The position numbers and the translations under genes are program-made. A stretch of 64,000 nucleotides of DNA from contig CM059431.1 of assembly GCA_030390025.1 (NCBI GenBank), positions 140,060,001-140,124,000 of the forward strand, given 5' to 3'. Positions 1 to 64,000 of this stretch are shown here, one piece after another; position 1 is the first letter of the stretch; each line of letters opens with the position of its first letter. The stretch is from Squalus acanthias (lineage: Eukaryota). The notes beneath the pieces were generated by a model, which was not told the DNA's origin, searched no databases, and saw only the letters and a program-made list of their open reading frames with translations.

Positions 1-3000
1 AGCTAGAAACAGTGGAGGTTCAAAGTTAGAAACTCGGAAGGTCCAAAGCTAGAAACAGTGAATATCCAAAGCTAAAAACAGTGAAGGTCCAAAGCTAGAT
101 AGAGTGAAGATCCGAAGCTGGAAAGAGAGGACATCCAAAGCTAGAAACAGTGGAGGTCCAAAGGTAGAAACAGTGAAGGTCCAAAGCTAGAAAGAGTGAA
201 GATCCAAAGCTAGAAACAGTGGAGATCCAAAGCTAGAAAGAGTGAATGTCCAATGCTAGAAAAAGTGGAGATCCAATGCTAGAAACAGTGCAGGTCCAAA
301 GCTAGAAACAGTGGAGATCCAAAGCAAAAAGATTGAATGTCCAAAGCTAGAAAGAGTGTAGATCCAAAACTAGAAACAGTGATGGTCCAAATCTAGCAAA
401 AGCGGAGGTCCAAAGCTAGAAAGACTGAAGGTCCAAAACTAGAAACAGTGGAGATCCAATCTAGAAACAGTGGAGATACAAAGCTAGAAACAGTAGTAGA
501 CATAAGCTAGAAACAGTGGAGCTCCAAAGCTAGAAACAGTGGAGGCCCAAAGCTAGAAACAGTGAAGGTCCAATGCTCGAAACAGTGGAGGTCCAAAGTT
601 AGAAACAGTGGAGATACAAAGCTGGAAACAGTGAAGGTCCAAAGCTAGAAACAGTGGAGCTCCAAAGCTAGAAACAGTGGAGATACAAAGCTGGAAACAG
701 TGAAGGTCCAAACCTAGAAAAAGTGGAGGTCCAAAGCTAGAAACTGTGAAGATCCAAAGCTAGAAACAGTGAAGAGCAAAAGCTAGAAACAGTGGAGGTC
801 CAAAGCTAGAAACAGTGGAGGTCCAAAGCTAGAAACAGTGAAGGTCCAAAGCTAGAAACAGTGAAGGTCAAAGCTAGAAACTGTGAAGGTCCAAAGCTAG
901 AAACAGTGAAGATCCAAAGCTAGAAACAGTGGAGATCCAAAGCTAGAAACAGTGAAGGTCCAAAGCTAGAAACTGTGAAGGTCCAAAGCTAGAAACTGTG
1001 AAGGTCCAAAGCTAGAAACAGTGAAGGTTCCAAAGCTAGAGACAGTGGAGGTCCAAACCTAGAAACAGTGGAGATCCAAAGCTAGAAACAGTGAAGGTCC
1101 AATGCTAGAAACAGTGGAGGTCCAAAGCTAGAAATGCTGAAGGTCCAAAGCTAGAAACAGTGGAGGTCCAAAGCTAGAAACAGTGAAGGTCCAATGCTAG
1201 AAACAGTGGAGGTCCAAAGCTAGAAACAGTGGAGATACAAAGTTGGAAACAGTGAAGGTCCAAAGCTAGAAACAGTGGAGCTCCAAAGCTAGAAACAGTG
1301 GAGATACAAAGCTGGATAAAGTGAAGGTCCAAAGCTAGAAACAGTGGAGATCCAAAGCTAGACACAGTGAAGGTCCAAAGCTAGAAACTGTGAAGGTGCA
1401 AAGCTAGAAAGAGTGAAGGTCCAAAGCTAGAAAGAGAGGAGATCCAAAGCTAGAAACAGTGGAGTTCCAAAGCTAGAAAGAGTGAAGGTCCGAAGCTAGA
1501 AACAGTGGAGATACAAAGCTGGAAACAGTGAAGGTCCAAACCTAGAAAAAGTGGAGGTCCAAAGCTAGAAACTGTGAAGATCCAAAGCTAGAAACAGTGA
1601 AGAGCAAAAGCTAGAAACAGTGGAGGTCCAAAGCTAGAAACAGTGGAGGTCCAAAGCTAGAAACAGTGAAGGTCCAAAGCTAGAAACAGTGAAGGTTCAA
1701 AGCTAGAAACTGTGAAGGTCCAAAGCTAGAAACAGTGAAGATCCAAAGCTAGAAACAGTGGAGATACAAAGCTGGAAACAGTGAAGGTCCAAAACTAGAA
1801 ACTGTGAAGGTCCAAAGCTAGAAACTGTGAAGGTCCAAAGCTAGAAACAATGAAGTTCCAAAGCTAGAGACAGTGGAGGTCCAAACCTAGAAACAGTGGA
1901 GATCCAAAGCTAGAAACAGTGAAGGTCCAATGCTAGAAACAGTGGAGGTCCAAAGCTAGAAATGCTGAAGGTCCAAAGCTAGAAACAGTGGAGGTCCAAA
2001 GCTAGAAACAGTGAAGGTCCAATGCTAGAAACAGTGGAGGTCCAAAGTTAGAAACAGTGGAGATACAAAGTTGGAAACAGTGAAGGTCCAAAGCTAGAAA
2101 CAGTGGAGCTCCAAAGCTAGAAACAGTGGAGATACAAAGCTGGATAAAGTGAAGGTCCAAAGCTAGAAACAGTGGAGATCCAAAGCTAGACACAGTGAAG
2201 GTCCAAAGCTAGAAACTGTGAAGGTGCAAAGCTAGAAACATTGGCGATTCAAAGCTAGAAACAGTGGAGATCCAAAGCTAGAAACAGTGGAGGTCCAAAG
2301 CTAGAAACAGTGAAGGTCCAATGCTAGAAACAGTGGAGGTCCAAAGTTAGAAACAGTGGAGATACAAAGCTGGAAACAGTGAAGGTCCAAAGCTAGAAAC
2401 AGTGGAGCTCCAAAGCTAGAAACAGTGGAGATGCAAAGCTGGATACAGTGAAGGTCCAAAGCTAGAAACAGTGGAGGTCCAAAGCTAGAAACAGTGTAGC
2501 TCCAAAGCTAGAAACAGTGGAGGTCCAAAGCTAGAAACAGTGGAGATACAAAGCTGGAAACAGTGAAGGTCCAAAGCTAGAAACAGTGGAGGTCCAAAGC
2601 TAGAAACAGTGAAGGTCCAAAGCTAGAAACAGTGAAGGTCCAAATCTAGAAACAGTGGAGATACAAAGCTGGAAACAGTGAAGGCCAAAGCTAGAAACAG
2701 TGGAGCTCCAAAGCTAGAAACAGTGGAGGTCCAAAACTAGAAACTGTGAAGGTCCAAAGCTAGAAACTGTGAAGGTCCAAAGCTAGAAACAATGAAGGTC
2801 CAAACCTAGAAAAAGTGGAGGTCCAAACCTAGAAACAGTGAAGGTCCAAAGCGAGAAACAGTGAAGGTCCAACACTAGAAACAGTGGTGGTCCAAAGCTA
2901 GAAATAGTGGCGGTCCAAAGCTAGAAACAGTGGAGGTCCAAAGCTAGAAACTGTGAAGATTCAAAGCTAGAAACAGTGGTGGTCCAACACTAGAAACAGT

Positions 3001-6000
3001 GGTGTACCAAAGCTAGAAATACTGGAGGTCCAAAGCTAGAAACAGTGAAGGTCCAAAGCTAGAAACAGTGAAGAGCAAAAGCTAGAAACAGTGGAGGATC
3101 AAAGCTAGAAACTGTGAAGGTCCAAAGGTAGAAACAGTGAAGATCCAAAGCTAGAAACAGTGGAGATACAAAGCTGGAAACAGTGAAGGTACAAAACTAG
3201 AAACTGTGAAGGTCCAAAGCTATAAACTGTGAAGATCTAAAGCTAGAAACAATGAAGGTCCAAAGCTAGAAACAGTGGATGTCCAAAGCTAGAAACAGTG
3301 AAGATCCAAAGTTAGAAACAGTGAAGATCCAAAGCTAGAAGGAGTGAAGGTCCAAAGCTAGAAAGAGAGGAGATCCAAAGCGAGAAAGATTGAATGTCCA
3401 AAGCTAGAAACAGTGAAGATCCAACACTAGAAACAGTGGTGGTCCAAAGCTAGAAATAGTGGAGGTCCAAAGCTAGAAACAGTGGAGGTCCAAAGCTAGA
3501 AACTGTGAAGATCCAAAGCTAGAAACAGTGGTGGTCCAAAACTAGAAACAGTGGTGGTCCAAAGCTAGAAATACTGGAGGTCCAAAGCTAGAAACGGTGG
3601 AGGTTCAAAGCTAGAAACAGTGAAGAGCAAAAGCTAGAAACAGTGGAGGTTCAAAGCAAGAAACTGTGAAGGTCCAAAGGTAGAAACAGTGAAGATCCAA
3701 AGCTAGAAACAGTGGAGATACAAAGATGGAAACAGTGAAGGTCCAAAACTAGAAACTGTGAAGGTCCAAAGCTAGAAACAATGAAGGTCCAAAGCTATAA
3801 AGAGTGGATGTCCAAACCTAGAAACAGTGAAGATCCAAAGTTAGAAACAGTGAAGGTCCAAAGCTAGAAAGAGTGAAGGTCCAAAGCTAGAAAGAGAGGA
3901 GATCCAAAGCTAGAAACAGTGGAGTTCCAAAGCTAGAAAGAGTGAAGGTCCGAAGCTAGAAAGAGTGAAGGTCCAAAGCTAGAAACAGTGGAGATCCATT
4001 GCGAGAGAGAGTTAACGTCCAATGCTAGAAAAAGTGGAGATCCAATGCTAGAAACAGTGGAGGTCCAAAGCTGGAAACAGTGGAGATCCAAAGCTAGAAA
4101 GATTGAATGTCCAAAGCTAGAAAGAGTGTAGGTCCAAAGCTAGAAAAAGTGGAGATCCAAAGCTAGAAACAGTGAAGGTCAAAAGCTAGAAAGGCTGAAG
4201 GTCCAAAGCTAGAAACAGTGAAGGTCCAAACTAGAAACTGTGTAGGTACAAAGCTAGAAACAGTGAAGGTCCAAAGCTAGAAACCGTGAAGGTCCGAAGC
4301 TAGAAACTGTGAAGGTCCAAATCTAGAAACATTGGAGATCCAAAGCTAGAAACAGTGGAGATCCAAAGCTAGAAACAGTGGTGGACCAAAGCTAGAAACA
4401 GTAGAGCTCCAAAGCTAGAAACAGTGGAGGTCCAAAGCTAGAAACAGTGAAGGTCCAATGCTAGAAACAGTGGAGGTCCAAAGTTAGAAACAGTGGAGAT
4501 ACAAAGCTGGAAACAGTGAAGGTCCAAAGCTAGAAACAGTGGAGGTCCAAAGCTAGAAACAGTGAAGGTCCAAAGCTAGAAACAGTGGAGATCAAAGCTA
4601 GAAACAGTGAAGGTCCAAAGCTAGAAACTGTGAAGTTCCAAAGCTAGAAACAGTGGAGATCCAAAGCTAGAAACAGTGAAGGTCCAAAGCTAGAAACTGT
4701 GAAGGTCCAAAGCTAGAAACTGTGAAGGTCCAAAGCTAGAAACAGTGGAGGTCCAAAGCTAGAAACAGTGGAGATCCAAAGCTAGAAACAGTGAAGGTCC
4801 AAAGCTAGAAACAGTGGAAGATCCAAAGCTAGAAACTGTGAAGGTCCAAAGCTAGAAACAGTGAAGGTCCAAAGCTAGAAACAGTGGAGATCCAAAGCTA
4901 GAAACAGTGAAGGTCCAAAGCTAGAAACTGTGAAGGTCCAAAGCTAGAAACAGTGAGATTCAAAGCTAGAAACAGTGGAGATCCAAAGCTAGAAACAGTG
5001 GAGGTCCAAAGCTAGAAACAGTGAAGGTCCAAAGCTAGAAACAGTGGAGGTCCAAAGTTAGAAACAGTGGAGATACAAAGCTGGAAACAGTGAAGGTCCA
5101 AAGCTAGAAACAGTGGAGCTCCAAAGCTAGAAACAGTGGAGATGCAAAGCTGGATACAGTGAAGGTCCAAAGCTAGAAACAGTGGAGGTCCAAAGCTAGA
5201 AACAGTGTAGCTCCAAAGCTAGAAACAGTGGAGGTCCAAAGCTAGAAACAGTGGAGATACAAAGCTGGAAACAGTGAAGGTCCAAAGCTAGAAACAGTGG
5301 AGGTCCAAAGCTAGAAACAGTGAAGGTCCAAAGCTAGAAACAGTGAAGGTCCAAATCTAGAAACAGTGGAGATACAAAGCTGGAAACAGTGAAGGCCAAA
5401 GCTAGAAACAGTGGAGCTCCAAAGCTAGAAACAGTGGAGGTCCAAAACTAGAAACTGTGAAGGTCCAAAGCTAGAAACTGTGAAGGTCCAAAGCTAGAAA
5501 CAATGAAGGTCCAAACCTAGAAAAAGTGGAGGTCCAAACCTAGAAACAGTGAAGGTCCAAAGCTAGAAACAGTGAAGGTCCAAAGCTAGAAACAGTGAAG
5601 GTCCAAAGCTAGAAACAGTGGAGGTCCAAAGCTAGAAACAGTGAAAGTCCAAAGCTAGAAACAGTGAAGGTCCAAAGCTAGAAACAGTGGAGGTCCAAAG
5701 CTAGAAACAGTGGAGGTCCAAAGCTAGAAACAGTGAAGGTCCAAAGCTAGAAACAGTGAAGGTCCAAAGCTAGAAACAGTGGAGATCCAAAGCTAGAAAC
5801 AGTGGAGGTCCAAAGCTAGAAACAGTGAAGGTCCAAAGCTAGAAACAGTGGAGGTCCAAAGCTAGAAACAGTGGAGATCCAAAGCTAGAAACAGTGAAGG
5901 TCCAAAGCTAGAAACAGTGAAGGTCCAAAGCTAGAAACAGTGAAGGTCCAAAGCTAGAAACAGTGAAGGTCCAAAGCTAGAAACAGTGGAGGTCCAAAGC

Positions 6001-9000
6001 TAGAAACAGTGAAGGTCCAAAGCTAGAAACAGTGAGGTCCAAAGCTAGAAACAGTGGAGGATACAAAGCTGGAAACAGTGAAGGTACAAAACTAGAAACT
6101 GTGAAGGTCCAAAGCTATAAACTGTGAAGATCTAAAGCTAGAAACAATGAAGGTCCAAAGCTAGAAACAATGGATGTCCAAACCTAGAAACAGTGAAGAT
6201 CCAAAGTTAGAAACAGTGAAGATCCAAAGCTAGAAGGAGTGAAGGTCCAAAGCTAGAAAGAGAGGAGATCCAAAGCGAGAAAGATTTAATGTCCAAAGCG
6301 AGAAACAGTGAAGATCCAACACTAGAAACAGTGGTGGTCCAAAGCTAGAAATAGTGGCGGTCCAAAGCTAGAAACAGTGGAGGTCCAAAGCTAGAAACAG
6401 TGAAGGTCCAAAGCTAGAAACAGTGAAGGTCCAAATCTAGAAACAGTGGAGATACAAAGCTGGAAACAGTGAAGGCCAAAGCTAGAAACAGTGGAGCTCC
6501 AAAGCTAGAAACAGTGGAGGTCCAAAACTAGAAACTGTGAAGGTCCAAAGCTAGAAACTGTGAAGGTCCAAAGCTAGAAACAGTGAAGGTCCAAAGCTAG
6601 AAACAGTGGAGGTCCAAAGCTAGAAACAGTGAAGGTCCAAAGCTAGAAACAGTGAAGGTCCAAACTAGAAACAGTGGAGATCCAAAGCTAGAAACAGTGG
6701 AGGTCCAAAGCTAGAAACAGTGGAGGTCCAAAGCTAGAAACTGTGAAGGTCCAAAGCTAGAAACAGTGGAGGTCCAAAGCTAGAAACAGTGGAGGTCCAA
6801 AGCTAGAAACTGTGAAGGTCCAAAGCTAGAAACAGTGGAGGTCCAAAGCTAGAAACAGTGAAGGTCCAAAGCTAGAAACAGTGAAGGTCCAAAGCTAGAA
6901 ACTGTGAAGGTCCAAAGCTAGAAACAGTGAAGGTCCAAAGCTAGAAACAGTGGAGGTCAAAGCTGAAACAGTGAAGGTCCAAAGCTAGAAACTGTGAAGG
7001 TCCAAAGCTAGAAACAGTGAAGGTCCAAAGCTAGAAACAGTGGAGGTCCAAAGCTAGAAACAGTGAAGATCCAAAGTTAGAAACAGTGAAGGTCCAAAGC
7101 TAGAAAGAGTGAAGGTCCAAAGCTAGAAAGAGAGGAGATCCAAAGCTAGAAACAGTGGAGTTCCAAGCTAGAAAGAGTGAAGGTCCGAAGCTAGAAAGAG
7201 TGAAGGTCCAAAGCTAGAAACAGTGGAGATCCATTGCGAGAGAGAGTTAACGTCCAATGCTAGAAAAAGTGGAGATCCAATGCTAGAAACAGTGGAGGTC
7301 CAAAGCTGGAAACAGTGGAGATCCAAAGCTAGAAAGATTGAATGTCCAAAGCTAGAAAGAGTGTAGGTCCAAAGCTAGAAAAAGTGGAGATCCAAAGCTA
7401 GAAACAGTGAAGGTCAAAAGCTAGAAAGGCTGAAGGTCCAAAGCTAGAAACAGTGAAGGTCCAAACTAGAAACTGTGTAGGTACAAAGCTAGAAACAGTG
7501 AAGGTCCAAAGCTAGAAACCGTGAAGGTCCGAAGCTAGAAACTGTGAAGGTCCAAATCTAGAAACATTGGAGATCCAAAGCTAGAAACAGTGGAGATCCA
7601 AAGCTAGAAACAGTGGTGGACCAAAGCTAGAAACAGTAGAGCTCCAAAGCTAGAAACAGTGGAGGTCCAAAGCTAGAAACAGTGAAGGTCCAATGCTAGA
7701 AACAGTGGTGGTCCAAAGTTAGAAACAGTGGAGATACAAAGCTGGAAACAGTGAAGGTCCAAAGCTAGAAACAGTGGAGGTCCAAAGCTAGAAACAGTGC
7801 AGCTCCAAAGCTAGAAACAGTGGAGAAACAAAGCTGGAAACAGTGAAGGTCCAAAGCTAGAAACTGTGAAGTTCCAAAGCTAGAAACAGTGGTGCTCCAA
7901 AGCTAGAAACAGTGAAGGTCCAAAGTTAGAAACGGTGTAGGTCCAAAGCTAGAAACTGTGAAGGTCCAAAGCTAGAAACAGTGGAGGTCCAAAGCTAGAA
8001 ACAGTGGAGTTCCAAAACTAGAAACAGTGAAGGTCCAAAGCTAGAAACAGGGAAGATCCAAAGCTAGAAACTGTGAAGGTCCAAAGCTTGAAACAGTGGA
8101 GGTCCAAAGCTAGAAAGAGTGGAGAACCAAAGCTAGAATCAGTGAAGGTCCAAAGCTAGAAACTGTGAAGGTACAAAGCTAGAAACATTGCAGATTCAAA
8201 GCTAGAAACAGTGGAGATCGAACGCTAGAAACAGTGGAGTTCCAAAGCTAGAAACAGTGAAGGTCCAATGCTAGAAACAGTGGAGGTCCAAAGTTAGAAA
8301 CAGTGGAGATACAAAGCTGGAAACAGTGAAGGTCCAAAGCCAGGAACAGTGGAGCTCCAAAGCTAGAAACAGTGGAGATACAAAGCTGGATACAGTGAAG
8401 GTCCAAAGCTAGAAACAGTGGAGGTCCAAACCTAGAAACAGTGTAGCTCCAAAGCTAGAAACAGTGGAGGTCCAAAGCTAGAAACAGTGGAGATACAAAG
8501 CTGCAAACAGTGAAGGTGCAAAGCTAGAAACAGTGGAGGTGCAAAGCTAGAAACAGTGAAGGTCCAAAGCTAGAAACAGTGAAGGTCCAAAGCTAGAAAC
8601 AGTGAAGGTCCAACGCTAGAAACAGTGGAGCTCCAAAGCTAGAAACAGTGGAGTTCCAAAACTAGAAACTTTGAAGGTCCAAAGCTAGAAACAGTGAAGG
8701 TCCAAAGCTAGAAACTGTGAAGGTCCAACGCTAGAAACAGTGGTGGTCCAAAGCTAGAAATAGTGGTGGTCCAAAGCTAGAAACAGTGGAGGTCCAAAGC
8801 TAGAAACTGTGAAGATCCAAAGCTAGAAACAGTGAAGGTCCAAAGCCAGAAACAGTGGAGGTCCAATTCTAGAGACATTGAAGGTCCAAAGCTAGAAACT
8901 GTGAAGGTCCAAAGCTAGAAACTGTGAAGGACCAAAGCTAGAAACAGTGGAGGTTCAAAGCTAGAAACTCTGAAGGTCTAAAGCTAGAAACAGTGAATAT

Positions 9001-10497
9001 CCAAAGCTAGAAACAGTGAAGGTCCAAAGCTAGATAGAGTGAAGATCCAAAGCTGGAAAGAGAAGACATCCAAAGCTAGAAACAGTGGAGGTCCAAAGGT
9101 TGAAACAGTGAAGGTACAAAGCTAGAAAGAGTGAAGGTCCAAAGCTAGAAACAGTGGAGATCCAAAGCAAGAAAGAGTGAATGTCCAATGCTAGAAAAAG
9201 TGGAGATCCAATGCTAGAAACAGTGCAGGTCCAAAGCTAGAAACAGTGGAGATCCAAGGTGAAAAGATTGAATGTCCAAAGCTAGAAAGAGTGTAGATCC
9301 AAAGCTAGAAACAGTGGAGATCCAGAGCTAGAAATAGTGGTGGTCCAAAGCTAGAAACAGTGGAGGTCCAAAGCTAGAAACTGTGAAGATCCAAAGCTAG
9401 AAACAGTGAAGGTCCAAAGCCAGAAACAGTGGAGGTCCAATTCTAGAGACATTGAAGGTCCAAAGCTAGAAACTGTGAAGGTCCAAAGCTAGAAACTGTG
9501 AAGGACCAAAGCTAGAAACAGTGGAGGTTCAAAGCTAGAAACTCTGAAGGTCTAAAGCTAGAAACAGTGAATATCCAAAGCTAGAAACAGTGAAGGTCCA
9601 AAGCTAGATAGAGTGAAGATCCAAAGCTGGAAAGAGAAGACATCCAAAGCTAGAAACAGTGGAGGTCCAAAGGTAGAAACAGTGAAGGTCCAAAGCTAGA
9701 AAGAGTGAAGGTCCAAAGCTAGAAACAGTGGAGATCCAAAGCTAGAAAGAGTGAATGTCCAATGCTAGAAAAAGTGGAGATCCAATGCTAGAAACAGTGC
9801 AGGTCCAAAGCTAGAAACAGTGGAGATCCAAGGTGAAAAGTTTGAATGTCCAAAGCTAGAAAGAGTGTAGATCCAAAGCTAGAAACAGTGGAGATCCAAA
9901 GCTAGAAACAGCGATGGTCCAAATCTAGCAAAAGTGGAGGTCCAAAGCTGGAAAGACTGAAGTTCCAAAGCTAGAAACAGTGGAGATCCAAAGCTAGAAA
10001 CAGTGGAGATCCAAAGCTAGAAACAGTAGTGGACATAAGCTAGAAACAGTGGAGCTACAAAGCTAGAAACAGTGGAGGTCCAAAGCTAGAAACAGTGAAG
10101 GTCCAAAGCTGGAAACAGTGAAGGTCCAAAGCTAGAAGCAGTGGAGCTCCAAAGCTAGAAACAGTGGAGATACAAAGCTGGAAACAGTGAAGGTCCAAAC
10201 CTAGAAAAAGTGGAGGTCCAAAGCTAGAAACTGTGAAGATCCAAAGCTAGAAACAGTGAAGAGCAAAAGCTAGAAACAGTGGAGGTCCAAAGCTAGAAAC
10301 AGTGGAGGTCCAAAGCTAGAAACTGTGAAGGTACAATGCTAGAAACAGTGGAGGTCCAAAGCTAGAAACAGTGAAGGTCCAAAGCTGGAAACAGTGGAGG
10401 TCCGAAGCTAGAAACAGTGGAGATCCAAAGCTAGAAACAGTGGAGATGCAAAGCTAGAAACAGTGGAGGTCCGAAGCTAGAAACAATGGAGTTCCAA
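1..10497. repeat. 23-bp tandem satellite, consensus CCAAAGCTAGAAACAGTG(G/A)AGGT, ~455 monomers; continues beyond the left edge
   Basis: Directly visible tandem unit. Minus-strand ORFs repeat every 23 aa (3 monomers = 69 bp). Variant blocks recur at 828 bp (ORFs 1174 and 2002) and 574 bp (8861 and 9435). Confidence 0.98.
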
Positions 10498-10877
10498 AGA
10501 GAATTCGGGGTCCATGTGCATCGATCGTAAAAATTTCATGGACAGATACAGACACGAATCAAAAAGACTAATGAAATGCTGGACGTTCTATCTAGAAGAC
10601 TAGAATACATGGGGTCGAAGTTATGCTACATCTATTCGAAGCCCTCGTTAGGCCACACCTGGAGTACTGTATTCCGTTCTGGGCACCACACCTTAGGAAG
10701 GTCATAACTACCATGAAGGGATTGTAAATGTTAATTTTAAATCAGAAGTTGACAGATTTATATTATATGGGGTAAAGGTGGGTATACGGAATTAGGTTCC
10801 AGATCGGCCATTATCTCATTGAATGGCGCAATAGGCTCGAGGGGCCAAATGGCCTACTCTTGCTCTTATGCTCCTAG
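10474..10877 (+). mobile_element. Decayed CR1-type LINE: RT C-terminal fragment plus internally deleted 3' end
   Basis: Translates as KLETMEFQREFGVHVHRS*KFHGQIQ...KKTNEML...RRLEY, then after a frameshift VEVMLHLFEALVRPHLEYCIPFWAPHLRK. A CR1-like 3' UTR follows (ATCTCATTGAATGGCG...GGCTCGAGGGGCCAAATGGCCTACTC). Confidence 0.9.
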
Positions 10878-11063
10878 TAGGAAGCCGATACCATTCTTAT
10901 AATCATGATTACTGTTTAGATGTAACAACTGAGTAAATATTGTTACATGGGTTGTCATTTGGGCATTGCGTTATCAAAGCAAATTTCGTTTCTCTCACAG
11001 GATCATAGAATCTTAGAAGAGTACAGCACAGAAGGAGGCCATTCGGCCCATCGGGTCTGTGTC

Positions 11064-11602
11064 TTATCTGAGGAAGGATGTTCTTGCCATGGAGGGTGTG
11101 CAGCGAAGATTCACCAGACTGATACCTGGGATGGCAGGAATGACGTACGAGGAGAGATTTGGGTCGATTGGGCTTATACTCGCTGGAGTTCAGAAGAATG
11201 AGAGGAGATCTCATTTAAACTTATAAAATTCTAACAGGGCTAGACAGACTGGATGCAGGAAGGATGTTCCCGATGGTGGGTGAGTCCAGAACAAGAGGTC
11301 ATAGTCTAAAGATAAGGGGTAAGCCATTTAGGACAGAGATGAGGAGGAATTTCTTCACCCCGAGAGTGGTGAACCTGTGGAATTCTCTACCACAGAAAGC
11401 AGTTGAGGTCAAGTCAGTAAATATATTCAAGAGGAGTTAGATATATTTCTTAAGGCTAAACGTATCAAGGGATATGGGGAGAAGGCAGGGACAGGGTGCT
11501 GAGTTTGGATGATCAGCCTTGATCTCATCGAATGGCGGAGCAGGCTCGAGTGGCAGAATGGCCTGCTCCTGCTCCTATCTTCTATGTTTCTATGTTTCTA
11601 TG
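11064..11602 (+). mobile_element. 5'-truncated CR1 LINE 3' end nested in the tail of the minus-strand CR1
   Basis: Encodes LRKDVLAMEGVQRRFTRLIPG... and ends in a (TTCTATGT)n tail. TGTGTC at 11058-11063 and 11601-11606 is a probable TSD. Closely similar to 55843-56797. Confidence 0.92.
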
Positions 11603-14065
11603 TGTCGGCTCTTTCGCAAAGCAATCTAGTGAGTCCCACTCCCCCGCTCTTTCCCGATATCCCTGCTATGTTTTTCTATGTCAAGCTTTTTTCCAATACG
11701 CTTTTGAAGGTTACAATTGAATTTATATTCACCCCGTATCAGGCAGTACATTCCAAATTCAAACCACTCGTTGCGAAAAAAAAAATGTTCCTCAAGTCGA
11801 TTCTGTTTATTTTGCCAATCACATTTAATCTGTTCCTTCTGGTTATCGACCCTTCAGCCTTTGTAAACAGTTACTTTCCATTTACTCTATCTGAAACCTT
11901 CATGATTTTAAACACCTCTATGAAATCTCCTCTCGTTCTTCTCTGCTCTAAGGAGAACAAACCCAGTTCTACAGTCTAACCACGTAACTGTATAACCTTT
12001 ATCCCTGGAGCCGTTCTAGTAAATCTCTTCTGTAACCTCTCCAAAGCCTTCACGTCATTCCTAAAGTGTTGTTCCCAGAATTGGATACAGTTCTCCAGCT
12101 GGGGCCGACCTGATGTTTTACACAGGTTTAGAATAACTTCTTGGCTTATGTACTCCATGGCTCTATTTATACAGCTAAGGATCCAATGCGCTTTATTAAC
12201 TGCTTTGTTAACCTGTCCAGCCAACCTCAAACTTTTGTGAAAACTCCCCCAGGTCTCTCTGTTCTTGCACCCCCTTTAATATTGTAACGTTTAGTATGTC
12301 TGGTCTCTCCTCATCTTCGTACCAAATTGTTTCACCTCAGACTTTTTTCCGTTGAATTTTATCTGTCATGTTACCGTCCTTCCACCAGTCTGTCTATGTT
12401 CGCTTGAAGTCTATCAGTATCTTCCTCACTGTTTACTACACTTACAAATTTCGTGCTATCTGAAAATATCGAAATTGTGCCCTGTACCTCATTAATGTGT
12501 ATCAAAAACAACAGTGGTCCCAGTACTGAACCTTGGGGAACGTCACTCTATACCTGCCTCCAGTCCTAAAAACAATCATTCACCACAACTCTCTGCTTTT
12601 TTTTATCTCTTAGTCAGTTATTTTATTCTTGCTGCTAGTGCCCCTTTTATCCCTTGGGCTTCATTTTTGCTAACAAGCCAAATTATTGGTATTTTTTTCA
12701 AACGTGTTTTGGATGTCTATGTACACAACATCAACTGCACTGTCCTCATCAACCCTCTCTGTTACCTCTTCAACCAACTTAATCAAGTTGTTAAAACACG
12801 ATTTGCCCTTAATAAGTCGGTGCTCGGTCTTATTTATTAGTCCACGCTTGTCTAAGTAGCTACTAATATTCTCTGGATTATTGTTTCTAAAAGCTTCCCC
12901 GCCATCGACGTTAAACTGACTGGTGTGTAATTGCCAGGTTTATTTTTCTCCCCTTTTTTGTACAATGGTGTAAGATTTGCAATCGTCCAGTCCTTTTTGG
13001 CAGCAGCCCGTCTCTAAGAAGGATTTGAAGATTGAGGCGAGCTCAGCCGCAATTCCTACCCTTACTTCCCTCAACATCCTAGGATGCATCCCACCCGAAC
13101 CAGGTTCCTTATCCACTCTAAGTACCGCCAGCCTTTCTAGTATCGCATCTTTATCTACTTGTATGTCACCCAGTGTTCCAGCAGCCTCCTCGTTTACCAT
13201 ATCTTTGGGAAAGTCCTCTTACTTGGTAAATACCGATGAAAAGTATTAATTTAGTACATCAGCCATGCCTTCTGCCTCCACCGATAGTTCTCCATTTTTG
13301 TCTCTAATCGGACCCACCGCTCCTCTGACAACGCTTTTACTGTTAATATGCCTATAGATGACCTTTGCATTCCCTTTTATGTTAGCCGCCATTCGATTCT
13401 TGTACTGTCTCTTTGCTCCTCTTATATACTTTTTCAATGGTCCTCTGTACTTTTTTATATTCAGCCTCAATCCCCTTGTATTATCAAGTTGAGATCTGTC
13501 ATACGCCCCCTTTCTCTGCTCCATACTACTCTCTAACACCTTCTTCATCCAGTGAACTCTGGCTTTGGTTGTCCTTCCTTTCCCCCTAGTAGGAATGTAT
13601 CTAGACTGTTCACGAACCATCTCCTCTTTAAAGACCGCCCATTGCTCCATTACATTTCTGCCTGCCAATATTAGACTCCAATTTACCCGGGCCAGATCCC
13701 TCCTCAGTTCTCTGACAGTAGCCCTTCTGCAGTTAAGTTTTTTTCAATCCTAGCTTGTACCCTGTCCTTTTCCATAACGAATCTACTCCTTACGATATTA
13801 TTATCACTCTTTGCGAGATTCACTCCAACTGTGACAATTTCCACTTGAACCATTTCAATCCCCAGCACTACACCCAGCAATGCCTCATCTTTCATTGGGC
13901 AGGAAACATACTGATCAATAAAATTCTCCTGAACACAATTCAGAAATTCCACCACTTCTCTGCCCTTAACACAATCACTGCCCCATTCAATATTGGGTTA
14001 GTTAATGTCTCCCATTATCACTTGGGTATAGTTCTTGCACAGCTGAGTAATTTATTTTTCAAATC

Positions 14066-14700
14066 TGCTCCTCAAATTCACTCAGCCGAAACTCATTCCT
14101 TGTTCTACCTATGTCGTTGCTTCCTTCGTGGAACATGTCAACTGGATCCTCCCCCTCTCAATCCAAATTCGTCTCCAGCCGCGAGGAGATATCCTTAACC
14201 CTGGCACCGGGCAGGCAACAAAGCCTTTGGAACTCACGGTCGCGCCTACAGAGAGCAGTAGCTATCCCCCTGACTATACTGTGCTCTAACACTGCAAAAT
14301 TCCTTTTCATTTCCTCCCCCCCCACACTTGAATGGCCTCCTGTACCACGGTGTCTTGGTCAGTTTGCTCAACCACCCTGCAGAATTTCCCCTCATCCAAA
14401 CAGGCAGCAAGAACCTCATACCTGTTGGAAAAGGGCAAAGGCTGACGCACCTCCAGCACTGCACCTGGCGTCCTCTTACCTGCCTGAGTTGCAGTCACAC
14501 ACTCCCGTCATAAGTGCTTTTGCATCCTGGATCAAAGTGTCCATATAACTCTCCCCCTCCTTGATGCCCCGCAATATCTGCACTTCAGACTCCATCTCAA
14601 CAATTCTGTGTATCTCAGTCTGCAGGCACTTACTGCAAAAGTGGTTGTCCGGGATAACAATGCTCTCGCCAAACTCCCACATGCTGTAGTTGCGTCACAC
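14066..14700 (-). pseudogene. Disrupted CR1 ORF1 (Cys zinc-finger/coiled-coil N-terminus plus SGNH-esterase-like domain)
   Basis: MWEFGESIVIPDNHFCSKCLQ...IVEMESEVQILRGIKEGESYMD; PLPFSNRYEVL; hand translation VLEHSIVRGI...CCLPGARVKDI...HEGSNDIGR (degenerate GDS / PGA / HxGxND blocks). Contains stops and frameshifts. Confidence 0.85.
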
Positions 14701-15072
14701 CTCCTGCATAGCGCTGCCTTTATATCCTTGTTTTATTTATTTAGTGAAATAAACATTACATTTTTAATTAACTTAGATTATAGTTTTGTTTTAGCTAATT
14801 GCTAGATCTACTTTTAGTTCTAGGTAGATTAAATTAAATATATACCACAATGCACTCCAAGTATTGGAGGCAAAAATCAGCACCTCCTTCCCCCTCTGCT
14901 CCGAATTCCCAAATTCTCCAAATTCCCAAATTTAACACTCTGATTAGAAACGCTCTGTTTAAGCACATCCTGTACAGACCACTTAGAAAGAAAAAGGTAA
15001 CTTTCTAATAGAGATTGATTTCTTAGTGCAGGGCGACTTTCCCTCACAACTGTTATCTCTGGTTCCATTAGT

Positions 15073-15345
15073 GACATAGGAACAGGAGTAGGCCATTCAA
15101 CCCCTCGAACCTGTTCCAACTTTCAATGAGATTATGGCTTATCTGCGACCTAACTCCACATACCCGCCTTTTACCCATATCCATTATACCGTTGGTTCAC
15201 AAAAAGTTATCAATCTCCAATTTAAAATTACCAATTGATCTAGCATCAACTGCCATTTGCGGAAGAGAGTTCCAAACTGTTACCACCCTTGGTGTGTAGA
15301 AGTGTTTGCTAATTTCACTCCTGAAAGGTCTGAACCTATTTTTTA
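15073..15345 (-). mobile_element. CR1-type LINE 3' end fragment
   Basis: Reverse of the CR1 tail (CATAGGAACAGGAGTAGGCCATTCAACCCCTCGAACCTG...GGAAGAGAGTTCCAAAC...ATTTCACTCCTGAAAGGTCTG). Confidence 0.8.
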
Positions 15346-15675
15346 ATATTCTCATTTACACCTCCTCTAGACCCAACTATTTTTCCACATTACCATCTCC
15401 TTTCGCCATGCACCATCATCCCATTTGTCATTCAGTCTATCCTGCCTTCCACCCTATCACAGACCTTCCCTTTTGTTTTTTGCTCCCCTCCCCCTTTCCC
15501 TCCTCTGTACTTGCCTGAAACCTGTTACATCTCTAACCTTTTCCAGTCCTGACGCATGGTCATCGACCTGAAAATGTTCACTTTGTTTCTCTCTCCAAAA
15601 ATGCTGCCTGACCGAGAGTATATCCAGCATTTAGAGTTTTATTTCAGATTTCCAGGATCTGCAGTATTTTGCTTC
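15346..15675 (+). mobile_element. Penelope-like element 3'/pLTR fragment with degenerate hammerhead motif (15544-15583)
   Basis: Homologous to 60840-61100 (CATTACCATCTC...GACCTGAAA...TTTCTCTCTCCA...ATTTCCAG...GCAGTATTTTGCT), which follows a GIY-YIG-type C-terminal ORF. Confidence 0.75.
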
Positions 15676-16155
15676 TGTCCTTCTCCATTTCAGTCTGTCT
15701 CTGTGCCTTTCTCAATTTTTATCTCCGGGTTCCTGTCTCCCGTTCATTTCCCCTTTTTTATGTGGCAGATGACATTGCAGACGAGGATGCATGAGGCGCA
15801 GGTTCTCAGATTGAGGGTCACCACCTCTCTCACCAACTGAAAATGAGAGGGACATAAAAAGGAACTGGCCCAAAGAGATGTCTGCCTCTGTCCTATGTCA
15901 AATCAGTGAATCAAAGAACGGCGAGCCCGTCTAATTGCTCAATGTGCAACTTCTACAGGTTTATAGAGAGAGATTGTCACAGGAGGTGGGTCTGGAAAAA
16001 TAGAACGGCTGGACCAGACAAAAGCTGCTCGGAAAAATAACGTCCACAATAGGACAGACAGAGAGGAGGTTCTAACTCACGCTCTTCAATTCAAAAGACC
16101 AATGTTTTACCTTTGGCCCACCGCACCCACTCGACACAGCATCTGCGCTGCCGGG

Positions 16156-16336
16156 TGTGACACTCCTGATGTGACATTCCAGATGTCACACTCTAGATGT
16201 CATACTCCTTAGGTCACGTTCCGAATGTTCCTCTCCAGATGTCACACACTAGATGTCACACTCTAGAAGTCACTCTCCAGACGTCACACTGCAGATGCCA
16301 CACTCCATATGTCACACTCCTGATGTCACACTCCAG
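16156..16336. repeat. 14-bp minisatellite, consensus GATGTCACACTCCA, ~12 copies
   Basis: Directly visible diverged tandem units. Confidence 0.9.
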
Positions 16337-16588
16337 AGGCCAAACATTTTTCAATGTTACTTTCGAAATTTCCCTTTCCCCATGCGGAGCCGGAGATCTT
16401 ACACATAGTCGGACCTCCAGCTGACCGGACATTGGCCACGGTTTCGCGTTTCATCCGACAAAAGCGGCTCCTCGGACAGTGCAGCACCCGAAGTGTCAGC
16501 CTGGATCGTGTGTTCAATGTCTGCCACTGACACTAGGATCGCATTGAGTTTAATGTTGAGAGTTCCACTTGGTATCAACAGGATGCAA

Positions 16589-16684
16589 CCAAATGCTTCA
16601 CTTATATCACAAAATGTTCTATATCTGTTACCAAATGCTTCATTTATATCACCAAATTTTCTATATCATTCACCAAACGCTTCG
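16589..16684. repeat. ~42-bp tandem duplication (CCAAATGCTTCA.TTATATCAC.AAAT.TTCTATATC) x2 plus a partial copy
   Basis: Copies start at 16589 and 16631. Confidence 0.75.
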
Positions 16685-18768
16685 CTGGAAAAGCCAGCAT
16701 TTATTGCCCGTCCCTAATTGCCCTCGAGAAGGTGTTGTTGAGCATCCATCTAGAACCGCTGCAGTTCCCGAGGTTACGGTATTCCAAAGTGTTCTTTGGT
16801 AGGAATTTCCAGGAATTTGATCCAGCGACGATGAAGGAAAGGTGATGTAATTCCACGTCCGGATTTCGTGTGACTTGGAAGTGCACTTGGAGGTGGTGAC
16901 GTTCCCTTGCGCGTGCTTCCCTTGTCCTTCTAGGGGGTACAGGTCGTGGGTTTGGGAGGTGCTATGGAAGAAGCCTTGGCAAGTTGTTGCAGTGTAGCTT
17001 TTGGGTGGTACACACTGCAGCCAATGTGCGCCGGAGGTGGAGGGAGTGAATGTTTAATGTGGTGGATGAGGTGCATATCACGCGAGCTGCTTTATCCTGG
17101 ATGGTGTCGAGCTACTTGAGTGTTTTTGGAGCTGCACTCATTCATGCAAATGGACAGTGTTCAATCACACTCCTGAATTATGTCGTGTAGGTGGTGGAAA
17201 GACTTTGGGGAGTCAGGAGATGAGTCATTCGCTACAGAATACCCAGCCTGCTCATGTAACCATAGTTTTTATGTGGCTGGTCCAGTTAACTTTGTTGACA
17301 CCCAATATGTTGATGTGGAGTGATTCGTCGATGGTAATGCCGTTGAATGTCAAGGTGAGGTGGTTAGACTTCCTCTTGTTGGAGATGGTCATTTCCTGAA
17401 ACTTGTGTGGCGCGAATGTTAGTTGTCAGGTAGCAGCCCAAGCCTGAATGTTGTCCAGGTCCTGATGCATGCGGGCACTGACTGCTTCCTTATCTGAGGA
17501 GTTGCGAATGGAAGTGATCACGGTGCAATCATCTGCAAACATCCCTACCTCTGACCTTATGATGGATGGAAGGTCAATGATGAAGCAGTTGAATATGATT
17601 AGGCCCAGGACAATGTCCTGAGGAACTCCTGCAGCGATGTCCTAGGGCTGAGATGAATGGACTCCAAGAACCACAAGATTCTAGCTTTGTGCTATGTATG
17701 TCTTAAACCAGTGGTGATATTTTTCCCCTGATACCCATTGACTTCCAATTTACTCGGGTTTCTTGATGCCACAATCAAAGGACAGTCATTCTCACATCAC
17801 CTTTGGAATTCTGCTCTTTTGTCCAAGTTTGGAACAAAGCTTCAATGAGGTCTGGAGCTGAGTGGTCCTGTCGGAATATAAACTTAGCCTCGATGAGTGG
17901 GTTATTGGCGAGTAATTGCCGCTTAATAGCGCTGTCGACGACCACTTCCATCACATGGTGTGACTGAGAGTGGACTGATGGGCGGTAATTGGCCGGATTG
18001 GATTTGTCCTGCTTTTTGTGGACAGATCAGACCTGGGCAGTTTTTCTCATTGTCGGTTAGATGCCAGGGTTGTATTTCTACTGGAATATCTTGCCTAGAG
18101 GCGCGGCAAGTCCTGGAGCACAAGGCTTCAGCACGATAGCTGGGATGTTATCGGGGCCGATAGCTTTTGCTATATCCAGTCCGATCAGCCGTTTCCTGAT
18201 ATCACGTGGAATGAATTGAATTGGCTGAAGACTGGCTTCTGTGATGGTGGGGACCTCACGAGCTGGCTGAGATGGATCATCCACTCGGCACTTCTGGCTG
18301 AAGATGAATGCTGGGCTCCACCATCATTAAGGATGGGGTTGGTATAGGAGCCTACTCCTCCAATTATTTGTTTAATTGTCCACCACCATTGGTGCAGGTG
18401 GGACATGATAAATTCAAGAATGGTGATGGAGGTGTCTGGGCCATTGGCTGGAATGTATGATTCTGCGAGTGTAGCTATGCTAGGCTGTTGATTGACTAGC
18501 CTGTGGGACAGCTCTGCCTATTTTGGCACATGTCACCTGGTGTGAAGAGGATTTTGCAGAGTCGACTGGGGCACGTATGTCTTTATCAATGCCGAGGCCG
18601 ATACTGTATTCTCCGTCTGGTTTTACTCTTATTAGAACTTTTCGTCGCAGTTTGACACAATAGAGTGACTTTCTAGGATATTTCAGAGGGAAGTTAAGAG
18701 TAAATCACTTTTCTGTGATTCTGGAGACACATATAGATCAGAGCAGGTAAGGACGGCAGGTTTCCAGT
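16685..18768 (-). mobile_element. Decayed CR1/L2-group LINE of a second family (RT region, 3' tail GGGCAATAAATGCTGGC, SINE-like 5' segment)
   Basis: ORF 18078-18284 (DIRKRLIGLDIAKAIGPDNIPAIVLKPCAPGLAAPLGKIFQ) and WWWTIKQ at 18185-18406 are typical pre-RT segments. Many stops and frameshifts. Confidence 0.85.
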
Positions 18769-18771
18769 CGC

Positions 18772-21700
18772 TGCAGCCCCACACTATACTGACCCAACCC
18801 CACAACACATTGACCCAGCCACACACCTCACTGACCCAGCTGCACACAACACTGAACAAGACCCACAGCCCACTGAAATAGCCGCACACACCACTGACCC
18901 AGACCCTCACCCACTCCCCAGAGACACAACAACACACCAACACAACACTGACTCATCCCTACACCCTACTGTCCCAGCTGCACAGCCCACTGACCAACAC
19001 CAGCATCACAATGACCCAGCCCCACACCCCAATGACCCAGACCCACACCCCACTGAACCAGCCCCATACCCCATTGACCCATCCCCCACACCCCACTGAC
19101 CCAGCCCCACACCCCACTGACCCAGCCTCTCACCACTGAGCAAGCCGCATATCCCATTGACAACTCACCCAAACCCCACTGACCCAGCCCCACACCCGAC
19201 TGACCAAGACCCACACCACAATAACCCAGCACCACACCCCACTGATCCAGCCCCACACCCAACTGACCCAGCCTCACACCCCACTAACATAGACCCCACA
19301 CCTCATTGACCCAGCCCCACACCCAACTGACCCAGACCCACAAACCACTGACCCAGACCCACAAACCACTGACCCAGCTCCACACCCCACTGACCCAGCC
19401 CAACACCGATACACCACTGACCCAGCCCCACACCCCACTGACCCAGCCCCACACTCCACTGACCCAGCCTCACACCCCACTGACACATCCACACACCCCA
19501 CTGACCCAGCTCCACACCCCACTGACCCAGCCACACGCCCACACCCCACTGACTCAGCCCCACATCCCACTGACACAGCCCCACACCCAAACCCCACTGA
19601 CCCAGCCCCACACCCACACCCCACTGACCCAGCCCCACACCACCACTGACGCAGCCCCAAACACCACTGACCCAAGCCCACACCCCACTGACTCAGCCCC
19701 ACACCCCACTGACCCAGCCCAACACCCCACTGACCCAGCCCCACACCCCACTGCCCCAGCCCCACACCCCACTGACCGAGCCCCACACCCCACTGACCCA
19801 GCCCGACACCCCACTGACCCAAGCCTACACCCCACTGTCCCAGCCCCTCACCCACACCCCACTGACCCAGCCCCGCACCTAACTGACCCAGCCCCGCAAC
19901 CCACTGTCCCAGCCCCACACCCCACTGACCCAGCCCCACACCCCACTGACCCAACCCTACACCACACTGAGCTAGCCCCTCACCCACACCCCACTGACCC
20001 AGCCTCACACCCGACTGACCCAGACCCCACACCTCACTGACCCAGCCCCACACCCCACTGATCCAGCCCAACACCGATACACCACTGACCCAGCCCCACA
20101 CCCCACTGACCCAGCCCAACACCCCACTGACCCAGCCCCACACCCCACTGCCCCAGCCCCACATCCCACTGACCGAGCCCCACACCCCACTGACCCAGCC
20201 CGACACCCCACTGACCCAAGCCTACACCCCACTGACCCAGCCCCTCACCCACACCCCACTGACCCAGCCCCGCACCTAACTGACCCAGCCCCGCAACCCA
20301 CTGTCCCAGCCCCACACCCCACTGACCCAGCCCCACACCCCACTGAGCTAGCCCCTCACCAACACCCCACTGACCCAGCCTCACACCCGACTGACCCAGA
20401 CCCCACACCTCACTGACCCAGCCCCACACCCCACTGATCAAGCCCAACACCGATACACCACTGACCCAGCCCCACACCCAACTGAGCCAGCCCCACACAC
20501 CACTGACCCAGTCTCACATCCCACTGACCCAGCCCCACACCCCACTGACCCAGCTCCACACCCCACTGACCCAGCCCCACGCCCAAACCCCACTGACTCA
20601 GCCCACATCCCACTGACCCAGACCGACACCCAAACCCCACTGACCCAGCCCCACACCCACACCCCACTGACCCAGCCCCACTCCCCCACTGACCCAGCCC
20701 CACTCCCCACTGACCCAGCCCCACACCCCACTGACCCAGTTCCACATCCCACTGACCCAGCCCCACACCCCACTGACCCAGCCCCACACCCCACTGACCC
20801 AGCCCCAGGCACCACTGACCCAACCCTACACCCCACTGACCCAGCCCCTCACCCACACCCCACTGACCCAGCACCGCACCTAACTGACCCAGCCCCGCAA
20901 CCCACTGTCCCAGCCCCACAACCCAGTGCCCCAGCCCCAAACCCCACTGACCCAGCCCCGCAACGCACTGTCCCAGCCCCACATCCCAGTGCCCCTGCCC
21001 CAAACCCCACTGACCAAGCCCCGCAACCCACTTTCCCAGCCCCACAAACCACTGACCCAGCCCCACACCCCACTGACCAAGCCCTACACCCCACTGACCC
21101 AGCCCCACACCCCACTGACCAAGCCCGACACCCCACTGACACAGCCCCACACCCCACTGACTCAGCCACACAACGACATCTCACTAACTTAGCCCGACAC
21201 CCCACTGACCCAGCCCCACACCACACTGACCCAGCCCCACACCGACACCCCACTGACCCAGCCCCACACCCAACTCACCCTGCCCCACACCCCAGTGACC
21301 CAGCCCCACACCGAACTGACCCAGCCCCACACCCCACTGACACAGCCCCACACCCCACTGACTCAGCCACACACAGACAGCTCACTAACCCAGCCCTAAA
21401 ACATAACGCCAGTGATGCAGTCCTGCAGCGATATCCAACTGACGTGTCTCTACACAGGCACGTCACCGTCCCAGCGTTAAACCGACACCCAACTCAACTA
21501 GCCCTAAACCGGCAATAGAGCGTCCCAACCCAACACCGAACAGCAGAGTGCCTGTCATAAAGAGACACCCCACTGACCCAGCCAGACACCGACTCCCCAC
21601 TGACCCAGCCACACACTGACTCCCCACTGGCCCAGCCACACACTGACTCCCCACTGGCACAGCCAGACAGAGACTCCCCACTGACGCAGCCAGACACAGA

Positions 21701-24700
21701 CTCCTCACTGACCTAGCCAGACACCGACTCCACACTGACCCAGCCAGACTCTGACTCCCCACTGGCCCAGCCAGAAAGAGACTCTCCACTGACGCAGCCA
21801 GACACAGACTCCTCACTGACCCAGCCAGACACAGCCTCCCCAATGACACAGCCCAAATTGACCCCCAACTGAACCAGCCCCACACCCACTCCCCACTGAC
21901 CCAGCCCCACACCAACACCCCAATGACCCAGCCCCAAACTGACACCCCACTGACCCAGCCAGACACAGATTCCCCACTGACCCAGCCCAAACTTAAACCT
22001 CATTGACCCAGCCAGAGACCGACTGCCCACTGACCCAGACCTACAACCCACTGACTTTGCACCACAACCCACTGACCCAGCCAAACACCACACACACCCA
22101 GCCCCACACGCCACTGACTCAGCCCCACACCCTACTGATCCAGCCCCACACCCCACTGACTCAGCCCCACACCCCATGACCCAGACCCACACCCAAACCC
22201 CACTGACCCAGCCCCACACCCCCACTGACAAAGCCCCACACATCACTGACCCAGCCCCACACCCCACTGACCCAGCCCCACACCCCATTGACCCAGGCCC
22301 ACACCCCACTGACCCAGCCCCACACCCCACTGACCCAGCTCCACACCCCACTGACCCAGCCCCAAACCCCACTGACCCAGCTCCACACCCCACTGACCCA
22401 GCCCCACACCCCACTGACCCAGCCCCACACTCCAATGACCCAAGCCTACACCCCACTGACCCAGCCCCTCAACCACACCCCACTGACCCAGCCCCGCACC
22501 TAACTGACACAGCCCCGCAACCCACTGTCCCAGCCCCACAACACAGTGACCCAGCCCCAAACCCCACTGACCCAACCACGCAACCCACTGTCCCAGCCCC
22601 ACAACCCAGTGACCCAGCCCCAAACCCCACTGACGCAGCCCCATACCCCACTGACCCAGCCCCACACCCTACTGACCCAGCCCCACACCCCACTGACTCA
22701 GCCCCACACCGCACTGACCCAGCCTCACACCCCACTGATCCAGCCCCACACCCAACTGACTGAGCCCCGCACCTCATTGACCAAGCGCCACACCCCACTG
22801 ACCCAGCCTTATCACCACTGACGTAGCCGCACACCCCACTGACCCAGCCCCACACCCCACTGACCCTGCCCCCACACCCCACTGACCCAGCCCCACACCC
22901 CACTGTCCCAGCCCCACACCCCACTGACCCAGCCCCACACCTCACTGACACAGCCCCACTCCCCACTGACCAAGCCCCACACCCCACTGACACAGCCCCA
23001 CACCCCACTGACCCAGCCCCACACCTCACTGACCCAGCCCCACACCTCACTGACACAGCCCCACACCCCACTGACCAAGCCCCACACCCCACTGTCCCAG
23101 CCCCACACCCCACTGACCCATCCCCACACCTCACTGACCAAGCCCCACACCCCACTGACCCAGCCCCACACCCCACTGACACAGCCCCACAGCCCACTGA
23201 CACAGCCCCACACCCCACTGACACAGCCCCACACCCCACTGACCCAGCCCCACACCCCACTGACCCAGCCCCACACCCCACTGACACAGACCCACACCCC
23301 ACTGACCAAGCCCCACACCCCACTGACCCAGCCCCACACCCCACTGACCCAGCCCCACACCTCACTGACCAAGCCCCACACCCCACTGACCCAGCCCCAC
23401 ACCCCACTGACCCAGCCCCACACCCCACTGACACAGCCCCACACCTCACTGACCAAGCCCCACACCCCACTGACCCAGCCCCACACCTCACTGACCCAGC
23501 CCCGCACCCCACTGACACAGCCCCACACCCCACTGACCCAGCCCCACACCCCACTGACCCAGCCCCCCACCTCACTGACCCAGCCCCGCACCCCACTGAC
23601 ACAGCCCCACACCCCACTGACACAGCCCCACACCTCACTGACCAAGCCCCACACCCCACTGACCCAGCCCCACACCTCACTGACCAAGCCCCGCACCCCA
23701 CTGACACAGCCCCACACCCCACTGACCCAGCCCCACACCCCACTGACCCAGCCCCACACCCCAGTGACCCAGCCCCACACCCCACTGACACAGCCCCACA
23801 CCCCACTGACCCAGCCCCACACCCCACTGACACAGCCACAGACCGACATCTCACTAACCCAGCCCTAAAACATAACGCCAGTGATGCAGTCTTGCAGCGA
23901 TATGCTACTGACGTGTCTCGACAAAGGCACGTCACCGTCCCAGCGGTAAACCGACACCCAACTCAACTAGCCCTAAAGCAACATTGTACCGTCCCAGCCC
24001 AACACCGAACAGCAGCGTGCCTATCATAAACAGACACTCCACTGACCCAGCCTGACACCGACTCCCCACTGGCCCAGCCAGACAGAGACTTCCCACTGAC
24101 GCAGCCAGACACAGTCTCCTCACTGACCTAGCCAGAAACCGACTCCACACTGACCCAGCCAGACACTGACTCCCCACAGGCCCAGCCAGACAGAGACTCC
24201 GCACTGACGCAGCCAGACACAGACTCCTCACTGACCCAGCCAGACATAGACTCCCCAATGACCCAGCCCAAACTGACACCCCACTGACCCAGCCCCAAAC
24301 TGACACCCCACTGACCCAGCCCCAAACTGACACCCCACTGACCCAGCTAGACAGACTCCCCACTGACCCAGCCCCACACCCAAACCCCACTGACCCAGCC
24401 CCACACCCAATCCCCACTGACCCAGCCCCACACCAACAACCCAATGACCCAGCCCCAATCTGACACCACACTGACCCAGCCAGACACAGATTCCTCACTG
24501 ACCCAGCCCAAACTGACACCCCATTGACTCAGCCAGACACCGACTGCCCACTGACACAGCCCTACAACACACTGACCCAGCACCACACCCCACAGACACA
24601 GCCCAACACCCCACACACCCAGCCCCACACCCCACAGAACCAGCACCACAGCCCAGTGACCACGTCCTACATACCACAATGATCTAGCCCCACAGCTCAC

Positions 24701-25001
24701 TGACTAAGCCCCACACCGATACACCACTGACCCAGCCCCGAACCACACTGGCCAAGCCCCAAACCCCACTGACCCAACCCCACACCCCACTGACCAAGCT
24801 CCACATAGCACTGACCCAGCCCCACACCCCACTGACCCAGCTGCACACCCCACTGACCCAGAGCCACACTCCACTGACCCAGCCTTACACCCCATTGATC
24901 CAGACCTACACCCCACTGACCCAGCCCCACAGCCCACTGACCCAGCCACGCACCCCACTGAACCAGACCACACCCCACAGACCCAGCCCAGCACCCCACT
25001 G
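18772..25001. repeat. 21-bp C-rich satellite CACTGACCCAGCCCCACACCC with 27-bp variants
   Basis: Visible tandem unit (TDPAPHP / GLGQWGV translations). The diverged block CATAACGCCAGTGATGCAG recurs at 21402 and 23871, 2469 bp apart. Confidence 0.97.
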
Positions 25002-25010
25002 CCATGGAAA

Positions 25011-28000
25011 CATATATCTGGATCCTGACAGGTGTGTATGGGGTTTCTCAATGTACCATTATCCCTCCCGTTGTGTATGGGGTATCACTGTGTATCAGGA
25101 TCCTGCCAGGTGTGAATGGGGTTTAAGAGTGTACTAGGATTCTGACTTGAGTGTATGTGGTTTCACAGTGTATCAGGATCCTGCCAAGTGTGTATGGGGT
25201 TTCACTGTGTATCAGGTTACTGCCAGGTGTGAATGGGGTTTAACAGTGGACTAGGATTCTGCCAGGTGTGTGTGGGGCTTCACAGTGTATCAGGATCCTG
25301 GCAGCTGTGTATGGGATTTTACAGCCTATCAGGATGCTGCCAGGTGTGTATGGGATTACACAGTGTATCAGGATCCTGCAGGGTGTGTAGGGGTTTCACA
25401 GAGTATCATGATCCTGTCAGGTGTGTATGGGGTTTCACAGTGTATCAGGATCCTGACAGGTGTGTATGAGGATTCACAGTGTATCAGTATCCTTCCAGGT
25501 GTGCCTGGGGTTTCACAGTGCATCAGGATCCTGTCAGGTGTGTATGAAGTTTCACAGTGTATCGGGAACCTGCCAGGTGTGTATGGGGTTTCACAGTGTA
25601 TCAGGATCCTGCCAGGTGTTTCTGGGGTTTCACTGTGTATCAGGATTCTGCCAGGTGTGTATGGGGTGGCACAGTGTATCAGGATCCTGCCAGGTGTGTA
25701 TGGGGTATTGCAGTGTATCGGATTCCTGCCTGGTGTGAATGGGGTTTCAAGGTGTATCGGGATCCTGCCGGAGCTTTATGGTGTTTCACAGTGTATCTGG
25801 ATCCTTCATGTTGTGTATGGGGCTTCACTGTGTATCAGGATCCTGCCCGGCGTGTATGGGGTTTTCACAGTGTACCAGGATCCTGCCAGGTGTGTATGGG
25901 GTTTCACAGTTTATCAGGATCCTGTCAGGTGTGTATGGGGTTTCACAGTGATTCAGGATCCTTCCAGTTGTGCATGGGGTTTCACAGTGCATCAGGATCC
26001 TGTCAGCTGTGTATGAAGTTTCACAGTGTATCGGGAACGTGCCAGGTGTGTATGGGGTTTCACAGTGTATCAGGATCCTGCCAGGTGTTTCTGGGGTTTC
26101 ACTGTGTATCAGGATTCTGCCAGGTGTGTATGGGGTTGCACAGTGTATCAGGATCCTGCCAGGTTTGTATGGGGTATCGCAGTGTATCGGATTCCTGCCA
26201 GGTGTGAATGGGGTTTCAAGGTGTATCGGGATCCTGCCGGAGCTTTATGGTGTTTCACAGTGTATCTGGATCCTTCATGTTGTGTATGGGGCTTCACTGT
26301 GTATCAGGATCCTGCCCGGCGTGTATGGGGTTTTCACAGTGTACCAGGATCCTGCCAGGTGTGTATGGGGTTTCACAGTTTATCAGGATCCTGTCAGGTG
26401 TGTATGGGGTTTCACAGTGATTCAGGATCCTTCCAGTTGTGCATGGGGTTTCACAGTGTATCAGGATTCTCTCAGGTGTGTATGGGGTTTCACAGTGTAT
26501 CAGGGTCCTCCCAGGTATGTATGAGGTTTCACAGTGTATCGGGATCTGCCAGGTGTGTATGGGGTACCGCAGTGTATCGGGATCCTGCCAGGTGTGTATG
26601 GGGTTTCACCGTGTATCAGGATCCTGCCAGGTGTTTATGGGTTTTCAGAGTGTATCAGGATTCTGCCAGGTGTGTATGGGGTTTCACAGTGTATCAGGAT
26701 CCTGTCAGGTGTGTATGGGGTTTCACAGTGTATCGGGATCCTGCCAGGTTTGTATGGGGTATCGCAGTGTATCGGGATCCTGCCAGGTGTGTTTGGGGTT
26801 TCACAGTGTATCAGGATTCTGCCAGGTGTGTGTGGGGTTTCACAGTGTATCAGGATTCTGCCAGGTGTGTATGAGTTTGCACAGTGTATCAGGAACCTGC
26901 CAGGTGTGTATGTGGTTTCACAGTGGATCAGTATCATGCCAGGTGTGCATGGGGTTTCACAGTGTATCAGGACCTACCAGGTGTGCATGGGGTTTCACAG
27001 TGTATCAGGATCCTGCCGGGTGTGTATGGGGTTTACAGTGCATCAGGATCCTGCCAGTTGTCTATGGGATTTCACAGTTTAACAGGATCCTTCCAGGTGT
27101 GTATGGGGTTTCACAGTGTTTCAGGAACCTTCCAGGTGTGCCTGGGGTTTCTCAGTGTCTCAGGATCCTTCCAGTTGTTTATGGGGTTTCACAGTGTATC
27201 GGGATACTGCCAGGTGTGTACGGGGTTTCACAGTGTATCAGGATCCTGCCCGGTGTGTATGGTGTTTTATAGTGTAGCAGTATCCTGCCAGTTGTGTATG
27301 GGGTTTGACAGTGTATCAGGATCCTGCCAGGTGTGTGTGCGGTTTACAGTGCATCAGGATCCTACCAGTTGCCTATGGGATTTCACAGTGTACCTGGATC
27401 CTGCCAGGTGTGTGTGGGGTTTCACAGTTTATCAGGATCCTGTCAGGTGTGTATGGGGTTTCACAGTGATTCAGGATCCTTCCAGTTGTGCATGGGGTTT
27501 CACAGTGTATCGGGATCTGCCAGGTGTGTATGGGGTACCGCAGTGTATCGGGATCCTGCCAGGTGTGTATGGGGTTTCACCGTGTATCAGGATCCTGCCA
27601 GGTGTTTATGGGTTTTCAGAGTGTATCAGGATTCTGCCAGGTGTGTATGGGGTTTCACAGTGTATCAGGATCCTGTCAGGTGTGTATGGGGTTTCACAGT
27701 GTATCGGGATCCTGCCAGGTTTTGTATGGGGTATCGCCGTGTATCGGGATCCTGCCAGGTGTGTTTGGGGTTTCACAGTGTATCAGGATTCTGCCAGGTG
27801 TGTGTGGGGTTTCACAGTGTATCAGGATTCTGCCAGGTGTGTATGAGTTTGCACAGTGTATCAGGAACCTGCCAGGTGTGTATGTGGTTTCACCGTGTAT
27901 AAGTATCATGCCAGATGTGTATGGGGTTTCACAGTGTATCAGGATCCTGCCGGGTGTGTATGGGGTTTACAGTGCATCAGGATCCTGCCAGTTGTCTATG

Positions 28001-31000
28001 GGATTTCACAGTTTAACAGGATCCTTCCAGGTGTGTATGGGGTTTCACAGTGTTTCAGGAACCTTCCAGGTGTGCCTGGGGTTTCTCAGTGTCTCAGGAT
28101 CCTTCCAGTTGTGTATGGGGTTTCACAGTGTATCGGGATACTGCCAGGTGTGTATGGGGTTTCACAGTGTATCAGGATCCTGCCCGGTGTGTATGGTGTT
28201 TTATAGTGTAGCAGTATCCTGCCAGTTGTGTATGGGGTTTGACAGTGTATCAGGATCCTGCCAGGTGTGTGTGCGGTTTACAGTGCATCAGGATCCTACC
28301 AGTTGCCTATGGGATTTCACAGTGTACCTGGATCCTGCCAGGTGTGTGTGGGGTTTCACAGTGTATCAGGAACGTGCCATTTGTGTATGGGGTTTCACAG
28401 CGTATCAGGATCCTGCCAGGTATGTTTGTGGTTTCACAGTGTATCAGGATCTGCCAGGTGTTTATGGGGATTCACAGTGTTTCAGGATCCTGCCAGGTGT
28501 GTATGGGGTTTCACAGTGTATCGGGATCCTGCCAGGTGTGTATGGGGTATCGCAGTGTATCGCGATTCTGCCAGGTGTGTATGGGGTTTCAAAGTGTATC
28601 AGGATCCAGCCAGGTGTGTAGGGAGTTTCACAGTGTTTCAGGATCCTGCCAGGTGGGTATGGGGTTTCATAGTGTACCAATATCCTTCCAGTTGTGTAAG
28701 GGGTTTCACAGTGTATCAGGATGGTGGCAGATGTGTATGGGGTTTCACAGTGCATCAGGATCCTGCCAGATATGTTTGTGGTTTCACAGTGTATCAGGAT
28801 CGTGCCAGCTGTGTATGGGGTTTCACAGTATATCAGGATCCAACCAGGTGTGTAGGGAGTTTCACAGTGTTTCAGGATCCGGCCAGGTGTGTATGGGGTT
28901 TCACAGTGTATCAGCATCCTGTCAGGTGTGTATGAGGATTCACAGTATATCTGGATCCTGACAGGTGTGTATGGGGTTTCTCAATGTACCATTATCCCTC
29001 CCGTTGTGTATGGGGTATCACTGTATATCAGGATCCTGCCAGGTGTGAATGGGGTTTAAGAGTGTACTAGGATTCTGACTTGAGTGTATGTGGTTTCACA
29101 GTGTATCAGGATCCTGCCAAGTGTGTATGGGGTTTCACTGTGTATCAGGTTACTGCCAGGTGTGAATGGGGTTTAACAGTGGACTAGGATTCTGCCAGGT
29201 GTGTGTGGGGCTTCACAGTGTATCAGGATCCTGGCAGCTTGTATGGGATTTTACAGCCTATCAGGATGCTGCCAGGTGTGTATGGGACTACACAGTGTAT
29301 CAGGATCCTGCAGGGTGTGTAGGGGTTTCACAGAGTATCATGATCCTGTCAGGTGTGTATGGGGTTTCACAGTGTATCAGGATCCTGACAGGTGTGTATG
29401 AGGATTCACAGTGTATCAGTATCCTTCCAGGTGTGCCTGGGGTTTCACAGTGCATCAGGATCCTGTCAGGTGTGTATGAAGTTTCACAGTGTATCGGGAA
29501 CCTGCCAGGTGTGTTTGGGGTTTCACAGTGTATCAGGATCCTGCCAGGTGTTTCTGGGGTTTCACTGTGTATCAGGATTCTGCCAGGTGTGTATGGGGTG
29601 GCACAGTGTATCAGGATCCTGCCAGGTGTGTATGGGGTATTGCAGTGTATCGGATTCCTGCCTGGTGTGAATGGGGTTTCAAGGTGTATCGGGATGCTGC
29701 CGGAGCTTTATGGTGTTTCACAGTGTATCTGGATCCTTCATGTTGTGTATGGGGCTTCACTGTGTATCAGGATCCTGCCCGGCGTGTATGGGGTTTTCAC
29801 AGTGTACCAGGATCCTGCCAGGTGTGTATGGGGTTTCACAGTTTATCAGGATCCTGTCAGGTGTGTATGGGGTTTCACAGTGATTCAGGATCCTTCCAGT
29901 TGTGCATGGGGTTTCACAGTGCATCAGGATCCTGTCAGCTGTGTATGAAGTTTCACAGTGTATCGGGAACCTGCCAGGTGTGTATGGGGTTTCACAGTGT
30001 ATCAGGATCCTGCCAGGTGTTTCTGGGGTTTCACTGTGTATCAGGATTCTGCCAGGTGTGTATGGGGTTGCACAGTGTATCAGGATCCTGCCAGGTTTGT
30101 ATGGGGTATCGCAGTGTATCGGATTCCTGCCAGGTGTGAATGGGGTTTCAAGGTGTATCGGGATCCTGCCGGAGCTTTATGGTGTTTCACAGTGTATCTG
30201 GATCCTTCATGTTGTGTATGGGGCTTCACTGTGTATCAGGATCCTGCCCGGCGTGTATGGGGTTTTCACAGTGTACCAGGATCCTGCCAGGTGTGTATGG
30301 GGTTTCACAGTTTATCAGGATCCTGTCAGGTGTGTATGGGGTTTCACAGTGATTCAGGATCCTTCCAGTTGTGCATGGGGTTTCACAGTGTATCAGGATT
30401 CTCTCAGGTGTGTATGGGGTTTCACAGTGTATCAGGGTCCTCCCAGGTATGTATGGGGTTTCACAGTGTATCGGGATCTGCCAGGTGTGTATGGGGTACC
30501 GCAGTGTATCGGGATCCTGCCAGGTGTGTATGGGGTTTCACCGTGTATCAGGATCCTGCCAGGTGTTTATGGGTTTTCAGAGTGTATCAGGATTCTGCCA
30601 GTTGTGTATGGGGTTTCACAGTGTATCAGGATCCTGTCAGGTGTGTATGGGGTTTCACAGTGTATCGGGATCCTGCCAGGTTTTGTATGGGGTATCGCAG
30701 TGTATCGGGATCCTGCCAGGTGTGTTTGGGGTTTCACAGTGTATCAGGATTCTGCCAGGTGTGTGTGGGGTTTCACAGTGTATCAGGATTCTGCCAGGTG
30801 TGTATGAGTTTGCACAGTGTATCAGGAACCTGCCAGGTGTGTATGTGGTTTCACAGTGGATCAGTATCATGCCAGGTGTGCATGGGGTTTCACAGTGTAT
30901 CAGGACCTACCAGGTGTGCATGGGGTTTCACAGTGTATCAGGATCCTGCCGGGTGTGTATGGGGTTTACAGTGCATCAGGATCCTGCCAGTTGTCTATGG

Positions 31001-34000
31001 GATTTCACAGTTTAACAGGATCCTTCCAGGTGTGTATGGGGTTTCACAGTGTTTCAGGAACCTTCCAGGTGTGCCTGGGGTTTCTCAGTGTCTCAGGATC
31101 CTTCCAGTTGTGTATGGGGTTTCACAGTGTATCGGGATACTGCCAGGTGTGTATGGGGTTTCACAGTGTATCAGGATCCTGCCCGGTGTGTATGGTGTTT
31201 TATAGTGTAGCAGTATCCTGCCAGTTGTGTATGGGGTTTGACAGTGTATCAGGATCCTGCCAGGTGTGTGTGCGGTTTACAGTGCATCAGGATCCTACCA
31301 GTTGCCTATGGGATTTCACAGTGTACCTGGATCCTGCCAGGTGTGTGTGGGGTTTCACAGTGTATCAGGAACGTGCCATTTGTGTATGGGGTTTCACAGC
31401 GTATCAGGATCCTGCCAGGTATGTTTGTGGTTTCACAGTGTATCAGGATCTGCCAGGTGTTTATGGGGATTCACAGTGTTTCAGGATCCTGCCAGGTGTG
31501 TATGGGGTTTCACAGTGTATCGGGATCCTGCCAGGTGTGTATGGGGTATCGCAGTGTATCGCGATTCTGCCAGGTGTGTATGGGGTTTCAAAGTGTATCA
31601 GGATCCAGCCAGGTGTGTAGGGAGTTTCACAGTGTTTCAGGATCCTGCCAGGTGGGTATGGGGTTTCATAGTGTACCAATATCCTTCCAGTTGTGTAAGG
31701 GGTTTCACAGTGTATCAGGATGGTGGCAGATGTGTATGGGGTTTCACAGTGCATCAGGATCCTGCCAGATATGTTTGTGGTTTCACAGTGTATCAGGATC
31801 GTGCCAGCTGTGTATGGGGTTTCACAGTATATCAGGATCCAACCAGGTGTGTAGGGAGTTTCACAGTGTTTCAGGATCCGGCCAGGTGTGTATGGGGTTT
31901 CACAGTGTATCAGCATCCTGTCAGGTGTGTATGAGGATTCACAGTATATCTGGATCCTGACAGGTGTGTATGGGGTTTCTTAATGTACCATTATCCCTCC
32001 CGTTGTGTATGGGGTATCACTGTATATCAGGATCCTGCCAGGTGTGAATGGGGTTTAAGAGTGTACTAGGATTCTGACTTGAGTGTATGTGGTTTCACAG
32101 TGTATCAGGATCCTGCCAAGTGTGTATGGGGTTTCACTGTGTATCAGGTTACTGCCAGGTGTGAATGGGGTTTAACAGTGGACTAGGATTCTGCCAGGTG
32201 TGTGTGGGGCTTCACAGTGTATCAGGATCCTGGCAGCTGTGTATGGGATTTTACAGCCTATCAGGATGCTGCCAGGTGTGTATGGGATTACACAGTGTAT
32301 CAGGATCCTGCAGGGTGTGTAGGGGTTTCACAGAGTATCATGATCCTGTCAGGTGTGTATGGGGTTTCACAGTGTATCAGGATCCTGACAGGTGTGTATG
32401 AGGATTCACAGTGTATCAGTATCCTTCCAGGTGTGCCTGGGGTTTCACAGTGCATCAGGATCCTGTCAGGTGTGTATGAAGTTTCACAGTGTATCGGGAA
32501 CCTGCCAGGTGTGTATGGGGTTTCACAGTGTATCAGGATCCTGCCAGGTGTTTCTGGGGTTTCACTGTGTATCAGGATTCTGCCAGGTGTGTATGGGGTG
32601 GCACAGTGTATCAGGATCCTGCCAGGTGTGTATGGGGTATTGCAGTGTATCGGATTCCTGCCTGGTGTGAATGGGGTTTCAAGGTGTATCGGGATGCTGC
32701 CGGAGATTTATGGTGTTTCACAGTGTATCTGGATCCTTCATGTTGTGTATGGGGCTTCACTGTGTATCAGGATCCTGCCCGGCGTGTATGGGGTTTTCAC
32801 AGTGTACCAGGATCCTGCCAGGTGTGTATGGGGTTTCACAGTTTATCAGGATCCTGTCAGGTGTGTATGGGGTTTCACAGTGATTCAGGATCCTTCCAGT
32901 TGTGCATGGGGTTTCACAGTGCATCAGGATCCTGTCAGCTGTGTATGAAGTTTCACAGTGTATCGGGAACCTGCCAGGTGTGTATGGGGTTTCACAGTGT
33001 ATCAGGATCCTGCCAGGTGTTTCTGGGGTTTCACTGTGTATCAGGATTCTGCCAGGTGTGTATGGGGTTGCACAGTGTATCAGGATCCTGCCAGGTTTGT
33101 ATGGGGTATCGCAGTGTATCGGATTCCTGCCAGGTGTGAATGGGGTTTCAAGGTGTATCGGGATCCTGCCGGAGCTTTATGGTGTTTCACAGTGTATCTG
33201 GATCCTTCATGTTGTGTATGGGGCTTCACTGTGTATCAGGATCCTGCCCGGCGTGTATGGGGTTTTCACAGTGTACCAGGATCCTGCCAGGTGTGTATGG
33301 GGTTTCACAGTTTATCAGGATCCTGTCAGGTGTGTATGGGGTTTCACAGTGATTCAGGATCCTTCCAGTTGTGCATGGGGTTTCACAGTGTATCAGGATT
33401 CTCTCAGGTGTGTATGGGGTTTCACAGTGTATCAGGGTCCTCCCAGGTATGTATGGGGTTTCACAGTGTATCGGGATCTGCCAGGTGTGTATGGGGTACC
33501 GCAGTGTATCGGGATCCTGCCAGGTGTGTATGGGGTTTCACCGTGTATCAGGATCCTGCCAGGTGTTTATGGGTTTTCAGAGTGTATCAGGATTCTGCCA
33601 GGTGTGTATGGGGTTTCACAGTGTATCAGGATCCTGTCAGGTGTGTATGGGGTTTCACAGTGTATCGGGATCCTGCCAGGTTTTGTATGGGGTATCGCAG
33701 TGTATCGGGATCCTGCCAGGTGTGTTTGGGGTTTCACAGTGTATCAGGATTCTGCCAGGTGTGTGTGGGGTTTCACAGTGTATCAGGATTCTGCCAGGTG
33801 TGTATGAGTTTGCACAGTTTATCAGGAACCTGCCAGGTGTGTATGTGGTTTCACAGTGGATCAGTATCATGCCAGGTGTGCATGGGGTTTCACAGTGTAT
33901 CAGGACCTACCAGGTGTGCATGGGGTTTCACAGTGTATCAGGATCCTGCCGGGTGTGTATGGGGTTTACAGTGCATCAGGATCCTGCCAGTTGTCTATGG

Positions 34001-37000
34001 GATTTCACAGTTTAACAGGATCCTTCCAGGTGTGTATGGGGTTTCACAGTGTTTCAGGAACCTTCCAGGTGTGCCTGGGGTTTCTCAGTGTCTCAGGATC
34101 CTTCCAGTTGTGTATGGGGTTTCACAGTGTATCGGGATACTGCCAGGTGTGTATGGGGTTTCACAGTGTATCAGGATCCTGCCCGGTGTGTATGGTGTTT
34201 TATAGTGTAGCAGTATCCTGCCAGTTGTGTATGGGGTTTGACAGTGTATCAGGATCCTGCCAGGTGTGTGTGCGGTTTACAGTGCATCAGGATCCTACCA
34301 GTTGCCTATGGGATTTCACAGTGTACCTGGATCCTGCCAGGTGTGTGTGGGGTTTCACAGTGTATCAGGAACGTGCCATTTGTGTATGGGGTTTCACAGC
34401 GTATCAGGATCCTGCCAGGTATGTTTGTGGTTTCACAGTGTATCAGGATCTGCCAGGTGTTTATGGGGATTCACAGTGTTTCAGGATCCTGCCAGGTGTG
34501 TATGGGGTTTCACAGTGTATCGCGATTCTGCCAGGTGTGTATGGGGTTTCAAAGTGTATCAGGATCCAACCAGGTGTGTAGGGAGTTTCACAGTGTTTCA
34601 GGATCCTGCCAGGTGGGTATGGGGTTTCATAGTGTACCAATATCCTTCCAGTTGTGTAAGGGGTTTCACAGTGTATCATGATGGTGGCAGATGTGTATGG
34701 GGTTTCACAGTGCATCAGGATCCTGCCAGATATGTTTGTGGTTTCACAGTGTATCAGGATCGTGCCAGCTGTGTATGGGGTTTCACAGTATATCAGGATC
34801 CAACCAGGTGTGTAGGGAGTTTCACAGTGTTTCAGGATCCGGCCAGGTGTGTATGGGGTTTCACAGTGTATCAGCATCCTGTCAGGTGTGTATGAGGATT
34901 CACAGTGTATCAGTATCCTTCCAGGTGTGCCTGGGGTTTCACAGTGCATCAGGATCCTGTCAGGTGTGTATGAAGTTTCACAGTGTATCGGGAAACTGCC
35001 AGGTGTGTATGGGGTTTCACAGTGTATCAGGATTCTGCCAGGTGTGTCTGGGGTTTCACTGTGTATCAGGATGCTGCCAGGTGTGTATGGGGTATTGCAG
35101 TGTATCGGGTTCCTGCCAGGTGTGTATGGGGTTTCACGGTGTATCGGGATCCTGCCGGAGCTTTATGGTGTTTCACAGGGTATCTGGATCCTTCATGTTG
35201 TGTATGGGGCTTCACTGTGTATCACGATCCTGCCCGGCGTGTATGGGGTTTTCACAGTGTACCAGGATCCTGCCAGGTGTGTATGGGTTTTCTCAGTTTA
35301 TCAGGGTCCTGTCAGGTGTGTATGGGGTTTCACAGTGATTCAGGATCCTTCCAGATGTGTATGGGGTTTCACAGTGTACCGGGATCTGCCAGGTGTGTAT
35401 GGGGTATCGCAGTGTATCGGGATCCTGCCAGGTGTGTATGGGGTTTCACCGTGAATCAGGATCCTGCCAGGTGTTTATGGGTTTTCAGAGTGTATCAGGA
35501 TTCTGCCAGGTGTGTATGGGGTTTCACAGTGTATCAGGATCCTGTCAGGTGTGTATGGGGTTTCACAGTGTATCGGGATCCTGCCAGGTTTTGTATGGGG
35601 TATCGCAGTGTATCGGGATCCTGCCAGGTATGTTTGGGGTTTCACAGTGTATCAGGATTCTGCCAGGTATGTATGAGTTTCCACAGTGTATCAGGAACCT
35701 GCCAGGTGTGTATGGGGTTTCACAGTGCATCAGTATCATGCCAGGTGTGCATGGGGTTTCACAGTGTATCAGGACCTACCAGGTGTGCATGGGGTTTCAC
35801 AGTGTATCAGGATCCTACCATGTGTGAATGGGGTTTCACCGTGTATCATTATCATGCCAGGTGTGTATGGATTTTCACAGTCTAACAGGATCCTGCCAGC
35901 TGTGTATGGGGTTTCACAATGTATCAGGTTCCTGCCAGGTGTGTATGGATTTTCACAATGTATCAGGATCCTGCCAGGTGTGTATGGGTTTTCACAGTAA
36001 ATCAGGATGCTGCCAGATTTGTATGGGATTTCACTGTGTATCAGGATCCTGCCAGGTGCATATCGGGATTCACAGTGTATCAGGATCCTGCCAGGTGTGT
36101 ATGCGGTTTCACATTGTATCAGGAACAAGCCAGGTGTGTATGTGGTTTCACAGTGTATCAGGATCCTGCCAGGCGTGTATGGGGTTTCCAGTGCATCAGG
36201 ATCCTGCCAGGTGTCTATGGAATTTCTCAGTGTACCAGGATCCTGCCAGATGTGTATGGGGTTTCACAGTGTAACAGGATCCTTCCATGTGTGCCTGGGT
36301 TTTCACAGTGTATCTGGATCCTGTCAGATGTGTTAGAGTTTTCACAGTGTATCAAGGTGCACTCAGGTGTGTATGGTGTTTCTCATTGCATCTGGATCCT
36401 TCCTGGTGTGTATGGGGCTTCACAGTGTATCAGGATCCTGCCCGGCGTGCATGGGGTTTTCACAGTGTACCAGGATCCTGCCAGTAGTGTATGGGATTTC
36501 ACAGTGTAGAAGGATCCTGCCAGGAGTGCCTGGGGTTTCACAGTGTATCAGGATCCTGTCAGGTGTGTATGAGGATTCAAAGTGTATCAGGATCCTTCAA
36601 GGTGTGCCTGGGGTTTCACAGTGTATCAGGCTCCTGGCAGGTGTGTATGGGGTTTTACAGTGTATCAGGATTCTACCAGTTGTGTATGGGGTTGCACAGT
36701 GCATCAGGATCCTGCCAGGTGTGTATGGGGTATCGCAGTGTATCGGGATCCTGCCTGGTGTGTATGAGGTTTCACAGTGTATCGGTATCCTGCCAGATGT
36801 TTATGGCGTTTCACAGTGTATCTGGATACTTCCTGTTGTGTATGGGGCTTCACAGTGTATCAGGATCCAGCCCGACGTGTATGGGGTTTTCACAGTGTAC
36901 CAGGATCCTGCCAGGTGTGTATGGGGTTTCACAGTGTATCAGGATTCTGCCAGGTGTGTATGGGGTTGCACAGTATATCTGGATTATGCCAGGTGTGTCT

Positions 37001-40000
37001 GGAGTTTCAGTGTATCAGGATCCTGTCGGGTGTGTGCGGGGTTTCACAGTGTATCAGAATCATGTCGTGTGTGTAGGATTTCACAGTGTATCAGGATACT
37101 GCCAGGTGTCTATGGGGTTTCACAGAGTATCAGGAACCTGCTAGGGGTATATGGAGTTTACAGTGCATCAGGATCCTGCCAGGTGTCTGAGGAAATTTCA
37201 CACTGTATAAGGATCCTGCCAGGTGTGTATGGGGTTTCACAGTGTATCAGGATCCTTCCATGTGTGCCTGGCGTTTCACAGTGTATCAGGATCCTTCCAG
37301 ATGTGTATGGGGGTTCACAGTGTATCGGGATCCTGCCAGGTGTGTATGCGGTATCGCAGTGTATCTGGATCCTGCCAGGTGTGTATGGGTTTTCACAGTG
37401 CATCGGAATCCTTCCAGATGTTTGTGGTGTTTCACAGTGTATCTGGATCCAACTTGGTTTGTATGGAGTTTCACAATGTATCAGGATCCTGCCCGGCGTG
37501 TATGGTGTATATTACAGTGTACCTGCACCCTGCCAGGTGGTTATGGGGTTTCACAGTGTACCAGGATCATGTCAGGTGTATATGGGCTTTCACAGTGTTT
37601 CAGGATCCTTCCATGTGTGCCTGGGGTTTCACAGTTTATCAGGATCCTGTCAGATGTGTATGGGGTTTCACAGTGTATCAAGGTGTACTCAGGTGTGTAT
37701 GGTGTTTCACATTGCATCTGGATCCTGCCTGGTGTGTCTGGGGTTAAACAGTGTTTCAGGATCCTGCCAGGGGTGTATGGGGTATCGCAGTGTATCGGGA
37801 TCCTGCCTGATGTGTATGGGGTTTCACAGTGTACCGGGATCCTGCCGGATGTTTATGGCGTTTCACAGTGTATCTGGATCATTCCTGTTGTGTATGGGGC
37901 TTCACAGTGTATCAGGATCCATCCCGACGTGTATGGGGTTTTCAAGGTGTACCAGGATCCTGCCAGGTGTGTATGGTGTTTCACAGTGTATCAGGATCCT
38001 GCCAGGTGTGTATGGGGTTTCACAGTGTATCAGGATCCTTCCAGGTGTGCATCGGGTTTCACAGTGTATCAGGATTCTGTCAGGTGTGTATGGGGTTTCA
38101 CAGTGTATCGGGGTCCTCCCAGGTGTGCATGGGGTTTCACAGTGTCTCAGGAAACTGCCAGGTGTGTGTGCGGTTGCACAGTGTATCAGGATCCTGCCAG
38201 GTGTGTATGGGGTATCGCAGTGTATCGGGATCCTGCCTGGTGTGTATGGGGTTTTACAGTGTATCGGGATCCTGCCGGATGTTTATGGCGTTTCACAGTG
38301 TATCTGTATCCTTCCTGTTATGTATGGGGCTTCACAGTGTATCAGGATCCAGCCCGACGTGTATGGGGCTTTAACAGTGTACCAGGATCCTGCCAGGTGT
38401 GTATGGGGTTTCACAGTGTATCAGGATCCTGCAAGGTGTGTATGGGGTTTCACAGTGTATCAGGATCCTTCCAGGTGTGCATCGGGTTTCACAGTGTATC
38501 AGGACTCTGGCAGGTGTGTATGGGGTTTCCCAGTGTATCAGGGTCCTCCCAGGTGTGCATGGGGTTTCACAGTGTATCGGGATGCTGCCAGGTGTGTATG
38601 GGATATCGCAATATATCGGGATCCTGCCAGGTGTGTATGGGGTTTCGCAGCGAATCAGGATTCTGCCAGGTGTGTATGGGGTTGCACCGTGCATCAGGAT
38701 CCTGCCAGGTGTGTAAGGGGTTTCACAGTGTATCAGTATCATACCAGGTGTGTATGGGGTTTCACAGTCTATCAGGATCCTGACAAGTGTGTGTGGGGTT
38801 TCACCGTGTAGCAGTATCATAGCAGATGTGTATGGGGTTTCACAATGTATCAGTATCATGCCAGGTGTGTATGGGGTTTAACAGTGTATCAGGATCCTGC
38901 CTGGTGTCTATGGAATTTCACAGTGTATCAGGATCCTTCCATGTGTGTATGGGGTTTTACAGTGTATCAGGATCCTGCCAGGTGTGCATGGTGTTTCAGA
39001 GTGTATCAGTATCATGCCAGGGGTGTATGAGGTTTCACAGTGTATCAGGATCCTGCCATGTGTGTTTGGGGTTTCACAGTCTATCAGGATCCTGACAAGT
39101 GTGTGTGGGGTTTCACCGTGTATAAGTATCATGCCAGATGTGTATGGGGTTTTACAGTGTATCAGGATCCTGCCAGGTGTGCATGGTGTTTCACAGTGTA
39201 TCAGTATCATGCCAGGTGTGTATGAGGTTTCACAGTGTATCAGGATCCTGCCATGTGTGTTTGGGGTTTCACAGTCTATCAGGATCCTGACAAGTGTGTG
39301 TGGGGTTTCACCGTGTATAAGTATCATGCCAGATGTGTATGGGGTTTCACAGTATATCAGTATCATGCCAGGTGTGTATGGGGTTTCACAGTGTATCAGG
39401 ATCCTGCCAGGTGTGTATGGGGTTTCACAGTGTGTCATTATCATGCCAGCTGTTTATGGGGTTTCACAGTGTATCAGGATCCTGCCAGGTGTGTATCGGA
39501 TTTCACAGTGTATCAGGAAACTGCCAGGTGTGTATGGGGTTTCACAGAGTATCAGGATACTGCTAGGGGTGTATGGGGTTTCCAGTGCATCAGGATCCTA
39601 CCAGGTGTCTATGGAATTTTACAGTGTACCAGGATCCTGCCAGATGTGTATGGGGTTTCACAGTGTATCAGGATCCTGTCAGATGTGTCTGGGGTTTCAC
39701 AGTGTATCAGGATCCTTCCATGTGTGCCTGGGGTTTCACAGTGTATCAGGATCCTGTCAGATGTGTATTGGGTTTCACAGTGTATCGTGGTGCACTCAGT
39801 TGTGTATGGGGTTTCACAGTTTATCAGGATCCTGTCAGGTGTGTATGAAGATTCAAAGTCTATCAGGATCCGTCCAGGTGTGCCTGTGGTTTCGCAGCGT
39901 ATCAGCATCCTGGCAGGTGTGTATGGGGTTTTACAATGTATCAGGATTCTGCCAGGTGTGTATGGGGTAGCACAGTGTATCAGGATCCTGCCAGGTGTGT

Positions 40001-42142
40001 ATCGGGTTTCACAGTGTATCAGGATCCTTCCAGGTGTGCATCGGGTTTCACAGTGTATCACGATTCTGTCAGGTGTGCATGGGGTTTCATAGTGTATCTG
40101 AAATCTGCCAGGTGTGTATGGGGGTTCACCGTGTATCAGTATCATGCCAGGTGTGTATGGTATTTCACAGTGTATCAGGATCCTGCCAGGTGTGTCTGGA
40201 GTTTCACAGTGTATCTGGATCCTGCCAGGTGTGTATGGGTTTTCACATTAAATCAGGATCCGGCCAGGTGTGTATGGGGTTTCACAGTGTATAGGGATCC
40301 TGCCAGGTGTGTATGGGGTTTCACACTGTATCAGCATCCTGCCAGGTGTGTATGCGGTTTCACAGTGTATCGGGATTCTGACAGTTGTGTATGGGGTTTC
40401 ACAGTGTATCGTTATCATGCCAGATGTGTATGGGGTTTCCCAGTGTATCAGGATTGTGCCAGGTGTGTATGGAGTTTCACAGTTTATCAGGATCCTGATG
40501 GGGTTTCCCAGTTTATCAGGATTCTGCCATGTGTGATGGGGTTTCACAGTGTATCAGGCTCCTCCCAGGTGGGTATGGGGTTTCACAGTGTATCAGGATC
40601 CTGCCACGTGTGTATGGGGTTTCACAGTGTGTCAGGATTCTGACAGGTGTGTATGGGGTTGCACAATTTATCAGGATTCTGCCAGGTGTGTATGGGATTT
40701 CACAGTGTTTCAGGAAAATGCCAGGTGTGTATGTGGTTTCACAGTGCATGTGGAATCTGCCAGGTATGTATGGGGTCTCACCGTGTATCAGTATCATGCC
40801 AGGTTTGTATGGGGTTTCACAGTGTATCAGGATCCTAGCTAGTGTGTATGGGGTTTCACAGTGTATCATTATCATGCCAGGTGTGTATGGGGTTTCACAG
40901 TTTATCAGGATCCTTCCAGCTGTGTATGGGGTTTCACAATGTATCAGGATTCTGGCATGTGTGTATGGGGTTTCACACTGTATCAGGATCGTTCCATGTG
41001 TGTATGCGGTTCCACAGTGTATCGGGATTCTGACAGGTGTGTATGGGGTTTCACAGTGTATCGTTAGTATGCCATATGTGTACTGGGTTTCCCAGTGTGT
41101 CAGGATTCTGCCAGGTGTGTTTGGGGTTTCACAGTGTAACAGGATTCTGCCAGGTGTGTATGGGGTTTCACAGTGTATCGGGATGCTGCCAGGTGTGTAT
41201 GGGGTTTCACAGTGTTTCAGGATCCTGCCACGTGTGTATGGGGTTTCACAGTGTGTCAGGATTCTGACAGGTGTGAATGGGGTTGCACAATGTATCAGGA
41301 TTCTGCCAGGTGTGTATGGGGTTTCACAGTGTATCAGGAACATGCCAGGTGTGTATGTGCTTTCACAATGTGGCATGATTCTGCCAGGTGTGTATGGGGT
41401 TACACAGTGTTTCAGGATCCTGCCAGGTGTGTATGGGGTTTCACCGTGTATCAGTATCAAGCCCGATGTGTATGGGGTTTCACAGTCTATCAGGATCCTG
41501 GCTGGTGTGTATGGGGTTTCACAATGTATCATTATCATGCCAGGTGTGTATGGGGTTTCACCGTGTATCAGTATCATGCCAGGTGTGTTTGGGCTTTCAC
41601 AGTGTATCAGGATCCTGCCAGGTGTGTATGGAGTTTCACAGTGTATCTGGATCCTGCCAGGTGTGTATTGGTTTTCACAGTAAATCAGGATCCTGACGGT
41701 GTGTATGGGGTTTCACACTGTATCAGCATCCTGCCAGGTGTGTATGCGGGTTCACAGTGTATCGGGATTCTGACAGGTGTGTATGTGGTTTCACAGTGTA
41801 TCGTTATCATGCCAGATGTGTATGGGGTTTCCCAGTGTATCAGGATTCTGCCAGGTGTGTATGGGGTTTCACAGTGTATTAGGATCCTGCCAGGTGGGTA
41901 TGGGGTTTCACAGTGTAACAGGATTCTGCCAGGTGTGTATGGGGTTTCACAGTGTATCAGGATCCTGCCACGTGTGTATGGGGTTTCACAGTGTGTCAGG
42001 ATCATGACAGGTGTGTATGGGGTTGCACAATTTATCAGGATTCTGCCAGGTGTGTATGGGGTTTCACAGTGTATCATGATTCTGCCAGGTGTGTATGGGG
42101 TTTCACAGTGTATCATGATTCTGCCAGGTGTGTATGGGTTTT
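25011..42142. repeat. 39-bp satellite CAGGATCCTGCCAGGTGTGTATGGGGTTTCACAGTGTAT, array 1 (~440 monomers)
   Basis: Visible unit with 13-aa periodic ORFs in several frames. Marker AATGTACCATTATCCCTCCCGTTG near 25050, 28983 and 31982. Confidence 0.98.
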
Positions 42143-42876
42143 CGAAGTGCAACAGTTGTTCAGATTTTGTCACACACTGCAGATCAAAACCAGCCTTATT
42201 CCTGAGTTGGAGAATAATCTTTTTTGAAATATGGAACAAATGATCATTGGTGAATTAAATGATTCTTCACTCGGTTTTGCACAATCTGATGGTCTTGCAT
42301 TATTTTTGATCACAGGTTTGTCTTGATTTTTATTTGGGTTTTTTAATATTCAATTATGTTACTTTATGAATATGATATCTATTTACGTACACAATATATT
42401 GCTGGGTATGTTCCCTCTGGTCTCTATTTACAGTGACATTATCGGTGTGATCATGGAGATGTGTCCTGTTTGTTGTTTCTATTTGAATTTTGACCATATC
42501 CCTCATGGTGTCAGCACCTGAATAATGAGCACTGTAGTAGGTGAGGACATTTACTGCTGTTCCACTAACATTAACACTAATGTAGAATATAATGAATCAT
42601 GAAACTTTTACATTGAGGTGATGCACAGCATTTATGTTTGGAATCTTTCGGGGTTTGACAATCTCAAGAATGACCATAAATATACAAGTGGTAGATTTGC
42701 CTGCTGTTTTACAATCACAATTCTCCACTTGTGCGCCTGTCTCGCTGTGTGGGTCCACCCACCTGCCACCAATCAAACTCTCAGTCAGCGTCCTTTCCTT
42801 TCCCCATTGGGGAAATGTAAAAACGATTCAGTCGAGGATCAGTGATTTCTCCAAACTATAGTTCAAGTTATTTTCC
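42143..42876. other. Low-copy flank X, paralogous to 51936-52235 plus 58573-59006
   Basis: Shared blocks include CTCATGGTGTCA...TAATGAGCACTGTAG..GGTGAGGACATTTACTGCTGTTCCACTAA and TTCCCCA.TGGGGAAAT...ATTTCTCCAAACT.TAGTT. Confidence 0.9.
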
Positions 42877-43062
42877 GGATTTAATTTTTCACCAAATTTC
42901 AGAACTTGTAAAATTCAGTTATTTGCTGCTTAAGTCAGGCTGTCACTAGTATAATAAACACGCAACATCACCAACTTGCATTTCCGCCGCCACGTTAATT
43001 ACATTAGTTACACAAGACTAATTTCAACATTTACATTTTAAATACAGACTAATGATCCTTTC

Positions 43063-44370
43063 TACCTGTTGGTAATTTGAGTGGTTGATTATATAAAGTC
43101 GAGTGATCAGGATCCTCCTATCTATGTGAAAGGTGATTTCTGCCCTGTTGTCAGTTTCGAACTAATACATACCTGACACTTGTTTCTCTCCAAAGGGAGC
43201 GGCCTCTATTGTTTCCACAGCCGGTTTGACAATAACCGCCTCATTAACGTTTCACCAAAAACAATAATCTCGGCTCCATTTCTCCTCCTAATTCGCATCC
43301 GTTTCTAACTGAGTAAACCGGATATCGTCGCGTTAGCAGTGATGAATTTATTCGAATTAATCGGGGACAAATTTTACCTCCGAAGTTGCTCCGATCCAGT
43401 GGCTGGATCGCGTTCAGTCCGACCTCACGGGTACAGAGGTTGATTTTGCAGGTGCTCCGCACAGAGCGATAATCGGCCAGTGCCAATGAGTTAATCCTTT
43501 ACTGAGCTGAACTGTGTGTTCGGTCTGAACTGTGGGCCCCGCCGTTGTCAGTTAAATTAAATAGTATTGGGCACCAAACGGTTCAGTGAGTGAACACACC
43601 GCCCGTTAATGTAAAAAAATAAAAGCATACGGAGTGAGAAAGGAGCAAATTCGCACCCGTCTGACTGAACTGTGAATTCTACAATAGGGAGGAGGCGCCG
43701 CTGGAGCAATCTGGGTAAATCCGCAGAGTACGTGTTCCTGCTTTCTGTCCCGCAACCGCTTTAAAATGTGTCTGTGGGGAGACTGGTGGAGACCAAGAGT
43801 GGGTTTAGCCCTGAAATCCCCGGAGTAAAATGGACTGTCCTCAGTCACAGTCTGAGCCCACACTCACAGAATAGCCGCAACACGTGCAATGGGGAACATC
43901 ACAGACGGCGGTAACTAGGCTTCAGAGAGGAAGAGTAAAGGGAGAAATGGAAGAATGAAACACAGAAATGAAGCTCAGACGCTACATTAACCTTACCTTG
44001 ATCCCGCAAGGATTTTCTGTCTCTTTATTTCCGTGTAGAATTTGCGAGTTTTATCCTTGTTATTTCACTACAACCAATCAGGTTAAGTTTCTTTGTTTGA
44101 TTTGAGCAAGTCACAAATTGTGAATGTGATCTGATCCTTATTCTGTGAGACTCAGAGCACCGCCCTCTGTGTGAAAACTGCTGCCCGCCCTCAGGGTGGA
44201 TTTCAACTCAAACTTTCCTCCTTTGCTTCAGAACAGGGAGCGGACTTTCTGGTCAAATCAAATCCAACCGGTTTGACTATTCGTTGCCACCTCACCTGTG
44301 AACAAAGTTAGTGATAAAATTTACTTCATCTCTTGTTCCAGGGAAGTTCAGTAAAACAGAGATTCGCTAA
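43063..44370. repeat. Copy A of a ~1.3-kb diverged tandem duplication
   Basis: Colinear with 44388-45664. Identical blocks include CCTCAGTCACAGTCTGAGCCCACACTCACAGAATAGCCGCAAC and GCACAGAGCGATAATCGGCCAGTGC. Confidence 0.93.
43997..44195 (-). promoter_or_regulatory. Putative promoter / first-exon region (GC boxes, CCAAT, TATA-like), copy A
   Basis: GGGCGG boxes at ~44160 and ~44185, CTGATTGG at ~44075, then GATAAAA and a donor AG|GTAAGG at 43996. Retained in copy B. Confidence 0.35.
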
Positions 44371-44387
44371 AATTCCCGGGGGCCTGC

Positions 44388-45664
44388 CACCTGTTAATAA
44401 TTGGAGTAATTACTTTTAATATAAAGATTATTAATTGGTTTCCTCCTGTCTGTGTGAAAGGTGGTTTCAGCCTGAAACCGATTTCCGTCTAAAACATTCC
44501 TGAAGTTTGTTTCTCTCTGAAGGGATCAGTCTGTCTGATTTTTCGGTCAGTTTGAGAATAACCGCCTCATTGACATGAATTTATTTCAGCATAAACACAA
44601 GTCCCTGCTCCATTCTCTCAGCTAATTCACAGGTTTTCCTGACTGAGTTAAACAATGATTTCTCGGTTATAAAGCACTTCATTATTACAATTAATCAGGT
44701 ACAAGTTTATTTTCTCCGCAGTTGCTCCGATCGAGTGACGGGGTCGCCTTCAGACCGGCCTCAGGTCAGCAGAGTCTGATTTTCCAGGTGCTCGGCACAG
44801 AGCGATAATCGGCCAGTGCGAAAGTGATAACCCTTTACTGAGCTGAAATGTGTGTTGGGTCTGAACTGCTGGTCCCGCCTTTGATCAGTTAAATAAAACT
44901 GTGCTGGACACCAAACGGTTCAGTGAGTAAAAGTCCGCACTGGGTTCCAAGGACCAGGTTCCCAGCCCTGTTTACTGAACTGCAAATTCTAACATGGGAA
45001 GGAGGCACCGCTGGACTTGGCTGGGTTAAATCCGCAGAGTTCGTGTTCCTACTTTCTGTCCTGCAACCCCTTTTAAATGTGTCTGTGGGGAGACTGGTGG
45101 AGACCAGGAGTGGGATTAACCCAGAAACCCTTGATGTAAAATGAACTGCCCTCAGTCACAGTCTGAGCCCACACTCACAGAATAGCCGCAACCCACGCTG
45201 GAGAAATTATCGGACCGCGGGTAATAGGCTTTAGAGAGGAAGGGTAAAGGGAGAAATCGAAGAATAAAACACAAAAATGAAGCTTAGAAGCTATATTAAT
45301 CTTACCCTGATCCCGCAAGGATTTTCTGTCTAATTCCGTGTAGATTTTGCAAGTTATATCCTAGTTATTTCATTACAACCAATCAGCTAGATGTTCCTTG
45401 TTGTATTTTAGCAAGTCACAAATTGTGAATTTGATTTGATCCTTGTTCTGTGAGATTCAGAGCCCCGCCCTCTGGGTGAAACCAGCTGCCCGCCCTCAGG
45501 GTGAATTTCAACTCAAACATTTCTCATTTGCTTCAGAACAGGGAGCGGCCAGTATAACCAGATCAAATCGAAGCCGTTTGACAATTCGCTGTCGCTTCAC
45601 CTGTGAACAAAGTTAATGATAAAATGTTATCCCTTCTTGTTCCTGGGAAGTTCAGTAAAACCGA
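44388..45664. repeat. Copy B of a ~1.3-kb diverged tandem duplication
   Basis: Colinear with 43063-44370. Both copies end in GGGAAGTTCAGTAAAAC. Confidence 0.93.
45306..45500 (-). promoter_or_regulatory. Putative promoter / first-exon region, copy B
   Basis: GGGCGGGG at ~45465, GGGCGGG at ~45490, CTGATTGG at ~45380, then GATATAA and a donor GG|GTAAGA at 45305. Confidence 0.35.
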
Positions 45665-46389
45665 TACATGTTAAGAAATAAATTGTTACATTTCCATCTG
45701 GGACATTGTTTGTTAAAATTCCAATCGATTTCCTGATGTTAGGGCTTTGAGACCAGAATCCCAGAGCCAGTGTCTTGTTAATGAGCTGAGAGGAGGCTGT
45801 TTTTGTACGTGAGGACATTAATCATTTCAACGCCGAATTAAACTATCCCTGAGCATCAATCGCCTGAGCTACTGGGGGAATGAATACTGAATTTCCAGAG
45901 TTATATTTTTCATTGTGAATCTGCTGCAGATACATCCGTGACATTGTTAGACACAGAAAGGACCAGTCCTCTCCTGTAGTCGTTTTCAAGATTGGAGTCT
46001 CCTCATTTTCAGGGTGGTTCTCAGACAGTAAAAAATATTCCCTCTCCGGGATGGAATTGCCTGAAGAGAGAAACTGTTTGAGGACGCATTGTGGTGATAA
46101 TTCTGAGGAGAGGACTGCGATATATTATTTATCTTTCTCATTTCACCTCTGTTTTTAAACAGAATTAAGGATTCATCCCGGCCGGAAGCACAGCGAGAAG
46201 ATGCGGCCCCAAACATCGCCCGATATTTGTCTTCGTGTGAACACCCCCGCCATACATCTTCCCTTTATTGCTAATTAATATATATCGTCAGGTTAAGCTG
46301 GAAGCTTTCGATTATAAGGAAACATTCATATGAACAAGTCCATCTCAGTAAATTCACTGTTAAATGAACAGGGCGGGTAAGTGCTGCGT

Positions 46390-46455
46390 TTCAAATTATA
46401 GAAGTGCCGATAGTGCAGATACAGAGAGCGATTTCCCCTGGTGGGAGATTCCAGA
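46390..46455 (+). mobile_element. Short CR1 ORF2 3' fragment abutting 39-bp array 2
   Basis: AAATTAT...GATAGTGCAGATACAGAGAGCGATTTCCCCTGGTGGGAGATTCCAGA resembles the CR1 segment at 11250-11290. Confidence 0.5.
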
Positions 46456-49400
46456 TTCACATTGTATCACGATCCTGCCGGGTAGTTATGGGGTTTCACA
46501 GCGTATGAGGATGCTGCCAGGTTTGATTGGGGTTTAGCAGTGTATCAGGATCCTGCCAGGTGTGTATGGGGTTTCACAGTGTATTAGGATCCTACCAGGT
46601 GTGTATGGGGTTTCACACTGTATCCGGATCCTGCCGGGTATTTATGGGGCTACACAGTGTATCTGGATCCTGACAGGTTTGTATGGGGTTTCACAGTGTA
46701 TCAGGATCCTAGCAGGTGTGTATGGGGTTTCACAGTGTATCAGGGTCCTGCCAGGTGTGTATGGGGTTTCACAGTGTATCAGGATCCTGCCAGGTGTGTA
46801 TGGGGTTTCACAGTGTATCAGGGTCCTGCCAGGTGTGTATGGGGTTTCACAGTGTATCAGGATTCTGCCAGGTGTGTATGGGGTTTCACAGTGTATCAGG
46901 ATCCTGCCACGTGTGTATGCGGTTTCACAGTGTAGCAGGGTCCAGCCATGTGTGTATGGGGTTTCACAGTGTATCAGGATCCTGCCAGGTGTGTATGGGG
47001 TTTCACAGTGTATCACGATCCTGCCAGGTGTGTATGGGGTTTCACAGTGTATCAGGATCCTGCCAGGTGTGTGTGGGGTTTCACAGTGTATCAGGATCCT
47101 GGCAGGTATTTTTGGGGTTTCACAGTGTATGAGGATCCTGCCGGGTATTTATTTGGTTTCACAGTGTATGAGGATCCTGCCGGGTATTTATTTGGTTTCA
47201 CAGTGAATGAGGATGCTGCCAGGTTTGAATGGGGTTTAGCAGTGTATCAGGATCCTGCCAGGGGTGTGTGGGGTTTCACAGTGAATTAGGAGCCTACCAG
47301 GTGTGTATGGGGTTTCACAGTGTATCAGGATCCTGCCAGGTGTGTATGGGTTTTTTCAAACTGCATCAGGGTCTTGCCACGTGCGAAGGGGGTTTCACAG
47401 TGTATCAGGATCCTGCCAGGTGTGTATGTGTTTTCACAGTGCATCAGGATTCTGCCAGGTGTGTATGGAGTTTCACAGTTTATCTGGATCCTGCCAGGTG
47501 TGTGTGGGTTTTCACAGTGTATCAGGATCCTACCAGGTGTGTATGGGGTGTCACAGTGTATCAGGATCCTGCCAGGGGTGTATAGGGTTTCACAGTGTAT
47601 CAGGATCCTGCCAGGTGTGTATGGGGTTTCACAATGTATCAGGATTCTGCCAGGTGTGTATGTGTGTTTTCACAGTGTATCAGGATCCTGTCAGGTGTGT
47701 ATGGGTTTTCACTGTGTATCAGGATCCTGCCAGGTGTGTATGGGTTTTCACAGTGTATCAGGATCCTGTCAGGTGTGTATGGGTTTTCACAGTGTATCAG
47801 GATCCTGCCAGGGGTGTATGGGGTTTAACAGTGTATCAGGATCCTGCCAGGTGTGTGTGGGTTTTCACTGTGTATCAGGATCCTGTCAGGTGTGTATGGG
47901 TTGTCACTGTGTATCAGGATCCTGCCAGGTGTGTTTGGGATTTCACAGCGTATCAGGATCCTGCCAGGTGTGTATGGGGTTTCACAGTGTATTAGGAGCC
48001 TACCAAGTGTGTATGGGGTTTCACATTGTATCCGAATCCTGCCGCGTATTTATGGGGCTACACAGTGTATCTGGATCCTGACAGGTTTGTATGGGGTTTC
48101 ACAGTGTATCAGGATCCTAGCAGGTGTGTATGGGGTTTCACAGTGTATCAGGTTCCTGCCAGGTGTGTATGGGGTTTCACAGTGTATCAGGATCCTGCCA
48201 GGTGTGTATGGGGTTTCACAGTGTATCAGGATCCTGCCAGGTGTGTATGGGGTTTCACAGTGTATCAGGATCCTGCCAGGTGTGTATGGGGTTTCACAAT
48301 GTATCAGGATCCTGCCAGGTCTGTATGGGGTTTCACAGTGTATCAGGATCCTGCCAGGTGTGTATGGGGTTTCACAGTGTATCAGGATCCTGCCAGGTAT
48401 GTATGGGGTTTCACAGTGTATCAGGATCCTGCCACGTGTGTATGGGGTTTCACAGTGTATCAGGGTCCAGCCATGTGTGTATGGGGTTTCATAGTGTATC
48501 AGGATCCTGCCAGGTGTGTATGGGGTTTCACAGTGTATCAGGATCCTGCCAGGTGTGGATGGGGTTACACAGTGTATCACGATCCTGCCAGGTGTGTATG
48601 GGGTTTCACAGTGCATCAGTATCCTGCCAGGCGTGTGTGGGGTTTTACTGTGTATCAGCATCCTGCCAGGTATTTATGGGGTTTCACAGTGTATGAGGAT
48701 CCTGCCGGGTATTTATGGGGTTTCACAGTGTATGAGGATCCTGCCGGGTATTTATGTGGTTTCGCAGTGTATGAGGATGCTGCCAAGTTTGAATGGGGTT
48801 TAGCAGTGTATCAGGATCCTGCCAGGGGTGTGTGGGGTTTCACAGTGAATTAGGAGCCTACCAGGTGTGTATGGGGTTTCACAGTGTATCAGGATCCTGC
48901 CAGGTGTGTATGGGTTTTTTTCAAACTGCATCAGGGTCCTGCCACGTGCGAAGGGGGTTCCACAGTGTATCAGGATCCTGCCAGGTCTGTATGGGGTTTC
49001 ACTGTGTATCAGGATCCTGCCACGTGTGTATGCGGTTTCACAGTGTAGCAGGGTCCAGCCATGTGTGTATGGGGTTTCACAGTGTATCAGGATCCTGCCA
49101 GGTGTGTATGGGGTTTCACAGTGTATCACGATCCTGCCAGGTGTGTATGGGTTTCACAGTGTATCACGATCCTGCCAGGTGTGTATGGGCTTTCACAGTG
49201 TATCAGGATCCTGCAGGTATTTGTGGGGTTTCACAGTGTATGAGCATCCTGCAGGGTATTTATTGGGTTTCACAGTGTATGAGGACCCTGCCGGGTATTT
49301 ATTGGGTTTCACAGTGAATGAGGATCCTGCCAAGTTTGAATGGGGTTTAGCAGTGTATCAGGATCCTGCCAGGAGTGTGTGGGGTTTCACAGTGAATTAG

Positions 49401-51935
49401 GAGCCTACCAGGTGTGTATGGGGTTTCACAGTGTATCAGGATCCTGCCAGGTGTGTATGGGTTTTTTCAAACTGCATCAGGGTCTTGCCACGTGCGAAGG
49501 GGGTTTCACAGTGTATCAGGATCCTGCCAGGTGTGTATGTGTTTTCACAGTGCATCAGGATTCTGCCAGGTGTGTATGGAGTTTCACAGTGTATCTGGAT
49601 CCTGCCAGGTGTGTGTGGGTTTTCACAGTGTATCAGGATCCTACCAGGTGTGTATGGGGTGTCACAGTGTATCAGGATCCTGCCAGGGGTGTATAGGGTT
49701 TCACAGTGTATCAGGATCCTGCCAGGTGTGTATGGGGTTTCACAATGTATCAGGATTCTGCCAGGTGTGTATGTGTGTTTTCACAGTGTATCAGGATCCT
49801 GTCAGGTGTGTATGGGTTTTCACTGTGTATCAGGATCCTGCCAGGTGTGTATGGGTTTTCACAGTGTATCAGGATCCTGTCAGGTGTGTATGGGTTTTCA
49901 CAGTGTATCAGGATCCTGCCAGGGGTGTATGGGGTTTAACAGTGTATCAGGATCCTGCCAGGTGTGTGTGGGTTTTCACTGTGTATCAGGATCCTGTCAG
50001 GTGTGTATGGGTTGTCACTGTGTATCAGGATCCTGCCAGGTGTGTTTGGGATTTCACAGCGTATCAGGATCCTGCCAGGTGTGTATGGGGTTTCACAGTG
50101 TATTAGGAGCCTACCAAGTGTGTATGGGGTTTCACATTGTATCCGAATCCTGCCGCGTATTTATGGGGCTACACAGTGTATCTGGATCCTGACAGGTTTG
50201 TATGGGGTTTCACAGTGTATCAGGATCCTAGCAGGTGTGTATGGGGTTTCACAGTGTATCAGGTTCCTGCCAGGTGTGTATGGGGTTTCACAGTGTATCA
50301 GGATCCTGCCAGGTGTGTATGGGGTTTCACAGTGTATCAGGATCCTGCCAGGTGTGTATGGGGTTTCACAGTGTATCAGGATCCTGCCAGGTGTGTATGG
50401 GGTTTCACAATGTATCAGGATCCTGCCAGGTCTGTATGGGGTTTCACAGTGTATCAGGATCCTGCCAGGTGTGTATGGGGTTTCACAGTGTATCAGGATC
50501 CTGCCAGGTATGTATGGGGTTTCACAGTGTATCAGGATCCTGCCACGTGTGTATGGGGTTTCACAGTGTATCAGGGTCCAGCCATGTGTGTATGGGGTTT
50601 CATAGTGTATCAGGATCCTGCCAGGTGTGTATGGGGTTTCACAGTGTATCAGGATCCTGCCAGGTGTGGATGGGGTTTCACAGTGTATCACGATCCTGCC
50701 AGGTGTGTATGGGGTTTCACAGTGCATCAGGATCCTGCCAGGCGTGTGTGGGGTTTTACTGTGTATCAGCATCCTGGCAGGTATTTATGGGGTTTCACAG
50801 TGTATGAGGATCCTGCCGGGTATTTATGGGGTTTCACAGTGTATGAGGATCCTGCCGGGTATTTATGTGGTTTCGCAGTGTATGAGGATGCTGCCAAGTT
50901 TGAATGGGGTTTAGCAGTGTATCAGGATCCTGCCAGGGGTGTGTGGGGTTTCACAGTGAATTAGGAGCCTACCAGGTGTGTATGGGGTTTCACAGTGTAT
51001 CAGGATCCTGCCAGGTGTGTATGGGTTTTTTTCAAACTGCATCAGGGTCCTGCCACGTGCGAAGGGGGTTTCACAGTGTATCAGGATCCTGCCAGGTGTG
51101 TATGTGTTTTCACAGTGCATCAGCATTCTGCCAGGTGTGTATGGGGTTTCACAGTGTATCTGGATCCTGCCAGGTGTGTGTGGGTTTTCACAGTGTATCA
51201 GGATCCTATCAGGTGTGTATGAGGTGTCACAGTGTATCAGGATCCTGCCAGGTGTGTATGGGGTTTCACAATGTATCAGGATTCTGCCAGGTGTGTGTGT
51301 GTGTTTTCACAGTGTATCAGGATCCTGTCAGGTGTGTATGGGTTTTCACTGTGTATCAGGATCCTGCCAGGTGTGTGTGGGTTTTCACATTGTATCAGGA
51401 TCCTGCCAGGTGTGTATGGGGTTTAACAGTGTATCAGGATCCTGCCAGGTGTGTGTGGGTTTTCGCTGTGTATCAGGATCCTGTAAGGTGTGTATGGGTT
51501 GTCACTGTGTATCAGGATCCTGCCAGGTGTGTGTGGTGTTTCACAGTGTATCAGGATACTGCCAGGTGTGTGTGGGATTTCACAGTGTATCAGAATCCAG
51601 CCAGATGTGTATGGGGTTTCACAGTGTATCAGAATCCTGCCAGGTGTGTATGGGGTTTCACAGTGCATCAGGATCCTGCCAAGTGTGTATGGGTTTTCAC
51701 AGTTTATCAAGATCCTGCCAGGTGTGTATGAGTTTTCAAGTGTTCATGGGGTTTCACAGTGTATCAGAATCCTGCCAGGTGTGTATGGGGTTTCACAGTG
51801 CATCAGGATCCTGCCAAGTGTGTATGGTTTTTCACAGTTTATCAAGATCCTGCCAGGTGTGTATGAGTTTTCACAGTGTATCAGGATCCTGCCAGGTGTG
51901 TATGGGTTTCGCAGTATTTTGGTATCCTGCCAAGT
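46456..51935. repeat. 39-bp satellite, array 2 (~140 monomers)
   Basis: Same monomer as array 1, with its own variants (GAATTAGGAGCCTACC; TTTTTTCAAACTGCATC). Higher-order period of 2111 bp (ORFs 47229/49340 and 48026/50137). Confidence 0.98.
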
Positions 51936-52235
51936 GCGTGCGGGATAATAACGCTTATTTTCTCACACACTGCAGGAGAAATCCAGCATCATTCTTGAGG
52001 TAGATTACATTCTGCGGGGAATATTGAAGTGGTGGTGATCATTGCTGAATGTAATGATTCTGCACTCGGTTTCACAGTCCAGCAGCGTTGTAATATTTTT
52101 TATTGACATATTTGTGTTTATTATATTTGCAAGGTTAAATGTAAACATTAACTTACGGTATTTTATAAATATTATATCTATTCTCATACACAATATATAC
52201 TTGGCAATGGTACCTCGGATTTCTGTGGGTAGTGA
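51936..52235. other. Flank X' left part (paralogue of 42143-42440)
   Basis: TCACACACTGCAG...TGATCATTG.TGAAT..AATGATTCT.CACTCGGTTT...ATATCTATT...TACACAATATA...AGTGACAT is shared with X. Confidence 0.85.
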
Positions 52236-54667
52236 CATAGATTCATGCAGTCACAGAGTGATAGATTAATAGTTTCATAACGGCAATGTAGGATGCCTTT
52301 CGGCCCATCGAGTACGCGCCGGTTCTCTGTAGAGCAAGCCAATCAGTCCCATTCCCACTCTATCCACGTAGCTCTTAAGTTTATTTCCCTCAAGTGACTA
52401 TCCAGTGTCCCCTTTAAAACATTGAGTGTCACCACTTCCAACACTTCCATCGGCAGCGAATTCCAGGTCATCACTACTCGCTGTATAAAATAGTTTTTCT
52501 CACATCACCCCTGTATCTCTTGCCCACAACCTTAAATCTGTGTCCAGTAGTCCTTGTACCGTCAACTAGTGGGAACAGCCTTTCCCCGTCTATCCTGTCC
52601 AAACCAGTCACAATCTTGTACACCTCTATCAAATCACCCCTCAAACTCCGTTGCTCTAATAAGAACAATCCATCTTCTCCAACCTGTCGTTGTACCTAAG
52701 ATCCCCATCCCCGGAACCATGCTGGTAAATCTCCTCTGCATCCTCTCAAGGGCCTTCACATTCTTCCTAAACTAAGGTGACCAAAACATGGATGCTATAC
52801 TCCAGTTGTGGCCTAACCAGCGCTTTGTAAAGGTTCAGCATAACTTCTCTACTTTTGTACTCAATATCTCTATTTATGAAGCCCAAGATCCCATATGGTT
52901 TGCTAACCAGTCTCTCAATATGTCCTGCCATCTTCAGGGAACTATGCACATTTACCCCCAGGTCCCTCTGTCCCTGCATACTCTTTAAAACTGTGCCATT
53001 AAGTGTATATTGCCTTTCCCTGTTCCTTCAGCCCAAATGCATCACCTCACACTTCTCTGTATTAAATTCCATCTGTCACTTGTCTGTCCATGCTGCTAGC
53101 CCTTCTATGTCCCGTTGCAGTCGATTGGTATCATTATCACTGTTTGCAACACCTCCACGTTTGTAGTCATCGTCAAATTGAGAAATTCTTCTCAGTATTC
53201 CTAAGGGGATTCCAATATACAATCATTTGTATGTATCAAATAAAGCAGTGGCCCGAGCACTGACCCTTGGGGAACACCATTGTCTACCATCCTCAAGTCT
53301 GAACAATAGCCATTTACCACAACTCCCTGTTTTCTCTCCTTAATCCAATTCCTTATCCAAGCTAACACTAACCCACCTATTCCATGAGCCTCAAATTTTA
53401 ACCAGTCTTCTATGTGGTACTTATCAAAGCCTTCCGAAAATCCATGTAGACAACATCCTTTGCATCCCCTTCACCAATTCACTCTTACTTCATCAAAAAA
53501 TTAAATTAGATTTGTCATACACGATATGCCTTTTACAAATCCGTGTTGGCTCTCCTTAATTAGCTTAAACCTCACCAAGTATCCGTTTATTTTTTCCTTC
53601 ATTATTGTTTCCAAAATTTACCCACCAGTGATGTTAAACTGACCGGCCTTTGGTTACTAGGATTGACATTACAACCTTTCTTGAACAATGGTGTCACATT
53701 TGCCACTTTCCAATCCTCAGGCACCTCCCCCGCACCCCAATTCCATTAGCAACCTGGAATGCAAGCCTTCTGGACCAGGCGGCCTGTCCACGCTAAGCAT
53801 ACCCAGACATTCTAGTACATCCTATTTATCAATTTACACCCGTTCCATTGCTTCTACCATTTCCATTTCGACCGACAGTTTGTCAGCATCCACCTCCTTA
53901 GTAAACACCGATACAAATTACTCATTGAGTACTCTAGCCTTGTCCTGCGCCTCTAAGCATATATCACCTTCCATATCTCTAATAGGCCCCACCCCGCCTC
54001 TTACTTCCCGCTTATTGTTTACATGCCGGTAGAAGATTTTTGGGTTCCCTTTCATGTTAACCGCCATTCTACTCTCATATTCTCTCTTTACCAATCTTAT
54101 TTTCATCTTCACATCCACTCTCAACTTATCGTATTTGGACTAGTTCACCCTTGAAGAATTCACCTGACATGCACCATACACCCTCTTTTTTTGTTTCATT
54201 ATCTTCTCTATCTCTCTCGTCATCCAAGGAACCCTTGTTTTGGTTATGTTACCCTTCCCTCTTCTTGGAATGTACCTAACCTGTACTTGGAACATATCCT
54301 CCTTAAAGATCACTCATTGTTCCGTTACAGTTTTTCCTGTCAGTCTTTGGTTCCATTTTATCCTGGCTAGATCATTTCGCATCCCATAGAAGTTAGCCCT
54401 ATTCCAGTTTAGAAGTTCGACTTTAGATTGTTCCTTGCTCCTCTCCATTGCTAATCTAAATCTTATGATACGATGATCACTCGTAACTAAGTGTTCTCCC
54501 ACAAACACTTGGTCGAACTGGGTCACCTCATTTCCCAGCACCAGATCCAGCAATGCCTCCTTTCTAGTTTGTCCAAGTACATGTTGGTCAAGGAAATTCT
54601 CCTGAAAGCAATTCAAAAATTCCCCCCCACTTTCCCCTTTTCCCCAGCATTACCACAATCGATATTT
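52236..54667 (-). mobile_element. CR1 LINE 1 of the nest (ORF2 3' portion and tail)
   Basis: ORFs 54314-54616 (FQENFLDQHV...DHRIIRF), 53918-54124, 52767-52979 (DLGVNVHSSL...LYKALVRPQLEY) and 52474-52668. Confidence 0.93.
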
Positions 54668-54845
54668 TTTCACAAAGGAGAGGGGCGAAGCAGACAATTT
54701 TATCGGGGGGAGGAGTGTGAAATATTAGATGAAATAAACATAGTCAGAGAGGAAGCATTAAGGGGTTTAGCAGCTTTAAAAGTGGTTAAATCCCCAGGCC
54801 CGGATGAAATGTATCCCAGACTGTTAAGCAAAGCAAAAGAGGAAA

Positions 54846-56797
54846 GTGGCCCTAGAAATAGTAGATGCATTGCTGGTCATCTTTCAAAATTCTATAGACT
54901 CTGGAACAGTTCCCATGGATTGGAGGGTAGCTAATGTAACCCCACTATTTAAAAAAGGTGGTAGAGAAAAAACGGGGAAGGCTGACATCGGTAGTGGGCA
55001 AAATGCTACAGTCCATTATAAATGATGTAATAGCAAAGCACTTGGAAAACAGTGACAGGATCGGACAATGTCAATATGGATTTACAAAAGGTAAATCATG
55101 CCTGACGAATATACTGGAATTTTTGGAGGATGTAACTGGTAGAATAGATAAGGGAGAACCAGTGGATGTGGTGTATTTGGACTTTTAGAAGTCTTTCGAT
55201 AAAATCCCGCATAAGAGATTAGCATGCAAATTTAAAGCACATGGGATTGGGGGTAAGGTACTGATTTGGATAGAGAACTGGTTGGCAGACAGGAAGCAAA
55301 GAGTTGGAATAAATGGGTCTTTTTCCGAGTGGCAGGCAGTGACTAGTGGGGTACCGCAGGGATCGGTGCTAGGACCCCAGCTATTCACAATATATATTAA
55401 TGATCTAGACGAGGGAACTAAATGTAATATCTCTAAGTTTGCAGACGACACAAAGCTGGGTGGGCGTGTGTGCTGTGAGGAAGATGCAGAGAAACTCCAG
55501 TATGATTTGGACAGGTTGGGTGTTTGGGCAGATGCATGGCAGATGCAGTATAATGTGGATAAATGTGAGGTTATCCACTTTGGTGGCAAAAACAAGAAGA
55601 CAGATTATTATCTGAACGGCACTAGATCGTGAAAAGGGGAAGTGCAACCAGATCTGGGAGTCCTTGTGCACCAGTCGCTGAAGGTAAGCATGTAGGTGCA
55701 GCAGGCGGTAAAGAAGTCAAATGGTATGTTGGCCTTCATAGGGAGAGGATCCGAGTACAGGAGCAATGATGTCTTGCTGCAGTTGTACAAGGCCTTGGTG
55801 AGACCACACCTTGTGTATTGTGTGCAGTTTTGGTCGCCTTAACTGAGGAATGATGTTCTTGCCATGGAGTGAGTGCAGCGAAGATTTACCGGACTGATAC
55901 CTGGGATGGCAGGAATGACGTATGAAGAGAGATTGGATCAATTAGGCTTATATTCGCTAGAGTTTAGAAGAATGAGAGGGGATCTATATTAAAACTTACA
56001 AAATTCTAACAGGACTAGATGCAGGAAGGATGTTCCCGATGGCGGGGGAGTCCAAAACCAGAGGTCACAGTCTAAGGATAAGGGGTAAGCCATTTAGGAC
56101 TGAGATGAGGAGGAATTTCTTCACCCAGAGAGTGGTGAACCTGTGGAATTCTCTACCACAGAAGGCAGTTGAGACCAATTCGTTAAATATATTCAAGAAG
56201 GAGATAGAAACATAGAATCTAGGAGCAGGAGTAGGCCATTCGGCCCGTCGAGCCTGTTCCACCATTCAATACGATCATGGCTGATCATCCAAATCCAGTA
56301 CCCTGTCCCTGCTTTAATCCCCACAGTACACATATCCCACACTACCCCCGTAACCCCACGTATTTAATTCCCCCTAACATATCCCATCCTATCCCCATAA
56401 CCCCACATATTTAATCCCCCCCTAACACTAAGGGTCAATTTATCATAGCCAAATCAACCTAACCCGCACATTTTTGGACTGTGGGAGGAAACCGGAGCAC
56501 CCGGAGGAAACCCACGCAGACACGGGGAGAATGTGCAAACTCCACACAGACAGTCACCCGAGGTCAGATTCGAACCCGGGTCCCTGGCGCTGTGAGGCAC
56601 CAGTGCTAACCACTATGCCACCGTGTTGCCCAGAGATATATTTCTTAAGGCTAAAGGGATCAAGGGCTATGGGGAGAAAGCAGGGACAGGGTACTGAATT
56701 TGGATGATCGGCCATGATCTCATTAAATGGCGGAGCAGGCTCGAGGGGCCGAATGGCCTACTCCTGCTCCTTTCTTCTACGCTTCTATGCTTCTATG
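54846..56797 (+). mobile_element. CR1 LINE 3 of the nest, inserted into LINE 2
   Basis: ORF 55282-55632 (SGVPQGSVLGPQLFTIYINDL...KFADDTKLG). Ends in a CTTCTATG repeat tail. Confidence 0.93.
56207..56631 (-). mobile_element. tRNA-derived HE1-like V-SINE with a CR1-derived 3' tail
   Basis: Minus strand shows A box TGGCATAGTGG, B box GGTTCGAATC and the V-domain TGGAGTTTGCACATTCTCCCCGTGTCTGCGTGGGTTTCCTCCGGGTGCTCCGGTTTCCTCCCACAGTCCAAA. The tail matches the CR1 3' UTR. TSD GAGATA at 56201-56206 and 56633-56638. Confidence 0.93.
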
Positions 56798-58302
56798 CAG
56801 AGGCCCTGACCATCATTTTTCAATCCTCTCTGGCTTCAGGTGTGGTGCCGGAGGACTGGAGGATTGCTAAAGTAGAACCCTTGTTTAAAAAGGGAGAAAT
56901 GGATAGACCGAACAATTACAGACCAGTCAGCCTAAGCTCGGTGGTGGGAAAATTATTGGAAAGAATTCTGACGGACAGGATAAATCTTCATTTAGAAAGA
57001 CATGGATTAATCAAGGATAGTCAGCATGGATTTGTTAAGGGAAGTTCGTGTCTGACAAACTTGATTGCATTTTTTGAGGAGATAACAAGGAGGGTAGATG
57101 AGGGTAGTGCGTTTGATGTAGTGTATATGGACTTTAGCAAGGCTTTTGATAAGGTTCCACATGGCAGACTGGTCACGAATTTGAAAGCCCATGGGATTCA
57201 GGGCAAAGCGTCAAGTTGGATTCAATACTGTCTTGGAGACAGGAAGCAGAGGGTAATGGTTGATGGGTGTTTTTGTGACTGGAAGGCTGTCTCCAGTGGG
57301 GTTCCGCAGGGCTCAGTACTAGGTCCCTTGCTGTTTGTGCTATGTATCAACGATCTTGACTGGAATATAGGGGGTATGATTAAGAAGTTTGCAGAGTATA
57401 CTAAAATCGGCTGTGTGGTTGATACTGAAGAAGAAGCTGTAGACTGCAGGAAGATATCAATAAATTGGCCAGGTGGGAAGAACAGTGGCAAATGGAATTC
57501 AATCCGGAGAAGTGTGAGTTAATGCATCTGGGGAGGGTTAACAAGGAAAGGGTATACACATTAAATGGTAGGACACTGAGAAGAGTAGAGGAACAAAGTG
57601 ACCTTGGAGTGCATGTCCACGGATCCCTGAAGATAGCAGGCCAAGTAGATAAGTCATACAGAATGCTTGCCTTTATTAGCCGTTGCATATAATGCAAGAG
57701 CAGGGGGGTTATGCTTCAACAGTATAATTCACTAGTTTGGCCTCAGCTAGAGTTCTGCGTGCAGTTCTGGTCACCACATTACAGGAAAGATGTGATTGCA
57801 CTAGAGAGGGTACAGAGGAGATTTACAAGGATGTTTCCGGGGTGTAGATAATCTTAGCTATGAGGAAAGACTGAATAAGCTGGGTCTGTTTTCCTTGGAA
57901 CAGAGGAGGCTGAGGGGAGACCTCATTGAGGTGTATAAAATTATGAGGGATATAGATAAAGTGGATTGAAAGGAACTATTTCCCTTAGCAGCGGGGTCAA
58001 AAAGCCTGGGGGCACAGATTTAAAGTAATTGGGTGAATGTTTAGAGGGGATTTGATGGGAAATTTCTTCACTCGGAGGATTGTGCAGGTCTGGAACTCAC
58101 TGCCTGAAAGGGTGGAAGAGGCAGGAACCCTAACTACACTTAAAAATTACTTGCATGTGCACTTGGGAAGCTCCAACATGCAGAGCTACGGCCCAAGACT
58201 GGGAAGTGGGATTAGGCTGGATAGCACTTTGTTGGCCGGCGCGGATACGATGGGCCGAAATGGCCTCCTTCCATGCTGTAACTTTCTATGATTCTATTCT
58301 AT

Positions 58303-58572
58303 GATATTTGTATATTAAAGTCCCCCAATATCACCACACAATAGCTATTGCATATTTCTGTGATTGCCCTGCAGATTTGCTCCTCTACCTCCCTCTCTCT
58401 ATTTGGAGGCCTATAGAATACCCGCAATAGCGTGATCATACCCTTTTTGCTCCTCAACTTTAACCAAATGGATTCTGTCCTTGACCCCTCAAGAACACCT
58501 CCCTTTCCGGCACTACAATGTCTTTCTTAATCAGCACTCTCCTCCCACCTCCCCTATCTTTTCTGAACATCT
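58303..58572 (-). mobile_element. CR1 LINE 1 of the nest, continuation (endonuclease region)
   Basis: Resumes after the TSD GATATTT (54661-54667 and 58303-58309). The minus strand reads as an APE-domain segment (ESIWLKLRSKKGMITLLRVFYRPPNR...VVILGDFNI). Confidence 0.88.
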
Positions 58573-59006
58573 TGTCCGTGTGTTCATGGAGATGTGTCCT
58601 GGTTGGTGCTTCCAATTGAATATATTGACCATATCTCTCATGGTGTCAACAGCTGACTAATGAGCACTGTAGGGGGTGAGGACATTTACTGCTGTTCCAC
58701 TAATAGTAACACTAATGTAGAATGTACTGAATGATGTAACTTTAAACAGTAAGCTGAAGCAGAGCATTTATGTTTGGAATATCTTTGTGGTCTTACAAAC
58801 TCAGAAATAGCCATAAATATAAAATTGGTAGATTGCCTTCTGTTTCACGATCACAATTTGTGTGCGTGTCTTCTGTGTCTGTGTCCACGCACGACTGTCC
58901 AATCCAACGATCAGTCAGCATCATTTCCATTCCCCACTGGGGAAATATAAAATTGATTTTGTCTCGGAGCTGTAATTTCTCCAAACTTTAGTTGAATTGT
59001 TTCTCG
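58573..59006. other. Flank X' right part (paralogue of 42441-42876)
   Basis: Colinear from TCATGGAGATGTGTCCTG to ATTTCTCCAAACT.TAGTT. Confidence 0.9.
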
Positions 59007-59007
59007 G

Positions 59008-60469
59008 TCAGCCCCACACCCCTCTGATCCAGCCCCACAACCCACTGACCAAGCCCCACAACCCAATGACCAAGCCCCGCCTCCACTGACCCAGGCCCAA
59101 ACCACAGTAACCGGGCCCCGCCCCCTACTGACCCAGCACCGCACCCCACTGATCCAGCCCAACACCAGACTGACCCAGCCCCACACCACACTGACCCAGC
59201 CCCACACCCCGCTGACGCAGCCCCGCACCCCACTGACACAGCCCCACACCCCACTGACCCAGCCCCAGCCGCACACCACACTGACCCAGACACACACCCC
59301 ACTGACACAGCCCCACACCCCACTGACCCAACCCCACACCCCACTGACCCAGCCCCAGCCCCACACCACACTGACCCAGCACCGCACCCCACTGACCCAG
59401 CCCGCATCCCACTGAACCAGCCCGCACCCCACGGACACAACACCGCACCCCACTGACCCAGCCCCACACCCCACTGACCCAGCCCCGCACCCCACTGACC
59501 CAGCCCCGCACCTCACTCACCCAGCCCTGCACCCCACTGACACAGCCCCACACCCCACTGACTCAGCCCCACAACCACACCCCACTGACCCAGCCCCGCA
59601 CCCCACTGACCCAGCCCCGCACCTCACTGACCCAGCCCTGCACCCCACTGACACAGCCCCACACCCCACTGACTCAGCCCCACAACCACACCCCACTGAC
59701 CCAGCCCCACACCCCTCTGATCCAGCCCCACAACCCACTGACCAAGCCCCACAACCCACTGACAAGCCCACACCCCACTGACCCAGTACCACACCCACTG
59801 ACCCAGTACCACACCCACTGACCCAGCCCCGCACCCCACTAACCCAGCCCCACTCCCCACTGACCCAGACCCGCACCACACTGACGCAGACCCACACCCC
59901 ACTGACCCAGCCCCACACCCCACTGACCCAGCCCCACACCCCACTGAACCAACCCCGCACCCCACTGACACAGCCCCACACCCCACTGACCCAACCACAT
60001 ACCCCACTGACCCAGCCCCACATCCACACCCCACTGACCCAACCCCACACCCCACTGACCCAGCCCCACACCACACTGAACCATCCTCAAACTCCCCTTT
60101 GACCCAGCCCCACGACCCACTGACCCAGCCCCAGAACCCACTGACCAAGCCCCGCCCCCCACTGACCCAGCCCTACACCACACTGACCGAGCCCTGCCCC
60201 CCACTGACCCAGCCCCGCACCCCTCTGACCCAGCCCCGCACCCCACTGACCCAGCCCCGCACCCCACTGACCCAGCCCCACACCCCACTTACCCAGCCCC
60301 ACACCACACTGACCCAGCCACGCACCCCACTGCCCCAGCCCCACACCACACTGACCCACCCCCACACCCCACTGACCCAGCCCCACCCGCACACCCCACT
60401 GACCCAGCCCCACACCCACACCTCACTGACCCAGCCCCACACCACACTGACCCAGTCCCAGCCCAACAC
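59008..60469. repeat. 21/27-bp satellite, C-rich orientation
   Basis: CACTGACCCAGCCCC(A/G)CACCC tandem units. Confidence 0.96.
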
Positions 60470-61110
60470 CGCTTTGCGGAACAACTCCATTCAGTACGTA
60501 AGGATGACCCCGAGCTTCCGGTCGCTTGTCATTTTAATTCACCCCTCCACGCTCACTCAGACCTCACCGTCCTCGCCCTCTTGCATTGTTCCACGGAAGC
60601 GCAGCGTAAGCTCCAGGAACAGCACCTCATCTTCCGTTTAGGCACTTTACAGCCTTCCGGACTCAATATCGAGTTCAACAATTTCAGATCATAACCCCGG
60701 CCCCTACCACATATGTATACATTTTATCCACTCTTTTGGTCCGTGCCATTTTCCTTTTTTTTCTCTCTCTCTCCCCCCACGGCAGCTGTCTCTGATTCTG
60801 CCAGCATTTCACACCTTACCTTTTGTTTCTCAACCTGTTCCATTACCATCTCGTCTTGCCTTGAGCATCTCTCAATGTCTCTACTTACTAAAGACCAACC
60901 CTTTTGTTCTTTTATTCCTCCCCCCAGTCTCCCCCTTGCATTTTTATCTGTTTATTTCCTGCTCTTTCAGTTCCGACGAAGGGTTTCGACCTGAAACGTT
61001 AACTCTCTTTCTCTCTCCACGGATGTTACCTGGCCTGCTGAGTTTTCCAGCGTTTTCTGTTGTTATTTCGGATTTCCAGCATCCGCAGTATTTTGCTATC
61101 GTATTACCGC
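60470..61110 (+). mobile_element. Penelope-like retroelement fragment: GIY-YIG endonuclease C-terminus (60470-60694) plus pLTR with hammerhead motif
   Basis: Hand translation RFAEQLHSVRKDDPELPVACHFNSPLHAHSDLTVLALLHCSTEAQRKLQEQHLIFRLGTLQPSGLNIEFNNFRS* shows the R..EH, VA.HF, R...E and L.TL.P.GLN motifs of PLE endonucleases. Confidence 0.92.
60968..61005 (+). ncRNA. Degenerate minimal hammerhead ribozyme motif of the Penelope pLTR
   Basis: CAGTT-CCGACGA-AGGGTTTCGACCT-GAAA-CGTTAACTC. The CUGANGA core carries a U>C change; stem III is the palindrome AACGTT. Confidence 0.65.
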
Positions 61111-61438
61111 GCTGACCAAGCCCCATACCCCACTGAGCCAAGACCCGCACCTCACTGACCCAGGCCCCACACCCCACTTACCCAGCCCCACACCCCACTG
61201 ACCAAGCCCCACACACACACCCCACTACCCAGCCCCACACCTCACTGACCCAGGCCCCACACCCCACTACCCAGCCCTACACCCACACCACACTGACCCA
61301 GCCCCCACCCACACCTCACTGACCCAGCCCACACCCACACCCCACTGACCCAGCCCCACACCCACACCCCACAACCCAGTTCCACACCAATAACCCACTG
61401 ACCCAGCCCAACACCCACACCCCACTGACCCAGCCCCA
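61111..61438. repeat. 21/27-bp satellite, C-rich orientation
   Basis: Visible tandem units. Confidence 0.95.
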
Positions 61439-61448
61439 AACTCTCAAA

Positions 61449-63256
61449 GGGGTGTGGGTGTGTTGGCTGGGTCAGTGGGGTGTGTGTGTGGGGCTGGGTC
61501 AGTGGGGTGTGGGTGTTGGGTCTGTGGGGTTTCGTTGTGGCGCTGTGTCAGTGGGGTGTGGGTGTGCTGCTGAGTCAGTGAGGTGTGGGTGTGGGGCTGG
61601 GTCAGTGGGGTGTGGGGCTGGGTCAGTGTGGTGAGGGTGTGGGGCTGGATCAGTGGGGTGTGGGACTGGGTCAGTGGGGTGTGGGACTGGTCAGTGTGTT
61701 GTGGGTGTGGGGCTGGGTCAGTGGGGTGTGAGTGTAGGGCTGAGTCAGTGGGGTGTCGGTGTGGGGCTGGGTCAGTGGGGTGTCGGTGTGGGGTTGGGTC
61801 AGTGGGGTGTAGAGCTGGGTCAGTGGGGTGTGGGTGTGGGGCTGGGTCAGTGGTGTGTGGGTGTGGGACTGGGTCAGTGGGGTGTTTGGTGCGGGGCTGG
61901 GTCAGTGATGTGTGTGGCTGGGTCAGTGGGGTGTGGGATTGGGGCTGGGTCAGTAGGGTGTGCGGCTGGGTCAGTGGGGTGTGGGGCTGGTCAGTGTGTT
62001 GTGGGTGTGGGGCTGGGTCAGTGGGGTATGGGGCTGGGTCAGTGGGGTGTGGGTATGGGGCTGGGTCAGTGGGGTGTGGGTGTGGGGCTGGGTCAGTGGG
62101 GTGTGGGTGTGGGGCTGGGTCAGTGGGGTGTGGGACTGGATCAGTGGGGTGTGGGGCTGGTCAGTGTGTTGTGGGTGTGGGGCTGGGTCAGTGGGGTGTG
62201 AGGCTGGGTCAGTGGGGTGAGCTGGTCAGTGGGGTGTCGGTGTGGGACTGGATCAGTGGGGTGTGGGTGTGTGGCTGGGTCATTAAGGTGTCGGTTTGGG
62301 GCTGGGTCAGTGTGGTGTGGGTGTGGGTCTGGGTCAGTAGGGGTGTCAGTGTGGTGCTGGGTCAGTGGGGTGTGGGGCTGGTTCAGTGGGGGGTGGGGCT
62401 GGGTCCGTGGGCTGTCGGTGTGGGGCTGGGTCAGTGTGTGTGGGTTGTGTGTCTGGGTCAGTGTGGTGTGGGTTTGGGGCTGGGTCAGTGGGGTGTGGGT
62501 GTGTGGCTGGGTCAGTGGGGTGGGGGTTTGGGGCTGGTTCAGTGGGGTATGGGTGTAGCGTTTGTTGAGTGGGGTGTCGGTATGTGGTTGGGTCAGTGGG
62601 GTGTGGGGCTGGGTCAGTGAGGTGTGGGTGTGCGGCTAGGTCAGTGGGCTGTCGGTGTGAGGCTGGGTCAGTGGGGTGTGGGGCTGGGTCAGTGGGTTGT
62701 GTGGCTGGGTCAGTGGGGTTTCGAGGCTGGGTCAGTGGGTTGTGGGGCTGGGTCAGGTTGTTGTTGGTGTGGGGCTGGGTCAGTGTCGCGTCGAGGCTGG
62801 GTCAGTGGGGTGTGGGGCTGGGTCAGTGGGGTGTGGGTGTGTGGCTGGGTCAGTGGGGTGTGTGGCTGGGTCAGTGGGATGTTGGTGTGGGGCTGGGTCA
62901 GTGGGGTGTGGGTGTGGGGCTGGGTCAGTGGGGTGTGGGGGTGGGTCAGTGGGGTGTGGGTGTGGGTTGGGTCAGTGTGGTGTGGGTGTGGGACTGGGTC
63001 AGTGGTGTGTGGGTGTGGGTTGGGTCAGTGTGGTGTGGGTGTGGGGCTGGGTCAGTGGGGTGTCGGTGTGGGGCTGGGTCAGTGTGGTGTGGGTGTGGGG
63101 CTGGTTCAGTGGGGTGTCGGTGTGGGGCTGGGTCAGTGGTGTGTCGGTGTGGGGCTGGGTCAGTGTGGTGTGGCTGTGGGGCTGGGTCAGTTGGGTGTGG
63201 GTGTGGGTTAGGTCTGTGTGGTGTGGGTGTGGGGCTCGGTCAGTGCGGTGTTGGTT
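61449..63256. repeat. 21/27-bp satellite, inverted (G-rich on the + strand)
   Basis: GGGGTGTGGGGCTGGGTCAGT units, the reverse complement of the flanking arrays. Confidence 0.97.
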
Positions 63257-63271
63257 CAGAGGAGGGTCTGT

Positions 63272-63794
63272 ACCCCACTGACCAAGGCCCACACCGACAC
63301 CGCACTGACCCAGCCCCACACCGTCACCCCACTGACCCAGCCCCTCACAGACCCCTACTGACCCAGCCGCACACCCACACCCCACTGACCCAGCCCCACA
63401 TCCCACTGAACCAGCCGCACACCCCACTGATCCAGCCACACACCCACACCTCACTGACCCAGCCCCACACCCCCACCCCACTGACCCAGCCCCACACCGA
63501 CACCCCACTGACGCAGCCTCACACCGACCCCTACTGACCCAGCCCTACACCCACACCCCACTGACCGAGCCCCACACCGACACCCCACTGACCCAGCCCC
63601 ACACCCACACCCCACTGGCCCAGCCCCACACCGACACACCACTGACCCAGCCCTACACCGACAGGCTATTTACCCTGTCCTACACCGACACTCCTCTGAC
63701 CCAGCCCTACACCGACAACCCACTGACCCAGCCCCACACCCACACCCCACTGACCAGCCCTACACCGACACCCCATTTACCCTGTCCTACACCG
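63272..63794. repeat. 21/27-bp satellite, C-rich orientation
   Basis: Visible tandem units. Confidence 0.95.
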
Positions 63795-64000
63795 AGAGCG
63801 AACTGATATATTCCCAAACCGACCATCAAACGGATCATGTCCGCAGTGAGTGTACAACACTGTCAGATCGGGTTTGGGAGGTAGAATGTACCGAGTGCGG
63901 ACAACGGAAGGGCTCCCACATCGCAGTGTGCGAGCAGCTTGTCAGGAAGATGCTCAGTGATAGAGTTATAGTTGAGGAGAAAAGAAACAGCTGATGAAAC

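What the first reader, a model, noticed from the sequence alone, without database searches (positions are those of the whole stretch)
10400..10720. The >10-kb 23-bp satellite appears to have been born from a CR1 reverse-transcriptase segment, with the parent sequence still attached
Seen in the sequence: the last monomer runs without any junction, in frame, into CR1 ORF2 (AAG CTA GAA ACA ATG GAG TTC CAA AGA GAA TTC GGG GTC CAT GTG CAT = KLETMEFQREFGVHVH). The consensus monomer encodes KLETVEVQ. This sits at the same position as LRRVEEQ before SDLGVHVH in the CR1 at ~57577-57620. The monomer is bounded by AAAG at both ends. Inference: slippage between two AAAG microhomologies inside a LINE seeded a 23-bp duplication that expanded to hundreds of copies, so this locus may be the birthplace of the satellite.
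Basis: partly seen in the sequence, partly recalled or inferred. Interest (0 to 1): 0.7.

Follow-up and report, generated by a model that had tools for sequence, protein, structure and literature searches.

The report
Satellite grown from CR1 retrotransposon piece
A long block of 23-base repeats in a shark-like genome is a copy of eight codons from an old, broken jumping gene that still sits at its end; repeats arising this way are already known, though here traces of earlier stages may survive.

Summary
Confirmed. A 23-bp array (window 1-10,499, 457 monomers, open to the left) runs in register into a decayed CR1 LINE ORF2. That copy continues through a stop, a frameshift and a deletion of about 330 bp to a 3' end near 10,877. 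The commonest monomer reads KLETVEVQ. Against profiles of other CR1s this phase ranks 1 of 46, and 1-30 of 100,000 shuffles reach its score. In public contigs, two CR1-family records begin to fit exactly one monomer before the junction. One record begins exactly two monomers before it. Another organism has tandem monomers at about 1/200 to 1/500 of the relative depth. So the monomer is CR1-derived (about 0.93). Not shown: that this very locus is the birthplace, since the array's left end and a genome are unavailable and paralogues with the same deletion exist. The AAAG microhomology is also not shown: it is trivial inside an array, and end points suggest AAG or less. LINE-ORF2-derived satellites and microhomology-seeded duplication are known, so this is a new, well-preserved member of a known kind. 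The possible 1x, 2x, short-array, large-array series is the part worth following.

The parts
1..10499 (+). 23-bp tandem array, 457 monomers, open to the left; 136 variants among the 437 monomers of 23 bp; mean 2.0 differences from the commonest variant, 13.6% pairwise
10474..10499 (+). last monomer, which is also CR1 ORF2 codons K-L-E-T-M-E-F-Q plus two bases of the R codon; 21 of 23 identical to the commonest monomer; the shared hinge between array and LINE
   Evidence: contigs X1-1 and X6-25 begin to fit at 10,477
10451..10473 (+). penultimate monomer; contig X2-9 begins to fit at its first base, after 128 unaligned letters (possible dimer-stage paralogue)
   Evidence: table 8; four other CR1 copies match 10,451-10,476 at only 5-8 of 26
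10500..10720 (+). decayed CR1 ORF2 behind the core RT domain (GVHVH ... ALVRPHLEYC ... FWAPHLRK); in-frame stop at 10,528-10,530, 1-bp loss near 10,612
   Evidence: homologues carry RVT_1
10721..10764 (+). junction of an internal deletion of about 330 bp in the CR1 copy; the same deletion is spanned by diverged contigs in runs X2 and X20
   Evidence: table 8, records 13, 14, 21
10765..10877 (+). 3' end, 3' UTR and short tail of the same CR1 copy
   Evidence: blastn 78-84% to other CR1 3' ends at 15,075-15,180, 11,511-11,578 and 56,692-56,769; loose tails behind 10,865-10,869
3840..7786 (+). near-identical 31-monomer blocks at 3,840-4,551 and 7,076-7,786 (141 monomers apart), one of several recent multi-monomer duplications inside the array
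57576..57620 (+). homologous single-copy place in another CR1 family (TLRRVEEQSDLGVHVH), 16 of 23 identical to the commonest monomer in register (best other rotation 10); a comparison, not the parent

Best explanation
A 23-bp piece of ORF2 in one CR1 LINE copy, just behind the core RT domain, was duplicated in tandem. This knocked the frame out, since 23 is not a multiple of 3. The dimer then grew by slippage and unequal exchange, later in blocks of 25-141 monomers, into an array of over 10 kb, with the rest of the LINE still attached on the right. The founding copy also lost about 330 bp and was itself duplicated with its flank. The window therefore shows the founding element or a duplicate of it. 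The event predates the split of organisms A and F, and the large expansion happened in A's lineage. Shown: register and homology of monomer and CR1, the junction, the internal block duplications. Inferred: the dimer stage, the paralogy, the age, the lineage-specific expansion, and slippage at a 2-4 base microhomology. No function is implied; neutral turnover suffices.
For: Profile test: the in-register reading KLETVEVQ ranks 1 of 46 phases and strands under all four profiles. Shuffles reaching its score: 4, 30, 1 and 0 of 100,000; the third profile's subset was chosen by a rough motif filter and the last is biased. The profile from the 4 window CR1 copies alone, which is independent of any search, gives 30 of 100,000. 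The commonest variant fits better than the second (11.7 against 8.4 bits). Four of the 47 hits with a locatable motif and 9 residues before it have KLETV at exactly -9 to -5 (that query held the monomer peptide). X1 record 1 (10,477-10,566, 17 differences) and X6 record 25 (10,477-10,547, 13 differences, 58 letters unaligned on each side) fit through the last monomer and stop. X2 record 9 fits from 10,451. Tandem 'goes back' joints occur in all 4 runs. Monomer depth relative to CR1 3'-end depth is 0.63, 0.27, 0.092 and 0.0013 in X1, X2, X6 and X20. Block duplications in the array.
Against: The letters of the cognate family upstream of 10,477 were never seen. None of three protein searches, the representative search or five collection scans returned the cognate family. 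Contig evidence rests on end points, and on my reading that minus-strand records are numbered in their own direction; only 32 of 19,120 pieces were listed. The link between X2 records 9 and 10 is a 29-letter overlap, not the 30 expected of graph neighbours. Three of the four other CR1 copies match the monomer's DNA only weakly (12-13 of 23; best other rotation 9-12). The tool states that depth is not copy number. The left end of the array is unseen.
Confidence: 0.72

Rival explanations
1. The monomer comes from this CR1 family but was born in another copy. An existing array became joined to this CR1 copy later, by ectopic recombination or gene conversion across the shared 23 bp, so this junction is a landing site and not the birthplace.
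For: Summed depth over the monomers in organism A is about 1,000-2,000 times that just inside the CR1 (table 2), so most monomers lie elsewhere or further left. Several related loci exist (records 13, 14, 21). The terminal monomer's two changes also occur together at 1,840 in the array.
Against: The possible dimer contig (X2-9, depth 24.4, 16% different) has the depth and divergence of contigs that carry this locus's own deletion and flank (records 13 and 16, depth 23.4 and 23.3). That ties the early stage to this element's lineage. 23 bp is short for ectopic recombination (general knowledge).
Confidence: 0.2
2. An unrelated, pre-existing satellite was hit at its edge by a 5'-truncated CR1 insertion, and the in-frame look is chance microhomology at the 5' junction.
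For: The window is full of satellites and CR1 pieces. 5'-truncated LINE insertions often join at a microhomology (general knowledge).
Against: The fit covers all eight codons, with 1-30 of 100,000 shuffles reaching it. Family contigs fit through the whole last monomer. No monomer follows the CR1 tail: none of the 200 listed matches of 378 and no 23-bp array lies beyond 10,499, and one search found no notable hit in the non-satellite parts.
Confidence: 0.05
3. The junction is an assembly artefact joining an array to a CR1 at their shared 23-mer.
For: None of the 32 listed contigs that is near-identical to the window spans 10,499.
Against: X2 record 9 holds two monomer-like units followed by CR1. 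Short-read contigs break in arrays, and a hole proves nothing (tool text). It would still require the monomer to be CR1-derived.
Confidence: 0.03

Closest known systems
Chicken HinfI (SCR1) repeat and Cen2/3/4/7/11 satellites derived from CR1 (as listed in passages and tables of PMC9659126 and PMC6947457; primary papers not read)
   Same: Satellite DNA made from CR1 sequence, including part of ORF2.
   Different: HinfI holds a 3' UTR plus partial ORF2 inside its unit. Here the whole unit is 23 bp of ORF2 and the parent is joined in register at the array end.
PROsat of Phodopus roborovskii and Pvc 20 of harbour seal, from LINE-1 ORF2 (passage and table of PMC9659126)
   Same: Tandem repeats traced to LINE ORF2.
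   Different: L1, not CR1. For PROsat only a small region matches ORF2. The passages I saw describe no parent attached in frame.
Minisatellite origin by short flanking repeats (Haber and Louis 1998; Alu-derived minisatellites, Jurka and Gentles 2006; both seen only as cited in PMC6947457) and microhomology-mediated tandem duplication (passages of PMC13167724)
   Same: A single-copy motif goes 1x to 2x by slippage or unequal exchange at flanking microhomology, then expands.
   Different: The cited model uses 5-10 bp flanking repeats; here at most 3-4 bp can be argued, and that is not shown. The product is a satellite-sized array, not a short minisatellite.
Earlier notes of this scan in the same genome: e1-7790172 (49-bp satellite from the CR1 ORF2 end) and e1-7857509 (28-bp array from an L2 RT motif)
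   Same: Array grown from a short LINE ORF2 piece with the parent attached.
   Different: Other families and units. These are unchecked AI notes, not evidence.

Membership tests
CR1-clade LINE (parent element) | ORF2 homologous to CR1 reverse transcriptase proteins | tested here: met
   Aligns to four CR1 copies in the window. A profile holding the fragment and three of those copies finds 4,531 proteins among 6,372 candidates, most of the listed ones with RVT_1, including ray and shark proteins. The two pieces alone hit no Pfam family.
CR1-clade LINE (parent element) | CR1-type 3' UTR with hairpin-like motif and short repeat tail | tested here: met
   10,765-10,877 matches other 3' ends; tails seen as loose ends. 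The hairpin was not folded. That this end is typical of CR1 is recalled.
CR1-clade LINE (parent element) | 5' part (endonuclease, core RT) and target-site duplication | not testable with these tools
   Would lie left of the array, outside the window; no genome held.
TE-derived satellite DNA | long head-to-tail array of homogenised monomers | tested here: met
   457 monomers, 13.6% mean pairwise difference, block duplications.
TE-derived satellite DNA | monomer homologous to a single-copy stretch of the TE | tested here: met
   Profile test; contigs that begin to fit at the last monomer. Cognate consensus letters not seen.
Microhomology-mediated tandem duplication | the same short sequence on both sides of the unit in the unduplicated ancestor | tested here: inconclusive
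   X2-9 begins at AAG (3 bases); X1-1 and X6-25 begin at 10,477 (none). End points only.
Birthplace locus | the same LINE copy continues on both sides of the array | not testable with these tools
   The array is open at window position 1; no genome.
Centromeric satellite | CENP-A binding or centromeric position | not testable with these tools
   No chromatin or position data.

The most novel reading that the evidence does not exclude
All stages of a satellite's birth survive side by side for one CR1 element. One copy sits in the CR1 family, a frozen dimer in one duplicate of the founding locus, short arrays in a distant relative (orthologous or paralogous DNA 84% alike), and a family expanded some hundred-fold in this lineage. 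With two similar notes from this genome, that would make LINE ORF2 a recurring nursery of shark satellites. It would also offer a natural experiment on why one duplicate expands while its sister stays at two copies.
Probability: 0.4. Interest if true: 0.55.

Novelty: new member of a known kind. Interest (0 to 1): 0.36.

Why it matters
Most claims that a satellite came from a transposon rest on partial similarity. Here unit, phase and parent are joined to the base, so the ancestral monomer is known (the E-coding variant) and later changes in the array can be polarised. If the dimer paralogue and the short arrays in organism F are real, the open question of what turns a 2x duplication into a satellite could be tested on sister loci. 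Without that it is one more transposon-derived satellite with no sign of function.

Tried and rejected
Own genome: not held. Search with the 46-residue piece among longer proteins: no candidate. Representative search: 1 hit, a mucin-like protein whose score is the sum of 12 stretches of about 2 bits, rejected as spurious. Profile searches found CR1s of birds, rays, sharks and unnamed sources, but not the cognate family. Exact-pattern scans: monomer 0 hits in metagenome, viral and prokaryote collections; CR1 26-mer 0 hits in metagenome and viral collections. These collections hold little vertebrate DNA, so the blanks say nothing. Alignments A3-A5 were misaligned and not used. The long-gap local alignments are noisy; only blocks that agree were used. 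No RNA holder was listed, which is no evidence on expression. Origin of the window's 39-, 27-, 21- and 14-bp repeats from unique parts of the window: no match over 11 bp, with one short query each. Look-ups of earlier findings by sequence, by nearby place and by words returned nothing. No paper describing this satellite turned up in five searches, which were by words, not by sequence; supplements were not read, and satellite tables such as those of PMC11406177 could list it. Rejected: the AAAG argument as stated (trivial in an array), and my own note that records 9 and 10 are exact neighbours (29-letter overlap).

Full report
The observation. The window opens inside a 23-bp tandem array that ends at 10,499. 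Tiling gives 457 monomers, 437 of exactly 23 bp, in 136 variants. The commonest variant occurs 60 times and the next 46 times; they differ at one site that is 47% G and 50% A. From 10,474 the last monomer reads KLETMEFQ and goes on without a gap as REFGVHVHRS, a stop, and KFHGQIQTRIKKTNEMLDVLSRRLEYM. After a 1-bp loss near 10,612 it continues as VEVMLHLFEALVRPHLEYCIPFWAPHLRK. This aligns with four other CR1 copies in the window. ORF2 homology runs to about 10,720, about 330 bases are then missing, and the 3' end and tail follow at 10,765-10,877. In two homologues the matching place lies 62-69 residues after the FADD motif, just past the end of the Pfam RVT_1 match. Among the named hits listed, ray and shark proteins are closest in identity to the window's CR1 (48-51%, against mostly 34-42% for birds), so I call the genome shark-like.

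Is the fit more than chance? I built profiles of the eight residues before the xDLG motif and scored all 46 phases and strands of the monomer, plus 100,000 nucleotide shuffles. The profiles came from 43 distinct segments plus 4 window copies, from the 4 window copies alone, from a non-bird subset (23, chosen by a rough motif filter), and from 23 segments. The phase that abuts the junction ranked first each time. Shuffles reaching the score of KLETVEVQ numbered 4, 30, 1 and 0. The last set is biased because its query held the peptide, and the query held the last monomer's peptide; the 4-copy profile is free of both. The commonest variant fits better than the second (11.7 against 8.4 bits), which makes it the likely ancestral state. 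At DNA level it matches the CR1 at 57.6 kb at 16 of 23 in register (best other rotation 10), but the other three copies only at 12-13 of 23. Four of the 47 hits with a locatable motif have KLETV at exactly this offset.

The cognate family. It was not found as protein (the one hit is spurious) or in the collection scans. Public runs do hold the stretch (20 of 22 listed rows hold part of it, none half). I laid 4 of them on 10,430-10,900; 32 of 19,120 pieces were listed. Two contigs 18-19% different from the window (X1 record 1, X6 record 25) begin to fit at 10,477. They thus cover the whole last monomer and not the one before, as a family with a single monomer predicts. For X6-25, 58 letters are unaligned on either side. 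For X1-1 the 29 spare letters lie on the left only if minus-strand records are numbered in their own direction, which other records suggest but I could not verify. X2 record 9 (298 letters, 27 differences) begins to fit at 10,451, the first base of AAG of the penultimate monomer, after 128 unaligned letters. Other CR1 copies match 10,451-10,476 at only 5-8 of 26, so this looks like a second monomer and possibly a dimer. It could also be a longer array with diverged units. Its depth (24.4) equals that of records 10, 13 and 16 (23.3-23.5); record 13 spans the same deletion and 16 reaches the flank. Records 13 and 16 overlap by 30 letters, but 9 and 10 by 29, so one locus is suggested and not shown.

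Distribution. Contigs spanning the deletion at 84-86% identity occur in X2 (records 13, 14) and in X20 of organism F (record 21, which runs on into the flank). All four runs show joints that go back over the monomers, so tandem copies exist in organisms A, B and F. Monomer depth over CR1 3'-end depth is 0.63 and 0.27 in A, 0.092 in B (low depth) and 0.0013 in F. The tool warns that depth is not copy number, so I take only the order of magnitude: some hundred-fold more in A than in F. The best holders may include the sample behind the window and are not independent support. Inside the array, blocks of 18-31 near-identical monomers recur 25, 36, 118 and 141 units apart, so turnover now works in large steps.

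How it most likely arose. A 23-bp piece of ORF2 in one CR1 copy was duplicated, and the dimer grew by slippage and unequal exchange. The founding element, with its deletion and flank, was also duplicated, and the large expansion came later in one lineage. That the monomer is CR1-derived I put at about 0.93. That the array at this junction descends in place from the founding element or a duplicate of it I put at about 0.72. The main rival (0.2) is that an array born in another copy was joined here through the shared 23 bp. The AAAG mechanism is not shown: in an array every unit is bounded by the same letters. The end points give AAG for the dimer-like contig and nothing for two family contigs, which may belong to a sister subfamily. 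The left end of the array, which would settle both points, is outside the window, and no genome is held.

Comparison with what is known. Two reviews, read as passages and tables (PMC6947457; PMC9659126), list satellites from CR1 in chicken and from LINE-1 ORF2 in a hamster and a seal. The first also gives the Haber and Louis model of minisatellite birth between 5-10 bp repeats. Passages of PMC13167724 treat the 1x to 2x step as common and further expansion as rare and unexplained. Passages of an owl preprint (10.1101/2024.07.05.602039) show how often such origins remain ambiguous. Passages of PMC11406177 mention shark satellites without this unit; its supplements were not read. Five word searches gave no paper on this repeat. 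Two unchecked notes of this scan describe similar LINE-born arrays in the same genome.

Verdict. A real and unusually clean case of a known kind. Interest 0.36. The boldest reading still open is a preserved series from one copy to dimer to short array to large family (probability 0.4, interest 0.55).

Noticed in passing
window:10721-10900; records 12, 13, 14, 16, 21, 26: The internally deleted CR1 and its 3' flank occur in several versions 84-99% alike, in organisms A, B and F, which suggests an old segmental duplication. A contig of organism B is 170 of 171 identical to the window.
   Followed up: partly
window:43100-45700: A stretch of about 1.3-1.4 kb of non-satellite sequence appears twice in tandem with clear divergence (for example 43,360-44,330 and 44,700-45,650), between two 39-bp arrays; seen by eye.
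   Followed up: no
window:42430-42880 and 58580-59010: Similar non-repeat-looking sequences lie next to the ends of two different satellite arrays (seen by eye), suggesting a duplicated block.
   Followed up: no
window:25015-42143 and 46456-51743: Two arrays of a 39-bp unit; the first shows blocks recurring about 3.0 and 3.9 kb apart in the Tandem Repeats Finder rows. No parent found in the window.
   Followed up: partly
window:18777-25001 and 59009-63795: 21/27-bp C-rich repeats; a block at 61,449-63,255 is inverted relative to its neighbours.
   Followed up: no
window:11600-14750 (minus strand): A long decayed CR1 that seems to keep ORF1-like and endonuclease-side sequence, with a 14-bp repeat at 16,156-16,337 further upstream and another LINE at about 16,700-18,500.
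   Followed up: no
P0106: A CR1-type reverse transcriptase, 65% identical to the window's CR1 stretch, is filed under a Klebsiella name on a 1.6-kb contig; probably vertebrate contamination of a bacterial record.
   Followed up: no
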